Shown piece after piece: positions 1-58,673 of a stretch of 58,673 nucleotides of DNA. Position numbers and translations under genes: made by a program. Position 1 is the stretch's first letter, and every line of letters starts with the position of its first letter. Origin of the DNA: Alphaproteobacteria bacterium (lineage in GTDB: Bacteria > Pseudomonadota > Alphaproteobacteria > Bin95). The notes below the pieces were generated by a model that had not been told where the DNA came from, searched no databases, and was given only the letters and a program-made list of their open reading frames with translations. The stretch is taken from the NCBI GenBank assembly GCA_022826185.1, contig JAJDVH010000011.1, forward strand, positions 1 to 58,673, written 5' to 3'.

Positions 1-86
1 CACAGAAAGCGCATCGACCGCCTCATCGCACACAACATCCCACCCCCAAAATGCAACAGCCAAACCGCCTTTCAATGGACCCAAAC

Positions 87-125
87 CTAAACCGGACAGC
101 CGTGGACTTGTTCCGGGCATGACGG
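87..125. repeat. REP/RPE-like element, copy 1 of an imperfect direct repeat
   Basis: CTAAACCGGACAGCCGTGGACTTGTTCCGGGCATGACGG closely matches 210-247. The CCGGGCATGACGG end resembles alphaproteobacterial REP-like palindromic elements. Confidence 0.6.
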
Positions 126-209
126 AGGGGAGCGTTCGGGCGCGACGAAAAGCGAGGGGACAGGAGACGTTGCGCGCGCCCAAAACTCCCGCTCGGCTTC
201 GCCCAATGG

Positions 210-247
210 CTAAACCGGGCAGCAGTGAATTTGTCCGGGCATGACGG
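210..247. repeat. REP/RPE-like element, copy 2
   Basis: CTAAACCGGGCAGCAGTGAATTTGTCCGGGCATGACGG, similar to 87-125. Confidence 0.6.
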
Positions 248-275
248 GAAGAGGGTCGGGGCGCCGGTTTCCCCC

Positions 276-1907
276 TCACGCGGTCGGCAGGACGTAGTCC
301 TTGAAGTCGTCGCGGAGCTTGGTCTTCAGCAGCTTGCCGGTGGCCGTGTGCGGCAGTTCGTCCACGAACACGACATCGTCCGGCTTCCACCAGCGCGCGA
401 TCTTGCCGTCGTACCAGTCGAGCAGGTCCGACTTTTCCAGCGCCGCGCCTTCTTCCCTGACGGCAATGAGCAGCGGGCGCTCGTCCCAGTGCGGGTGGGC
501 GACGGCGATGACGGCCGCCTCCACGACCGCGGGATGATCGACGGCGATGTTCTCCAGGTCGATGGAGCTGATCCACTCGCCGCCCGACTTGATGACATCC
601 TTGGTCCGGTCGGTGATGCGCATGTAGCCGTCGCCGTCGAGTGTGGCCACATCGCCGGTGGAGAACCAGCCGTCGGCGGTATGGGCATCCGACAGGTCCT
701 GCCGGTGGTAGGCGTTCGCGATCCAGTAGCCGCGCACCTGCAGGTCGCCGAAGGCCACGCCGTCACGGGCAAGCTCCCCGCCATCGTCGCCGACGATGCG
801 CATGTCCACGCCGAAGATCGGCCGGCCCTGCTTCTCGGCCAGGTCCAGCCAGGCGCTCTCATCGAGTTCCTCATGCTTGGCGAGCGGCGTGTTGACCGTG
901 CCGAGCGGCGACATCTCGGTCATGCCCCAGGCATGGCGGACGATGGCGCCGTAATCGCGCTTGAAGGTTTCGATCATCGAGCGGGGCACGGCCGAGCCGC
1001 CGATCACGACATTGGCAAGCGGCCGGATGTCCTTGCCCGAACGCTTGAGATAGTCGAGCAGCATCAGCCAGATCGTCGGCACGGCCGCCGTCATCGTCAC
1101 GCCTTCGCCGGTAATCAGCGCCTGGACGCTCTCGCCGTCGAGATGCGGCCCCGGCAGCACCAGCTTCGCGCCCGCCATGGTCGCCACGTAAGGGATGCCC
1201 CAGGCATTGGCGTGGAACATCGGGACCACCGGCATAACCGTATCGCGCGCCGAGATATTCATGCAGTCCGGCCCGATGGAGGCATAGCTGTGCAGGATGT
1301 TGCCGCGATGGCTGTAGAGCACGCCCTTGGGGTTGCCGGTCGTGCCCGATGTGTAGCAGAGCGAAGAGGCGGTCCGCTCGTCGAAGCTCGGCCAGGAGAA
1401 CACCGGGTCCTGCGCGGCGACCAGCGTGTCGTAGGACAGGAGGTCGAAATGCTCGCTCTCCGGCAGGCTCGCCTCGTCGCAAAGCACGACGACCGTCCGC
1501 ACGGTATCGGCGATCTCCGACGCGAAGCTCTCCAGCAACGGGACGAAGCCCGCCTCGACGAAGAGAACGCGGTCGTTGGCATGGTTGACGATATAGGCGA
1601 GCTGTTCGGCATAAAGGCGCGGGTTGATGGTGTGGCAAATGGCGCCGATCCCCGATACCGCGTAGTAGATCTCGAAATGCCGCCTCGTGTTCCAGGCCAG
1701 GGTGCCGACCGTGTCGCCGAAGCCGATGCCGAGCTCGCCGAGCGCATTGGCGAGCCGCTTCGCTTCGGCCTGGGCGTCGGCGTAGCTGTAGCGGTGCAGG
1801 CCGCCCTCGACATTGTGGGTCACGATCTCCGTCCCGCCGTGATATTCGGCGGCGAAATCGATCAGGGACGAGATCAGCATGGGCCGGTCCATGATCAAGC
1901 CGTGCAT
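276..1907 (-). CDS. Fatty acid--CoA ligase (AlkK/DmdB-like, AMP-binding)
   Basis: Motifs LCYTSGTTGNPKG, HAWGMTE, GWFSTGD, DRTKDVIKSGGEWISS and ELPHTATGK. Start moved to MHGLIMDRP, which has a GGAGG RBS upstream. Confidence 0.9.
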   Translation of the reverse strand: MHGLIMDRPMLISSLIDFAAEYHGGTEIVTHNVEGGLHRYSYADAQAEAKRLANALGELGIGFGDTVGTLAWNTRRHFEIYYAVSGIGAICHTINPRLYAEQLAYIVNHANDRVLFVEAGFVPLLESFASEIADTVRTVVVLCDEASLPESEHFDLLSYDTLVAAQDPVFSWPSFDERTASSLCYTSGTTGNPKGVLYSHRGNILHSYASIGPDCMNISARDTVMPVVPMFHANAWGIPYVATMAGAKLVLPGPHLDGESVQALITGEGVTMTAAVPTIWLMLLDYLKRSGKDIRPLANVVIGGSAVPRSMIETFKRDYGAIVRHAWGMTEMSPLGTVNTPLAKHEELDESAWLDLAEKQGRPIFGVDMRIVGDDGGELARDGVAFGDLQVRGYWIANAYHRQDLSDAHTADGWFSTGDVATLDGDGYMRITDRTKDVIKSGGEWISSIDLENIAVDHPAVVEAAVIAVAHPHWDERPLLIAVREEGAALEKSDLLDWYDGKIARWWKPDDVVFVDELPHTATGKLLKTKLRDDFKDYVLPTA

Positions 1908-1980
1908 CGGTGCTATTCCTCCAGCAGACATGCGCCGTCCGCATTTATAGCGGCAGCCGGCGGCGAACGGGAGCGATGCA

Positions 1981-2946
1981 ATGCCCCTGCTTGAGGTGGA
2001 GAACCTCCGGGTCGAGTTTCCGACCAGGCGCGGCGTGCTGGTCGCCGTGGACGACATCTCGTTCGCGATAGAGGAGGGCGAGGTGCTGGGCGTGGTCGGC
2101 GAGTCGGGCGCCGGCAAGTCGCTCACCGGCATGTCGATCATCGGCCTGCTGGAGCCGCCGGGACGGATCGCGGCGGGGCGCGTCCGCCTGGCAGGGCAGC
2201 GCATCGACAACCTGGCGCCGGAAGCGATGCGGCGCGTGCGCGGCAAGCAGATCGGCGCCGTCTTCCAGGACCCGCTGACGAGCCTCAACCCGCTCTACAC
2301 CGTCGGCCGCCAGCTGACGGAGACGATTTCGACCCATCTCGACTTGGGCGAGCGGCCGGCGCGGGCCCGCGCGCTCGACTTGCTGTCCGAGGTCGGCATC
2401 CCGGCCCCCGACCGGCGCATCGACAGCTATCCGCACGAGTTTTCCGGCGGCATGCGCCAGCGCGTGGTGATCGCGCTTGCGCTGGCGGCCAATCCGCGCC
2501 TCGTCATCGCCGACGAGCCCACGACCGCTCTCGATGTGTCGATCCAGGCGCAGATCATCGCGCTGCTGAAGCGCCTCTGCCGCGAGCATGGCACGGCGGT
2601 CATGCTGGTGACGCACGATATGGGCGTGATCGCGGAGACCGCCGACCGGGTGGCGGTGATGTATGCCGGACGCATCGCTGAGATCGGCCCGGTGCGCGAC
2701 GTCATCCAGGCGCCGCGGCACCCCTATACCGAGGGCCTGATGGGCTCGATCCCGAGCATGGCCGAGCGCCGGGACCGGCTGGTCCAGATCGAGGGCGCGA
2801 TGCCGCGCCTGACCGAAATCCCGCCCGGCTGCGCCTTCGGCCCCCGCTGCCCGAAGGTCTTTGCGCGCTGCGCCGGCGAACGCCCGGACCTGCTGGCGAC
2901 AAAAGGCCCCAGCCGCGCCGCATGCTGGCTTTACGACGGCGGGTGA
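1981..2946 (+). CDS. Dipeptide/oligopeptide ABC transporter ATP-binding protein (DppD/OppD-like)
   Basis: Walker A GESGAGKS, signature FSGGMRQR, Walker B IADEPTTALD, HPYT motif and C-terminal Cys cluster (GCAFGPRC...C...AACW). Confidence 0.93.
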   Translation: MPLLEVENLRVEFPTRRGVLVAVDDISFAIEEGEVLGVVGESGAGKSLTGMSIIGLLEPPGRIAAGRVRLAGQRIDNLAPEAMRRVRGKQIGAVFQDPLTSLNPLYTVGRQLTETISTHLDLGERPARARALDLLSEVGIPAPDRRIDSYPHEFSGGMRQRVVIALALAANPRLVIADEPTTALDVSIQAQIIALLKRLCREHGTAVMLVTHDMGVIAETADRVAVMYAGRIAEIGPVRDVIQAPRHPYTEGLMGSIPSMAERRDRLVQIEGAMPRLTEIPPGCAFGPRCPKVFARCAGERPDLLATKGPSRAACWLYDGG

Positions 2947-3130
2947 GGTACCGACCGTCCGGGACGGCCGGCAGGATTGTGGAGAGAGCTGCTTTCTCAC
3001 CGTCGGTTTTCTCGATGGCGGGATAGTGATTCTTGTCCGGACACCGCGGCGGACTGCGCAGCGGATAATCAGCATGAGGAAGGCCAATGAACGGGAACGA
3101 CGACTCTACGGCCCGAGACTTCGACCCTGA
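2945..3130 (+). pseudogene. BrnT toxin remnant (C-terminal half only)
   Basis: Reads DGRQDCGESCFLTVGFLDGGIVILVRTPRRTAQRIISMRKANERERRLY, with the BrnT-type RIIS.R.A...E motif. No N-terminal FEWD/KHG part and no start codon. Confidence 0.75.
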
Positions 3131-3227
3131 CACGGCTCCCGACCTGTCGAAAGGCAGGTGGCCGGAGAAGTTCGCCAAAGCAAGGGTCAGGCGCGGAAGT
3201 GATTCGGGAGCGGCGCGGAATCCATGA
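3087..3227 (+). pseudogene. BrnA antitoxin remnant (N-terminal part only)
   Basis: 46-aa ORF MNGNDDSTARDFDPDTAPDLSKGRWPEKFAKARVRRG... overlapping the brnT remnant. It stops before the C-terminal DNA-binding (IRL...G.QTR) region. Confidence 0.65.
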
Positions 3228-3286
3228 CAATGGGCGGAATTCCGGGCTAGGTTCCGCACCGCAAACAATCCCGAGAGGCTCCGAGG

Positions 3287-4861
3287 ATGCGACTCCGAAC
3301 TGCAGCGGCGGCGCTTGCCGCAACCATGGCCCTGGCGATGCCCGCCGGCGCCAAGACCTTCACCTGGTCGTTCCAGGGCGACGCGCAGGCGCTCGACCCC
3401 TATGTGCTGAACGAAACCTTCACGCTCGGCCTGCTCGGCAATGTCTATGAAGGACTGATACGCCGGGGCCCCGACCTCCAGATCGAGCCCGCGCTCGCGG
3501 AACGCTGGGAGATCGTGGAGCCGAACCGGTGGCGCTTCTATCTCAGGCAGGGCGTCGTGTTCCACAACGGCAACCCGTTCAATGCCGACGACGTGGTCTT
3601 TTCCGCCGACCGCGTGCGCGCCGAGGGATCCGACCTGACGACCCGCATCGCCAAGAGCGTCAAGGTCGAGAAGGTCGATGACTACACGGTCGATTTCGTG
3701 ACCGACGGCCCCAACCCGATCCTGCATTCGGAATGGGCGACCTGGTACATCATGGACAAGGAGTGGGCGGAAGCGAACAACGCCGCCTCGCCGACCTCGC
3801 TCGCCGAAGGCACGGACAATTTCGCCGCCTTCAACGCCAATGGCACCGGCCCCTTCAAGGTCGTCAAGCGCGAAACCGACGTGGAGACGGTGCTGGAGCC
3901 GCATGATGGCTGGTGGGACACGCCGAAGCACAACCTGACGCGCGTCGTGTTCAAGCCGATCGGCTCCGATGCGACCCGCGTCGCCGCGCTGCTCTCCGGC
4001 GAGATCGACATGGCCTATCCCGTGCCGGTGCAGGACATCAAGCGCGTGGACGGCAATGACGGCACCTCGGTGCTGATAGGCCCGGAACTGCGCACGATCT
4101 TCCTCGGCCTCGACATCGCCCGCGACGAGCTTCTCTATTCGAGCGTCAAGGGAGCCAACCCGTTCAAGGATGTGCGGGTGCGGCAGGCCTTCTATCACGC
4201 GATCAATATCGACGCGATCCGCAAGAAGGTCATGCGCCGCCTGTCCGATCCTTCGGCGCTGATGATCTCGCCGAAGCTCTTCCCGCATGCGCCCGGCATC
4301 GAGCGCCTCGCCTACGATCCGGACAAGGCGAAATCGCTGCTGGCCGAAGCGGGTTACGCCGAGGGCTTCGAGGTCGGCATGAACTGCCCCAACAACCGCT
4401 ATGTCAATGACGAGCAGATCTGCATCGCCATTACCTCGATGCTCGCCAAGGTCGGCATCGAGGTGAACCTGGTGGCGGAGCCGAAGGCGCTGTTCTTCAA
4501 GAAGATCCTGGGGCCGAATTACGACACCAGCTTCTTCCTGCTCGGCTGGACGCCCGGTTCGTTCGACAGCTGGAACGTGCTCTACAACCTGCTGAATTGC
4601 CGGGAGGATACCGGGCGCGGCAAGTTCAATGTCGGCGGCTACTGCAACAAGGAAGTCGATGCGCTGACCGACAGGATCAAGGTCTCGACCGACGAGGCGG
4701 AGCGCAACGCCATGATCGCGAAGGCCTACGAGATCGCCGCGTCGGAAGTCGGGACGATTCCGCTGCACCAGCAGGGACTTGCGTGGGGCAAGAGCGATGC
4801 CGTCGAGCTCGCCCAGCGGGCCGACAACCAGTTCATGCTCTACTATGTGGTGAAGAACTGA
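3287..4861 (+). CDS. ABC transporter substrate-binding protein, family 5 (DppA-like)
   Basis: Signal peptide, LDP, LAERWE, LRQGVVFHNG...ADDVVFS, GTGPF and VRVRQA motifs. Confidence 0.93.
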   Translation: MRLRTAAAALAATMALAMPAGAKTFTWSFQGDAQALDPYVLNETFTLGLLGNVYEGLIRRGPDLQIEPALAERWEIVEPNRWRFYLRQGVVFHNGNPFNADDVVFSADRVRAEGSDLTTRIAKSVKVEKVDDYTVDFVTDGPNPILHSEWATWYIMDKEWAEANNAASPTSLAEGTDNFAAFNANGTGPFKVVKRETDVETVLEPHDGWWDTPKHNLTRVVFKPIGSDATRVAALLSGEIDMAYPVPVQDIKRVDGNDGTSVLIGPELRTIFLGLDIARDELLYSSVKGANPFKDVRVRQAFYHAINIDAIRKKVMRRLSDPSALMISPKLFPHAPGIERLAYDPDKAKSLLAEAGYAEGFEVGMNCPNNRYVNDEQICIAITSMLAKVGIEVNLVAEPKALFFKKILGPNYDTSFFLLGWTPGSFDSWNVLYNLLNCREDTGRGKFNVGGYCNKEVDALTDRIKVSTDEAERNAMIAKAYEIAASEVGTIPLHQQGLAWGKSDAVELAQRADNQFMLYYVVKN

Positions 4862-4870
4862 CGACCGGCG

Positions 4871-4903
4871 GGGGAGGGCGGGGCCTTGCCGCCGGCCCTC
4901 CCC
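4871..4903 (+). terminator. GC-rich hairpin after the SBP gene (terminator or mRNA stabiliser)
   Basis: GGGGAGGGC...GCCCTCCCC inverted repeat 10 bp after the stop. No U-tract. Confidence 0.45.
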
Positions 4904-4923
4904 ATGCCCAGATGGGCCCTGCC

Positions 4924-5352
4924 ATGACGGACGCGCTTTTCAGGCTCTATACGCGCGACATCCTCCGCCTTGCCGGGTCGATTTCCCGGGTGGGGACCCT
5001 GGATGACGCGGACGGAGCGGCGACGCGCACCAGCCGGCTCTGCGGCAGCTCGATGACCGTCGAGATTGCGGTCGCGGACGGCCGCATCGCGGACTATGCG
5101 CAGCGCATCCGGGCCTGCGCCTTCGGCCAGGCCTCGGCGGCGCTCTTCGCGGAAGCGGCTCCCGGCCGCAGCGCGGCGGAGGTCGAGGCGGGACGCGCCC
5201 GGATCGAGGCTTTCCTGAAGGGCGGGGCGGCGCCGGAGGGCATCTGGAGCGCGTTCGAGCGCCTTGAACCTGTGCGCGAAGTGACGGCGCGGCACGGCGC
5301 GGTATTGCTGCCTTTCGAAACGACCCTGGCGGCGCTTCAGGCCGCGGCGTAG
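4924..5352 (+). CDS. NifU/IscU N-terminal-like Fe-S scaffold family protein
   Basis: LYTRDILRLA, SRLCGS, RACAFGQASA and RHGAVLLPF motifs. Confidence 0.8.
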   Translation: MTDALFRLYTRDILRLAGSISRVGTLDDADGAATRTSRLCGSSMTVEIAVADGRIADYAQRIRACAFGQASAALFAEAAPGRSAAEVEAGRARIEAFLKGGAAPEGIWSAFERLEPVREVTARHGAVLLPFETTLAALQAAA

Positions 5353-6485
5353 CGGTTCACCGTGGTTTCGAAATGGGCGACGGCCGGTTCGTTGCGGCCG
5401 ATGGTGACATGCGCGTTGACCCCGGCGGCGAACCCCGCCTGGATCGTCTCGCCGGTCGGAAAGTCCTCCTCGATCACGGTACGCACCGCCAGATCGACAT
5501 TCCTGTCCCAGTGGATGCGCGCCTTCTCGCTGCGCGCCGGCTCCGGGATGTAGAAGTCGAAAAACACGGTGGATTCGCCCGCTTCGCCGCCCCTTTTGGG
5601 GAAGCAGCGCCAGACCTCCATATGGTCCTTCTGGACGATGAAGGCGGTGTTCGGGAAAAACACATAGACGAGCGCGGAGTTGTCCACGAGGTCCCAGTCC
5701 TCCGGCGGCTTCTCGCGCATGTCGCGCAGGCCGTGCCGGGGCAGGACCTCGCGAAGGTGGGGGCCGAAGCCGTCATAAAGGCAGAGGTTGCCGATGAAGA
5801 TCGGGCCGACGGTGTTCTTGTGCAGGAACGGAAAGTGGTACGGCTCCAGAAAGGTATCGACGGCGATCTTCCAGTTCATCGCGAAGTCGAAACGCCGGCT
5901 GGAGTAGGGCGTCCAGCCACCCAGCCCGTACGGCGTGAACTCGGCGCTCATGCCTTCGAGCAGACTGTCGACGTCGAACGCCTCGCCCGGCGTCGCCTGA
6001 ACGAAGACCATCCCGCGCTCTTCCGCCACCGGCACTGCCGCCAGGCGATGGTCGGCCCGCTCGACACCGGGAAAATTGCGTTCGTCCGGCAACCCGATCA
6101 GGCGTCCGTCGAGGTCGTAGGTCCAGCCGTGGTAAGGGCAGGTGAACGAGGCGGCGCCGCAGCCGCGGCCCTCGGCCAGTTTCGCTCCCCGGTGGCGGCA
6201 GACATTGGCGAACGCCCTGAGCCGCCCGTCGCGGCCCCGGACAATCAGAACCGGAATGCCGGTCTCGTCGCTCGTGATCCAGTCGCCGGGCTCCGGCAGC
6301 AGGCCCGAAAGGCCGACGAAAAGCGGGCGGCGCTGGAACAGCTCGCGCGACTCCCGCGCGGCGCGTTCGGGGCAGGTATAGGCGTCGACCGGTTGCCGGA
6401 CGACCTCGGGCCACACATCCGTCGTTCCCGCATCGAGATGGGCGAACAGCCGCCGGGACAGTTCCTGTTGAAGCTCAGCCTGCAT
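5337..6485 (-). CDS. Rieske aromatic ring-hydroxylating oxygenase alpha subunit
   Basis: Rieske motif CRHRG...CPYHGW, mononuclear iron motif EPYHFPFLH, and a late EED. Confidence 0.9.
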   Translation of the reverse strand: MQAELQQELSRRLFAHLDAGTTDVWPEVVRQPVDAYTCPERAARESRELFQRRPLFVGLSGLLPEPGDWITSDETGIPVLIVRGRDGRLRAFANVCRHRGAKLAEGRGCGAASFTCPYHGWTYDLDGRLIGLPDERNFPGVERADHRLAAVPVAEERGMVFVQATPGEAFDVDSLLEGMSAEFTPYGLGGWTPYSSRRFDFAMNWKIAVDTFLEPYHFPFLHKNTVGPIFIGNLCLYDGFGPHLREVLPRHGLRDMREKPPEDWDLVDNSALVYVFFPNTAFIVQKDHMEVWRCFPKRGGEAGESTVFFDFYIPEPARSEKARIHWDRNVDLAVRTVIEEDFPTGETIQAGFAAGVNAHVTIGRNEPAVAHFETTVNRYAAA

Positions 6486-8085
6486 CCCGTTCTTCCCGTT
6501 TGGCGCGCTCCCACAGGCGGTCCAGCGCGGATAGCGGCGCGGTCTTCATCGCCAGGCCCTGCTCTTGCGCCAGGGCTTCGACCCGGCGGAAGCGTTTCTC
6601 GAACCGGGCATTCGCGTCCCGCAGTGCCGTTTCCGGCGCGACATCGAGCTTACGCGCGAGATTGACGGCCGAAAAGAGCAAGTCGCCAAGCTCGGCCGGA
6701 ATGTCGGCGTCGGGCGCCGCCAGTTCGGCAAGCTCTTCGCGAACCTTGTCAAAGACGGGCGCGGCCGTCGGCCAGTCGAAGCCGACACGCGCCGCGCGGC
6801 GTTGCAGCTTCTCGGCGCGCAGAAGCGCGGGCAGGGCGGCGGGCACGTCGTCGAGGGCGCTCGCGCGTGCGTTTCCGCGCGCTGCCGCCTTTCGCTGCCG
6901 CTCCCGCTCTTTATGAGCTTCCCAATTGGCGATCTGCTGATTTGCGTCGGCAGCGTTGTCGCCGCCGAAGACATGGGGATGGCGCGCGATCATCTTGGCT
7001 GCGATCGCGTTGACGACATCGGTGAAGGCGAACGCGCCGCGTTCCTCGGCCATGCGGGCATGAAACACGACCTGGAGGAGCAGGTCGCCAAGCTCGTCCC
7101 GCAATGCCTCCAGGTCGCCGGACCGAATTGCATCTTCGACCTCGTAGGCTTCCTCAACCGTGTAGGGCGCAATGGTCTCGAAGCTCTGCTCGATATCCCA
7201 GGGACAGCCGATGCTCGGCGCCCGAAGGGTGGCCATGATTTCGAGAAGGGAATCAACAGGTTGCGATCTCGTAATCGCATAATGTATATTATGGGAAATT
7301 ATGGCCGGTGCATTCGGGGTTATCTGAAGGGTCATGCCGTCGATGCCGGGCTCGACGCCCTCCGGCAGCTCGGCAACCAGCGTCCGGTAATCCATAAAGT
7401 GGTTGAGATGCGTGAGCACCACACGCCTGGGTCCGAGTCGTTCCACCCATTCAAGAACGACCGGCAGGAAAGCATGGTTTCCACTTGGGAAATCCGCATG
7501 GCCTGCCCCGACGATCCAGGTCTCCACGCCCGCCAGCGCCGCGAATGCGGCTTCATCGAGATGTGAAACGTCGGTGCTGTAAGCGAAAGACCCGATTCTG
7601 AGCCCCGTGGACCGGCCCTGCCCGTGTTGCTGCTCGAATGTGCGGAACGAAATGCCGGCGACCTCGAAGCAGTTCTCCACCGGCCGCGCATTCACGCACG
7701 GCCTGAAATATGGCGGCCCGTCAACGGGTTCCCGGAAAGCGTATGGAAACCGCTGCCGGATCCGGTCCAGCACTTCCGCGCGCCCGTACACATCGATGGG
7801 GCCACCGCGCTCGGTGCAGAGCGACTTCAGGTCGTCTATACCGTGAATATGGTCGGCATGCGCATGCGTGTAGATGACAGCATCCAGCCGGCCGCCACCG
7901 ACGGAAAGCCACTGAACGCGGAAATCGGGTCCGGTATCGACGACGATTCGTGCGCCGTTCGCCTCGATCAGGATCGAAGGCCGCAAGCGGCGATTCCGCG
8001 GATCGTCCCGATCGCAAGCGCCCCAGTCACCGCTTGCGATCGGGACGCCGGCCGAGCCGCCGCAGCCGAGGACGGTTACGCGCAA
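6475..8085 (-). CDS. mazG: In-frame fusion of a PhnP-like MBL-fold hydrolase and the nucleoside triphosphate pyrophosphohydrolase MazG
   Basis: N-half: LGCGGSAGVP, THAHADHIHGIDD, AYSTD, LTHLNH. C-half: GCPWD, EEAYEV, DELGDLLLQVVFH, RHPHVF, GFDW, ELGDLLF. No stop codon between them. An internal MazG start (IMATLR) is possible. Confidence 0.85.
   Translation of the reverse strand: MRVTVLGCGGSAGVPIASGDWGACDRDDPRNRRLRPSILIEANGARIVVDTGPDFRVQWLSVGGGRLDAVIYTHAHADHIHGIDDLKSLCTERGGPIDVYGRAEVLDRIRQRFPYAFREPVDGPPYFRPCVNARPVENCFEVAGISFRTFEQQHGQGRSTGLRIGSFAYSTDVSHLDEAAFAALAGVETWIVGAGHADFPSGNHAFLPVVLEWVERLGPRRVVLTHLNHFMDYRTLVAELPEGVEPGIDGMTLQITPNAPAIISHNIHYAITRSQPVDSLLEIMATLRAPSIGCPWDIEQSFETIAPYTVEEAYEVEDAIRSGDLEALRDELGDLLLQVVFHARMAEERGAFAFTDVVNAIAAKMIARHPHVFGGDNAADANQQIANWEAHKERERQRKAAARGNARASALDDVPAALPALLRAEKLQRRAARVGFDWPTAAPVFDKVREELAELAAPDADIPAELGDLLFSAVNLARKLDVAPETALRDANARFEKRFRRVEALAQEQGLAMKTAPLSALDRLWERAKREERDAG
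7272..7299 (+). other. dif site (XerC/XerD chromosome dimer resolution site)
   Basis: TAATCGCATAA-TGTATA-TTATGGGAAAT versus E. coli dif GGTGCGCATAA-TGTATA-TTATGTTAAAT; the core CGCATAATGTATATTATG is identical. It is an AT-rich island in GC-rich DNA. Confidence 0.88.
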
Positions 8086-8855
8086 GTTTGCGCTTTCTTG
8101 AACAAACGGAAGAAATTATCCGTGCTCTCTGTTGCAAACGCTTCGTCGGAAACGCCCTTCAGCCCCGCCGTAACGGCCGCAGTATGGACAACATAGGCAG
8201 GCTCGTTGCGCTTGCCCCGCATCGGCACCGGAGCCAGGAATGGAGCGTCTGTCTCGACCAGAAGCCGGTCGAGCGGCACGTCCGCCGCGATCTCGCGCAA
8301 GGCTGCGGAATTACGGAAGGTCACAATCCCGGAAAACGAAATATAGAGCCCTAGCTCCAATGCCTTGTCTGCCAGCGCCTGGCCGCTGCTGAAACAGTGC
8401 ATGACGCCGGGAACCTGCCCTGCCGCTTCCTCCTCCAGAATCGACGCCGTGTCGGCGTCGGCATTGCGGCTGTGCACGATAAACGGCAGTTCAGCCTTTG
8501 CGGCGGCGCGGATATGGCGGCGGAAACTCTCCTGCTGGAGGTCACGCGGACTGCGGTCATAGTGGTAGTCGAGACCGGTCTCGCCGAGACCTACCACCTT
8601 CGGATGACTGGCCAGGGCCACGAGATCGCCCTCTTCCGGCATGCCCTCGGCGGCCACATGGTGCGGATGAAGCCCGATTGCGCAGAACACGCCCTCATGG
8701 CGCTCCGCCAAGGCAATCACGGCTTCCGCTTGTCGGGGCCGCGTACAGATCGTGACCATGCAGCCGACGCCGGCTTCCCGCGCGCGCTCCACCAGGGAAT
8801 CCACCTCGCCCTCGAAATCCGGGAAGTCGAGATGGCAATGACTGTCGACGAGCAT
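8076..8855 (-). CDS. tatD: TatD family hydrolase/DNase
   Basis: DSHCHLD, GLHPH, GETGLDYHY, HSR, HCFS and ETDAPFLAP motifs. Confidence 0.93.
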   Translation of the reverse strand: MLVDSHCHLDFPDFEGEVDSLVERAREAGVGCMVTICTRPRQAEAVIALAERHEGVFCAIGLHPHHVAAEGMPEEGDLVALASHPKVVGLGETGLDYHYDRSPRDLQQESFRRHIRAAAKAELPFIVHSRNADADTASILEEEAAGQVPGVMHCFSSGQALADKALELGLYISFSGIVTFRNSAALREIAADVPLDRLLVETDAPFLAPVPMRGKRNEPAYVVHTAAVTAGLKGVSDEAFATESTDNFFRLFKKAQTCA

Positions 8856-10402
8856 CAGGCGTCCTCGCCGCTATAGCGCGGAAAGATGCCTTCGGGCTTC
8901 GGCAGCGCGCTGCCGGGCCTGAGCCTTCCGGCTTCTCCGAATGCCGCGAAGTTGCGCGCCCCGGTCTCCACCGCGAGCTGGTCGAGGATACGGTTCGAAG
9001 CATCCGGCATGAACGGCAGGGTCGCCAGCGCGAGCCCCCTGATGGTTTCTGCGGCAATGAACAGCACCGTTTCCATGCGCCCCGGGTCGCTCTTGCGAAG
9101 GGCCCAGGGCTCCTCGCGGGCGATATAGGCGTTCGCGGCCCGGACGACGCGCCAGATATCTTCCAGCGCCTCGTGAAAGGCTTGCCGGTCCATCGCGCTC
9201 CGCAACGGCTCCAGCAAGCCGTCAATCTCGCCCAGCATCGTCTTGTCTGCGGTCGAGAAGGTCCCGGGCCCGGGCAGCTTGCCGCCGCAATTCCTGGCGA
9301 TCATGGACAGCGTCCGCTGCACCAGGTTGCCGTAATCGTTGGCAAGCTCGCCATTCATGCGCTGGACCATCGAACGATGCGAAAAGTCGCCATCGTTTCC
9401 GAACGGAACCTCGCGCAGCAGGAAATAGCGCAGCTGATCGAGACCGTAGCGTTCAATCAGATCGTAAGGGTCAATCACGTTCCCGAGCGACTTGGAGATT
9501 TTCTCGCCCTCGTTGGTCCACCAGCCATGGGCGAAAACCCGTTTCGGCGGCGCCAGCCCGGCAGCCATGAGGAAAGCCGGCCAATAGACAGCGTGGAACC
9601 GCACAATGTCCTTGCCGACCATATGGAAACCAGGCCAGTAGCGCTGGAAAGACGCCGACCCCGTCTCGGGATAGCCGACAGCGGTAATGTAGTTGGTCAG
9701 CGCGTCCAGCCAGACATACATGACATGGGCGTCGTCACCGGGAACCGGGATGCCCCAGTCGAATGTCGTGCGTGAGACCGAGAGGTCCTGAAGGCCGCCA
9801 CGGACGAAGCTGACGACCTCGTTGCGCCGGCTTTGCGGCCCCACAAAATCCGGATTGGCTTCGTAAAAGGCCAGCAGGCGGTCCTGCCAGGCCGAAAGGC
9901 GGAAGAAATAGCTTGGCTCCTCCACCCATTCGCACTCGGCCCCTGTGGGAGCGATCCGGGCGCCGTCGCCGCGCCGTGTGATTTCGGCCTCCGTGAAGAA
10001 CGCCTCGTCGCGCACCGAATACCAGCCGGCATACGTTCCCGGATAGATGTCGCCCGACGCCACAAGCGCTTGCCAGATGGCTTGGCTCGCAAGCGTGTGG
10101 CGATGTTCGGTGGTGCGGATGAAGTCGTCATGCGATGTGCGCAGCGTCTCCGCCAGGTCACGGAAATTCCCGGACATCCGATCGGTGAAGGGTTGCGGCG
10201 CCTCTCCCGCAGCCGAGGCGGCCTTCTCGACCTTCTGCCCATGCTCATCCGTGCCGGTCAGGAACCGGACATCGTAGCCGTCCAGCCGCTTGAAGCGCGC
10301 GAGCGCATCGCAAGCCAGCGTGGTGTACGCATGGCCGATATGCGGCGCATCGTTGACATAGTAAATCGGCGTCGTGATGTAGAACGGCGTGCCGTCACTC
10401 AT
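8855..10402 (-). CDS. metG: Methionine--tRNA ligase
   Basis: FYITTPIYYVN, HIGH, GTDEHG, YVWLDAL and KISKS motifs. Confidence 0.97.
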   Translation of the reverse strand: MSDGTPFYITTPIYYVNDAPHIGHAYTTLACDALARFKRLDGYDVRFLTGTDEHGQKVEKAASAAGEAPQPFTDRMSGNFRDLAETLRTSHDDFIRTTEHRHTLASQAIWQALVASGDIYPGTYAGWYSVRDEAFFTEAEITRRGDGARIAPTGAECEWVEEPSYFFRLSAWQDRLLAFYEANPDFVGPQSRRNEVVSFVRGGLQDLSVSRTTFDWGIPVPGDDAHVMYVWLDALTNYITAVGYPETGSASFQRYWPGFHMVGKDIVRFHAVYWPAFLMAAGLAPPKRVFAHGWWTNEGEKISKSLGNVIDPYDLIERYGLDQLRYFLLREVPFGNDGDFSHRSMVQRMNGELANDYGNLVQRTLSMIARNCGGKLPGPGTFSTADKTMLGEIDGLLEPLRSAMDRQAFHEALEDIWRVVRAANAYIAREEPWALRKSDPGRMETVLFIAAETIRGLALATLPFMPDASNRILDQLAVETGARNFAAFGEAGRLRPGSALPKPEGIFPRYSGEDA

Positions 10403-10462
10403 GGGGGGTGGACATCCGGGTCCCGGAACACGACCGGGTTGTCCCACTAATAATTGGGTGAA

Positions 10463-11476
10463 TCAAGCGCCGACGCCCTGCCCTCTGCCGGCGACCGTTC
10501 TGGCGAGCCCGCCAAATATCTCGAACACCACCTGGCGGCGATCGAGAGAAAGGGCGGTGCTGCGTTCCAGCAGGCGGGCAATGCCGGCCTCGGCCTCGAG
10601 CCATGCGGCGTCGGGTCCGGCGGTCCGCAGGCGTTCGGCGAGGCTCGCGGAGAGGATTCGCCCAAACGCCTGAAAATGGGCAGGTTCGCGGCTCTCCGTG
10701 ACTGCGCCGGCAACGCTGTCCAGCACTCCGCGGTCGATAACCGGAAGCGAGTCGAGCAAGGCATCGATTGCCTCCTTGAGCGCACGTCCACCGAGCTGCT
10801 CGAGTTCCAGAGCCGCACCGGGACTGCCGCCGGAAACAGCATAAAGGCGCTCGTACGCCTCCGCATCCAGTTGGGGCGCAAGTCCGCGAATTACCTCGTC
10901 GAATTCTCGCCGGGCAAGGGGCGTCAATCTCAGCATGCGGCAACGGGAACGCACGGTCGCCAGCAACAGGGACGGTCGATGCGCAACCAGCAAAATCAAC
11001 ACGTTGGGAGGTGGTTCCTCCAGCAATTTAAGGGCAGCGTTTTGCGCGTTCGGGTTCATGGAATCCGCCCCGTCGACGATCAGAACGCGCCAGGCTGCTT
11101 CCCCCGGCGTGAGATGCAGGAATCGAAACGCTTCGCGTATCGCATCCACGCGGATCTCGCCGCGTGCACCGGCCGGTTCGACCACCCGCAAGTCCGAGTG
11201 GCCGCCCGACGCAACGCGGCGGAAGACCGGATCGTCCGCTGGCAGATACAGTGGCGCCGTCTCCGTCTCCGGCAACAGAAATCCCGCTTGTCCGGCAAGG
11301 GCATAGCGGGCGAACCTGAATGCGAGGGTCGCCTTTCCGATGCCGCGCGGGCCAGCCAGAATCCAGGCGTGATGCAGCCGGCCGGCGGCAAAACCGGCTG
11401 CAAGCATCCGGCCGGCGGCAGAATGGCCAACCAGCCTTTCCTGCATTCTGGGCTCCGATAGCGCCTCGCCGGTCAT
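10463..11476 (-). CDS. holB: DNA polymerase III subunit delta'
   Basis: HAWILAGPRGIGKAT, AQNAALKLLEEPP and TVRSRC motifs; lies between tmk and metG. Confidence 0.92.
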   Translation of the reverse strand: MTGEALSEPRMQERLVGHSAAGRMLAAGFAAGRLHHAWILAGPRGIGKATLAFRFARYALAGQAGFLLPETETAPLYLPADDPVFRRVASGGHSDLRVVEPAGARGEIRVDAIREAFRFLHLTPGEAAWRVLIVDGADSMNPNAQNAALKLLEEPPPNVLILLVAHRPSLLLATVRSRCRMLRLTPLARREFDEVIRGLAPQLDAEAYERLYAVSGGSPGAALELEQLGGRALKEAIDALLDSLPVIDRGVLDSVAGAVTESREPAHFQAFGRILSASLAERLRTAGPDAAWLEAEAGIARLLERSTALSLDRRQVVFEIFGGLARTVAGRGQGVGA

Positions 11477-12093
11477 GACAGGTCGAAATGTCCCGCCACG
11501 ATGCGCCAGACAGCGGCTGCGACGCTGTCCGTGTCCCGTCCGGCATCGATGATCTTCACGCGCTGCGGTTCACGCCTCGCGATTTCAAGAAATCCTGCGC
11601 GTACACGGAGATGCAGGTCGTCGCTCATGGCTTCGTAACGGCTCTGTTGGCGTATTTGCGCTCTCGCCCGCCCGGTTTCCACCGGAATGTCCAGCAATAG
11701 TGTCAGGTCGGGCTGCAGGTCATCGATGGCGAGCCGGCGCAGCGCAGTCTCGTCATCCAGGGAGACGCCCTGCCCGTAACATTGGTACGCGACCGTGGAG
11801 TCGAAGAATCGATCGCACAGGACCCAAGTCCCGCCAGCCATCGCCGGTCGGATGAATTTCTCGACATGCTCCCGTCGCGCGGCGAAGTGCAGCATCGCTT
11901 CCGCCAGCGGGTCCCAGTCTGCCTCTCCCGAAACGAGCAACGTGCGGATGGCTTCCGCTCCCGCCGTGCCGCCCGGCTCGCGGGTGCAGAGGACCGGAAT
12001 ACCGAGCCCGTCCAGATCATCGGCAAGCCGGGCGATCTGGGTGGATTTGCCGGCCCCGTCGCCGCCCTCGAAGGTTATCAGCCTGCCTGTCAC
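11473..12093 (-). CDS. tmk: Thymidylate kinase
   Basis: ITFEGGDGAGKST, TREPGG and CDRFFDSTVAYQ motifs. GTG start overlaps the dacA stop. Confidence 0.95.
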   Translation of the reverse strand: MTGRLITFEGGDGAGKSTQIARLADDLDGLGIPVLCTREPGGTAGAEAIRTLLVSGEADWDPLAEAMLHFAARREHVEKFIRPAMAGGTWVLCDRFFDSTVAYQCYGQGVSLDDETALRRLAIDDLQPDLTLLLDIPVETGRARAQIRQQSRYEAMSDDLHLRVRAGFLEIARREPQRVKIIDAGRDTDSVAAAVWRIVAGHFDLS

Positions 12094-13220
12094 GCCGCAG
12101 AGTCGAAACCGAAAATCATGGCGCGCATCCTCTCGAAAATGCGGCCGAAGAAGCCGATCCGCTCGACACTCACTCCGGCGTAAAGCGGATGCGCGACCGG
12201 CTGGATACCGGGAGCCTCCAGATGCAGGGTTGCAAGTTCCTGACCCTCCGCAACCGGAGCGACAACCGGTCCCTTCCACCGGACGAAGGCCTTGAGGCCG
12301 CCGCGCGCCTGGCGTTTGATCGACAGCACTACATCACGGTCCGGCACCAGAGGCACATGATCGATGCTGCCGAGCCACACGGCCGCCGTCTCGACCGTCT
12401 CACCCTTCTTAAGCAGGGGGTAAGCTGCGAATTCCCGAAATCCCCACTCGATCAGCCGTTCCGACTCCCTGGCCCGTGCTCCCGAACTCTTCAGCCCGTT
12501 CAGCACCAGGTAGAGCCGCCGTCCGTTCCGTTCTGCGGAAGCCGTCAAGCCGTATCCTGATACATTCGTATGTCCGGTCTTCAATCCGTCAGCGCCAGGA
12601 ACCCTGCTGAGCAACGGGTTTCTGTTTCGTTGCTCGATTCCGTTGAACTTGAACTCCTTCTCCGCAAACATTTCGTAATAGACTGGAAAGTCCGTCACGA
12701 GAATCTGCGCAAGGTGTGCCAGGTCGCGCGCCGAGATCAGATGTTCCGGGTGCGGCCAACCGGTCGCATTTCGGAAGCTGCTGCTGGACAGGCCCAGTTC
12801 CCGCGCGCGCGCCGTCATCGCCTCTGCGAATGCTTCCTCGCTGCCGGAAATTCCCTCGGCAAGGACGATGGAGGCGTCGTTGCCGGACTGCACGATGACG
12901 CCGCGCAGCAGATCGGCAATCGATACGCGCGTGTTGACGCGCACGAACGTCTTGGAGCCACCCATCTTCCAGGCCTTGTGACTGACCGGAAAAGTGTGGT
13001 CCATCGAAAGTACGCCGGCTTTCAATCGCTCGAAAACCATCAGCACGGTCATGAGTTTGCTCATGGACGCCGGCGGCAGCGGCTCGTCCGCATTCTTCTC
13101 GAGCAGCACGGTCCCGGTCGTCCCGTCAATCAATATTGCGTTGGGGGCGATCGTCGTATCGGCCCGGGCGGTTTCGCCGAGGAGCGCGAGCCCCAGCATG
13201 GCGGAAATGAAGAACCGCAT
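12090..13220 (-). CDS. dacA: D-alanyl-D-alanine carboxypeptidase (PBP5/6 family)
   Basis: SxxK (ASMSK), SGN and KTG motifs, plus a signal peptide. Confidence 0.92.
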   Translation of the reverse strand: MRFFISAMLGLALLGETARADTTIAPNAILIDGTTGTVLLEKNADEPLPPASMSKLMTVLMVFERLKAGVLSMDHTFPVSHKAWKMGGSKTFVRVNTRVSIADLLRGVIVQSGNDASIVLAEGISGSEEAFAEAMTARARELGLSSSSFRNATGWPHPEHLISARDLAHLAQILVTDFPVYYEMFAEKEFKFNGIEQRNRNPLLSRVPGADGLKTGHTNVSGYGLTASAERNGRRLYLVLNGLKSSGARARESERLIEWGFREFAAYPLLKKGETVETAAVWLGSIDHVPLVPDRDVVLSIKRQARGGLKAFVRWKGPVVAPVAEGQELATLHLEAPGIQPVAHPLYAGVSVERIGFFGRIFERMRAMIFGFDSAA

Positions 13221-13231
13221 GAGATTGTCCC

Positions 13232-14092
13232 CTACCCGGTCGAACGGACCACGAAGGCGTCTCGCGGCCCCCGCGCCTGCACACGGGACTGCAACGCATC
13301 CGCCGACCGCCTGGTCGCTTCGGGCCCGATGCGGACACGGTGCAGGACCCTGCCATTCTTTGCCGTGCTGGTGTGAACCATCACCCTGTCGAAGTGCCGT
13401 CTCAGCCTTGTCACCATGGTCTCGGCATTCTTGCGGCTGCGAAACGTACCGGCCTGCACGTAGTACACGCCCGGCCGAGGACTGCCGCCTCCTACGAACT
13501 CCGCGATGAGCTGGTCTTGTTTCCGTGCGCCGCCGCCGTTCCTTGCAATCCGGGCGACCTTGCGGCTGAGTTCGGGCAACAGTTCGACCCTCACCCTGGT
13601 GATGCCCTTGTGGCGGAATCCCACCTTCTCCGCCGCGGCAAGCGAGAGGTCGATGATACGCTCATGCGCGTAGGGGCCGCGGTCGTTTATGCGCACGATC
13701 ACGCTTCGACTGTTTTCCAAATTGGTAACGCGCACGACGCTCGGCATAGGCAGGACCCGATGCGCCGCCGTCATGGCGTACATGTTGAAGACCTCGCCGT
13801 TAGCGGTCTGGCGACTATGGAACTTATGCCCGTACCACGACGCGACTCCGGTCTCGGAAAAGGTCTCGTATTCTTTCGGACGGTACCAGCGTTCGGCGAT
13901 CTTGTACGGCTCGCCGACCTTGTAGCTGCTTACATTGTAGGTCAGCGCACGGTAGGGAGATGCCGAGACGCCAAGGCGTCTGTCCACGACCTTTCCGCTC
14001 CGGTCGCCGGTCTTCGCCGTCCGCTTGACTGTTTCGGGCGAGCTGCAGGCGCAGACAGCAAGCGCCAGAAACAGTGCAAGAGCCCGGATCAT
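13232..14092 (-). CDS. rlpA: Septal ring lytic transglycosylase RlpA (lipoprotein with SPOR domain)
   Basis: Lipobox-like VCAC, ASWYG, TANGE, AAHRVLP, INDRGP and a C-terminal SPOR domain (YVQAGTF). Confidence 0.93.
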   Translation of the reverse strand: MIRALALFLALAVCACSSPETVKRTAKTGDRSGKVVDRRLGVSASPYRALTYNVSSYKVGEPYKIAERWYRPKEYETFSETGVASWYGHKFHSRQTANGEVFNMYAMTAAHRVLPMPSVVRVTNLENSRSVIVRINDRGPYAHERIIDLSLAAAEKVGFRHKGITRVRVELLPELSRKVARIARNGGGARKQDQLIAEFVGGGSPRPGVYYVQAGTFRSRKNAETMVTRLRRHFDRVMVHTSTAKNGRVLHRVRIGPEATRRSADALQSRVQARGPRDAFVVRSTG

Positions 14093-15102
14093 CGACGCTC
14101 TCCCACTCCGTCCGATAACAGCCCGACCGTGAGCGCATACAGGTTCGAGCAGTTGTAGCGCAACAGGCTTTCGTAGTTGCGATAGATTAGGAAGGCGTCA
14201 CCGGCGGAACCGTCGGGCATGACCAGCCTGGCGTCGAGCGCCACTGCCGGCAGCGCCGCGCCGGACAAGCGGCGCACTCCGGCGGCCTGCCAGTCGTCGA
14301 GACTGCGGGGCTTCGTGGTCCGCCGCAGGGCGCGGCAACCCTTCGCCTTGCCGGCAAGCATGGATTCGTAGCTCTGCCTTATCGCCTTAGGCACCCGTAC
14401 CCCACGCCCCCAAGTGCGCGCATCCGACCAGCCATGCAGCCGGAGATAGTTGGCAATTGAGGCGAAAACATCACCGAGATTATTCCAGATGTCGCGCCGC
14501 CCGTCGCCGTCGAAATCCTGAGCGAAAGCCAGGTAGCTCGACGGAATGAACTGGGGATGGCCCATCGCGCCGGCCCAGGACCCTTTCATGTCGGCAAGCC
14601 CGATATAGCCCTTGTCCACCATACGCAGCGCATCCAGCAGCTGGCCGCGGAAAAAGCGGGAACGGCGACGATCGAAGGCGAGCGTTGCCAGCGCCGCAAC
14701 TATTTCCGTATTCCCCTTGATCGCGCCGTAGCGGGTCTCAATGCCCCAGATTGCGACGATGAAGCGCGGCTGCACGCCGTACCGGTCCGATACGCGCCGC
14801 AGCAGGCCGGCATGTTCCGCCAACATCGCCCTGCCCCGTTCGATGTTCCGGGGTTTCAGCAGGCGCGCGCTATAGGTCTCGAAGGTCAGCTTGAACTCCG
14901 GCTGCTTGCGATCGCGGTTCAGGACCTTTTCGAGTGGCCGGAGCCCGGCCAGCGCGGCATCCAGCGTGGCCGGTGAAATCCCTTTCCCGGCCGCTTCGGC
15001 CCGGAAGTCCGCCAGCCACCTGGTGAAGTCATCGGCCTGCCCGCTACCTGCGGCGCAGACCATGGCGGTCAGCACCGCAACCGCAACAGCGACACGCCGC
15101 AT
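14089..15102 (-). CDS. Lytic murein transglycosylase (MltB family)
   Basis: QPEF, AIWGIETRYG, GSWAGAMGHPQFIPSSY, DFDGDGRRD and YNCSNLYA motifs. Confidence 0.92.
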   Translation of the reverse strand: MRRVAVAVAVLTAMVCAAGSGQADDFTRWLADFRAEAAGKGISPATLDAALAGLRPLEKVLNRDRKQPEFKLTFETYSARLLKPRNIERGRAMLAEHAGLLRRVSDRYGVQPRFIVAIWGIETRYGAIKGNTEIVAALATLAFDRRRSRFFRGQLLDALRMVDKGYIGLADMKGSWAGAMGHPQFIPSSYLAFAQDFDGDGRRDIWNNLGDVFASIANYLRLHGWSDARTWGRGVRVPKAIRQSYESMLAGKAKGCRALRRTTKPRSLDDWQAAGVRRLSGAALPAVALDARLVMPDGSAGDAFLIYRNYESLLRYNCSNLYALTVGLLSDGVGERR

Positions 15103-15309
15103 CGCCTTCCCCTTGCCTGTGGGCGCGGAAACCGGCGCCCGGACGACCTTCCTGCAACCATATCGAACGATTCTGGACCTGTCGCGCCAGTCCGTTCCTG
15201 CATTGGCCGGGTCGGGTCCGCCTCGGGACTCGCCGTGTCTTTCGGGCCGTTTCCGGTTGCGCCATGATGGGTGTTGCCGAGCAAAGGATCTCGGCATGGG
15301 AGAAGAACG

Positions 15310-16050
15310 ATGAAGCTTGCCGGCAAGACGGCGATCGTGACAGGAGGAGCCTGGGGCATGGGGGCGGTCACGGCCGAACTCCTTGCATCAGAAGGCGCGG
15401 ACGTTGTCGTCGCGGATATCCTGGAGGAAGAGGGGCAGGCCCAGGCGGAGAAGATTACCGCGGGCGGGGGCAAGGCATCCTTTCATCGTCTGGATGTGAC
15501 CGAAGATGCGGGATGGGCGGAACTGGCTGCCGCTCGGCCCGAGGCCGATATACTCGTCAACAATGCCGGCATCAGCGGCAGCGGCTACGCCGACCCCTTC
15601 GACCTCGACGCCTGGCACAGTCTGATGGCCATCAACGTCACCGGGGCGTTTCTCGGATGCCGCCATTTCGTGCCGAAGATGGCGGCTGCGGGCGGCGGCG
15701 TCATTGTCAATATTTCGTCGATCTCCGGCGTCGTCGGCCAGGACGTCGTCCATCACGGCTACAATGCTTCCAAGGGGGCGATCCGTGTATTGACGAAATC
15801 GGTGGCCGTGCGCCATGCGCCGGAGGGGATCAGGGCGAATTCGGTCCACCCCGGCCTGATGCCGCCGATGCGGACCTCCGGCGCCACCGCCGATCCCGTG
15901 GTGCGCGAGCGGATGCTGCGCCGGGTGCCAATGGGCCGCAACGGCCGCGCGGACGAGGTCGCAAAGGCGGTGCTCTTCCTCGCGTCTGACGACAGCAGCT
16001 ACTGCACTGGCGTGGAACTCTATGTGGACGGCGGTTTCCTCGCATCGTGA
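15310..16050 (+). CDS. Short-chain dehydrogenase/reductase
   Basis: TGGAWGMG, NNAG and YNASK motifs. Confidence 0.92.
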   Translation: MKLAGKTAIVTGGAWGMGAVTAELLASEGADVVVADILEEEGQAQAEKITAGGGKASFHRLDVTEDAGWAELAAARPEADILVNNAGISGSGYADPFDLDAWHSLMAINVTGAFLGCRHFVPKMAAAGGGVIVNISSISGVVGQDVVHHGYNASKGAIRVLTKSVAVRHAPEGIRANSVHPGLMPPMRTSGATADPVVRERMLRRVPMGRNGRADEVAKAVLFLASDDSSYCTGVELYVDGGFLAS

Positions 16051-16151
16051 CGTTCACCTGCCGGCACGGGAAGGAGCGCCTTTCCCGTGCCGGCGCCTCC
16101 ATTTCATTCCCCGACCGACGGTTCCCCGCCGAACGAAGGAAGCGACCAGCA

Positions 16152-17813
16152 ATGCCCTCCCCCTCCAACACGATCAGCGGCCGCAGCGCCTTTCTTGCCG
16201 TACTCAAGGATGAAGGAGTCACGCACCTCTTCGGCAATCCGGGCACAACGGAATTGCCGATCATGCATGCGCTGACCGAGCAGAGCGATCTCGGTTACGT
16301 GCTGGGCCTCCAGGAGTCAGTGGTCGTTGCGATGGCCGACGGCTTCGCACGCGCTTCCGGCAAGCTGGCGGCCTGCAACGTCCATGTCGCGCCGGGGCTG
16401 GGGAATGCCATCGGCGCGCTCTACACCGCGTCGCAGAGCGGCTCACCGATCATCGTGACCGCCGGACAGCAGGAACAGGGCCACGGGCTTACGGAGCCGC
16501 TTCTCTATGCTCCGCTTACCCCGATGGCGGAGCCTGTGGTCAAGTGGGCCGTGGAGGTCACCAGGATCGAGGATCTGCCGCGCATCCTCCGGCGCGCCGC
16601 CAAGGTGGCGACGACTCCTCCCACGGGACCGGTCTTCATTTCCCTGCCCGGAGACATCCTGAACCGCCATGAGGCCATCGATCTCGGACAGGTCACGCGG
16701 GTCGATTCCCGCATCCGCCCCTCCGACGAGGCGCTGGCGGGCATGGCGGACCGAATCGCCGCGGCGGCCAATCCGGTCGTGCTCGCCGGCCACGAGACGG
16801 CCACCGGCGATGCGCTGGATGCCGCAGCCCGGTTCGCCGAACTGCTGGGAGCGCCCGTCTATCAGCAAAGCGTGCCGCAGGGGGCGCATTTCCGTTCCGA
16901 ACACCCCTGCTTCATGGGCGCGCTCAGCCGAAGCCAGCCGCAGGTCCGGCGCCTGCTGGCGCCCCATGATCTGATAGTCAGCCTCGGAGCCGACTTCCTG
17001 CGGATGTCGGTCTGGAGCGAAACCGACCCGCTGCCGGAGCATATGGCCGTCATCCAGATCGGCCTGAGGGACTGGGAACTCGCCAAGAACTACCCGGCCG
17101 AAATAGCTGCGCTGAGCGATGTGCGCGAAACCCTGGCGGTCCTCAATCCGCTGCTGGAGGAAAGGCTGGGCGCCAGTCGGCAAGACCGGATAGCCGCGCT
17201 CGCCGGACATAATTGGACTGCGAACCGCAGCAAGGCGTTGAGGGCCGTGGCGGAGACGGTCGAGGACGCCGATCCGATTCCGCCGGCCTGGCTCTGCATG
17301 TGCCTGGCCGAGGAGTTGCCCGAAGACGGCATTGTTGTGGATGAAGGCATCACCACCGGAGCGCGCCTCCTGGATTTCCTGCCGTTTCGGGACGCAAACG
17401 GCTATTTCGGCAATGTCTCGGGCGGGATCGGCTGGGGCATCGCCGCCGCCGTCGGCGTGCAGATCGCGCAGCCCGCCCGGCGCACCGTCGCGCTTATCGG
17501 CGACGGCAGCGCCATGTATTCGATTCAGGCGCTCTGGACGGCCGCCAACGCGCTGCTGCCGGTTGTCTTCGTCATCGCCAATAACGGCGGTTACCGTATC
17601 CTGAAGGACCGGATGAAGGCCTTTCACGACAATGATGCGCCCATCGGCATGGATTTCCGCAACCCTTCCATCGACGCCGTGCGGCTTGCGGAAGGATTCG
17701 GCATGGCTGCGACCCGCGCGGAAAGCCCGGCCGCCTTCCGAAAGGCTTACAAGGAGGCCCTCGCCGGCTCCGGCCCTGTTCTGATCGAAGCCGTGGTCAG
17801 CGTCGGCGGCTGA
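16152..17813 (+). CDS. Thiamine pyrophosphate-dependent enzyme (benzoylformate decarboxylase-like)
   Basis: FGNPGTTELP, LQESVVVAMADG and the TPP motif GDGSAMY...NNGGY. Confidence 0.88.
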   Translation: MPSPSNTISGRSAFLAVLKDEGVTHLFGNPGTTELPIMHALTEQSDLGYVLGLQESVVVAMADGFARASGKLAACNVHVAPGLGNAIGALYTASQSGSPIIVTAGQQEQGHGLTEPLLYAPLTPMAEPVVKWAVEVTRIEDLPRILRRAAKVATTPPTGPVFISLPGDILNRHEAIDLGQVTRVDSRIRPSDEALAGMADRIAAAANPVVLAGHETATGDALDAAARFAELLGAPVYQQSVPQGAHFRSEHPCFMGALSRSQPQVRRLLAPHDLIVSLGADFLRMSVWSETDPLPEHMAVIQIGLRDWELAKNYPAEIAALSDVRETLAVLNPLLEERLGASRQDRIAALAGHNWTANRSKALRAVAETVEDADPIPPAWLCMCLAEELPEDGIVVDEGITTGARLLDFLPFRDANGYFGNVSGGIGWGIAAAVGVQIAQPARRTVALIGDGSAMYSIQALWTAANALLPVVFVIANNGGYRILKDRMKAFHDNDAPIGMDFRNPSIDAVRLAEGFGMAATRAESPAAFRKAYKEALAGSGPVLIEAVVSVGG

Positions 17814-19839
17814 ACACCCCGACGGCAAGCAGCACGGCCATCAGCGCGGTCGTGGCCAGTATGCCGTAGCCAACCAGTGTGCCCGCGTGAGCCAACCCGG
17901 CAAACGCGACGATGGCGCCGGCGAGCAGGGGGCCGGCAATGCTTCCGGCGCGTTCCACCACGCGAAACGCCGCCGTGACCGTCCCGGTCCCGTGGGCTTC
18001 CGTCTCGACCCTGAAATAGGTCGGCAGGACGGCGACCTGCGGTGTCATCACGAACGACTGCCCAAGCCCGATCAGCGCGACGCCGCACGCCAGCAACAGG
18101 CTGTCCGCCGTGGCAACGAACAGCATGCAACCGACCCCTGCTGAAACGCCGCCAACCAGAATCAGGATACCGTGGTTCTGGAACCTGTCGGCTATTACCG
18201 CCGCCGCTTGATTCATGACCAGCAATACGAGGAAGTAGACCATCATCGTGCGCCCGATTGCGGCCCCGCCGAATCCAAGCGAATCGAGATAGAGCGGCAC
18301 GAGGAAGAACAGGAAGCCGGTAAGCACGATCCGCGACGGCAGCGCCGAGAGCGCCATGAATGTCATGAATTTCGGACTGCCGTAGATGCCCAGCCGCCTG
18401 CGGCGGGAGGCAGATGTCCCGGCGCTGGCTCCCACGCCCTCGTCCGGCGATAGGAAACCGAAAGCGATCGACATCGCGACGAAGACGAGCGCAGCTCCCA
18501 CGAGGAAGGTATTTTCGTAACCGAGGCGTTCGGCGAGGATTCCGCCGATAGCCGTTGCGCAGATGCTGCCGCCTCCCGTGGCAGTGACGAACACGCCGAT
18601 ATTGAGCGCCCGCCGCCGCTCCGGCGCCGTCATGGCGAGCCGGACCAGGATCGCCGCAGTGACAAGGCCGAACCCGGCTGCCGTCAGGCAACGCAACAGA
18701 ATGAGTTCGATAAAGCCGCCTGCAAACGCGGTCGCAATGAGGCCGACGCTGGTCGGCGCCATGCCGAAGAGCAAGGTGTTGCGCGTGCCGAAACGGCGAA
18801 TGAGGCCGGGAGCGAACGGCGTCGTGAAGAGCATTGCGACGACCCACACCGACATCGGCATGGCGATGGCAATGGACGCATCGATCCCGATTGAAGGGTC
18901 GTACAGGTCCCGCACGAAGAGCGGGAAGAAGGGCCGCGAAAGCTCGACGCCGAAAATGAAGAAGAAGAGGGGATATTGGACATCTCCCGCACGCAGCACC
19001 TGCACGGACCGGTAGGAACCATGTTCGGCGAACACCCGGCCTTCCCTCAATGTCTCCAACGCGGCGCTGCCGCCGGACGCCAACGCTCGGAAGCGCCGGT
19101 TGATCTCGGCGTTAATGCCGTTCATCGCGTCGATCACCCGGCCCAGATCGTCGCGTCCGCGCGTTGCGATGGATGCCGAAAAATCTCCCTCGCTAACGGC
19201 ATGCATCAACCGGCGCATCAACCCGATGGAACGGGCGACTGTCAGCGACAGCACCAGCAGGGTGAGTTCGAGCACGATGAGTACGGCGACGCACAACGAA
19301 ATGCCGATATCGGTGAAAATGCCCCCCATCGTGTTGCGGACAAACCGCCGGTCGATGCCGATCATCGCGTATCCGACCTGCTTGCCGTCATGGACCATCG
19401 GATGCGTGACGTTGTAGTCCGTATCGAAGGAAATGAATGCGCCGGCCTGCGCCTCGCTGGCGTTCGCCGCCAGGGGCTGAAACTCATCGTCCTGACTGTC
19501 TTCCGACTCTGCCAGGAACAGGACGTTGCGCTCCGGATCCGTCACCGCGAGATAGGCGACTTCGGGATGATCTGTCAGCAGATCCTCCAGATAGGTGTCC
19601 ACACCCCTCAGGTCGCCGACCGGTATGTCGAGGCTTACGGCCTTGTAGAGGTCGTTGGCGATAGAGCGGGCAAGGACATTCGCCTTGTCCTTGATGACCG
19701 GTTCCAGCCTCGTCTCGACCGCGCCCAACGCGACCCACGCCAGCACTGCGTTCGCGGCGATCAACGCTGCAACAGCCACGAATCCTATGCGGATTCCGAG
19801 CCCGGCAAGAGTCGGCGCACGGCGGCTTCCCCGAATCAT
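17797..19839 (-). CDS. MFS transporter fused to an N-terminal TM-extracytoplasmic sensor-TM-HAMP module
   Basis: N-terminal TM, ~140-aa soluble domain, TM, HAMP-like segment (SIGLMRRLMHAVSEGDFS...RDDLGRVIDAMN), then about 12 hydrophobic helices with MFS features (GGILAERLG, IADRF, GPLLAG). Confidence 0.82.
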   Translation of the reverse strand: MIRGSRRAPTLAGLGIRIGFVAVAALIAANAVLAWVALGAVETRLEPVIKDKANVLARSIANDLYKAVSLDIPVGDLRGVDTYLEDLLTDHPEVAYLAVTDPERNVLFLAESEDSQDDEFQPLAANASEAQAGAFISFDTDYNVTHPMVHDGKQVGYAMIGIDRRFVRNTMGGIFTDIGISLCVAVLIVLELTLLVLSLTVARSIGLMRRLMHAVSEGDFSASIATRGRDDLGRVIDAMNGINAEINRRFRALASGGSAALETLREGRVFAEHGSYRSVQVLRAGDVQYPLFFFIFGVELSRPFFPLFVRDLYDPSIGIDASIAIAMPMSVWVVAMLFTTPFAPGLIRRFGTRNTLLFGMAPTSVGLIATAFAGGFIELILLRCLTAAGFGLVTAAILVRLAMTAPERRRALNIGVFVTATGGGSICATAIGGILAERLGYENTFLVGAALVFVAMSIAFGFLSPDEGVGASAGTSASRRRRLGIYGSPKFMTFMALSALPSRIVLTGFLFFLVPLYLDSLGFGGAAIGRTMMVYFLVLLVMNQAAAVIADRFQNHGILILVGGVSAGVGCMLFVATADSLLLACGVALIGLGQSFVMTPQVAVLPTYFRVETEAHGTGTVTAAFRVVERAGSIAGPLLAGAIVAFAGLAHAGTLVGYGILATTALMAVLLAVGVFSRRR

Positions 19840-20588
19840 CGCCTGCTCGCTTCCGCAGCCGCCAGCTTCGCTGCGGTTTCCCGCACGGAAACGCTGTAGC
19901 CCACAAACTCTGCAAGGTCGGTATCGACCGGCGTTTCCTCCTGATCCGAATTCAACAGGTTTTCAACGCTTTGCCGCAGATAGCGCGCCGTCGTCGTCAG
20001 CTTCCACAATGCCGCGGCGGTTCCCAGCACCGCAAGCAGGCCGCTGGCGAGAAAGATGACCGCAGCCGCCTCCAGGAGCTCCTTCGTCAATCCCCCCACA
20101 ATGCTGGCGTAGCGCGCCTTGCTGTAACGAACCGCCACCCCGCCTTCGAGTTTCCCGAAATTGTTGATGACCGGCGCGCCGACGACAAACGACTCCGGGT
20201 CTTCGATACGCCAGACTTCCCCTTCGGCCTCCCGGTTGCCGTCGGTCCAGTCTGCCGGGGCCTCGGCTTTTCCGCCGTTCAAGGCATTGCCGCCATGCAC
20301 AAGCAACTTGCCGCGGGCATCGAAAATGCTGGCGGACTGGAGTTCCGGATAATCGTCGATCAGCGCGTCCACAATCGACCGGCTTTCCGCAATGTCCTTG
20401 AGCGGCAGCCCGAGGTCCACGGCCTGCCGCAAGCGACGGGAGGTATCGAGTGTCACGACCGATACCCGGGAATCGTCCAGCCCCCGCAGGATGTCACCGA
20501 ATTTCTGCTGGTTGAGCAGGATCATCAGCGCCATGGTCACTGCAAACGCACACAGGAAGGCCAGATTCAATATGACCAGCAGCCTCAT
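19836..20588 (-). CDS. Two-TM membrane protein with an extracytoplasmic Cache/PAS-like domain and no output domain
   Basis: TM-soluble-TM layout with motifs VDLGLPL and GAPVINNFGK.EGGV. Paralogue of 26619-27356. ATGA overlaps on both sides. Confidence 0.75.
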   Translation of the reverse strand: MRLLVILNLAFLCAFAVTMALMILLNQQKFGDILRGLDDSRVSVVTLDTSRRLRQAVDLGLPLKDIAESRSIVDALIDDYPELQSASIFDARGKLLVHGGNALNGGKAEAPADWTDGNREAEGEVWRIEDPESFVVGAPVINNFGKLEGGVAVRYSKARYASIVGGLTKELLEAAAVIFLASGLLAVLGTAAALWKLTTTARYLRQSVENLLNSDQEETPVDTDLAEFVGYSVSVRETAAKLAAAEASRR

Positions 20589-21595
20589 GCGGCAGACACT
20601 CCCTGACGCTCCAGACTGTAGCAAAGGAAATGTTCGATCATGGCTTCGTGCGACACACCCGCGGCGTTAGCGCCTATATTCATTGACATGGTCGTCGCCA
20701 GATTGCAGGTCACATTGAATTCGAGCAAGCGAAATGACCCGTCCGGGGCAACACGAAAATCGACACGCAGATAATCGCAGGGCTGCACCAGCCTTGTGAA
20801 CGCAAGCGCCGCCTCCTGCAATTCCTTGCACAGCGCCTTGTCCTGGAAGGGTTCGCCACGCTTTCCGGGGTCCAGGTAGCGTTTCTGACGCTCTGTCTGG
20901 ATTCCTTCCCGCAGCTCGGAGTGGTTGGCGACGGGATGCATCGCCAAAGGTCCGCCAAGCACAGGCACCGTCACGTCCAGACCCGGCGCGAGCGCCTCGA
21001 TCAACGGCTCCTCGCCCGCAGCGAGGAATGTCGAGGCCCGGGCCCGAGCCTCTTGCCAGTCGCCGCAAATGGAGCCTTCGTCGACCCCTTCGGAGTTGGC
21101 CCCGAAACGGGGTTTGACGAAATAGGGCCCTTCGAAGGCCGGCGGATCGTCGAGGTCGGCCTCGCTGACGGCCACTGTCCCCTCCGGAACCGGCAGCCCT
21201 GCGCCGCGCGCCATCAGCTTCGTAATCCACTTGTCCTCAGCCATCGCGCGGATATTCGGCGGGCTGCCGAGATAAGGAATGCCGGAGCGCGCGCACAAGC
21301 ACGAGACCAGAATTTCGGGATTGCGCACAGCCTCGCGGTTGTAGATCTGAAAGATGTAATCCGGCGCCGGGCCGCAGTTCATGCGCTCCTCGAACGCTTC
21401 GAGGCTGCCGCAGGGCTCAACCGACCGGGCCAGGCTGCGAAGGACCGAGAGCACTTCGAATTTGGTATAGAGTTCGCGTCCGTAGCGCGGATGGACCATG
21501 GGCGGCGGTTCGCTCCAGTCCTGCGCGTATTTCGCCAGATAGAGGATATCCAGTTTCCTGCGCTGCTCCTGACCGATCTGCAAAAGCTTAAACAT
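20585..21595 (-). CDS. ATP-grasp ligase, D-Ala-D-Ala ligase-like (paralogue A)
   Basis: AEDKWITK, GPYFVKPRFGANSEG, DVTVPVL, DYLRVDFR and LEFN motifs. Lacks the Ddl N-terminal GG.S.E and LHG..GEDG motifs. Confidence 0.8.
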   Translation of the reverse strand: MFKLLQIGQEQRRKLDILYLAKYAQDWSEPPPMVHPRYGRELYTKFEVLSVLRSLARSVEPCGSLEAFEERMNCGPAPDYIFQIYNREAVRNPEILVSCLCARSGIPYLGSPPNIRAMAEDKWITKLMARGAGLPVPEGTVAVSEADLDDPPAFEGPYFVKPRFGANSEGVDEGSICGDWQEARARASTFLAAGEEPLIEALAPGLDVTVPVLGGPLAMHPVANHSELREGIQTERQKRYLDPGKRGEPFQDKALCKELQEAALAFTRLVQPCDYLRVDFRVAPDGSFRLLEFNVTCNLATTMSMNIGANAAGVSHEAMIEHFLCYSLERQGVSAA

Positions 21596-21689
21596 TCTTG
21601 AAATTACCAGATGCCTGTCGCAAACGCGGCGAACCGGCTTATGATAGCCAGCCAGCCATCTTCAAGCAACGCAACGGTCGCTGATTCCG

Positions 21690-22703
21690 ATGTTCCGAGC
21701 GCTAATTCTGGCCCTCGCCGCCTGGACGGCGAGCGCCGCGGCCTCACAGGCCGACCCCTTCACCATCTACATGATCGTGCATCGCGCCGGATCGGGCGCC
21801 GATGAGGGTTTCCGAGACTACCTGAAGGCGAACGGCGTCGATGCCAGCTTCGTCTTCCGCGACATGGAGAACGACCGGTCCCGCCTGCCCGGCTATGTCG
21901 AGGAGATCAAGGCGCTGAAGCCCGATCTCGTCTATACGCAGACAACCTCGGTGACGCGCGCGGTCGTCGGTCGGCTGGAAGAGGCCGACCCGGCGAAGCA
22001 TATCCTCGACATTCCCGTCGTGTTTTCGATGGTTTCGTTTCCGGTCAGGTCGAAACTGGCGCCCGAGAATCCCGACCCTGCAGGCCCGATGCTCTCGAAA
22101 CGCAACCTGACCGGCGCCAGGCATGTGGTCTCGAATCTCGTGCGTCTCAACGCCATGCGCACCTACATGCCTTTCAAGAAGCTGGGCATGCTTTACGACA
22201 AGAGTTCGGGCGCGCAGCGCCGGTCCGAGGTGTCCATGCGCGCCCTGGCCGAAGAGGCCGGCCTCGAATTCGTTTCGGATAGCCCCACGGAACCCAAGGT
22301 CGAGCGGGACCCTGCCCAGATCGAGCCGACGCTCCGGCGCCTCAAGGCTGAAGGGGTCGACTTTCTGTATATCCCGCCATCCAATTTCTTCGGCGCCCAT
22401 GCCGAACTGGTGACCCGGACCGCAACCGAACTCGGCCTGCCGACCTTTTGCGGCGTCGAGACCCTGATCCGTTACCACTGCATGACCGGGCTGGTCAGCC
22501 CGCTGTACGCCGTCGGACAGTTCGCCGCCTTCAAGGCGGAGCAGATTTTGACGGGCGGCAGGGACCCCGGAGAGATCCCGATAGAAACGCTCTCCCGGTT
22601 CTCCTTCGTGGTCAATATGGAGACAGCTCACAAGCTGAAGGTGTATCCGCCGATGGAAATTTTGCGTTTCGCCCAGTTCATCAAGACCGGAGCCGAGTCT
22701 TGA
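21690..22703 (+). CDS. Orphan periplasmic substrate-binding protein (ABC_sub_bind/DUF534-like)
   Basis: Signal peptide, KPDLVYT, IPVVFSMV.FPV, NLTG, QILTGG.DPGEIPIE and VNMETA motifs. No permease or ATPase nearby. Confidence 0.8.
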   Translation: MFRALILALAAWTASAAASQADPFTIYMIVHRAGSGADEGFRDYLKANGVDASFVFRDMENDRSRLPGYVEEIKALKPDLVYTQTTSVTRAVVGRLEEADPAKHILDIPVVFSMVSFPVRSKLAPENPDPAGPMLSKRNLTGARHVVSNLVRLNAMRTYMPFKKLGMLYDKSSGAQRRSEVSMRALAEEAGLEFVSDSPTEPKVERDPAQIEPTLRRLKAEGVDFLYIPPSNFFGAHAELVTRTATELGLPTFCGVETLIRYHCMTGLVSPLYAVGQFAAFKAEQILTGGRDPGEIPIETLSRFSFVVNMETAHKLKVYPPMEILRFAQFIKTGAES

Positions 22704-23728
22704 TCGCCCTGAAACGTTTGGACGACAGACGCCGCGCTACTCTGAGAATTCTGTATCTCGCGCCCCACGCGCCCTCACCCGACACGCCGAAGCCTCCGGC
22801 GATTCATCCCGATTACGGGGTCCAGCCCGCTTATCAGTACGAGATATGCGACGTGCTGACCAACGGGCTCGGTCTGGACGTTGTGAGCAGTTCCGACCTG
22901 AACGCCGTGCCGCAGGCGTTCGAAGGCCGGAATTATGTCTTTTCCCTCTACAACATCGCGCCGTTTCCCAACTCCGAGGTCTATGTTGCCGCATTGGCGG
23001 CCAGAGCGGGCATAGCCTGCATGGGCGCGCCGGCAAACATACGCGCGCTCGCCGAGGACAAATGGCTGAGCAAGCTGGCGGCGCAGGCGCTGGGCATCCC
23101 GACGCCCGCCGGAAAAGTCTATGGCCCGGGCGCTCCGGTTCACGAACCGGGTTTCGATGGTCCCTATGTGGCGAAGCCGCGCTTCGGCGCTGCATCGACA
23201 GGCATAGATGCCGAGAGCGCACAGGCGGACTTCGGCGCGCTCGCGGCGCGCATTGCGCAACTCCGGGCGACTACGGACGAATGCCTCGTCGAACAGGTCT
23301 TCGGCGAGTTCGATGTGACGGTGCCGATCCTGGTCGGCGAAGACGGACCTGTGGCCCTGCCGCCCGCCACCCAGACATGCGACAGCCCCTACGGGCTCTT
23401 TACTCACCGCCAGAAACGAAAGCTCGAACCGGGCCTCACGCGGGAGTTCCCGGGCGACGAACCTTGGCTGGAGCCCATCATCGAAGATGCGCTTCGGTTC
23501 GCGCGGGCGGTTGAGCCTTACGACTATCTGCGCTGCGACTTCCGGTTCGGCCCTGCGGGCCACGCCTTTCTCGAATTCAACCTCGCCTGTTCCATAGGCA
23601 GCGCGATGGCCTTCGCCCAATGTGCCGCGCGTGTCGGAGTCTCTTCGGAAGCTCTGGTGGAGCACATTCTGGTCACCAGCCTCGACCGGCAGTGGGGTCA
23701 GGGGGCGTCCGCACCGTCGCCGAGGTAG
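22700..23728 (+). CDS. ATP-grasp ligase, D-Ala-D-Ala ligase-like (paralogue B)
   Basis: AEDKWLSK, GPYVAKPRFGAASTG, DVTVPIL, DYLRCDFR and LEFN motifs. TTG start overlaps the SBP stop (TTGA). Confidence 0.8.
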   Translation: MIALKRLDDRRRATLRILYLAPHAPSPDTPKPPAIHPDYGVQPAYQYEICDVLTNGLGLDVVSSSDLNAVPQAFEGRNYVFSLYNIAPFPNSEVYVAALAARAGIACMGAPANIRALAEDKWLSKLAAQALGIPTPAGKVYGPGAPVHEPGFDGPYVAKPRFGAASTGIDAESAQADFGALAARIAQLRATTDECLVEQVFGEFDVTVPILVGEDGPVALPPATQTCDSPYGLFTHRQKRKLEPGLTREFPGDEPWLEPIIEDALRFARAVEPYDYLRCDFRFGPAGHAFLEFNLACSIGSAMAFAQCAARVGVSSEALVEHILVTSLDRQWGQGASAPSPR

Positions 23729-26622
23729 CGCAATGCGACGGTCGTTATATCGTCGCTCTGCTCGACGCCGGTAGAGAACGCCTCGACCGACGCCCGCATC
23801 GCGTCGCAAATGGCGGCAGGCGGCGCTCCGGCAGTGGCTTCCAGTTCGGCTTCCAGACGCGGCTCGCCGAATTGCTCGCCCGCTTCGTTGAAGGCTTCGT
23901 TGACGCCGTCGGTATAGAAGAACAGTGTTTCGCCGGGCGCCAGGAGGGTTTCGCCTTCCTGGAAACTGAAGCCCGGCATGATCGCAAGCGCCAGGCCGGC
24001 ATCCATCGGCAAGGTTGATATCTGCCCTCCGGCGTCGATCCGGTAGGTCGGGTTATGTCCGGCATTGGCGAATGTCACATGGCCGGTCTCGGCATCGACA
24101 ACCGCGTAGAAGGCAGTGACGAACATCATTTGTTCGTTCTCCGCCTCCAGCATGTCGTTCAATGCCGTCAGCACCCTGGACGGAGATTCGCCGATCAGCG
24201 CCGTGGCCTTTAGCAGGGTGCGTGCGATCAGCATGAAGAACGCGGCCGGTATTCCCTTGCCCGAAACATCCGCAATGACGATCCCGATACGGCGCTCGTC
24301 GATCGCGAAATAATCGTAGAAGTCGCCGCCCACTTCCTTGGCCGGCACCATCTGGGCCGCGATCTCAACAGTGCGTTGAGGCGGCGTTTCGCGCGGCAGG
24401 ACGGAGAGCTGCAGATCATGGGCAATGGACAGCTCGCGTTCGATCGCGACAAGGCGCTCCTTGTGCTTGAGGGCCTCGCGAAGTTCCTCGACCAGTTCGG
24501 TCAGGCGGCCGTGCTGTTCGCGGATGCGCTGGGCCATTTGCTCGAACACCAGCGTGAGGGCTTCGAACTCGTCGCTCGCTCCCTCCTGTTCGAGCTGGGC
24601 GAGCTGGTCGGTGACCGCCTGCCGGGCTTCCGCGCCGACCGCCGAAGTGAGGCCGGTCATCTGCTGGCGCAGGAATCGTTCGCGCCGCCTTTGCGCCCTG
24701 CGGCGCTCCGCGGACAGGCGCTCAACCTCGCCCAACGACGTGCGGTAAGCCTCAACCGCCCTGGCGATGCGGGCGATCTCGTCCTTGCCGGCCTCCTGTT
24801 CGAGCCAGACTCCGCGCCGACCGTCGGACAGTGCTTCCAGCACGCCGATCACCCGATCGAGCGGTTGCAGCGAGCCGCGCAGGTTCGCGTAAAGGACCCA
24901 TAGTGCGATGCAGGCGAAAATCGCCACCGCTCCGAAGAAGGCGATACGCAAGGCCTCCTGCCGTGCCGAAAGCTCGCTGACGTCGGTTATGACATGAAGC
25001 GCCGCAAGCCGCCCGCCATTCAGGGCCGGGATATTCGCGGTCGTCCTGGCATAGTCGCCGCTATCGCCATCGAGCCCCTGCCAAAGCGGCGGATCGGTGC
25101 CGAAGATCAGCCCGCCTTCGCTCCCCACCAGGAACGCCTCTCCGCCGAGAACCGCCCCTGCCTCCAGCACCGCCGAGGCAAGGGGGACGCTCGCAGCGAC
25201 GATCAGCACATCGCCTTGTTCCGGGTCTCCCAAGGCTTCCGCAACTGTCCAGACAGGCTTGCCGTCAGCATCGAGGTCGCCGCCGCTTACCCGGCTGCCC
25301 GTGTCCATGATCCGCTTGGCGACACGCGGCGACAAGGGGTTCCGCCCCACGAACAGGCGTCCCCCTCCCTCTTCGGACGGATCGAAGGTCACGAGTTGTT
25401 TGAGACCGCTGCTCGTGGCGATATCTTCGATCAGCCGCGCTGCAAGCAACGCGTCTCCCGCAAGGAGCGCAGACCGGATACCCTCATTGACGCGAAGCGA
25501 AGCCAGTTGGCGCGCGACCAAATCCGTCTCGCGTTGCGACAGGGTTTTCCAGACGGTCCTCAGCGCAGTCTGGCGGTCTTCGTCATAACTCTCGGCCAAC
25601 AGGCGCTCGCGAACGATGCTGCCGTAGCCCAGGCCGATGGCCAGCAACAGCCCCCCGAGGCTTATGATGGCCGTCAGCCGCAGGCGTATCGAGATATTCC
25701 TTCCGAACCGGCCTACCGCGGTGGGGGGCGTCGGAGGAATGTCGCGGAATGTCGGTTCCAGCCGCTGAACCAGTCCCCGCCGAACGCGTTCGAGCGAATC
25801 CCGCACTGTCCGCCCGACCGCGGCATCGCGTGCGTCTTCCGCCTGATCCAGAATCGAATCGTACCGCGCCCGCAGACCGTGCAGCACCGAGTTGAATGCA
25901 CGGGCTGCAAAGCCGATTTCGTCCCGCTGCCCCAAATCCCCGAGCAGCACCGGGCGCCCGCCGGCCGCTTGCGCGATGCCGCTGTCGAGCCGTTGCAGGC
26001 GGCGGCCGACGCGCAACCCCAGGAATAGCGCGCACAGCAACCCGGCGATGACGCCGACGGCGCCCGCTATGGCGAAGCTCGGCCAGTTCCGGCGCAGAAT
26101 ATGCGTCACGAAGTCCTTTTCGACGGCGACATGCAGAAGAGCCAGCGGGTAGTCAGCCGGACCGATCGGGCGGATGTCGACGGAAAGCTCGCCGAAGATG
26201 TGACGGTTGCGGGCTTCCGTCATTCCCCCCGCCATCCGCCGCTCCTCGAAAACGGTATCGGCCGCTTCCAGAACCTCTTCGAGCCGCTCACGCGCAATGC
26301 CGCTGAAATAGACCGGTCTCTTGTCCGGCGACGTCATAGCGATAAAACGGATATCCGGATTGTCGTCGAGAAAGCGCTGGAAGAAGGGCTCGACCCCCCG
26401 AAGCTCCGCAAGCGGGATGCCGACCCGAGCGGCGCGTTCCATCTCGGTCTTCATCGCCTGCCCGACCGCCAGCGCCTTGCGGTCAAGTTCGTCGGTCAGC
26501 GGCTCTTCGGCCCACCAGTGGAAAGCAGCAGCCGTCAAGACCGCCTGCAGGAGTGCGACTATGACGGCGGCTGCGCAGGCTTTCAGCCAAATTGTTCGCG
26601 AGAGTCCGCCCATGCCCATCAT
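23698..26622 (-). CDS. Membrane PP2C/SpoIIE (RsbU-like) Ser/Thr phosphatase with two tandem TM-sensor-TM-HAMP modules
   Basis: Catalytic motifs EVGGDFYD, ADVSGKG, NAGHN, YTDGVNE and DDIT. Two HAMP-like segments (RDEIGFAARAFN; KDEIARIARAVE) and four predicted TM helices. Confidence 0.88.
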   Translation of the reverse strand: MMGMGGLSRTIWLKACAAAVIVALLQAVLTAAAFHWWAEEPLTDELDRKALAVGQAMKTEMERAARVGIPLAELRGVEPFFQRFLDDNPDIRFIAMTSPDKRPVYFSGIARERLEEVLEAADTVFEERRMAGGMTEARNRHIFGELSVDIRPIGPADYPLALLHVAVEKDFVTHILRRNWPSFAIAGAVGVIAGLLCALFLGLRVGRRLQRLDSGIAQAAGGRPVLLGDLGQRDEIGFAARAFNSVLHGLRARYDSILDQAEDARDAAVGRTVRDSLERVRRGLVQRLEPTFRDIPPTPPTAVGRFGRNISIRLRLTAIISLGGLLLAIGLGYGSIVRERLLAESYDEDRQTALRTVWKTLSQRETDLVARQLASLRVNEGIRSALLAGDALLAARLIEDIATSSGLKQLVTFDPSEEGGGRLFVGRNPLSPRVAKRIMDTGSRVSGGDLDADGKPVWTVAEALGDPEQGDVLIVAASVPLASAVLEAGAVLGGEAFLVGSEGGLIFGTDPPLWQGLDGDSGDYARTTANIPALNGGRLAALHVITDVSELSARQEALRIAFFGAVAIFACIALWVLYANLRGSLQPLDRVIGVLEALSDGRRGVWLEQEAGKDEIARIARAVEAYRTSLGEVERLSAERRRAQRRRERFLRQQMTGLTSAVGAEARQAVTDQLAQLEQEGASDEFEALTLVFEQMAQRIREQHGRLTELVEELREALKHKERLVAIERELSIAHDLQLSVLPRETPPQRTVEIAAQMVPAKEVGGDFYDYFAIDERRIGIVIADVSGKGIPAAFFMLIARTLLKATALIGESPSRVLTALNDMLEAENEQMMFVTAFYAVVDAETGHVTFANAGHNPTYRIDAGGQISTLPMDAGLALAIMPGFSFQEGETLLAPGETLFFYTDGVNEAFNEAGEQFGEPRLEAELEATAGAPPAAICDAMRASVEAFSTGVEQSDDITTVALRYLGDGADAP

Positions 26623-27356
26623 CCGATCCGGTCCAGCCGGTCGATTTCGCGCGCGTCGGTATCCATCGTGGCGAGCATTCCGGTTGCGGCCTCGTGGAAA
26701 CGGGCAAGCGATTCCGGGGCTCCCTTGAGGTCCGCCGCCTGACCTTCGGCCATCGCCAGCAGAGAGGTGTCGCTTTGCCTCAGCATGTCCAGAACGGGGC
26801 GCAACACCCATCGGGCAAACACGGAAACGAGCAGGAGGCAAATCGCGAATACGACAGCGGCGATACCGAGAACCGTGATCGTCGCGCGCTCCAGCAACGG
26901 GGCGCTGTGCCGGACTTCGCTCTCCAGCAGGACGCCGCCGACGACCTTCCCGAAATTATTGATAAGGGGGCTGCCCACGGTCACGGCCCTCTCATCGGCT
27001 TCGATCCAGCGTCCGGTCCGGTCGCTGATTTCCACCGTCGTGCCGAGGTCCGTCTGGTCGGTGGAGAACACGACCCGGCCATTGGCTCCGAAGACCAGCA
27101 GGCGGTCGATATCGGGGTCGGCGGCCTGGGTCCGGTCGAGTATGGCGGCAATCTCCGGAATGGTTTCCAGCCGGAGACCCAGATCCGTCCGGACGGTAAT
27201 TGTGTGGGCGATCTCATCGACGGTGAAGCCGAAATGAGATGTCTTGACCGTCCTGAGTTCGCGGTCGAACGTGTCCAGCGCGGCATAAACGACGAACGCG
27301 AGCGACAGGGCGACGCCAACAAGAAGCGCCAGTCCCAACTTGATCCGCAGTCTCAT
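26619..27356 (-). CDS. Two-TM membrane protein with an extracytoplasmic Cache/PAS-like domain and no output domain
   Basis: Motifs TDLGLRL and GSPLINNFGKVVGGV. Paralogue of 19836-20588. ATGA overlap with the phosphatase gene. Confidence 0.75.
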   Translation of the reverse strand: MRLRIKLGLALLVGVALSLAFVVYAALDTFDRELRTVKTSHFGFTVDEIAHTITVRTDLGLRLETIPEIAAILDRTQAADPDIDRLLVFGANGRVVFSTDQTDLGTTVEISDRTGRWIEADERAVTVGSPLINNFGKVVGGVLLESEVRHSAPLLERATITVLGIAAVVFAICLLLVSVFARWVLRPVLDMLRQSDTSLLAMAEGQAADLKGAPESLARFHEAATGMLATMDTDAREIDRLDRIG

Positions 27357-27440
27357 GATCGCCGGCCTGCTCCGCCGCCATCGACTCGGTTAATCTTAGC
27401 GCGTGCCGCCATAGCCGCGCCAGCGTCCCGCTTCACGCGC

Positions 27441-29018
27441 CTATAAGTCCCTGTCCGGTTCCGCATCCCAACACTCGCCAATCCCGCGCTCCCGCAATTC
27501 GTGGCGCGCAATCTCGTTCTTGGTCATCGTCCGCGGAAACTCATCCACGAACTCGATATAGCGCGGCGCCTTGAAATAGGCGATTCGTTCGCGGCACCAG
27601 TGGACGAGCGCTTGCGGGTCCACCGAGGCGGAAACCTGCACATAGGCCTTGATGTCCTCTTCTCCGAGATCGGAGGGCACGCCTACACAGGCGCAGTCGA
27701 CGACGGCGTCGTGGGCGGTGATCGCCTTCTCGACCTCGAAGGCCGAAACATTCTCGCCGCGCCGGCGGATCCAGTGGGCCTCGCGGCCGACAAAGTGGAC
27801 ATAGCCGTCCTCGTCGAGCCAGCCGAGGTCGCCCGAGTGGTACCAGAGATTGCGCCAGGCGGAGAGGGTTGCCTCCGGCTTGTTGATGTATTCGATCATG
27901 TAGGTGTTCGGTACTTTGGGCCGCAGCAGGAGCTGCCCGGTCGTGCCCGCCGGCACCGGGTTGTCGTCCGCATCGACGACCAGAAGCTCCGTCCATCCGT
28001 GCGGCCGGCCGCATGTGCCGATCTTGCGGTCGTGCAGCCGTTCGGAGCAGATCAGCACGCCCATCTCCGTCATCGCATACACCTCGAGCATGGGAATTCC
28101 GAACCGGGCCTCGAACTCGTCCCGCAGCTCGCGCCGGACCTGGCCCGAGGCGATGCCCACCCCGACCTTGACCCGGTGCGAGCGGTCGAGCCCGCTCTCC
28201 GGGCGGCGCAGCAGCACCGACATCATTGTCCCCAGCGGGTCGATGATGGTGGCCCCGTGGCGATGCACCGTCTCCCAGTAGCGCGAGGCGCTGAACCATT
28301 TGTGCATCACGCCCGTCATGCCCGTGTAGAGCGGCCCGGTGACGCCGAATTGCTGGCCGCCGATATGGAAGAAGTGCGAGTTGGCGAAATGCACGTCGTC
28401 CGGCCGCGCTTCGGCGATCTCCGCATAACGAATGGCCGCCGCGATGTAATAGAGGTGGGAGACGAGTACGCCTTTCGGCATGGAGGTGCTGCCGCCGGTA
28501 TAGACGATCGCAACAGGATCCGTCGGTCCGACCTGGGCCTCCGGCAACGCCTCGGAACCTGTCAGCAGCTCGTCCCAGGCGGCGTAGCCAGCGCATGGCG
28601 CGCCGTGGACCATCACTTCCGGAGGCGAGGCGAAACGGTCCGCCGCCGCTTCGCAGACATCCATCAGTTCGTCGTCGGCGACCAGCAGTTTCGCGCCGGT
28701 ATCGTTCAGGCTGTAGGCGAGGTCGTCACGGGCCAGCGACACGTTCAGCGCCGCATAGACGGCGCCGATCTTGGCGCAGGCGAACCAGATGATCTCCTGC
28801 GCCAGCGAGTTGTACATGAAGGTCGCGACGACATCGCCCTTGGCCAGGCCGCGCTCCAGGAGCGCGTTGGCGACGCGGTTCGAGAGCCGGTCGGCATCCG
28901 CATAGGTCAGTGTCTCGTCCCGGCAAATTAGCAACGGCTTGTCGCCCAGCGAAGCCCGCATCGTCACCAGGTCGCGCAGGGTGGTCGCATGCGGCGTTTC
29001 GCCCATGATGCGGATCAT
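27441..29018 (-). CDS. CaiC-like acyl-CoA ligase (AMP-binding)
   Basis: YTGGSTSMPKG, YAMTE, WYHSGD and RRRGENVSAFEVE motifs. Confidence 0.88.
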   Translation of the reverse strand: MIRIMGETPHATTLRDLVTMRASLGDKPLLICRDETLTYADADRLSNRVANALLERGLAKGDVVATFMYNSLAQEIIWFACAKIGAVYAALNVSLARDDLAYSLNDTGAKLLVADDELMDVCEAAADRFASPPEVMVHGAPCAGYAAWDELLTGSEALPEAQVGPTDPVAIVYTGGSTSMPKGVLVSHLYYIAAAIRYAEIAEARPDDVHFANSHFFHIGGQQFGVTGPLYTGMTGVMHKWFSASRYWETVHRHGATIIDPLGTMMSVLLRRPESGLDRSHRVKVGVGIASGQVRRELRDEFEARFGIPMLEVYAMTEMGVLICSERLHDRKIGTCGRPHGWTELLVVDADDNPVPAGTTGQLLLRPKVPNTYMIEYINKPEATLSAWRNLWYHSGDLGWLDEDGYVHFVGREAHWIRRRGENVSAFEVEKAITAHDAVVDCACVGVPSDLGEEDIKAYVQVSASVDPQALVHWCRERIAYFKAPRYIEFVDEFPRTMTKNEIARHELRERGIGECWDAEPDRDL

Positions 29019-30718
29019 CTCTCGCCTCCTCGGTCGAGCATGGGTGCAGGTTTGCGGAAGGGCGCCCGGTGTCCGTTCACGCGCCAGGGAGAAGCGACCA
29101 GAAGCTCCTTGCCGGTCACCGGGTGCTGCGCCTCGATCCAGCCGGAGCAGTCCGCGAAGACAGGCGAGGCATCGCTTTCATCCAGTTCCACGACAGCGGC
29201 GGTCATCGGCAGGGCCGGGCCAGCCGCGGGCGTTGCGGCGAGCGCGGCCGCCGCTTCGATCTGCGAGAGGTCGAGCGCCCGCCCCTGCCCGTCCCGGTCG
29301 CGGGCCACGAGCGCAGCGAGGGCCGCCAATGCCGCGAAACAGGCGGCGTTCGGGTCGCTGATCGAGAAGGTGGGCGAGCCTATGAACGCGCCCGCATCGT
29401 CCCGGATGAGTATTTCGGCGCCGGCGAGCGCACTCAGCACCAGCCCGTAGGAGCGCAGGCGCTCGACTGCCGAACCGTTGCCCGGTCCGCTCATCGACAG
29501 GCTCACCAGCCCCGGATTCGCGCGCGCCAGCACTTCGCGGCCAAGGCCCATGCGGTCCATCGTCCCAACGGTGAAATTCTCGATCAGCAGGTCGGCCCGG
29601 CTCACCAGCTCAAGCAGCCGCGTCCTGCCTTCGTCCGACTTGAGGTTGAGCGACAGCCCGGTCTTGTTTCGGTTCAGGCTGTGGAAGTAGAAAGAGCTCT
29701 CGAGCCGGACATGCTCGTCCATCTGGCCCCGCAGATGTTCCAGGCCCCGTGTGCGGTAGAGGTCGAACCGGCCGGGAGACTCGACCTTGATTACCTCCGC
29801 GCCGAGGTCCGCGAGAAGCTGGCCGACCATAGGCCCCGACCAGATCCAGCAGAGCTCGACGCAGACCAGCCCCTCCAGCGGTCCCGCGCGCCCGCCTCGT
29901 TTCCGGTGGTCCGCAGCGCTTCCGCGACCCGTAGGCTCAGCCAGAAACGGCATCGCCGGTTCCTCGAAGCCGGGCCGGAACACGCCTCGCTCCAGCGCCT
30001 CGCCATAGCTGTAGACGGGGGCGATCACCGCGCCTTCCTCCAGGCCGCGTGCGAGCAGGTCGTCGCGCGCCTTGTCCGCCAGCGTTTCCTCCAGCAGCGC
30101 ATCCGCCTCGGCGCTGTCCCTTGCCAGCGCGAACGGGTTGTCGAAGCCGGGTCTGCGCGCCCATTCCGGGTCGCCGAGCGCCGTCGCGATTCGCCGCCAG
30201 TCCCGCCGCGAACGCCCGAGCAGTGCGACATGGCCGTCCCGGCAAGCGAAAAAACCCATCGGGAAGATGAGGCCGTGCTCGACGCAGATCCGCCCGTTGC
30301 GCTTCCACAGCCGGCGGCGTTCCTCCGGCGTGCCGGAGTTCTGGAGCGCAAAGGCGCGCATGATGTCCGCTGCGGACGCATCGTATTCCGGCGCGCCGCC
30401 GTCCGTTCCGCGCCAGGCTTCGGCGAGCGCCAGCATCGCCCCGACGAGCCCGCACCATTTCTCCGGCATGTCCGCCGGCAGCGGCAGGCCCGGACCACCG
30501 CCATGCCCGATGACAGCGGCAGGCCCGGCGACCGCAGAGGCGTCCGCGCCGCTGCCTTCCATGCCGACCTGGAAATCCCAGAGACGGATCGGCGGACCTC
30601 CCGGCGCCGCTGCGGCTCCGGCCAGTTCAAGCCACATGTACGCATAGGCGGGCGCGCGGCCCTTCCCCTCGAACGAGGCCGGGACAGTCCCTACCGGCAG
30701 CCGGCGCATCGCCTTCAT
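29015..30718 (-). CDS. CoA transferase family III (CaiB/BaiF) with tandem domains
   Basis: GPLEGL...LADLGAEVIKVESP, NRNK and ADLLIENF motifs. Preceded by a partial CaiB-like domain (PMGFFACRDGHV). Confidence 0.85.
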   Translation of the reverse strand: MKAMRRLPVGTVPASFEGKGRAPAYAYMWLELAGAAAAPGGPPIRLWDFQVGMEGSGADASAVAGPAAVIGHGGGPGLPLPADMPEKWCGLVGAMLALAEAWRGTDGGAPEYDASAADIMRAFALQNSGTPEERRRLWKRNGRICVEHGLIFPMGFFACRDGHVALLGRSRRDWRRIATALGDPEWARRPGFDNPFALARDSAEADALLEETLADKARDDLLARGLEEGAVIAPVYSYGEALERGVFRPGFEEPAMPFLAEPTGRGSAADHRKRGGRAGPLEGLVCVELCWIWSGPMVGQLLADLGAEVIKVESPGRFDLYRTRGLEHLRGQMDEHVRLESSFYFHSLNRNKTGLSLNLKSDEGRTRLLELVSRADLLIENFTVGTMDRMGLGREVLARANPGLVSLSMSGPGNGSAVERLRSYGLVLSALAGAEILIRDDAGAFIGSPTFSISDPNAACFAALAALAALVARDRDGQGRALDLSQIEAAAALAATPAAGPALPMTAAVVELDESDASPVFADCSGWIEAQHPVTGKELLVASPWRVNGHRAPFRKPAPMLDRGGER

Positions 30719-31860
30719 GCGAGCGGCAGGGGCACCGGCCCCTTCCGGCGCGAGGGCAACGCCACGGTTGCCGTCCCGAAAGCGGAAACGGCGTCCGCCT
30801 GGTTCCGCGCCTCGACATCAAGGTCGGCAAACATGGCGCCGCCGGCTTCCCGCTTGCCGGTCACCCTGCCCCGCCACCAGATCGTGTCGCCGACGAGGTT
30901 GGGCCGGCGCACCGACACATTCAGCCGGTGCAGGAAGCCATGGTCGCCGACCCAGTCGGTCAGCATGTGCTGCGCCCAGGCGATGCGCTGCGGCCCGACA
31001 TCGTAGGCTCCGCCCATGCCGACATCACGGCCCGTCGCGGCTTCGAGATGGCCTCGCCCCGCCGCGTCCTTGGCGCCCGTCTCCGGGTTGATGTGGTAGT
31101 CGTCATGGCGGCGCCGGTAGCGCACGGCGTCTCCATGCGCGCCGCCATAGGGCATGGCCCCCTGCGTCGCCGAATACCATGCCACGATATCGGTGATGGT
31201 GAGCGGCCCCTTGACGACCGGGGGAACCGCATCGCCGACACTGATATCCTCCCAGAAGAGCGGCTCCGGTCCGCGCCGCTGCTCGGCCAGAATTTCCCGC
31301 TCGATCCCTTCAAGTTCCCCCGCCGTGTAGCGGTGCGCCCCGGCGCCTGCGACTTCACCGCCCCGCTCCGCCTTCAATTGCTCGCCGCGCGGCGTCCGGG
31401 CTACCTGCCCGACCGCCTTGGCGATCTGCCGACCGTTGCTGTCGCGATAGCCTATCTCGCCTGTCTGCAACACCCATCGGGCGAAACGCCGGCCGGATTT
31501 CACTTCCTGGCGCACCAGCCGCGCCTCGACCTCGAAGCGCGTGTCGAGGCGGATGCGGTCGAACCAGGTGAAGTCCGTCCCCGCATAGATCCACTGCACG
31601 CCGGAGAGCTTGGGCGCCACGATGGTCATGTCCACGGCGTAGAGGATGCAGGGCGGCGCCACGATGCCGCCGGCGGGCGACGCCCGGGCATGGTCCTCAT
31701 CCAGCCAGAGCGGATTATCGTCGCCCACGCCCCAGGCGAAATGCCGGATGGCGTCGCGCGTTGCGGTCTCGATCCATTGCAGCCGGGACCGGCGCAGGGG
31801 TTGTCCGATCAGCGCGGCCGCTTCCGCCAGCCGCTCTTCGGTAATCTCCCCCCAGGCCAC
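30715..31860 (-). CDS. Tandem MaoC/FAS1-like hotdog dehydratase
   Basis: DAIRHFAWGVGDDNPLW in the first domain; FWEDISVGD and RRPNLVGD in the second. Confidence 0.82.
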   Translation of the reverse strand: MAWGEITEERLAEAAALIGQPLRRSRLQWIETATRDAIRHFAWGVGDDNPLWLDEDHARASPAGGIVAPPCILYAVDMTIVAPKLSGVQWIYAGTDFTWFDRIRLDTRFEVEARLVRQEVKSGRRFARWVLQTGEIGYRDSNGRQIAKAVGQVARTPRGEQLKAERGGEVAGAGAHRYTAGELEGIEREILAEQRRGPEPLFWEDISVGDAVPPVVKGPLTITDIVAWYSATQGAMPYGGAHGDAVRYRRRHDDYHINPETGAKDAAGRGHLEAATGRDVGMGGAYDVGPQRIAWAQHMLTDWVGDHGFLHRLNVSVRRPNLVGDTIWWRGRVTGKREAGGAMFADLDVEARNQADAVSAFGTATVALPSRRKGPVPLPLA

Positions 31861-31866
31861 CGCGTC

Positions 31867-32952
31867 TTACTCGGCGGCGCGGAGCGGCGCGGCCCCCGTT
31901 TCCATCCGCTTCAGTTCCGGCAGCACCTCGGCGGCGAAGAGCCGCAGCATGTCGAGCGTCCGCTCCACCCCGTAATAAGGCGGATAGTGAATCATCAGCG
32001 AGGTCGTGCCGACATCGCGGAAGGCCTCGATCTTGCGCAGCACCGTGTCCGGCGAGCCGTGCAGGATCGTGTCCTTTACAAGATGCTCGTAGGCGAACTG
32101 GCTCTCGTCCGCCTTCTCGGTCACGTCGCCCAGATAGCGCCCGACCGCGCCGCTCAGGAAGGTCTTCATGTGGTGGGTGATGCCAGCCTCGCTCTCTTCG
32201 CGGGCTTTGGCGTCGGTCGGCGCCACATAGGTCATGCGGACCACGTCCACCTCGCCGAAGGCCGGGTTGGCGTTGAGCGGGGCCGGCGCTTCGCCCATAT
32301 GCTCGCGATAGACTGCGATGTGTTCGCCGATGGTGGCGGCGGAAGGCAGCGAGGACTGCATGAGGCCGAAACCGTTCCGCGCCGCCATGCGGATCGAGCC
32401 CTCCGTGCCGGCCCCCATGTAGAACGGCGGGTGGGGCTGCTGCACCGGCTGCGGGAAGACCTCGTAGATGTCGTCCATCCCGATCCTGAAATACTTGCCG
32501 TCGGCATTCACCCGCTTCTTGTGGAAGCCGTCGAGAATGAGCGGAATCGCTTCCGCCTGGATTTCGCGGCGTTCCTCATAGCTGATGCCGAGGCCCTCGA
32601 ACTCATAGGGCCGGTAGCCCGATCCGAGGCCGAGCTGGAAGCGCCCGTTGCTCAGGATATCGACGAAGGCCGCATTCTCGACGATGCGCATGGGGTGGTG
32701 CAGCGGCACGACCATGACGGCGGCGCCGAGCTGGATTCTCGTCGTCTTCGCAGCCAGATAGGAGAGATAGCTGAACGGATCCGGCAGGATGCCGTATTTG
32801 TTGGAAAAGTGGTGTTCGGCGATCCACACGCTGTCGAAGCCGAGTTCCTCCGCCTCCAGGATTTCGCGGGTGGTGCGCTCATGGATGGCCTGGTGCGGAT
32901 AGGGCTCGGACTTCGGGTCCGGGTGCGAGGTGAAGAGAATGCCGACCTTCAT
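31867..32952 (-). CDS. LLM class flavin-dependent oxidoreductase
   Basis: AEELGFDSVWIAEHHF, PLHHPMRIVE, GRFQLGLGSGY and PVQQPHPP motifs. Confidence 0.92.
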   Translation of the reverse strand: MKVGILFTSHPDPKSEPYPHQAIHERTTREILEAEELGFDSVWIAEHHFSNKYGILPDPFSYLSYLAAKTTRIQLGAAVMVVPLHHPMRIVENAAFVDILSNGRFQLGLGSGYRPYEFEGLGISYEERREIQAEAIPLILDGFHKKRVNADGKYFRIGMDDIYEVFPQPVQQPHPPFYMGAGTEGSIRMAARNGFGLMQSSLPSAATIGEHIAVYREHMGEAPAPLNANPAFGEVDVVRMTYVAPTDAKAREESEAGITHHMKTFLSGAVGRYLGDVTEKADESQFAYEHLVKDTILHGSPDTVLRKIEAFRDVGTTSLMIHYPPYYGVERTLDMLRLFAAEVLPELKRMETGAAPLRAAE

Positions 32953-33053
32953 GGAAGACGCGCCTTTCGTGATCCGGCTTGTTCGCGAAGCCCTACCCTA
33001 GCAGGATGGCGCGGCTGCTGCACGGGGCCGGCGCAAGCCCGGCCCGGCCTGCC

Positions 33054-33143
33054 GGATGGGTGGCAGAGCGGTTGAATGCACCGGTCTTGAAAACCGGCGT
33101 GGGCGCAAGTCCACCGTGGGTTCGAATCCCACCCCATCCGCCA
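33054..33143 (+). tRNA. tRNA-Ser (anticodon TGA)
   Basis: Acceptor stem GGATGGG/CCCATCC followed by GCCA, anticodon loop CTTGAAA, long variable arm and TTCGAAT T-loop. Confidence 0.97.
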
Positions 33144-33167
33144 GCAGGGGTCGGGAATCCGTCCTGG

Positions 33168-33312
33168 CGGATCGCCGGCGCAAGCGCCTCCAGCACAAAG
33201 GCCGGGCGCGCGCCGGCAAGCACGGTGGAGCTTTCGAGTTTCACCGGGCCATCCGGCGCTTGCAGGTCCAGCATGACCGTCTCACGCACATTACCCGATA
33301 TGTCGATGCGCC
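33168..33312 (-). pseudogene. Uma2 C-terminal fragment (diverged direct repeat of 34170-34314)
   Basis: RIDISGNVRETVMLDLQAPDGPVKLESSTVLAGARPAFVLEALAPAIR matches the C-terminus of the intact gene. No N-terminal part. Confidence 0.8.
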
Positions 33313-33547
33313 GGTGATGCAGACGGGTCTGCCGCTCGTGCTGGCGCCCGTAGCGTCGGGGCCGGACGGGAATGCGCTTGAGCATTCGCGTTTATCTTGT
33401 ATTGTCTCCGGGCGTTGCCAAGTCGTGTTTGCTGACTCGTTTGTCCGCGGAAGCGGACAACCAGACTTCCTTCTCGACATTGTGAACGTCTTCGAGGAGT
33501 GGCGTATGCAGCGCCGCCCCGCCCCAATTTCGCGAAAGGAAGCGAAC

Positions 33548-33757
33548 ATGACTACCGGTACTGTCAAATGGTTCAACCCCGCCAAGGGCTATGGCTTCAT
33601 TGCGCCCGAGGATGGCTCCACGGACGTATTCGTCCATATCAGCGCCGTCGAGAGGGCCGGCCTTTCCACGCTGAACGAGGGGAGCAGGCTGTCTTTCGAA
33701 GTCGTCGCGGGACGGAACGGCAAGATGTCCGCCGAACAGCTCTCGCTCGCCGACTAG
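33548..33757 (+). CDS. Cold-shock protein (CspA family)
   Basis: GTVKWFN, KGYGFI and DVFVHISA motifs. AAGGA RBS upstream. Confidence 0.95.
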   Translation: MTTGTVKWFNPAKGYGFIAPEDGSTDVFVHISAVERAGLSTLNEGSRLSFEVVAGRNGKMSAEQLSLAD

Positions 33758-33817
33758 CATCCTGCCGGGGCGGCCGCGGCCGCCCCGGACCCCGACCCGT
33801 CCAGCAGAAAGAGCCGA

Positions 33818-34003
33818 ATGGCCCGGAGACCGAACTACAGTTTCGAACGGTACCAGCGCGATCTCGCGAAGGCCGAGAAGAAAGCGGCGCGGCGGGAAGC
33901 GCGGTCCCGGAAAAAGGAAAGATCTGTGAACGAAGGCCAGGCAGGCGAGGACGCCGGGCAGGCAGGCGACCGCCCGGATGAAGAGACTCTGCCGCCGGAG
34001 TAG
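33818..34003 (+). CDS. Small charged hypothetical protein
   Basis: 61 aa, MARRPNYSFERYQRDLAKAEKK..., purine-rich RBS-like sequence upstream, directly after the csp gene. Confidence 0.6.
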   Translation: MARRPNYSFERYQRDLAKAEKKAARREARSRKKERSVNEGQAGEDAGQAGDRPDEETLPPE

Positions 34004-34117
34004 CCTGCACTGCAGGCAGTCCGCACGCCGATTTCCCATCCGCGCCGTCGCCGATCGATTCCGCTTGCGGCGCGCTCCGGCGCCGGCAGCCTGTGGCTGA
34101 GGCGCCCGTCGACGCCC

Positions 34118-34789
34118 CTAATCGGAAAGCCGCTCGGCAATCAGCGCGTCGAGTTCCGGGAATCGCCTTCGGATCGCCAGCGCAAGCGCCTCCAGCACGA
34201 AGGCCGGGGTCGCGCCGGAAAGCACGGCGGAGCTTTCGAGTTCCGCTGGGCCGCCGGGCGCTTGCAGGTTCAGCATGACGGCCTCGCGGACATTGCCCGA
34301 TATGTCGATGCGCCACATTTCCGGGACACCGAGGCGCCTGTAGGCGAGCGGCTTGTCGTCGTCGCCGCTGCTGCGCTCGACTTCGATGACGAGATCGGGC
34401 GGGTTCTCCAGCGCAAAGGCGTCCTGCGCATCCTCGTCGAGCGGGAATGTTTCGTCCCAGCGTTCGGCCGTCTCACCCAGATAGTAGCAGGCATCGGGTT
34501 CGGCCCCCGTATTGCGCGGGTCCTCCGGCCTGCGCCAGCGCGTGGAGCCCAGCGGCGCGACAGGAACCCCCCTTCTGGCGATAGCATCCATCACCCGGTC
34601 CGCGCCCCTCGAAAAACGCTCATGCGATGAGGATGGGGTCATGAGGTCCACGAAACCCGTCGCCGGATCGATGAATACCCGACGCGCCAGCAGGTTCCAG
34701 TCGAATTTCTCCGTCAGCAGGGGCACCGCTTCCGGGTCGAGGCGGAACCGGACATATTCCGAGCCCATGCTGCCCGTTACCCGTTCCAT
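34118..34789 (-). CDS. Uma2 family (DUF820) PD-(D/E)XK endonuclease-like protein
   Basis: MTPSSSHE, GAEPDACYY, PPDLVIEVE and YRRLGVPEMWRID motifs. GGAGGAG RBS upstream. Confidence 0.85.
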   Translation of the reverse strand: MERVTGSMGSEYVRFRLDPEAVPLLTEKFDWNLLARRVFIDPATGFVDLMTPSSSHERFSRGADRVMDAIARRGVPVAPLGSTRWRRPEDPRNTGAEPDACYYLGETAERWDETFPLDEDAQDAFALENPPDLVIEVERSSGDDDKPLAYRRLGVPEMWRIDISGNVREAVMLNLQAPGGPAELESSAVLSGATPAFVLEALALAIRRRFPELDALIAERLSD

Positions 34790-34861
34790 ATCGCTCCTCC
34801 TCCACCCGCCCGAGCCGTCATCAGTATAGCCAGAGCCGGCGAAGGCGTCCCGCCCTGCCCT

Positions 34862-35623
34862 TCACGCATTCGACACCGAATGCCCGCCGTCCACGGCGAG
34901 CAGCTGGCCGGTGACATAAGCCGAGGCGTCGGAGAGGAGGAAGAGCAGCGGCGCGGCGAGGTCTTCCGGTCGGCCCAGGCGGCCCATGGGCACGCGGCGC
35001 ATCAGCGCCTGCCCCGGCGGCGACGCGAAGAACTCCGCGTTGAGGTCGGTCAGCACATAGCCGGGCGCCAGCGTGTTCACCCGTACGCGGTCGCGGGCAA
35101 GCTCCGCGGCCAAGACGCGCGTCAGATGATGAAGCCCGGCCTTGGACGCCGCATAGCCAACGGCGCCGCGCCCGGTGCGCAGGCCCAGCAGCGAGCCGAT
35201 ATTGACGATGCTGCCGCCTTCGCCGCGCGCAACCATCCGCTTCGCCGCTTCCTGCGCCACGAACCAGGCGCCCGTAAGGTTGGTGTCGATGACGCGGCGC
35301 CAGTCTTCTTCTTGGGTTTCCAGCAGCCGGCGGGTCACAGCGACGCCGGAGTTGTTCACCACCGCATGGACGGGCCCAAGCGCCTCCTCGGCAGCGTCGA
35401 AGCCGGCGACAACCCGGTCGCGGTCCGTCACGTCCATGGAAATCGTTGCGGCGCCGTCGATCCCGGCAGCCACCTCGGCCAGCGCCTCCATGTCCCGCGC
35501 CGCCAGCGCCACGCGCGCGCCTGCCGCCGCCGCAATCTCGGCGAAACCCCGACCGAGGCCGCGCGACGCGCCGGTAACCAGCACTGTCCTGCCGTCGAGC
35601 CGCAGTATTCCGTCGACAGACAC
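34862..35623 (-). CDS. Short-chain dehydrogenase/reductase
   Basis: TGASRGLG, NNSG and YAASK motifs. Confidence 0.92.
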   Translation of the reverse strand: MSVDGILRLDGRTVLVTGASRGLGRGFAEIAAAAGARVALAARDMEALAEVAAGIDGAATISMDVTDRDRVVAGFDAAEEALGPVHAVVNNSGVAVTRRLLETQEEDWRRVIDTNLTGAWFVAQEAAKRMVARGEGGSIVNIGSLLGLRTGRGAVGYAASKAGLHHLTRVLAAELARDRVRVNTLAPGYVLTDLNAEFFASPPGQALMRRVPMGRLGRPEDLAAPLLFLLSDASAYVTGQLLAVDGGHSVSNA

Positions 35624-35662
35624 GCTTCCCTCCCTTCAGGGCCGCTCCTATATTGCCCGCCC

Positions 35663-36295
35663 ATGCTGATCGAGATCTTCTCCGACGTCATCTGCCCCTG
35701 GTGCTTCATCGGGCGCAGGCGGCTCGCCCGGGCGCTGGAAGCCCGGCCCGGCCTGGACCCGGTAATCCGCTGGCGGGCCTTCCAGCTGAATCCGGGAATG
35801 CCGCCGGAGGGCATGGCGCGGCAGGACTACCTCGCGCTGAAGTTCGGGGCGCAGGGCGGCGGACCGGTCTATGACCGCATCCGCGATACCGGCCGGTCGG
35901 AAGGCATCGAGTTCCGTTTCGACGCCATCGAACGCACGCCGAGCACGCTCGCCGCGCACAGGCTTATCCGCGAGTCCGGCGAACGGCAGACGAGAGTCGT
36001 CGACGCGCTCTTCGATGCGTACTTCCTGAATGGCGAGGACATCGGCGACAAGGGACAACTGGCGGACATCGCATCCCGCGCGGGCTGGGACCGTGATGAG
36101 GCGGAGACTTTCCTCGCATCGGACACCGCCGTCCAGGAAGTCCGGCAGGAGGACGCGCGGGCGCGCTCAATGGGTATCCAGGGCGTGCCCTGCTTCGTGG
36201 TGGACAGCCGCTATGCGATATCAGGCGCCCAGGAGCCGGAATATTTCACGCCCCTTTTCGACCTCGTGCAGAACGGCGAGGCCGCCGCGGAATAG
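35663..36295 (+). CDS. DsbA family oxidoreductase (FrnE-like)
   Basis: SDVICPWCFIG, GIQGVP and SGAQ motifs. Confidence 0.92.
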   Translation: MLIEIFSDVICPWCFIGRRRLARALEARPGLDPVIRWRAFQLNPGMPPEGMARQDYLALKFGAQGGGPVYDRIRDTGRSEGIEFRFDAIERTPSTLAAHRLIRESGERQTRVVDALFDAYFLNGEDIGDKGQLADIASRAGWDRDEAETFLASDTAVQEVRQEDARARSMGIQGVPCFVVDSRYAISGAQEPEYFTPLFDLVQNGEAAAE

Positions 36296-36343
36296 CCAGC
36301 CGCAATCGCAGCACATATCTTTTGCCCAAATGTCGAATGCGTC

Positions 36344-36372
36344 TTGCATTCGCAATTACAATGAATTATAAA
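36344..36372 (+). promoter_or_regulatory. Putative sigma70 promoter for the repeat-protein gene
   Basis: TTGCAT-N17-TATAAA in an AT-rich patch, with the -35 overlapped by a GAATGC-N5-GCATTC palindrome. Confidence 0.45.
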
Positions 36373-36559
36373 TCGATGGATGATGTCAGGAGCTCCGGAA
36401 CGAGGGTGGGGACCATGAGGCCGGCGTTTCTGTCTGCCGGGCCGGACGCGCGGCTTGCCGGCAAGTCAGCGTCGGTTGCCGCAGGCCGAGCGAAAACCGT
36501 TCGTCCCATTCCGCATGAACGGCTTACTTCGGCGTCCCGTTGTCGGCGATTTTAGGCTG

Positions 36560-37009
36560 ATGGAGACTTGGATCACACCGGCATTGCTCATTGCGCTGGC
36601 GGCGCTGATGGTCGGTATGATCCGGTCGCTTCGCGGCGACATGGACAAACGCATTGACGGCGTGCGGGACGAACTCGGCAACCGCATCGAAAGTGTACGG
36701 GACGAACTCGGCAACCGCATCGAAAGTGTGCGGGACGAGCTTGGCAACCGTATCGAAAGTGTGCATGGCGAACTCGGCAACCGCATTGACGGCGTGCGGG
36801 ACGAGATCGGCAACCGCGTCGAAAGCGTACGGGGCGATCTTGGCGGACGCATCGACAAGGTCGAACAGCGCATGGACCGGCTCGAGTCCGGTCTGGTCGA
36901 GGTGAAGGAAGGCCTCGCCGAGGTGCGGGGTGAACTCCGGTTCGTCCGCGACTACATTCTGCGCCGTAATTTGCCGTCGCAGGAGCCGCCGGCCGCACCG
37001 GCGGAGTAG
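36560..37009 (+). CDS. Membrane-anchored coiled-coil protein with 11-aa repeats
   Basis: N-terminal hydrophobic helix followed by six RI(E/D)(S/G)VRDELGN-type units. Confidence 0.75.
   Translation: METWITPALLIALAALMVGMIRSLRGDMDKRIDGVRDELGNRIESVRDELGNRIESVRDELGNRIESVHGELGNRIDGVRDEIGNRVESVRGDLGGRIDKVEQRMDRLESGLVEVKEGLAEVRGELRFVRDYILRRNLPSQEPPAAPAE
36650..36847 (+). repeat. Six 33-bp tandem repeats (coding)
   Basis: Unit CGCATCGAAAGTGTGCGGGACGAACTCGGCAAC with variants, six copies. Confidence 0.92.
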
Positions 37010-37066
37010 TTCGTTCGCCCCGGACCGCGAAGTAGCGGACAATCCCTCCGGGGGACCGTGCTGCGC

Positions 37067-40000
37067 CTACCCGCTTGCGATCGCGGCGAGGTCGCGCAAC
37101 AGGCGTTCCGTGCCGGCGATGCGCGCCGGTTCCTTCTCCCAGCTTCGGCCGATGACGAGCTTGTGGTCGGGCCTGAGCCTGACGGTGCCGGCCTGCCTGC
37201 CGATATAGTCGATCAGACCCGCCGGATTCGCGAAATCGCCTCCCCGGAACGAGACCACGGCGCCTTTAGGCCCGGCATCGACCTTTTCCACGCCCGCTTC
37301 CCGGCACAGGCGCTTGATGGCGACGATCCGCAGCAGGTTCTCCAGCTCGTCCGGCACCGGCCCGAAGCGGTCTATCAGTTCGGCCGCGAAGGCCTCCGTC
37401 TGCTCCCGGTCCTCCAGCGCGGCGATCCGCCGGTAGAGCGACAGCCTCACATTCAACTCCGCAACATAGCTCTCCGGAATCAGCACCGGCGCACCGAGGC
37501 CGATCTGCGGCGTCCAGGAGGTGTCCTCCTCCGTCTCGTCAGAGCCCGAGCGCGCCGCGGCGACGGCTTCCTCCAGCATGTGCTGGTAGAGTTCGATTCC
37601 GACCTCGCGGATATGTCCGGACTGCTCGTCGCCCAGAAGGTTGCCGGCCCCGCGTATGTCGAGATCGTAGCTGGCAAGCTGGAAGCCGGCGCCCAGCGTA
37701 TCCAGCGTCTGCATCACCCCAAGGCGTTTCTCGGCCGCCTTCGTGAGTTTGCGGCGTTCCGGCAACGTCAGATAGGCGTAGGCACGCAGCTTCGCGCGCC
37801 CGATACGGCCCCGCAACTGGTAGAGCTGCGCCAGGCCGAACATGTCCGCCCGATGGACGATCAGCGTGTTGGCCTCGGGGATGTCGAGGCCGGACTCGAC
37901 AATGTTCGTCGAGACCAGCACGTCGACCCGCCCGTCATAGAAAGCGCCGACCGCCTCCTCCAGCACGGCTGCCGCCATGCCGCCATGGGCGACGCCGATG
38001 CGCGCGTCCGGCATCATGGCCTTGAGGCGCTCGGTCACTTCCGGCAGGTCGCGCACCCTGGGACAGACATAGAAGCAGCGCCCTCCCCTCAGGAGCTCGC
38101 GCCGGACCGCCTCGCGGATCACCAGCGCGTCGAACGGTCCGACGAAGGTGCGCACCGCCAGCCGGTCCACCGGCGGCGTGGCGATCAGGCTCATCTCGCG
38201 CACGCCCAAAAGGGCAAGCTGGAGCGTGCGCGGGATCGGCGTCGCCGTCAGCGTCAGCACATGCACATCGCTGCGGTACTGCTTGAGCCGTTCCTTGTGG
38301 ACCACGCCGAAATGCTGCTCCTCGTCCACGACCAGCAGGCCGAGGCGCTTCATGCGGACCGACTTCGCCAGCAGCGCATGGGTGCCGATCACGATGTCCA
38401 GCCTGCCGTCGGCAAGGCGTTCCCTCACCTCGCGCGCTTCCTTGCCTGCGACAAGGCGGGAAAGTTGCCCGATCTCGACCGGCAGGCCCCGGAAGCGCTC
38501 CCGGAAAGTCTTGAAATGCTGGCGTACGAGCAGCGTCGTCGGCGCGACCACCGCAACCTGGAATCCGCTCATCGCCGCGATGAACGCCGCCCGGAGCGCC
38601 ACCTCCGTCTTGCCGAAGCCCACATCGCCGCAAATCAGCCGGTCCATCGGCCGGCCGGCCGACATGTCTTCCAGCACATCCTCGATGGCTTTCAGCTGGT
38701 CGTTCGTTTCCGGAAAGGCGAAACGCGCCGCGAATTCATCGTAGAGCCCGGCGGGAGGCAGCAGCGTTTCCCCGGGCCGGAGCATGCGTTCCGCCGCGAC
38801 CCGGATCAGCTGCTCCGCAAGCTCGCGAATGCGCTGCTTCATCCGGGCCTTGCGCGCCTGCCACTGGACGCCGCCCAGCCGGTCCAGCGCTACCGCACTG
38901 TCGGACGCGCCGTAGCGTGACAGGGTCTCGATATTCTCGACCGGCACGAACAGCCTGCCGTCGCCGGCATACTGGATGCGCAGGCAATCGTGCGGCGCGC
39001 CGGCGGCGGTTACCGTTTCCAGCCCCTCATAGCGCCCGATGCCGTGTTCGACGTGAACGACGATGTCGCCTTCGGCGATTTCGGAAAGCTCCTGCAGGAA
39101 GTCGCGCGCCCGGCGCCGTCCCCGCGCCCGGCTCGAAAGGCGTTCACCCAGAATGTCCTGTTCGGTGACGACCGCGAGGTCCGCGCTCTCGAAGCCGTGT
39201 TCCAGCGGCAGAACGACCGCGGCGAGCCGGTCGGGCGGCAGGCCGCCCAGCTCGCCGGCTGCCTCGACCGGCTGCGCCACCACCCCCTGCTCGCCCAGCA
39301 ATCCGGCAAGCCGGTCCCGTGAACCTTCGCTATAGGCCGCGAGCAGCACCTGCCGGCCCGCCGCCGCATGGGCCGCCAGCCGGTCTGCGACGGCGCCGTA
39401 GAGGTCGATATCGGGGCGCGCCCGCGCTTCGGAGAAATCGACTGCCGGCCTGGCTCCGGCATCGGGACCGTCCGCCGCCGCGGGCAGCAGCAACGCCGTC
39501 GGACGGCCCTGAAGGCACGCTTCCCAGCCTGCAGCGTCGAGATAAAGCCTGTCCGGGGAGAGCGGCCGGTATGGCGCCTCACCCGCCGGCGGGTCGCGCC
39601 GCGCCGCATAATGGTCCGCAATGGCCTCCAGGCGGACGTCCCGCGCCGCGCCCGCCTGCTCGTCCTCGGCCACGGCAGCGTCCGGCAGATAGTCGGCAAG
39701 GGTTTCGAGCGCGTCGCAAAAGAGCGGCAGCCAGTGTTCGATCCCGACAGCCCGCCGCCCTGCGGATACCGCTTCGTAGAGCGGGTCGTCGGCCGTTACG
39801 GCTCCGAAAGCCGCACGGTAGCCTTCGCGGAAGCGGGCAATGCTATCGCCGGTCAGCACGACCTCGCTCGCCGGAACGAGTTCGAAGCGTTCCAGCCGGT
39901 CGGTGCTGCGCTGGTCTATAGGGTCGAACCGGCGGATTTCCTCGATCTCGTCGCCGAACAGGTCGATCCGAAGCGGCGCGGCCTCGCCGGCCGGGAACAG

Positions 40001-40495
40001 GTCGACCAGCCCGCCGCGGACAGCATACTCGCCCGGCTCCATCACCGTCTCGGCGCGCTGATAGCCATGCCGCTCCAGAAAGGCGAGCAGCGCCTCCGTG
40101 TCCACGGCGCCGCCGGTTTCGCCTGCGAAGCGGCCTCCTGCGACTTCGGCGCGCGCCGGCACGCGCTGGAGAAAGGCGTTGGCGGTTGTCAGCAGGATGT
40201 CGGGCCGCGCCCCGTCCGCCAGCGCCGCCAGAGTTGCGAGGCGCTCCGCCACGATGTCGCTGCGGGGCGAATTACGGTCGTAGGGCAGGCAATCCCAGCT
40301 GGGGAACCGCAGCAGTTTCAGGCGCGGCGCGAAAAAGCCGAGCCAGTCGGCCATCCGCGCCATCTGCGCGTCGTCGCGCGAGATATGGATGACCGGCCCG
40401 TCGCGTTCAGCCATCGATGCCAGCACGCGCGCGTCGTGACCGGGCGGCGCACCGCCCAGGCGAGTCCGTCCCGCATGGCGCAGCGGCGGAATCAT
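37067..40495 (-). CDS. mfd: Transcription-repair coupling factor
   Basis: WDCLPYD, VVHVEHGIGRY, CGDVGFGKTEVA, DEEQHFGV, TATPIPRT and QLRGRIGR motifs plus a C-terminal TRCF domain. Confidence 0.97.
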   Translation of the reverse strand: MIPPLRHAGRTRLGGAPPGHDARVLASMAERDGPVIHISRDDAQMARMADWLGFFAPRLKLLRFPSWDCLPYDRNSPRSDIVAERLATLAALADGARPDILLTTANAFLQRVPARAEVAGGRFAGETGGAVDTEALLAFLERHGYQRAETVMEPGEYAVRGGLVDLFPAGEAAPLRIDLFGDEIEEIRRFDPIDQRSTDRLERFELVPASEVVLTGDSIARFREGYRAAFGAVTADDPLYEAVSAGRRAVGIEHWLPLFCDALETLADYLPDAAVAEDEQAGAARDVRLEAIADHYAARRDPPAGEAPYRPLSPDRLYLDAAGWEACLQGRPTALLLPAAADGPDAGARPAVDFSEARARPDIDLYGAVADRLAAHAAAGRQVLLAAYSEGSRDRLAGLLGEQGVVAQPVEAAGELGGLPPDRLAAVVLPLEHGFESADLAVVTEQDILGERLSSRARGRRRARDFLQELSEIAEGDIVVHVEHGIGRYEGLETVTAAGAPHDCLRIQYAGDGRLFVPVENIETLSRYGASDSAVALDRLGGVQWQARKARMKQRIRELAEQLIRVAAERMLRPGETLLPPAGLYDEFAARFAFPETNDQLKAIEDVLEDMSAGRPMDRLICGDVGFGKTEVALRAAFIAAMSGFQVAVVAPTTLLVRQHFKTFRERFRGLPVEIGQLSRLVAGKEAREVRERLADGRLDIVIGTHALLAKSVRMKRLGLLVVDEEQHFGVVHKERLKQYRSDVHVLTLTATPIPRTLQLALLGVREMSLIATPPVDRLAVRTFVGPFDALVIREAVRRELLRGGRCFYVCPRVRDLPEVTERLKAMMPDARIGVAHGGMAAAVLEEAVGAFYDGRVDVLVSTNIVESGLDIPEANTLIVHRADMFGLAQLYQLRGRIGRAKLRAYAYLTLPERRKLTKAAEKRLGVMQTLDTLGAGFQLASYDLDIRGAGNLLGDEQSGHIREVGIELYQHMLEEAVAAARSGSDETEEDTSWTPQIGLGAPVLIPESYVAELNVRLSLYRRIAALEDREQTEAFAAELIDRFGPVPDELENLLRIVAIKRLCREAGVEKVDAGPKGAVVSFRGGDFANPAGLIDYIGRQAGTVRLRPDHKLVIGRSWEKEPARIAGTERLLRDLAAIASG

Positions 40496-40749
40496 CCGGG
40501 CCGGGGCACCGAATCTATCAGGCGTGCGACGACAGGATCGTCCGGCGGCTCCGCCGCCCCGGTCATCCAGTCCATGATCTCCGGGTCGGACCGGGCCAGA
40601 AGCGCCTCGAAGCGGGTGAGGTCGTCCGCATCGAGAGCGTCGAGATTGGCGTCGGCAAAGGGGCCGAGCAGCAGGTCGGCCTCCTTCGTGCCCCGGCGCC
40701 AGGCCCGGAACCGCAGCCGTTTCCGTCTTGTTTCGAGCGGGTCCTGCAC
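40492..40749 (-). CDS. sdhE: Succinate dehydrogenase assembly factor 2 (SdhE)
   Basis: RKRLRFRAWRRGTKEADLLLG motif; lies between recG and mfd. Confidence 0.88.
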   Translation of the reverse strand: MQDPLETRRKRLRFRAWRRGTKEADLLLGPFADANLDALDADDLTRFEALLARSDPEIMDWMTGAAEPPDDPVVARLIDSVPRPG

Positions 40750-40819
40750 GGCTTCGCTCCTCCCCCGGACGGGGTGTATAAATTGCCGGCCGAGCGATGT
40801 CAGCCACAGAGACGGGGCG

Positions 40820-42904
40820 TTGCGACCCGAAATCCTGTTTCCCCTGTTCCAGCCGGTCACGACGATCCCGGGTGTCGGGCCGCGTATCGCCGGCCTGATC
40901 GCCAGGGTTGCGGGGCCGCGCAAGATCGACCTCTGCTTCAAGCTGCCCACGGGACTCGTGGACCGGCGGTTCTCGCCCTCTGTCGCCGAGGCGCCGGACG
41001 GGCGCATCGCCACTTTCACCCTTGTCGTGGAGGAGCACCGCCCGCCCCCGCCCCGCACCCGCCTGCCCTACAAGGTCCGCTGCCGGGACGAAACCGGCGC
41101 GCTCGACCTCGTCTTCTTCAACGCGCGCCCCGACTATCTGGCTTCGGCGCTTCCGGTCGGCGAAAAGCGGGTCGTGAGCGGGCTGGTCGAGTGGTATCGC
41201 GCCGCTCCGCAAATGGCGCATCCCGATGTGATCGAGCGGCCGGAGCGCTGGACCCCGGCGATGGCGGTCGAGCCCGTCTATCCGTCGACACAGGGGCTCG
41301 GCCCGAGGATTTACCGCCGCGCCGTAACCGCCGCGCTCGATGCGGCCGCCGAACTGCCGGAGTGGCAGTCGCCATCGATGCTGGCCCGCGAGACATGGCC
41401 TGCATGGCGGGAGGCGCTTCTCGGCGCACACCGTCCCGAGGACGCGGGCGGCGTGTCGCCCGGCCACCCCGCCCGGCGACGCCTCGCCTATGACGAATTG
41501 CTGGCCAGCCAGCTCGCCATGGCGCTGGTGCGCCACCATCAACGGCGCAGCGCTGCGCGGCCCCTCTCCCTGGGCGGACCCGCTTTCACGGCTGTCGAGT
41601 CGCATTTGCCGTTCGCCCTGACGGGGGCGCAGCGCCAGGCTCTGGCGGAGATCGGCGGCGACCTGTCCTCCGGGCAGCGCATGATGCGCCTGCTGCAGGG
41701 GGATGTCGGCAGCGGCAAGACGGTCGTTGCCGCGCTCGCCGCTGCAGCCGCACACGATGCCGGCGGCCAGACGGCTATCATGGCGCCGACGGAAATCCTC
41801 GCCCGGCAGCATTTCGAAACCCTGTCAGCGATTCTGGCGCCCGCCGGGATAGAGGTCGGCCTGTTGACGGGCCGGGGCCGGGCGGGGTCCCGTCGAGGCG
41901 TGCTGGCGGCGCTGGCTTCCGGCGCGTTGCCCGTTGCTGTCGGAACCCACGCGCTGTTTCAGGAGAGGGTCGCCTTTGCCGACCTGCGCTTCGCCGTCAT
42001 CGACGAACAGCATCGTTTCGGCGTGGAGCAACGCCTGGCGCTGACCGACAAGGGCCGGGATGTACACACTCTCGCCATGACAGCGACGCCCATTCCGCGG
42101 ACCCTGCTGATGACGGCCTATGGCGACCTCGACACGTCGCGCCTCGACGAAAAGCCGCCCGGTCGCAAGCCCGTCGAGACGCGCGTGCTGCGCATGGGAC
42201 AGATCGACCGCGTCGTGGAGCGCATCGGCGCTGCGATTGCCGCCGGGCGGCGCGCCTATTGGGTCTGCCCGCTCGTGGAAGAAAGCGACACGACCGACGC
42301 TGCGGCTGCCGAAGCGCGCTTTGCGGAACTGGCGCCCGTGTTCGGAGACCGGGTGGCGCTCATTCACGGGCGCATGGCGGCGGACCGGAAAGCGGCCGCC
42401 ATGACGGGGTTTGCGGAAGGAACCGCAAGCCTGCTCGTCGCCACGACGGTAATCGAGGTCGGCGTCGACGTTCCGGCAGCGGACATCATGGTCATCGAAC
42501 AGGCCGAGCGGTTCGGTCTTGCGCAGCTGCACCAGCTCCGCGGACGCATCGGACGCGGGGGCCAGACCGGCGCCTGCCTGCTGCTCTACGGCGAACCGCT
42601 CGGACAGGCGGCGGAAAAACGCCTGAGACTCCTCAGGGAATGCGACGACGGGTTCCGGATCGCAGAGGCCGACCTCGAACTGCGGGGCGCCGGCGAACTG
42701 CTGGGCACGCGGCAGAGCGGGCTGCCGGCTTTCCGCATCGCCGATCTCGACGAACATGGCGACATGCTGCGGATGGCCCGCGACGAGGCGCGCCTGATCG
42801 TGGATCGGGACCCCGACCTTTCCGGACCGCGCGGCGAGGCGCTGCGGACTTTGCTCTATCTCTTCGAGCGCGATGCCGGGGTCAGGCTGCTGCGCTCCGG
42901 CTGA
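40820..42904 (+). CDS. recG: ATP-dependent DNA helicase RecG
   Basis: LQGDVGSGKT, DEQHRFGV, TATPIPRT, QLRGRIGRG and QSG motifs. TTG start (LRPEILFPLF). Confidence 0.96.
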   Translation: MRPEILFPLFQPVTTIPGVGPRIAGLIARVAGPRKIDLCFKLPTGLVDRRFSPSVAEAPDGRIATFTLVVEEHRPPPPRTRLPYKVRCRDETGALDLVFFNARPDYLASALPVGEKRVVSGLVEWYRAAPQMAHPDVIERPERWTPAMAVEPVYPSTQGLGPRIYRRAVTAALDAAAELPEWQSPSMLARETWPAWREALLGAHRPEDAGGVSPGHPARRRLAYDELLASQLAMALVRHHQRRSAARPLSLGGPAFTAVESHLPFALTGAQRQALAEIGGDLSSGQRMMRLLQGDVGSGKTVVAALAAAAAHDAGGQTAIMAPTEILARQHFETLSAILAPAGIEVGLLTGRGRAGSRRGVLAALASGALPVAVGTHALFQERVAFADLRFAVIDEQHRFGVEQRLALTDKGRDVHTLAMTATPIPRTLLMTAYGDLDTSRLDEKPPGRKPVETRVLRMGQIDRVVERIGAAIAAGRRAYWVCPLVEESDTTDAAAAEARFAELAPVFGDRVALIHGRMAADRKAAAMTGFAEGTASLLVATTVIEVGVDVPAADIMVIEQAERFGLAQLHQLRGRIGRGGQTGACLLLYGEPLGQAAEKRLRLLRECDDGFRIAEADLELRGAGELLGTRQSGLPAFRIADLDEHGDMLRMARDEARLIVDRDPDLSGPRGEALRTLLYLFERDAGVRLLRSG

Positions 42905-44124
42905 AACCGCCGTTCGAACCGCGCCCGGTCCGCCTGGTCGAGCGCGACCGTGAGCGACACCCGGTCGTTGTCGTCCTGGCGGCGTTGCACATCGCCGTGC
43001 CGATAGAGCCAGGCGATCGCGGCCCCGTCGCCGGACGGCAAGACGAACTCGCATACCCTCTGCGAGCGTGCGAGCTCCTCATCCACGGCGCTCAACAGGT
43101 TTTCGATCCCCTCCCCGGTGATCGCCGACACCGGGATGCCGGCGCCGTTCGAAGGCGGCGCATCGAGCAGGTCGATCTTGTTCCACAGTTCGATCCGGGG
43201 CGTGCGATGCGCGTCCAGTTCGTCCATGACGAGATCGACATCGTGCTTCTGCGCGGCGGTGTCGGGGTCGGCGATATCCCGGACATGCACGATCAGGTCC
43301 GCCTCGACCACCTCTTCCAGCGTCGCCCGGAACGCGGCGACAAGCTGTGTCGGCAGGTCCGATATGAACCCCACCGTGTCGGAGAGGATCGCCCGCCGCC
43401 CGGACGGCAGGTCGATGCCGCGCATGGTCGGATCCAGCGTCGCGAAAAGCTGGTCCTGCGCAACAACGCCGCTGCCGGTCAGGCGGTTGAAGAGCGTGGA
43501 CTTGCCGGCATTGGTGTATCCGACCAGCGCGACGACCGGAAACGGCACGCGCCTGCGGGCGCGGCGCTGGATGCCCCGGGTGCGGCGGACGTCCTCCAGC
43601 TGGCGTTTCAGCTTGACGATTTTTTCGTCGATCAGCCTGCGGTCGATCTCTATCTGGGCTTCGCCCGGCCCGCCGAGGAAGCCCGCGCCGCCGCGCTGGC
43701 GCTCTAGATGCGTCCAGGACCGGACGAGGCGGGTGCGCTGATAGCTGAGCGCGGCCAGATCCACCTGCAACACGCCTTCCCGCGTGCGCGCCCGGGCGCC
43801 GAATATCTCCAGAATGAGCCCCGTGCGGTCGATGACCTTGGCGTCCCAGGCCCGCTCCAGATTGCGTTGCTGCACCGGGGTCAGCGCGCCGTCCACGACG
43901 ACCAGTCCGGCTTCCTTCTCGGCCAGCGCATCCTTCACATCGTCTATCGCGCCGTTGCCGAGCAGGGTCGCCGGACGCGGCCGGGCAAGGCGCGCGATGC
44001 GCGTCGCCGCGACCGCGACGCCTATCGACTCCGTCAGCCTGACGGCTTCCGCGAGACGCGCCTCCGGCGCTCTCAGGGCATCCTTGCGGACAACCGGGTG
44101 GACAACGAGCGCTGCTTCGTTCAA
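42856..44124 (-). CDS. hflX: GTPase HflX
   Basis: [34 protein letters not shown] and NKID motifs. TTG start overlaps the hfq stop. Confidence 0.95.
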
Positions 44125-44369
44125 GCGGAATCGTCTTCGCGGTCGAAGAGATTGACCGGCGTCGAGGGCATGATGGTCGAGATCGCGTGCTTGTACACCA
44201 GTTGCGAATGCCCGTCGCGGCGCAACAGCACCGAGAAATTGTCGAACGAGACCACCAGGCCCTGCAATTTCACCCCGTTGACGAGGAACACCGTAACCGG
44301 CGATTTCGCTTTCCGGATATGGTTGAGGAAGTGGTCCTGAAGATTCCTGTTCTTCTGGGCAGACGACAT
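44121..44369 (-). CDS. hfq: RNA chaperone Hfq
   Basis: [18 protein letters not shown] and [11 protein letters not shown] motifs. Confidence 0.97.
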
Positions 44370-44442
44370 CGGCCTTGACCCCGGTTCCACGCATCGAAAG
44401 CTGCCCGCCGCCACCGGGAGCGCCGCAGCTTCCCTTGTTCTT

Positions 44443-45075
44443 CTAATTGATGCGGTGCGAGAATGCGACAAGGTCCGGGATTGCGGCCAGACTGTCGCAG
44501 CGCGCATCGGCGCTCAGCTCCAATGCAGGCCCGCCGGCGTAAGGCACGATTGCCGAGCGCAGGCCGGCATTGCGCGCCGCGCGTATGTCGGTATCCGAAT
44601 CCCCGACCAGCCACTGTCCCGCCCGGCCGCCCAGAGCCGTCCTGACCGGCGCGGCATCCGGCTTGTCGCGGCAGGCGTCCCCCGCGCCCACCAGGGCCTC
44701 GAACCGGCCGGTCCAGCCGAGACGGTCGGCCTCGCGCCGAAGATAGGCGCCGTTCTTGTTCGACACGACCGCTACGGGAAATCCGGCCGCTTCCAGACGG
44801 TCCAGGCAGGACTCCGCCCCGGGCAGAAGCGTCAGCGCTTCCAGATGGCGCGCTTCGAACGCGGCGTAGAACGTGTCGTTTGCCCTCCGCCAATCCGCCC
44901 CGAACATCTTCGGAAAACTCTCGCGGCCCGAGCGCGAAACATGCTGCATCGTTTCGACGAAGGTCCAGGGCTCCAACCCGAACGACTCGCGCGCGATGCC
45001 GAGCGCCTCATGAATGACCGGCCAGTTGTCTACAAGTGTCCCGTCCCAGTCGAAAAGGACGATGGGCCGCGTCAT
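44443..45075 (-). CDS. HAD family hydrolase (phosphoglycolate phosphatase-like)
   Basis: [15 protein letters not shown] and GDSDTD motifs. Confidence 0.9.
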
Positions 45076-45935
45076 GCAGCGGCGTCCCCCTGCTCCATAT
45101 AGCGCGCATAGACCTCAAACAGGGCGCGGGCGGTCGAGCCGGGCTTGCCGTTGCCGATCACAGCTTCGTCTATCCTTACAACCGGCGTCACGTAGGAGGT
45201 CGCGCTGGTCACGAAGGCTTCGCGGGCCCTTCTGGCCTCCTCGATGGTGAAACGCCGTTCGGCGAAGGAAAGGCCCAGGCTCTCGGCCAGTTTCACGATG
45301 GTCCCGCGCGTGACGCCTGCGAGAATTCCATGGTCGAGTTCGCGGGTGAGCAGTTCTCCGCCGGGTGTCACGATCCAGACATTGGTCGAGCCGCCTTCCG
45401 TGACGAATCCCTGCTCGTCCACGAACACAGCCTCGTAAGCCCCGGCCTCTCGCGCAGTCTGCTTGGCCAGGACATTCGGCAGCAGGGAGACCGACTTGAT
45501 ATCGCAGCGCTTCCAGCGATTGTCCGGCACGGAGACGGTATCGACGCCCGTTTCCAGGATTCCCGGATCAGGCGGCGGTCTGCGGCTTCCCGTCACTACC
45601 AGAGCGGTTTCGGATTCAGCAGGAAACGGATGGTCCCGGCGGGCGACGCCGCGCGTTGCCTGGAGATATATAATTCCATTGTTTATGCGGTTTCGACGCT
45701 TTATTTCACTCAACACATGAGTAAGAGCGGATCGGCCCATCGGCGGCTCGATCCTCAGCTCGCGCAGCGAGCGGTCGAGCCGGTCGAGATGCGGGCCGGC
45801 ATCGACGAACCGGCCGGCGCGCACGGTAATGACCTCGTAAACGCCGTCGGCGAACTGGTAGCCGCGATCCTCCACATGCACCGCCGCCTCCCGGTGCGGC
45901 ACATAGCGGCCATTCACATAGGCTATTCTGGCCAA
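45072..45935 (-). CDS. dat: D-amino-acid transaminase (PLP class IV)
   Basis: EDRGYQFADGVYEV, RCDIKSVSLLPN, TEGGSTN and ILAGVTR motifs. Confidence 0.88.
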   Translation of the reverse strand: MARIAYVNGRYVPHREAAVHVEDRGYQFADGVYEVITVRAGRFVDAGPHLDRLDRSLRELRIEPPMGRSALTHVLSEIKRRNRINNGIIYLQATRGVARRDHPFPAESETALVVTGSRRPPPDPGILETGVDTVSVPDNRWKRCDIKSVSLLPNVLAKQTAREAGAYEAVFVDEQGFVTEGGSTNVWIVTPGGELLTRELDHGILAGVTRGTIVKLAESLGLSFAERRFTIEEARRAREAFVTSATSYVTPVVRIDEAVIGNGKPGSTARALFEVYARYMEQGDAAA

Positions 45936-45955
45936 GACGGTTCCCTTTCCTGCTT

Positions 45956-47332
45956 CTAGAAGAATTCCAGTCGCACGGCGAACATCTGCTCGACGCGCTT
46001 GAGCACGCCGGTCATGCAAAACAGGACGATCCGGTCTCCCGCGCGGATAATGGTGCGGCCGCGCGGAATGACGACGTCATCGCCCCGCAGGATGGCTCCC
46101 ACGATGGACCCTGCAGGCATCTTCAGCACCCTCAGGTCCTTGTCCGCCACGACGGATGTCTCGAGAATTTCGACCTCCAGCGCCTCGCCGAAATCGTCGC
46201 CGATCGAAAATGCCGCCAGAACGCGCCCCCGGCGGACATGCTGCAGGATCTGGGAGACGGTAATTGCCCGCGGGTTGATGACCACGTCGATGTCCAGCGG
46301 ACTTACGAGCGCGCTATAGGCGGACTTGTTGATGAGCGCGACCGTACGCGACGATCCGGCCCGTTTCGCCAGCAGCGAGGCGAGGATGTTGGTCTCGTCG
46401 TCGTCGGTCAGTGCGATCGTCAGGTCGGCATTTTCGAAATTGGCTTCTTCCAGAAGGTCTTCGGAGAGCGCATCGCCCTGCAACACGGTGGTCCGCCGCA
46501 AGGTATCGGTGAGTTCCGCCGCTTTTTCCCGGTCCCGTTCGATCAGGCGCAGGCGCACATGAGGGAGTTCCTCTTCGATCAGGCTCGCCAGCCGGTGTCC
46601 GATATTGCCGCCTCCGATTATGACCGCGCGCTCGGCCTCTTTTTCCTCATGGCCGAAGGCCGCCATCGCGCGGGCCACATGGGCATTGTCCACGATGAAA
46701 TAGACCTCGTCTCCGACCAGCATCTGATCGCGCGCCTTGGGCACGAAGTTGCGCTCCCCGCGCACAATGCCGACGACATTGATGTTCAGGTCCGGGAACA
46801 GCGCCGTCAGCTGGCGCAGCGGCGTGTTCACGATCGGGCATGAATCGTCGAGGCGGACCCCGATCAGCCTGACCCGCCCGTCTGCAAACGGGATCATTTC
46901 GGTCGCGCCAGGTCTCGACAGTCTGCGCATGATCGCGCTCGCGACCTCGCGCTCGGGAGAAATGATCGTGTCGATGGGCATCCCCTCGCGCGCAAACAGG
47001 TCGGCCCAGTGCCCGTCGAGATAGGACGGACGCCGGATACGGGCGATCTTCGTCGGGATATTGAACATCGAATGCGCGACCTGGCACGCAATCATGTTGA
47101 TTTCGTCGACGAGCGTGACAGCAATCAGCATGTCCGCATCTTCCGCTCCGGCCCGCGCCAGAACGTCGGGGCTGGAAGCGTGGCCGGCCACGGCCTGGAT
47201 ATCCAGGGTCTCGGCCAGTTGCTCGATCAGTTCCGAGGACCGGTCGACGACGGTGACGTCGTTGCGCTCGGCCGCCAGGTAGCGGGCGATATTGATGCCG
47301 ACCTGGCCCGCTCCGCAGATGATTACGCGCAT
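45956..47332 (-). CDS. trkA: Trk system potassium transporter TrkA
   Basis: Two RCK domains (GAGQVG; GGGNIG), 458 aa. Confidence 0.95.
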   Translation of the reverse strand: MRVIICGAGQVGINIARYLAAERNDVTVVDRSSELIEQLAETLDIQAVAGHASSPDVLARAGAEDADMLIAVTLVDEINMIACQVAHSMFNIPTKIARIRRPSYLDGHWADLFAREGMPIDTIISPEREVASAIMRRLSRPGATEMIPFADGRVRLIGVRLDDSCPIVNTPLRQLTALFPDLNINVVGIVRGERNFVPKARDQMLVGDEVYFIVDNAHVARAMAAFGHEEKEAERAVIIGGGNIGHRLASLIEEELPHVRLRLIERDREKAAELTDTLRRTTVLQGDALSEDLLEEANFENADLTIALTDDDETNILASLLAKRAGSSRTVALINKSAYSALVSPLDIDVVINPRAITVSQILQHVRRGRVLAAFSIGDDFGEALEVEILETSVVADKDLRVLKMPAGSIVGAILRGDDVVIPRGRTIIRAGDRIVLFCMTGVLKRVEQMFAVRLEFF

Positions 47333-47342
47333 GGCCGCGGCA

Positions 47343-48725
47343 TCACCCGGGCCGGTTCCGATCGCCGGCCGGCGAAGAATTCAGTCCCTTGAGCTTGCGG
47401 TGCAGCGTCGAGCGGTCCATGCCGATGAATTGCGCCGTTTGGGAAATATTGTTGCCGAAACGGCGCATCTGGGCGAGCAGATATTCACGCTCGAACATGT
47501 CTCGCGCTTCGCGAAGCGGCAGGGACATCATCGCCGCGCCCCCTTCGAAATGCGAGATGACGGGCGCCCCCTCCCGAAGTTCCGTGGGCAGTGCGTCGGC
47601 GCGTATGGGTACGGCGTCGTCGACCGGCCCCAGTATCGAAAGCCGCTCCACGATATTGCGCAACTCCCGGACATTTCCCGGCCAGTCATATGCCTGCAGC
47701 GCCGCCATCGCGTCTTCGGCAACGACCGGCGGAGTCACGCCGGCCTGCTTGGCGAAAAGCTCCAGGAAGTGGTTCACCAGGTGGGGAATGTCCTCACGGC
47801 GCCGCCTGAGGGGCGCGATTCCCACCGGCACGACGTTGAGCCGGTAGAACAGGTCCTGGCGCAGCCGCCCCTGCTCCACCTCCGCTGCGAGGTCGCGGTT
47901 GGAAGTCGCAATGACCCGCACGTCGACACTCACCCGCTGCGATCCGCCGACACGCAGGAATTCCTGTTCCTGAAGGACGCGAACGACCTTCCCCTGGGTC
48001 TCGGGCGGCATGTCAGCGATCTCGTCCAGCAGCAGGGTGCCGCCATGGGCGCGCTCCATCAGGCCGGTCTTTCCTGCGCCCTCCTCGCTGCCGAACAACT
48101 CCTCTTCGAGGCGCCCGGGCGCCATGGTGGCGCAATTGGCCACGATGAACGGCCCTTCGCTTCGGCGCGAACAGAGATGGATCATTCGGGCGGCCACTTC
48201 CTTGCCGCTGCCCGGGGGCCCCTGGATAAGGATGCGGCTGCCCGTCGGCGCGACGCGCTCGATCAGGTTCCGCGTTTGCGCGATTTCCGCCGACTTGCCG
48301 ACCAGTTCCGTAGCGGCGCCCGTATGCAGGCGCAGTTCGGCATTCTCGCGCCGCAGCCGGAAAGCCTCCATCGCGCGGGAAAGAGCCAGGAGCAGCCGGT
48401 CGGTCGTGAACGGCTTTTCGACGAAATCGTAGGCCCCGTCCCGGATCGCCGCCACTGCGGTCTCGATGCTGCCGTGGCCGCTTATCATCAGCACCGGCAG
48501 GTCGGAATGCCGCTTGCGCACATGGCGCAGCAGGTCCATGCCGCTCAGACGGCTGCCCTCCAGCCATACGTCGAGCAACAGGACGGTCGGCTCGCGTTTC
48601 TGCAGCTCCTCCAGCGCCTGGTCGCTGTCGCTGGCGCTGCGCGCTTCGAAGCCTTCGTCTTCCAGCACGCCTGTTATGAGCTGTCGAATGTCTTGCTCGT
48701 CATCGACGATCAGGATGTCATGCAT
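47343..48725 (-). CDS. ntrX: Response regulator NtrX
   Basis: Receiver domain (LLDVWL, ISGHG), AAA+ domain without GAFTGA, HTH; follows ntrY. Confidence 0.92.
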   Translation of the reverse strand: MHDILIVDDEQDIRQLITGVLEDEGFEARSASDSDQALEELQKREPTVLLLDVWLEGSRLSGMDLLRHVRKRHSDLPVLMISGHGSIETAVAAIRDGAYDFVEKPFTTDRLLLALSRAMEAFRLRRENAELRLHTGAATELVGKSAEIAQTRNLIERVAPTGSRILIQGPPGSGKEVAARMIHLCSRRSEGPFIVANCATMAPGRLEEELFGSEEGAGKTGLMERAHGGTLLLDEIADMPPETQGKVVRVLQEQEFLRVGGSQRVSVDVRVIATSNRDLAAEVEQGRLRQDLFYRLNVVPVGIAPLRRRREDIPHLVNHFLELFAKQAGVTPPVVAEDAMAALQAYDWPGNVRELRNIVERLSILGPVDDAVPIRADALPTELREGAPVISHFEGGAAMMSLPLREARDMFEREYLLAQMRRFGNNISQTAQFIGMDRSTLHRKLKGLNSSPAGDRNRPG

Positions 48726-50904
48726 TGTGAAGTCGGCCCCGTTCCGGCTCCATGACGGTTTCGCCGTGTCCGAAAACGATCCGGACACGAGCGCCGCCAG
48801 CCTCGCCATCCTCCAGATGAAGCGCCGCTCCCTGATCCTCGACGATCTTCTGGACGATGGCAAGTCCGAGGCCGGCGCCGCGCCGGCCCTTACTGGTGAC
48901 ATAGGGTTCGGTCAATCGGTGGCGCAAATCCGGCGGAAAGCCCGGCCCGTTATCCTCTACCGTTATTTCCGCGCTTTCGGGCAGTGCCGCCAGCGCAACC
49001 GTTATCCGGCCGCCCCTGTCCTCCAGCGCCTGCGCCGCGTTGAGCAGGAGGTTGGTGATGGCCTGGCCAAGCAGTTGCGGGTCGCAGACCTGCATGACAG
49101 GGCGTTCCGGCAAGCTCATTTCGATTTCGATGCCCTGGGCTGCACCCGTTTGCAGAAAGACCGCCCGGCGCACGACGTCGCCAAGGTCGGCTTCCGCCAG
49201 CACCGGGGCCGGCATACGGGCAAAGGAGGCGAACTCATTGACCATCCGGCGCATGTCGTCCACCTGGCGCACGATGGTGTCGATGCACATCGAGAAGGTC
49301 TCGGGGTCGTCCTCGATCTGGTGGGCATAGCGCCGGCCGAGACGCTCCGCGGCAAGCTGGATGGGCGTGAGCGGATTCTTGATCTCGTGGGCGATGCGGC
49401 GCGCCACATCGGACCACGCGGCTGTCCGCTGCGCAGCCTGCAAGTCCGTGATGTCCGCAAATGTCAGCACGAATCCGCCAGTGCCGCCCGGGGAGGTCTC
49501 GGCCCTCGCACGGACCTGGAAGGTCCGCAATTCGCGCTCGCGCTCGATTTCCACCTCGGTCTCGACGGTGCGGTCCGGGCGTCTCGACGCATCCTCCAGC
49601 GCTGTCCCGAATTCGGGAACGATCTCCGCCAACGGGCGGTCGAGATGCCCGGTCAGGTCCACGCCCAGCAGGTCGGAAGCCACCCTGTTCGGCAAATGCA
49701 CCCGGCGCTCCGCGTCCAGCCCCACCACGCCGACCGCGACGCCGGCGAGCACGGCCTCGGTAAATCGGCGCCGCTCCTCCAGCTCCCGGTTCGCGTCGAT
49801 AAGCGCGGTGCGCTGATGGTCGAGCTGGCTGGTCATGCGGTTGAAGGCCCGGCCGAGCGCATCGATCTCCCCGCGTTCCCTGTCGTTTACCGGCACGCGC
49901 GCGGTCAGGTCTCCGCCGCGCACCCGGTCGGCTGCCGAGATCAGGTTCATGACCGGCTCCGCCAATTGCGCGGCGAGGTTGAAGCCCACCCAGATGGCGG
50001 CGAAGATGAACAGGGCCGCCACGGTCGCGAACATCATCGCGAAGGTGTATTCGATCTGGGTGCGCCGTCCCTCGAAGGCTGCATATTCGGCCACGGCCGA
50101 CCGCACGCGCGTCACCTGGTTGACGACAATCGGGTCCACATACCGTCCGATATAGAGGAAGGTGTCGTTCACGCCCGCGATGCGCAGCAAGGCCCCCAGG
50201 CGGTCTCCGTCCCGGTCTTCGACGATGGCGACCTCCCCGCGCCGGGCGGCCTTCAGCGCCCACTCGGGGACGGGCGAGAACACCGCCCCGAACGAGAACA
50301 TCGAGCGTGCGAGAACGCGCCCCCCGGCATGCAGCACCTGGGCGTCGGAAAGCGAACGCGCGCTCGCATGCGCCTCCAGCACATTCTCCAGGCGGCGGGT
50401 ATTGGCGAACAATTGCGGCCCGCCCCGACTGAGGTCGTTCGCCATTGCAAACGCATCGGCGACGACCACGCGCCTGTGCTCCTCCACATAGGCCTGGGCG
50501 ACGACCAGGGACCGCTCGAGAGCGGTCTGCACCCTCTGGCTGAACCAGCCCTGCAGCCCGTAGTGGAAGAAGAGCACGGTAAACAGCGCAACGAGCGCCG
50601 TCGGCACGAGCGCAACGACGGTGAACAGCACGGCGAGGCGCACATGGAGCTGGGAGCCGCCCCGCCTGCGCCGCCGCGCGCGCCAGAGCGCCACGACCCG
50701 GTATCCGACCACCGTCGCCAGCAGCACCAGCAGGACGAGATCGACGACGAGCAGGACGACGACATTCTGCACGGTCGGCGGAATGACGGGCACCGTGCCG
50801 GTCATCACCAGATAGGTGAGCACGCCCGAAAACGCCGCGAGACCGGCGAACGCGAAGGCGGCCCATCTCCGCATGACCGGGCGATTCCCGAATCGCCGCA
50901 GCAT
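48718..50904 (-). CDS. ntrY: Sensor histidine kinase NtrY
   Basis: TM helices, [24 protein letters not shown] and HATPase boxes. Confidence 0.93.
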   Translation of the reverse strand: MLRRFGNRPVMRRWAAFAFAGLAAFSGVLTYLVMTGTVPVIPPTVQNVVVLLVVDLVLLVLLATVVGYRVVALWRARRRRRGGSQLHVRLAVLFTVVALVPTALVALFTVLFFHYGLQGWFSQRVQTALERSLVVAQAYVEEHRRVVVADAFAMANDLSRGGPQLFANTRRLENVLEAHASARSLSDAQVLHAGGRVLARSMFSFGAVFSPVPEWALKAARRGEVAIVEDRDGDRLGALLRIAGVNDTFLYIGRYVDPIVVNQVTRVRSAVAEYAAFEGRRTQIEYTFAMMFATVAALFIFAAIWVGFNLAAQLAEPVMNLISAADRVRGGDLTARVPVNDRERGEIDALGRAFNRMTSQLDHQRTALIDANRELEERRRFTEAVLAGVAVGVVGLDAERRVHLPNRVASDLLGVDLTGHLDRPLAEIVPEFGTALEDASRRPDRTVETEVEIERERELRTFQVRARAETSPGGTGGFVLTFADITDLQAAQRTAAWSDVARRIAHEIKNPLTPIQLAAERLGRRYAHQIEDDPETFSMCIDTIVRQVDDMRRMVNEFASFARMPAPVLAEADLGDVVRRAVFLQTGAAQGIEIEMSLPERPVMQVCDPQLLGQAITNLLLNAAQALEDRGGRITVALAALPESAEITVEDNGPGFPPDLRHRLTEPYVTSKGRRGAGLGLAIVQKIVEDQGAALHLEDGEAGGARVRIVFGHGETVMEPERGRLHNA

Positions 50905-52352
50905 CAGCGCAGGCCGCGGACCACCGGAATCTCCAGATACCGGATCTTCTTGCGCAGCGTGTTCCGGTTGAGGCCGAGGATTTCGGCGGACCTAATCTGG
51001 TTGCCGTTGGTCGCCGCCAGGCAATGCTGGATCAGCGGCCGCTCCACCTCGCGGAGGATGCGTTCGTAGAGGCCGGGCTCCGGCAGGCCGTCGCTGTCGA
51101 GCGGGAAGTGCCGGCGCAGGTGCACATCCACCGCTTCGCCGAGCGATTCCGCCCGTTCGACGGGCGCCGGCATGTCGTCCGATGCTTCCTCCGCGATCTC
51201 CGCCAGTTCCGCTTCCACGATTTCGTCGCCGACCGTGTCCTGGGGATAAAGGGCGGCGATCCTGCGGATAAGGTTTTCGAGTTCGCGCACATTGCCCGGC
51301 CAGGAATAGGCGCGCAGGCGGCGCATCGCTTCGCTGTCGATCGTCTTGGCGCCGAGGCCCTCGCGGCGCGCGACGGCAAGGAAATGGGCGACGAGTTCCG
51401 GGATGTCCTCGCGGCGCTGGCGCAGGGGCGGCACGCGCAGCGGCACGACGTTCAGCCGGTAGAAGAGGTCTTCGCGAAACAGGCCCTGCCGGATGGAGAG
51501 GCGCAGGTCGCGATGGGTCGCCGCCACGATGCGGACATTGGCGCGGAGCGGCTGCCGGCCGCCGACCCGCGTGTATTCGCCCTCCTGCAGCACGCGCAGC
51601 AGCCGGGTCTGCGCTTCCATCGGCATGTCGCCGATCTCGTCGAGGAAGAGCGTGCCGCCTTCCGCCTGCTCGAAACGCCCGGCCATGCGCTGCGAGGCGC
51701 CGGTGAAGGCCCCGCGCTCATGCCCGAACAGCTCCGCCTCGATGAGGTCCTTCGGGATCGCGGCCATGTTGATGGCGACGAACGGTCCGTTGCGCCGGGC
51801 GCCGTAGTCGTGCAGGGCGCGTGCGATCAGCTCCTTCCCCGTCCCCGACTCGCCGGTGATCGTCACCGTGAGGTCCACGCCGACCAGCCGCGCGACGACC
51901 CGGTAGATTTCCTGCATGGCCGGGGACCGGCCGATCAGGGGCAGGCGGCCGGCTTCGTCCTCCTCCCGCTCGACCGGCGGGTCGGCCAGCGGCGCGCTCA
52001 GCGCGCGCTGCACGATGCCGATCAGCTCGGCAATGTCGAACGGCTTGGGCAGATATTCGAACGCGCCCCGCTCCGCCGCCGTCACGGCCGTCTGTAAGGT
52101 CGATCTGGCGCTCATCACGATCACGCGCAGTTCCGGCCTTCGCCGGCGGATCCGCGGCACCAGGTCCAGGCCGTTCTCGTCCGGCATCACCACATCGGTA
52201 ATCACCAGGTCGCCCTCGCCGTCCTGCACCCAGTGCCAGAGGGTGGCGGCGTTGCTGGTCGCCTTCACCTCGTAGCCAGCCCGTCCGAGCGCATGGCTGA
52301 GCACGGTGCGCACGGCGCGGTCGTCATCGGCGACAAGAACGGTGGCGTTCAC
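50904..52352 (-). CDS. ntrC: Nitrogen regulation protein NtrC
   Basis: Receiver domain, [14 protein letters not shown] and HTH ([12 protein letters not shown]). Confidence 0.96.
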
Positions 52353-53425
52353 CGCACACCTCCTTCCTCGATATCTACAGGCAGCAGCACGCGAAAGACA
52401 GTGCGCCGGGGCTCGCTCTCGAATGCGACCGCGCCGGCATGCTCGTCCACGATCTTGGCGACGAGCGCGAGGCCGAGCCCCTGCCCTCCCTGCCGGCCGG
52501 TCACGAACGGGTCGAACAGCGTCCTGTGCAGCTCCTCGGGAATGCCGCGGCCATTGTCCTGCACGGACACCTCAAGCGGCAGATGCACGCGCCTGCCGCT
52601 TCCCGAAACCGCAAGCCTCTCGCCGTGGCGAAACACTGTGCGGAGCAGAATCTCGCCGCCCTCTCCCGGGCAGGCTTCGGCCGCGTTCTTCACCAGGTTG
52701 AGAAACACCTGCACCAGCCGGTCATGGTCGCCCGGAACCGGGGGCAGGGACGGGTCATACTCCTCCACGAACGCGATTCCGGAAGCGAAACCGGCCTCGG
52801 AAACCCTGCGCACCCGGTTCAGGACCTCGTGGATATTGACGGGCTTGCGGTCCAGCCCCTCGGGCCCGGCGAACGCCTCCATCCGGTTGACCAGCGCCGC
52901 CACCCGGTCCGCCTCGTCGCGGATCAGCGCGGCCAGTTCCCGGTCGCCGGCATCGACATTCGCCTCGATAAGCTGGGCCGCCCCCCGGATTCCGGCGAGC
53001 GGGTTCTTGATCTCGTGGGCGAGCAGGGCCGCCATGCCCCCGACCGACCGCGCCGCGCCGCGGTGCGCGAGATGCCGGTCGATCTCGCGCGCCAGCGTCA
53101 TCGGCACAAGCATGACGGCGACGACGCCCGGATCGTCGCTGACGGGCGACAATTGCGCGACGACCACGGGCAGCTTCACGCGCGGCGTCTCGATGGAGAC
53201 CTCGTATTCGGTGAGGTTGACATCCTGTTCGCGCACGGTCTCGATCATGCCGAACAGGGGGTGGTCCGCCGGCAGGATGCGGCTCAGGGGCCGGCCCAAG
53301 GCCTGGGGCGCACCGGTATTGAGAAGACTCTCGGCCGCCGGGTTGAAAGAGGTGACCCTGCCGGCGCGGTCAACTGTAAGCACCGCCGCGTTGAGGGCGG
53401 AGAGTATGGCCGCCGCGCCTGTCAT
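52349..53425 (-). CDS. ntrB: Nitrogen regulation histidine kinase NtrB
   Basis: [27 protein letters not shown] and HATPase motifs. Confidence 0.95.
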
Positions 53426-53686
53426 GAGTCCTCGAATTGCCTACTTTGTCACCAACATAGTGATTGCATAAATGATAATCAGTCAAGGGATGGCACCTTA
53501 GTGTCCGGATGTCGATGTCAAGGGTATCAGGAAAATGCTTGCGGGCTCCCGGCCGATTGTGTATATACAGACTGCTGCTCTAGTGCGGCATCTGCTGCAG
53601 CGGCAGAAACAGATGATAGAATCGAAAGGTATTCATAAGGTGATCGTCATGTCCCTCAACCACCATAATGAAAGGAAACAGGACGG

Positions 53687-53989
53687 ATGTGTATTGGAGA
53701 AGATTTCGAATGGGACGATGTTAAATTAGAAGCGAATATAACCAAGCACGGAATCGATTTCACGGACGCAATCGGGATATTCTCCAGCTTCATACGGGAA
53801 ACACGATCTGTTAAGTCAGATGAAGTTCGATGGAAGGCAACCGGTTACTGTGAAGGCATACCACTCACGGTGATCTATACATGGAGAGGCCGCAGGCGCC
53901 GGATCATTTCGGCCAGGCGGGCGAAGCGAAATGAGCGAAAAGAATATCACTTCGATGAGTCTCAGCGAGGCCCTCCTCCGGAGGGGTGA
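53687..53989 (+). CDS. BrnT family toxin
   Basis: FEWD..K...N..KHGIDF and RIISARRA motifs. Confidence 0.88.
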   Translation: MCIGEDFEWDDVKLEANITKHGIDFTDAIGIFSSFIRETRSVKSDEVRWKATGYCEGIPLTVIYTWRGRRRRIISARRAKRNERKEYHFDESQRGPPPEG

Positions 53990-54257
53990 CAGCAGGACCG
54001 ACTGGGACCGTCTCCGCCGGGAAGAGGCCGCCGGGGTCGATCCCGAAGCCGATCCCGACGAGGGCGAATTCGACGAGTCCACGGCCAGGTTCGTCGAGCC
54101 TGGCCGGAAACAGGCGATTTCGGTCCGGCTGGACCCTGACATTCTTGAATTCTTCAAGGCGGACGGGCCCGGATACCAGACCCGCATGAATGCGGCCCTG
54201 CGGCTCTACATGAACAGTTGCCGGGAACGCACCCGCGCGAAAGAGGCCGCTTCCTGA
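53931..54257 (+). CDS. BrnA family antitoxin
   Basis: TDWDRL and KQAISVRLDPDILEFFKADGPGYQTRMNAALR motifs. Confidence 0.9.
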   Translation: MSEKNITSMSLSEALLRRGDSRTDWDRLRREEAAGVDPEADPDEGEFDESTARFVEPGRKQAISVRLDPDILEFFKADGPGYQTRMNAALRLYMNSCRERTRAKEAAS

Positions 54258-54302
54258 GAAACCTGCGAATGCGGCGGCGCGGAAGCTGTATGCTCTCCCG
54301 CC

Positions 54303-55427
54303 ATGCGGGACCGTATCGCCCTTATCGTTGCAGCCGGCCGGGGAACGCGCTTCGGCGGCCCTTTGCCCAAGCAGTATCTGCCCTTCGGGGATACGACCGT
54401 CCTGGGCGCCGCCGCGATGGCGCTCCGCCCGTTCATGCCGGTCGCCTGCGTCATCCACCCCGACGATCTGGAGCGGTACCGCTCGGCAACCGCCGGGCTC
54501 GACCTGCTGCCCCCGGTCTTCGGCGGGCCGGACCGGCAGGCAAGCGTTCGCAACGGCCTGGAGGCGTTTGCTGACAATCCGCCTGAACATGTTCTGGTCC
54601 ACGACGCCGCGCGCCCGGACCTTCCGGCGGCGGTCGTCCGGCGGATACTCGCTGCGCTGGAGGCGCATGATGGAGCCGCTCCGGGCCTGGCGGTCGCCGA
54701 CACGCTGAAGCGGGTCGAAGACGGCCGGTCCGTCGGCACCGTCTCCCGCGACGGCCTCTGGCGAATCCAGACGCCCCAGGCGTTCCGGTTCGCCGCCCTG
54801 CTTGAAGCGCACAGGCAGGCCGCGCCCGCCGCATTTTCCGACGACACGGCGCTTGCCGAGGCCGCCGGCCTCCGCATCGCCGTCGTGCAGGGAGACGCAA
54901 GGCTCGAAAAAGTGACCGGTCCCGACGATGCCGCAAGGCTCTCGGGACCCGACATTCGCACCGGCCACGGCTTCGACGTCCACCGTCTGGTGCCCGGCGA
55001 CAGCGTCACGCTCTGCGGCGTCCGCATCCCGCACGACAAGGCGCTTTCCGGCCATTCCGACGCCGATGTCGGCATGCACGCGCTCACCGACGCGATCCTC
55101 GGCGCGTTGGCCGAGGGCGACATCGGGCAGCACTTTCCGCCAAGCGACCCGGAATGGCGCGGCGCGGCCTCCGGGATTTTCCTCGCCCGCGCGCAGGAGA
55201 TGGCGGCGGCGCGGGGCGCGCGCATCCTGCATTGCGATGTGACGCTGGTCTGCGAGGCGCCGAAAATCAGCCCCCACAGAGCCGCCATGCGCGCCGAGCT
55301 CGCCCGCATCCTGGCGCTTCCGGTCGACCGGGTGTCGGTCAAGGCGACGACTTCGGAGAAGCTGGGCTTCACCGGACGCGGCGAAGGCATAGCCGCCCAG
55401 GCGACGGCAACCCTGGCGCTGCCGTGA
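54303..55427 (+). CDS. ispDF: Bifunctional IspD/IspF
   Basis: AAGRGTRFG, PKQY, VHDAARP, QTPQ, then GFDVH, GHSDADV and KATTSEKLG. Confidence 0.96.
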   Translation: MRDRIALIVAAGRGTRFGGPLPKQYLPFGDTTVLGAAAMALRPFMPVACVIHPDDLERYRSATAGLDLLPPVFGGPDRQASVRNGLEAFADNPPEHVLVHDAARPDLPAAVVRRILAALEAHDGAAPGLAVADTLKRVEDGRSVGTVSRDGLWRIQTPQAFRFAALLEAHRQAAPAAFSDDTALAEAAGLRIAVVQGDARLEKVTGPDDAARLSGPDIRTGHGFDVHRLVPGDSVTLCGVRIPHDKALSGHSDADVGMHALTDAILGALAEGDIGQHFPPSDPEWRGAASGIFLARAQEMAAARGARILHCDVTLVCEAPKISPHRAAMRAELARILALPVDRVSVKATTSEKLGFTGRGEGIAAQATATLALP

Positions 55428-55894
55428 AGTGGGAACGCCCCGTCGCCACCGTCTTCGGGCTGGGCCTTCTGCCCGGGGCGCCGGGCAGCTGGGCTTCGCT
55501 GGCCGCCCTGCCGCCTGCATGGGCGATTGTCTGGGCGGGCGGCCCCTGGGCGCTGGCTGGCGCAGCGGCGCTGGTCGGGATCGCGGGCTGCCGCGCGGCC
55601 ACGGCGTATGAACGGGCGACGGGCGAGCGGGACGCCAGCGCGGTTGTCGTCGATGAGGTCGCGGGACAATGGCTGGTGCTGGCGACGTTGCCGCTCGACC
55701 TCCTCGCCTACGCTCTCGGCTTCGCCGCATTCCGCCTCTTCGACATGGCCAAGCCGCCGCCGATAGGATGGATCGAGAGAAAGATATCGGGAGGACCCGG
55801 CGTGATGGCGGACGATATTGCGGCGGCGGTCTGCGCAGCCGCACTGCTCCATCTTGCCGACTGGGGGTTGGGCGATGGCGTTCTTTTCCGCTGA
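55424..55894 (+). CDS. pgpA: Phosphatidylglycerophosphatase A
   Basis: APGSWAS, VVDEVAGQ, FRLFDMAKP and GVMADD motifs. Confidence 0.92.
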   Translation: MKWERPVATVFGLGLLPGAPGSWASLAALPPAWAIVWAGGPWALAGAAALVGIAGCRAATAYERATGERDASAVVVDEVAGQWLVLATLPLDLLAYALGFAAFRLFDMAKPPPIGWIERKISGGPGVMADDIAAAVCAAALLHLADWGLGDGVLFR

Positions 55895-56384
55895 ACTGCT
55901 TGAAGCGACGGAAGCTCTGCTCGATGCGTGCCGCAGCGAAGGGCTTCGGCTGACGACGGCCGAATCCTGCACCGGGGGCCTCATTGCCTCGCTGCTGACC
56001 GAGATACCCGGTTCCTCCGACGTCGTCGGGCGCGGCTTCGTCACCTATTCCAACGAGGCCAAGCAGGACATGCTCGGCGTGCGGGCCGAAACGCTCGCCG
56101 CCCATGGCGCGGTCAGCGGCGAAACGGCGCGAGAAATGGCATCCGGCGCGCTCGCCCGCGCCGGCCCGGACGCCCATTTCGCCGTCGCCGTTACCGGCGT
56201 GGCCGGCCCGGGCGGCGGTTCGGTCGAGAAGCCCGTCGGCACCGTATGGCTTGCAGTCGCATCCGCCGGGGGCGAAACCGTGGCATCGAAGCACACGCTC
56301 GACGGCGACCGCGCGGAGATTCGCCGCGCCGCGGTCGAATGTGCGGTAACAATGCTCCGCTCGGCTGTAGAGCGGGACGTTTGA
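55875..56384 (+). CDS. CinA/PncC family NMN deamidase
   Basis: AESCTGG, TYSNEAK, HGAVS, TGVAGPGGG and KPVGTV motifs. Confidence 0.92.
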   Translation: MAFFSAELLEATEALLDACRSEGLRLTTAESCTGGLIASLLTEIPGSSDVVGRGFVTYSNEAKQDMLGVRAETLAAHGAVSGETAREMASGALARAGPDAHFAVAVTGVAGPGGGSVEKPVGTVWLAVASAGGETVASKHTLDGDRAEIRRAAVECAVTMLRSAVERDV

Positions 56385-56412
56385 CGACATTCCAGAACAC
56401 AAGGATGAATCG

Positions 56413-57963
56413 ATGGGCTGGTCCCGCGAGATTGAGGATATTCACGCCAAGCGCCGCGCGGCGCTGGAACAGGGCGGCGCGGAGGCGGTGGCGCGCCAGC
56501 ACGCGCAGGGCCGGCTGACCGTCCGCGAGCGCATCGACGGGCTCGTCGATCCCGGCGCCTTCCGCGAGCACGGACGCGGGGCCGGCGGGGCCGAGCGCGA
56601 TGCCGACGGCGCGCTCAAGAGCTTCACGCCGGCCAATTTCGTGGTCGGACTGGGGCGCATCGACGGCCGGCCGGTGGTTGTCGGCGGCGAGGATTTCACC
56701 GTGCGCGGCGGCTCCCCGAACGCGGCGGGCCTGCGCAAGAGCGTCTATATCGAGGATCTGGCGCTGCAATACCGTGTGCCTCTGATCCGCCTGCACGAGG
56801 GCGGCGGCGGCAGCGTCACCGGGGCCGGCGGCGGCGGCCCGGTCGGCGAGGCGGTCTATGCGCCGCGCCGGTTCGCCTCGGTGGCCGAGTGCATGGGCGT
56901 CGTGCCGGTGGCGACGGCGGCCCTGGGCCCGGTTGCGGGGCTGCCGGCATCCCGGCTTGTCGCCGCGCATTTCTCGGTGATGTCGAAGGAAAACGCGCAA
57001 GTGCTGATCGCGGGTCCGGCGGTCGTCAAGCGGGCGCTCGGCGAAGACGTGACCAAGGAAGAGCTGGGCGGCGTCCAGGTGCATGCGAAGAGCGGCGCCA
57101 TCGACAATATCGCCGAGGACGAGGCCGACGCGCTCGCGCAGATCAGGCGTTTCCTCTCCTATCTCCCGCAGAATGCCTGGCAGGTGCCGGCCCGCGCCGG
57201 GACGGACGACGACCCGGCCCGCGCCGAAGAGGCGCTGCGCAGCATCGTGCCGGAGGACCGCCGCAAGTTCTTTAACATGCGCCGGGCCATCTCGCTGATC
57301 GTGGACCGCGACTCCATGTTCGAGATGTCGCGCCAGTACGGGCCTGGGCAGGTCACCATGCTGGCCCGGCTGAACGGCTATCCGGTCGGCGTGTTTTCCA
57401 ACGATGCGCGCTTCTATGCGGGCGCCATGACGGCGGACGGCGCGCGCAAGGCCAGGCGCTTCATCGAGTTCTGCGAGACCTTCAACCTGCCGATCGTGAG
57501 CTTCGTGGACGAACCCGGTTTCATGATCGGCAGCCAGGCGGAGCAGGAGGGCGCCATCCGCGCCGGCACCGCCGCCGTGCTGGCGGCCGCCACCTGCCGG
57601 TCGCCCTGGGCATCGGTCATCGTGCGCAAGTCCTTTGGCGTCGCCCAGGGCGCGCATTACGGCCCCGGCGCCTATGTCCTCGGCTGGCCCTCGGCGGAGA
57701 TGGGCGCCCTGCCGCTCGAAGGCGGCGTCGCCGTGGCCTTCGGGCGCGAAATCGCGGCCGCGGACGATCCTGAGGCGAAGCGCGCCGAGATCGAGGCGCG
57801 CATGGCTGCGACGCTGTCCCCTGCCCGCCGCGCGGAGAGCTTTTCCATGCACGAGCTTATCGACCCCCGCGAGACCCGCGCCATGCTCTGCGAGTGGATC
57901 GAATGGAGCCAGCCGCGGCTCGAAACCCAATGCGGCCCCTCCCGCTTCGCCATCCGCCCGTGA
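56413..57963 (+). CDS. Acyl-CoA carboxylase carboxyltransferase subunit
   Basis: GRLTVRERI, DFTVRGGS, AGPAVV, EELGG and FVDEPGFMIG motifs. Confidence 0.92.
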   Translation: MGWSREIEDIHAKRRAALEQGGAEAVARQHAQGRLTVRERIDGLVDPGAFREHGRGAGGAERDADGALKSFTPANFVVGLGRIDGRPVVVGGEDFTVRGGSPNAAGLRKSVYIEDLALQYRVPLIRLHEGGGGSVTGAGGGGPVGEAVYAPRRFASVAECMGVVPVATAALGPVAGLPASRLVAAHFSVMSKENAQVLIAGPAVVKRALGEDVTKEELGGVQVHAKSGAIDNIAEDEADALAQIRRFLSYLPQNAWQVPARAGTDDDPARAEEALRSIVPEDRRKFFNMRRAISLIVDRDSMFEMSRQYGPGQVTMLARLNGYPVGVFSNDARFYAGAMTADGARKARRFIEFCETFNLPIVSFVDEPGFMIGSQAEQEGAIRAGTAAVLAAATCRSPWASVIVRKSFGVAQGAHYGPGAYVLGWPSAEMGALPLEGGVAVAFGREIAAADDPEAKRAEIEARMAATLSPARRAESFSMHELIDPRETRAMLCEWIEWSQPRLETQCGPSRFAIRP

Positions 57964-58029
57964 TCGGCCTCCGGTTCGCGTAACGCCTGATCCGTTCGTG
58001 TTGAAACGGCCCCGTTCACATAACCTCAA

Positions 58030-58068
58030 CCGTCACCCCGGACGGAGCGGAGCGAAGATCCGGGGTCC
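58030..58068. repeat. REP-like palindromic element
   Basis: CCGTC-ACCCCGGA-CGGAGCGGAGCGAAGA-TCCGGGGT-CC, an 8-bp stem typical of alphaproteobacterial intergenic repeats. Confidence 0.65.
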
Positions 58069-58159
58069 GGGGCGACGGTTGGGGGTGGCTCCGCCTGTCC
58101 CTGCTGCCGGCGTTTCAAGAAAAATCTCCGGCAGTTTCATTTTTTGTTCCCGTGCGGGC

Positions 58160-58186
58160 TTGACATTTGGCGGTATGGTGTAGAAT
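58160..58186 (+). promoter_or_regulatory. Sigma70-like promoter
   Basis: TTGACA-N15-TAGAAT; the spacer is short. Confidence 0.35.
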
Positions 58187-58657
58187 GAAAGTAGAGAGAG
58201 GCGGCTTCCGGGGCCGCCTTTCGGCGTTTCTGCAGAAAGCGACCGGCTGGGGACCGAAAAAGCCCCCGGCGTGAGCAAGCGCGAGAGGTGCGTGCGCCGT
58301 CTCGCGCGCGCAATCAGGTGCGCGAACCGCGCCGGCGCCGACACCCGCCCGCGCCCGCACGCGAAACGCGCGCAAAACAGGGACGCCCGTCCCGCCCTTT
58401 GCCCGAAAGGAGATGGCATGAATGGGGAGTGAACGGTCGGGCTCCCGTCGCCATGCTGGGCGTTGGGAGAGGCGGATAGGTGACAGGTTGCATTCGTGCG
58501 GTAGGGCTCTCGACCCTGTAAAGGAGATTAATCCGCGCCTGTTTCCGAACGACCCTGGTGAGGCCCGGAGATCGCCGGTGACCTCGTATAGGAGTTTGGC
58601 TCGGCCGTTCACGCCCCGCGCGGGGCTCCGCCTCCCGCCAACAGGAGGATGTTAGCC

Positions 58658-58673
58658 ATGGTCCATATCGGTG
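58658..58673 (+). CDS. Start of an unidentified gene truncated by the window end
   Basis: AGGAGG RBS followed by ATG GTC CAT ATC GGT. Confidence 0.5.

What the first reader, a model, noticed from the sequence alone, without database searches (positions are those of the whole stretch)
17797..27356. Candidate make/export/sense signalling system: twin ATP-grasp ligases, orphan SBP, sensor-HAMP-MFS and sensor-HAMP-PP2C
Seen: seven genes in three translationally coupled units, ligase A > small TM protein A > sensor-HAMP-MFS (-), SBP > ligase B (+, divergent), and small TM protein B > double-sensor PP2C (-). Established: ATP-grasp enzymes form amide bonds, MFS proteins export small molecules, orphan SBPs can present ligands to membrane receptors, and RsbU-type PP2Cs drive partner switching. 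Inference: the ligases make a small amide or peptide, the MFS exports it under sensor control, and the SBP plus membrane receptors read it out through dephosphorylation. This would be a quorum-like circuit with no histidine kinase or LuxI/R. I know of no characterised pathway with this composition.
Basis: partly seen in the sequence, partly recalled or inferred. Interest (0 to 1): 0.88.

Follow-up and report, generated by a model that had tools for sequence, protein, structure and literature searches.

The report
Binding-protein-linked sensor-transporter and phosphatase module
The seven genes are real and belong together, but the conserved heart of the system is a periplasmic binding protein working with a sensor-fused MFS transporter and a sensor phosphatase, each paired with a small sensor-like partner, while the two ligases are a lineage-specific extra rather than the makers of a signal.

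Summary
All seven genes and their domains are confirmed, with 4-base stop/start overlaps at four junctions. The two "small TM proteins" are paralogues of the receptors' own N-terminal module (hhalign 97.8%) and fold like PDC/sCache sensors.

Searches centred on the binding protein show a core of small protein > sensor-HAMP-MFS > PF04392 binding protein. It occurs in 21 of 27 loci fetched from Pseudomonadota genomes. A PP2C phosphatase lies beside it in 10 of those 21, and no ligase in any. Fourteen genomes carrying the core have no strong match to the ligase family anywhere. Conversely, 45 of 77 ligase loci lack the MFS and the binding protein. Natural fusions of small protein + sensor + MFS exist.

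Best reading (0.45): one binding protein, loaded with an amino-acid-like ligand, serves two heterodimeric receptors. One feeds or gates MFS transport, most likely uptake. The other drives PP2C/STAS partner switching. The Ddl-fold ligases process the transported compound in the cytoplasm.

I found no description of this module in print.

The parts
17797..19839 (-). Sensor-HAMP-MFS protein (680 aa): TM1, PDC/sCache-like periplasmic module, TM2, HAMP, variable linker, MFS permease
   Evidence: Pfam MFS_1 106.9 bits (292-637) and HAMP 26.1 bits (197-240). TM segments from hydropathy. The N-terminus matches the small-protein profile (hhalign 97.8%, E 1.1e-12; hmmsearch iE 2e-10 over residues 16-213). 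Orthologue alignment A5.
19836..20588 (-). smA (250 aa): small two-TM protein with a PDC/sCache-like periplasmic domain and a two-helix cytoplasmic tail; proposed heterodimer partner of the MFS protein's sensor module
   Evidence: No Pfam family. Model pLDDT 80.5. Foldseek hits: WalK, CitA, DcuS and KinD sensor domains. ATGA overlaps with ligA and with the MFS gene. Family of 982 representatives at E<=1e-10. Natural fusions to sensor-MFS proteins.
20585..21595 (-). ligA (336 aa): Ddl-fold ATP-grasp ligase of an uncharacterised family
   Evidence: Model pLDDT 93.8. Foldseek top hit is P. aeruginosa DdlB, TM 0.77/0.82 at 22% identity. ATP/Mg residues kept, D-Ala-site motifs replaced. TIGR01205 scores 50 bits against a cut-off of 245.65.
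21596..21689 (.). 94-bp divergent spacer between ligA and the SBP gene; presumed to hold both promoters
   Evidence: Sequence read. The consensus scan found no sigma-70-like site here, so the promoters are inferred, not shown.
21690..22703 (+). Periplasmic binding protein (337 aa, PF04392 ABC_sub_bind) with an N-terminal signal-like segment; the only member of this family in the genome
   Evidence: Pfam 61.7 bits. Single PF04392 hit in G000. Distant from solved PF04392 proteins (3lft, E 8.7e-7). Subfamily alignment A6. Subfamily found in 24 of 401 sampled alphaproteobacterial genomes at 236 bits or more.
22700..23728 (+). ligB (342 aa, TTG start overlapping the SBP stop): second ATP-grasp ligase of the same family
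   Evidence: 40% identical to ligA. TTGA overlap. Forms its own clade of 18 rows with SH-aLRT 100.
23698..26622 (-). Double-sensor HAMP-PP2C phosphatase (974 aa): TM, sensor 1, TM, HAMP, TM, sensor 2, TM, HAMP, coiled region, SpoIIE-type PP2C
   Evidence: SpoIIE 175.4 bits (775-966) and HAMP in two stretches. Four TM segments. Only SpoIIE-type phosphatase in the genome. N-terminus related to that of the MFS protein (24% over 90 residues, E 7e-9) and to the small-protein profile (iE 5.8e-5).
26619..27356 (-). smB (245 aa): small two-TM sensor paralogue, translationally coupled to the PP2C gene
   Evidence: 29% identical to smA. ATGA overlap with the PP2C start. Member of alignment A4.

Best explanation
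The locus is a lineage-specific elaboration of a widespread, undescribed envelope module.

Core of the module:
1. A roughly 250-aa membrane protein: TM, PDC/sCache-like periplasmic domain, TM, short helical tail.
2. A paralogous sensor module joined through a HAMP domain to an MFS permease.
3. A PF04392 periplasmic binding protein.

The three genes lie in that order and are translationally coupled. In about half of the loci a second small paralogue and a sensor-HAMP-PP2C phosphatase are attached.

Proposed mechanism:
- Each small protein pairs with the sensor module of its neighbour, giving a heterodimeric receptor: smA with the MFS protein, smB with the PP2C.
- The binding protein, loaded with an amino-acid-like small molecule, docks on both receptors.
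- On the MFS complex this hands over or gates transport. I commit to uptake as the more likely direction.
- On the PP2C complex it switches the phosphatase, which dephosphorylates a STAS-domain partner-switching protein. That protein is encoded elsewhere in this genome and next to the PP2C in relatives.
- The two Ddl-fold ATP-grasp ligases, one co-translated with each unit, are accessories. They form an amide bond on the transported compound in the cytoplasm. A GNAT-like acyltransferase holds the same place after the SBP gene in some other lineages.

Shown: gene content, domain folds, paralogy, conserved order, fusions, and the dispensability of the ligases.

Inferred: heterodimers, SBP docking, the ligand class, the direction of transport, and the substrates of the phosphatase and the ligases.
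For: 1. Conserved core. Small protein > sensor-HAMP-MFS > SBP occurs in 15 of 20 alphaproteobacterial and 6 of 7 phylum-sample loci fetched around SBP-subfamily hits. It also occurs in A. brasilense and Vibrio sp. replicons. The ligase-centred scan finds it in Myxococcota, Burkholderiales and Zavarzinia loci as well.

2. PP2C coupling. A PP2C lies beside the MFS+SBP pair in 7 of 15 and 3 of 6 of those loci. In several it lies on the same strand in one run: small protein, MFS, SBP, small protein, PP2C, STAS. Three Burkholderiales loci and L121 carry a sensor-cyclase instead.

3. Pairing of the small protein with the sensor module.
- Profile-profile homology: 97.8%, E 1.1e-12 over 175 columns.
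- 4-base overlaps between the genes.
- All 8 long representatives tested (782-999 aa) that match the small-protein profile in two or three stretches are small-module + second module + MFS_1 fusions.
- Tandem small-small fusions also exist.

4. Sensor fold. The smA model (pLDDT 80.5) matches WalK, CitA, DcuS and KinD extracytoplasmic domains, with TM-score by target up to 0.67.

5. SBP docking.
- Predicted complex of the MFS sensor domain, the smA sensor domain and the SBP: verdict 'weak support'.
- Score 0.48 (runs 0.50, 0.45, 0.48). Best control 0.25, obtained with smA replaced; the two controls with the partner replaced scored 0.00.
- In the tool's calibration the mark was reached by 58 of 80 solved complexes and 2 of 110 mismatched pairs. 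At 0.60 or under it was reached by only 7 of those 80 and by both mismatches.
- The runs agree in at least 78% of contacts, and the partner's pLDDT is at least 85.

6. The SBP is not an ABC component here.
- It is the only PF04392 protein in a genome rated 100% complete.
- No ABC ATPase gene lies within 5 kb of it in any MFS+SBP locus, and none within 19 kb in the window.

7. Ligand class. Solved PF04392 proteins bind L-Trp, L-Tyr and L-Phe (PMC10443332, Table 1, passage read). The accessory enzymes are amide-forming: an ATP-grasp ligase or a GNAT-like acyltransferase.

8. Uptake lean.
- An SBP gene coupled to a secondary-transporter gene is the layout of the TRAP and TTT uptake systems (recalled).
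- All 5 long myxobacterial loci place an OprO/P-type porin gene directly before the small-protein gene.
- The HAMP-to-MFS linker varies by up to about 33 residues between lineages. That argues against rigid helical gating and for a docking role.

9. Partner switching.
- This PP2C is the only SpoIIE-type phosphatase in the genome.
- STAS-domain matches lie on eight other contigs, with two strong HATPase_c_2 matches that could be the kinases.
- STAS genes lie beside the PP2C in L117, L118, L119, L128 and L142.
Against: 1. Direction of transport is unresolved.
- Across 16 orthologues the NCBIfam model matched most often and best is the 'multidrug resistance protein' superfamily model TIGR00880 (14 of 16, best E 5e-21). 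Cmx/CmrA efflux matches 11 of 16.
- Uptake-type models match about as often: SfMCT 14, D-galactonate type 10, aromatic acid symporter type 9.
- None reaches its curated cut-off.

2. A conserved HAMP between sensor and permease suggests signalling rather than simple substrate hand-over.

3. The complex prediction gives only weak support. By the tool's own calibration such a pass is more often wrong than right unless the guess was likely beforehand.

4. No heterodimer was tested directly.

5. Eleven of the 15 alphaproteobacterial MFS+SBP loci have neither a ligase nor a GNAT-like gene. Cytoplasmic processing is therefore not a general part of the system.

6. The ligand is unknown. The SBP is only distantly related to the solved amino-acid binders (E 8.7e-7).

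7. No STAS or kinase gene lies in this window.
Confidence: 0.45

Rival explanations
1. The ligases (a GNAT-like enzyme in other lineages) make a small amide or dipeptide. The MFS exports it under sensor control. The SBP and the receptors read it back through PP2C partner switching, giving a quorum-like loop.
For: - The ligases are co-translated with both units.
- The ligases co-occur with MFS+SBP in 25 of 77 ligase loci across four lineages.
- In other lineages a GNAT-like acyltransferase follows the SBP gene: A. brasilense (L148), four of the 15 alphaproteobacterial MFS+SBP loci (L115, L117, L118, L121) and two of the six phylum-sample ones.
- The MFS domain resembles drug/H+ antiporter-type models in 14 of 16 orthologues.
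- An ATP-grasp ligase with an MFS exporter is the bacilysin BacD/BacE pattern (recalled).
Against: - 0 of 21 SBP-centred MFS+SBP loci have a ligase, and 15 of those 21 have neither a ligase nor a GNAT-like gene within about 8 kb.
- 14 module-bearing genomes have no strong match to the ligase family anywhere.
- 45 of 77 ligase loci lack the module.
- A dedicated OprO/P-type porin and a tightly coupled SBP fit uptake at least as well.
Confidence: 0.2
2. Sense-and-expel stress module. The SBP detects a noxious amino-acid analogue or similar compound in the periplasm. The signal opens the MFS as an efflux pump and triggers a PP2C-dependent stress response. The ligase or GNAT-like enzymes inactivate the compound in the cytoplasm.
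For: - HAMP lies between the sensor and the permease.
- The MFS domain shows efflux-type similarities.
- The GNAT-like accessory matches solved GNAT acetyltransferases, among them phosphinothricin and YncA types, though only at E 0.005-1.
- PP2C partner switching commonly controls stress sigma factors (established knowledge, recalled).
Against: - No resistance-type family reaches its cut-off.
- The variable HAMP-MFS linker speaks against tight gating.
- The myxobacterial porin is hard to explain in this scheme.
- Most loci lack any modifying enzyme.
Confidence: 0.15
3. The SBP belongs to an ordinary ABC importer encoded elsewhere and sits here by chance. The ligases are spare peptidoglycan D-Ala-D-Ala ligases.
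For: PF04392 is named for ABC substrate-binding proteins, and its best NCBIfam match is TrpX. The ligases are closest to Ddl in sequence and fold.
Against: - The SBP is the only PF04392 protein in the genome.
- The SBP-MFS adjacency holds in 21 of 27 SBP-centred loci, with no nearby ABC ATPase gene.
- TrpX scores 70 bits against a cut-off of 390.
- The genome has a canonical Ddl on another contig (279 bits, over the cut-off). ligA and ligB score 50 and 38 bits.
- The Ddl omega-loop and second-site motifs are replaced in this family.
Confidence: 0.03

Closest known systems
Dual-use periplasmic binding proteins that serve both a transporter and a membrane receptor (ChvE with GguAB and VirA; maltose-binding protein with MalFGK and Tar). 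Recalled, not tested here.
   Same: One SBP gene sits between a transporter gene and a receptor gene, and the proposed logic is the same: the same loaded SBP feeds transport and signalling.
   Different: The transporter here is an MFS permease fused to its own sensor-HAMP module, not an ABC system. The receptor output is a PP2C phosphatase, not a histidine kinase or chemoreceptor. Each receptor has an obligate small paralogue.
LuxP-LuxQ and TorT-TorS: SBP-dependent sensor kinases. Recalled.
   Same: An orphan SBP is encoded beside a membrane receptor with a PAS/PDC-like periplasmic domain. Docking is predicted, with weak support.
   Different: There is no histidine kinase. The SBP family is PF04392. 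There are two different outputs, a permease and a phosphatase.
TRAP (DctPQM) and TTT (TctCBA): SBP-dependent secondary transporters. Papers seen as listings and abstracts only.
   Same: An SBP gene is translationally coupled to a secondary-transporter gene, and there is a small accessory membrane protein.
   Different: The membrane component is MFS_1, not DctM/DctQ or TctA/TctB. The SBP is PF04392, not DctP or TctC. The accessory protein is a Cache-like sensor paralogue, and a HAMP domain is present.
DcuS with DctA or DcuB: sensor-transporter co-sensing complexes. Recalled. DcuS and CitA sensor domains are among the fold hits.
   Same: A PDC-type periplasmic sensor is physically tied to a secondary transporter.
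   Different: Here the two are one polypeptide, the sensor lies N-terminal to the permease, and no kinase is attached.
SiaA of the SiaABCD system and RsbU/SpoIIE-type partner-switching phosphatases
   Same: Membrane sensor, HAMP and PP2C architecture. SiaA is the best NCBIfam match. STAS genes lie beside the PP2C in relatives.
   Different: SiaA scores 85.7 bits against a cut-off of 700. There are two sensor-HAMP units in tandem, a small partner protein and an SBP. No siaBCD-like genes are in the window.
D-alanine--D-alanine ligase (Ddl/VanA), and the L-amino-acid ligase with MFS exporter pair BacD/BacE (the latter recalled)
   Same: ligA has the Ddl fold (TM 0.77-0.82). The ATP/Mg and catalytic residues K97, K144, E180, R255, D257, E270 and N272 (E. 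coli DdlB numbering) are invariant.
   Different: Scores lie far below the Ddl cut-offs. The omega-loop and C-terminal substrate motifs are replaced by the family motifs TxRQKR and LEFNxxCN. The genome has its own canonical Ddl.

Membership tests
D-alanine--D-alanine ligase (Ddl, TIGR01205 / PRK01372) | Score over the curated family cut-off | tested here: not met
   ligA scores 50 bits and ligB 38.2 bits against 245.65. PRK01372 scores 59.3 and 35.3 against 243. The genome's canonical Ddl on C88 scores 279.3.
D-alanine--D-alanine ligase (Ddl) | ATP-grasp fold with the ATP/Mg2+-binding and catalytic residues | tested here: met
   Foldseek top hits are Ddl, TM 0.77/0.82. K97, K144, E180, R255, D257, E270 and N272 (DdlB numbering) are invariant in 12 aligned sequences.
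D-alanine--D-alanine ligase (Ddl) | D-Ala-site residues of the omega loop (K215/Y216) and the C-terminal S281/L282 region (roles recalled from the literature) | tested here: not met
   Alignment A3 puts the family motifs TxRQKR and LEFNxxCN(L/I) at these places. The alignment of the N-terminal domain is uncertain.
PF04392 ABC_sub_bind periplasmic binding protein | Pfam gathering score | tested here: met
   61.7 bits against 25.9, covering positions 7-289 of 293.
PF04392 SBP as part of an ABC importer (such as TrpX) | Equivalog score, and adjacent ABC permease and ATPase genes | tested here: not met
   TrpX scores 70.1 bits against 390. No ABC ATPase gene lies within 5 kb of the SBP in any MFS+SBP locus, and the nearest in the window is 19 kb away. 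Permease genes were not searched for separately.
Major facilitator superfamily | MFS_1 domain over the cut-off and multiple TM segments | tested here: met
   106.9 bits against 33.4. Many hydrophobic segments lie between residues 291 and 673.
Named MFS subfamilies (efflux DHA, ACS, AAHS, MCT) | Score over any curated subfamily cut-off | tested here: not met
   The best is 42.5 bits against 395 for the window protein. Across 16 orthologues the matches are mixed between efflux and uptake models, and none is over its cut-off. No PDB sequence match at E<=0.01.
HAMP domain | Pfam gathering score, position directly after TM2 | tested here: met
   MFS protein: 26.1 bits against 25 at 197-240, after the TM at about 178-196. 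PP2C: 39.7 bits in two stretches.
PDC/sCache extracytoplasmic sensor domain | Fold likeness to solved PDC sensors | tested here: met
   The smA model (pLDDT 80.5) matches WalK, CitA, DcuS, KinD and Tlp3 domains at E 1.8e-8 to 1e-3, with TM-score by target up to 0.67. The nearest named Atlas clusters are sCache_3_2 and Cache_WalK.
PDC/sCache extracytoplasmic sensor domain | Match to a curated Cache/PAS sequence family | tested here: not met
   No Pfam family for smA or smB at E<=0.01. A few orthologues of the MFS protein carry precomputed PF02743 or PF17203 hits.
SpoIIE/RsbU-type PP2C partner-switching phosphatase | SpoIIE (PF07228) catalytic domain | tested here: met
   175.4 bits, covering profile positions 1-191 of 192.
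SpoIIE/RsbU-type PP2C partner-switching phosphatase | Cognate STAS-domain substrate and kinase | tested here: inconclusive
   None is in the window. STAS-domain matches (11 per model) lie on eight other contigs, and there are two strong HATPase_c_2 matches. STAS genes lie beside the PP2C in five related loci. Dephosphorylation cannot be tested here.
SiaA (biofilm regulation protein phosphatase) | Equivalog score | tested here: not met
   85.7 bits against 700.
TRAP / TTT SBP-dependent secondary transporters | Membrane subunits of the DctQ/DctM or TctA/TctB families, and an SBP of the DctP or TctC family | tested here: not met
   The permease is MFS_1 and the SBP is PF04392. Only the layout, an SBP gene coupled to a secondary-transporter gene, is shared.
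LuxI/LuxR or peptide quorum sensing | Autoinducer synthase or precursor peptide with a cognate receptor | tested here: not met
   No such family appears among the seven proteins. The candidate 'synthase' genes are missing from 21 of 21 SBP-centred MFS+SBP loci.

The most novel reading that the evidence does not exclude
The small protein, the sensor-HAMP-MFS protein and the PF04392 binding protein together form a third class of binding-protein-dependent secondary transporter, after TRAP and TTT. In it an MFS permease receives its substrate from an SBP that docks on a heterodimeric Cache-HAMP platform. The same SBP drives a PP2C partner switch through a paralogous platform, so that uptake and signalling are hard-wired to one ligand.
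Probability: 0.3. Interest if true: 0.88.

Novelty: new variant of a known kind. Interest (0 to 1): 0.72.

Why it matters
- MFS permeases are regarded as binding-protein-independent, and HAMP domains as couplers to kinases, cyclases or chemoreceptor tips. A conserved family in which a Cache-HAMP receptor is fused to an MFS permease would add a new way of coupling a transporter to the periplasm. The family always comes with a small receptor paralogue and a dedicated binding protein.
- The module is not rare. The SBP subfamily is in 24 of 401 sampled alphaproteobacterial genomes and 9 of 401 sampled Pseudomonadota genomes.
- The small-protein family has 982 representatives at E<=1e-10 among 1.84 billion.
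- The proteins found were named, where a name was given at all, only 'MFS transporter' (sensor-MFS protein) or 'hypothetical protein' (small-protein clusters of the Atlas).
- The module occurs in Azospirillum brasilense, where it can be tested genetically.
- It also gives an input pathway to a PP2C partner switch that, in this genome, is the only one of its kind.

Tried and rejected
**Led nowhere**
- The promoter/terminator consensus scan of 17000-28000 found 3 promoter-like sites against 1.8 expected, and 5 terminator-like sites against 9.2 expected. None lies in the divergent spacer, so it gave no information.
- The MFS domain alone against PDB sequences gave no match at E<=0.01.
- I tried to classify the MFS domain as importer or exporter from NCBIfam models. 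The matches were mixed and below every cut-off, so direction cannot be read from them.
- The search for homologous proteins on residues 1-290 of the MFS protein returned only orthologues at 53-99% identity (59 proteins). It said nothing about other outputs of this sensor.
- The GNAT-like accessory against the PDB gave only weak GNAT hits (best E 0.005).

**Literature**
Six full-text searches found no paper on a Cache/HAMP-MFS fusion, an SBP-dependent MFS, or this gene set. The library is limited to open-access papers and bioRxiv. I read passages of PMC10443332 and PMC9602780. All other papers I saw only as listings or abstracts. Supplements were not consulted.

**Considered and rejected**
- The flanking TPP-enzyme and acyl-CoA synthetase genes as parts of the system. 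They are syntenic only in the close relatives (64-96% identity) and absent from all distant module loci.
- The nearby dacC/rlpA/mltB genes as a link to peptidoglycan. They are separated by unrelated genes and belong to a housekeeping run.
- The HATPase_c_2 hit in the window as an RsbW-like kinase. It is NtrY.
- The nif-linked ABC/SBP_bac_6 context of another ligase clade as evidence for uptake. That transporter's substrate is unknown, so I left it as an aside.

Full report
**1.

Pfam and NCBIfam confirm the domains:
- The 680-aa protein has HAMP (197-240, 26.1 bits) and MFS_1 (292-637, 106.9 bits).
- The binding protein is PF04392 (61.7 bits).
- The 974-aa protein has two HAMP stretches and a SpoIIE-type PP2C domain (175.4 bits).
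- ligA and ligB match D-Ala-D-Ala-ligase models only weakly.
- smA and smB match no Pfam family.

Hydropathy gives two TM segments in smA and smB. It gives two before the HAMP of the MFS protein and four in the PP2C protein, which agrees with 'double sensor'.

The four same-strand junctions are 4-base overlaps: ATGA, ATGA, TTGA, ATGA. ligA and the SBP gene diverge from a 94-bp spacer.

ligA and ligB are 40% identical, and smA and smB 29%. The N-termini of the MFS and PP2C proteins are related (24% over 90 residues, E 7e-9).

**2. What the small proteins are**

A profile of 20 small proteins aligns with the first ~190 residues of the MFS-protein profile at 97.8% probability (E 1.1e-12, 175 columns). 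The small proteins are therefore free-standing copies of the receptors' TM-sensor-TM module.

The smA model (pLDDT 80.5) has these elements:
- a TM helix running into a long periplasmic helix;
- an alpha/beta domain;
- a second TM helix;
- two cytoplasmic helices.

Foldseek places it with WalK (TMq 0.67 over 256 columns) and with the PDC/sCache domains of KinD, CitA, DcuS, WalK and Tlp3. The Atlas search by features pointed the same way.

In 1.84 billion representatives the family has 1842, 982 and 166 members at E<=1e-3, 1e-10 and 1e-30. Of the best 150, 136 are 215-306 aa long and stand alone.

**3. The ligases**

The ligA model is confident (pLDDT 93.8) and has the Ddl fold. The top hit is P. 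aeruginosa DdlB at TM 0.77/0.82 and 22% identity. A 55-sequence profile hits Ddl and VanA at up to E 8.9e-20.

Aligned with E. coli DdlB, the ATP/Mg and catalytic residues K97, K144, E180, R255, D257, E270 and N272 are invariant. The omega loop and the C-terminal substrate motif are replaced by motifs of the family's own. The roles of the Ddl residues are recalled from the literature.

The genome has a canonical Ddl elsewhere (279 bits), while ligA and ligB score 50 and 38 bits. They are therefore active ATP-grasp ligases of unknown substrate, not spare Ddl enzymes.

**4. Where the ligase family occurs**

A scan of one genome per species found 160 relatives, of which 77 loci were kept. By tblastn with the window's proteins:
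- 25 of the 77 hold a ligase together with the MFS and SBP types.
- 45 hold neither.
- 7 are short or partial.

The 25 comprise:
- 16 loci of the window's alphaproteobacterial MAG lineage. Thirteen hold the whole seven-gene set. L016 and L020, labelled Gammaproteobacteria, also have both ligases, but their only PP2C lies beside a second small-protein/MFS pair. L030 has the two ligases with an MFS lacking the sensor and no PP2C.
- 5 Myxococcota.
- 3 Burkholderiales-type MAG loci with the cyclase (L025, L031, L032), plus L028, a short contig where only the tail of the MFS gene is seen. A similar short contig, L022, is among the 7 partial loci.
- Zavarzinia.

In the five long myxobacterial loci the order on one strand is OprO/P-type porin, small protein, MFS, ligase, SBP. 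A second long MFS gene lies opposite.

In three Burkholderiales loci a Cache-like sensor fused to a cyclase and a cNMP-binding domain sits beside the module, and in L031 it lies on the same strand.

A quick maximum-likelihood tree was built from 95 rows:
- 92 tblastn HSP translations of at least 250 residues;
- the two window ligases;
- E. coli DdlB as outgroup.

It resolves these clades:

| Clade | Rows | SH-aLRT |
|---|---|---|
| ligA | 17 | 100 |
| ligB | 18 | 100 |
| Myxobacterial | 7 | 100 |
| Burkholderiales | 5 | 99 |
| nif-linked | 23 | 100 |
| Mostly Bacillota | 17 | 100 |

The deep nodes are open.

**5. The decisive result: searches centred on the binding protein**

A profile of 20 SBP orthologues (A6) was run over 401 alphaproteobacterial genomes. 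Twenty-four scored 236 bits or more, and the next best scored 164.

I fetched about 8 kb on each side for 20 places in 19 of these genomes. Results:
- In 15 of the 20 the order is small protein, sensor-HAMP-MFS, SBP on one strand, often with overlapping ends.
- None of the 15 has a ligase in the stretch.
- 7 of the 15 also have a PP2C; 4 have a STAS gene beside it; 4 have a GNAT-like gene directly after the SBP gene.
- L121 has a second small protein and a sensor-cyclase.
- L113 is the Zavarzinia locus. It has the ligase and the PP2C, but the fetched stretch ends inside the MFS gene, so it is not among the 15.
- L114, on the other side, ends with the SBP gene.
- L130-L132 pair a more distant SBP with a longer small protein beside BatA-D-like genes.

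A phylum-wide sample of 401 genomes gave 9 hits at E<=1e-50. Of 7 new places, 6 have MFS+SBP, 3 with a PP2C and none with a ligase.

Searching 19 module-bearing genomes with the ligase profile gave true members (385-446 bits) only in the window's congener and in the Zavarzinia-like genome. Five weak hits (66-83 bits) are in the range of ordinary Ddl. Fourteen genomes had nothing at E<=1e-15; of those, 12 are at least 90% complete and at most 5% contaminated, G141 is 81% complete, and G352 is 7% contaminated.

The module is also on A. brasilense and A. argentinense chromids and on a Vibrio replicon. In A. brasilense the order is small protein, MFS, SBP, GNAT-like.

No ABC ATPase gene lies within 5 kb of the SBP in any of these loci. 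The SBP is the only PF04392 protein in the window's genome.

**6. Evidence that the small protein and the receptor work as one**

The gene pair is translationally coupled here and in relatives. Beyond that, 13 of the best 150 representatives are 401 aa or longer and match the small-protein profile in two or three stretches.

All 8 of those between 782 and 999 aa carry MFS_1, and one also carries HAMP. Each reads as a strong small-protein module, then a second, more divergent module, then the permease. Two others are tandem small-small fusions. Such fusions are the classic sign that the separate proteins act in one complex. I read them as a covalent version of a heterodimer.

A three-chain prediction was run with the MFS sensor domain, the smA sensor domain and the mature SBP, with the SBP as the scored partner. 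It gave 'weak support':
- Score 0.48 (runs 0.50, 0.45, 0.48).
- Best control 0.25, obtained when smA was replaced. The two controls with the partner replaced scored 0.00.
- The mark was reached by 58 of 80 solved complexes and 2 of 110 mismatched pairs. At 0.60 or under it was reached by only 7 of those 80 and by both mismatches.
- The runs agree in at least 78% of contacts, and the partner's pLDDT is at least 85.

This is a hint, not a demonstration.

**7. The phosphatase arm**

The PP2C is the only SpoIIE-type phosphatase in a genome rated 100% complete. STAS-domain matches lie on eight other contigs, and two strong HATPase_c_2 matches could be RsbW-like kinases. None is in the window, and the one HATPase_c_2 hit there is NtrY.

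In relatives a 112-113-aa STAS gene follows the PP2C gene (65.6 and 70.1 bits; five loci). The output is therefore most likely dephosphorylation of a STAS partner-switching protein. What that switch controls is unknown.

**8. Mechanism and its limits**

I propose that one binding protein serves two paralogous heterodimeric receptors, one ending in a permease and the other in a phosphatase.

The ligand is probably amino-acid-like. Solved PF04392 proteins bind L-Trp, L-Tyr and L-Phe (PMC10443332, Table 1, passage read). The accessory enzymes in the SBP's operon are amide-forming: an ATP-grasp ligase here, a GNAT-like protein elsewhere (Acetyltransf_1 in 4 of 5 members, best E 5.1e-5).

I lean to uptake for three reasons:
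- An SBP gene coupled to a secondary-transporter gene is the layout of uptake systems.
- Myxobacteria add an anion-type porin.
- The HAMP-to-permease linker varies in length between lineages.

Against this, the permease resembles efflux-type models at least as often as uptake types, and a conserved HAMP suggests gating.

The more general claim is that the SBP, the two receptor pairs, the permease and the PP2C form one system in which the ligases are optional. I hold this at about 0.8.

**9. Novelty**

Each element has known relatives: SBP-dependent receptors, sensor-transporter complexes, and HAMP-PP2C phosphatases such as SiaA (best NCBIfam match, but 85.7 bits against 700).

The following are described in none of the papers my six searches reached:
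- the fusion of a Cache-HAMP receptor to an MFS permease;
- the obligate small paralogue;
- the dedicated PF04392 protein;
- the parallel PP2C arm.

The nearest conceptual neighbour I saw is an Amt-HAMP-cyclase receptor, where the transporter-like module is the input (PMC11152129, abstract only).

Databases name the sensor-MFS protein 'MFS transporter', and the Atlas names the small protein's nearest clusters 'hypothetical protein'. I rate the finding a new variant of a known kind. If the SBP-dependent uptake reading is right, it would count as a new class of transporter.

Noticed in passing
L039, L040, L049, L050, L053, L059, L063, L065, L070, L072, L076, L078 (for example L078:9133-13905): A separate clade of the same ligase family sits beside an SBP_bac_6 binding-protein gene and ABC ATPase genes, in regions that also hold nitrogenase component 1-type genes. 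The hosts are Rhodospirillales and Rhizobiales, including Rhodopila, Magnetospirillum, Xanthobacter and Methylocella. What a Ddl-like ligase does there is unknown.
   Followed up: partly
L042-L077 subset (for example L052:10010-13318, L048:9986-14190): In 18 loci the ligase gene is convergent with, and slightly overlaps, a roughly 770-aa gene with a weak TPR match. The hosts are Bacillota, Bacteroidota, Melainabacteria and Eremiobacterota MAGs, and Enterococcus caccae and E. plantarum. A RimK-like ATP-grasp gene and a tyrosine recombinase gene are often nearby, so this may be a mobile cassette.
   Followed up: partly
L012:9492-9907 and L014:8897-10999: In one close relative the SBP gene in the cluster is reduced to fragments. 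Another contig of the same MAG carries a ligA + SBP pair alone.
   Followed up: no
L016, L019, L020 (for example L016:14341-19507): MAGs labelled Gammaproteobacteria, with 75-76% identical ligA, carry a second small-protein + sensor-MFS pair and a shorter PP2C (32-33% identity) next to the cluster.
   Followed up: no
L113:9033-10019, L114:7009-7938, L118:3764-4663, L125:1119-1820: A Sel1-repeat protein gene lies inside or beside the module in four loci. In the Zavarzinia-type loci it lies between the SBP and small-protein genes.
   Followed up: partly
L130:2381-9063, L131, L132: A more distant SBP (28-31% identity) pairs with a longer small protein (about 345-375 aa) directly after BatA-D-like VWA/TPR genes, with no MFS.
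   Followed up: no
L148:6111-10660 (Azospirillum brasilense replicon) and L149:6076-9924 (Vibrio sp. THAF190c replicon): The small protein > sensor-MFS > SBP module is present in a genetically tractable model organism, followed there by a GNAT-like gene, and in a Vibrio. The PLSDB records carry no annotation for these stretches.
   Followed up: yes
window 10463-15297 and 37067-52352: The rest of the window is housekeeping. One run holds genes matching the DNA polymerase III delta-type, thymidylate kinase, D-Ala-D-Ala carboxypeptidase, lytic transglycosylase/SPOR and SLT transglycosylase families. Further along are Mfd-, HflX-, TrkA- and NtrY-like genes and two sigma-54 activator response regulator genes. 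None is linked to the cluster.
   Followed up: yes
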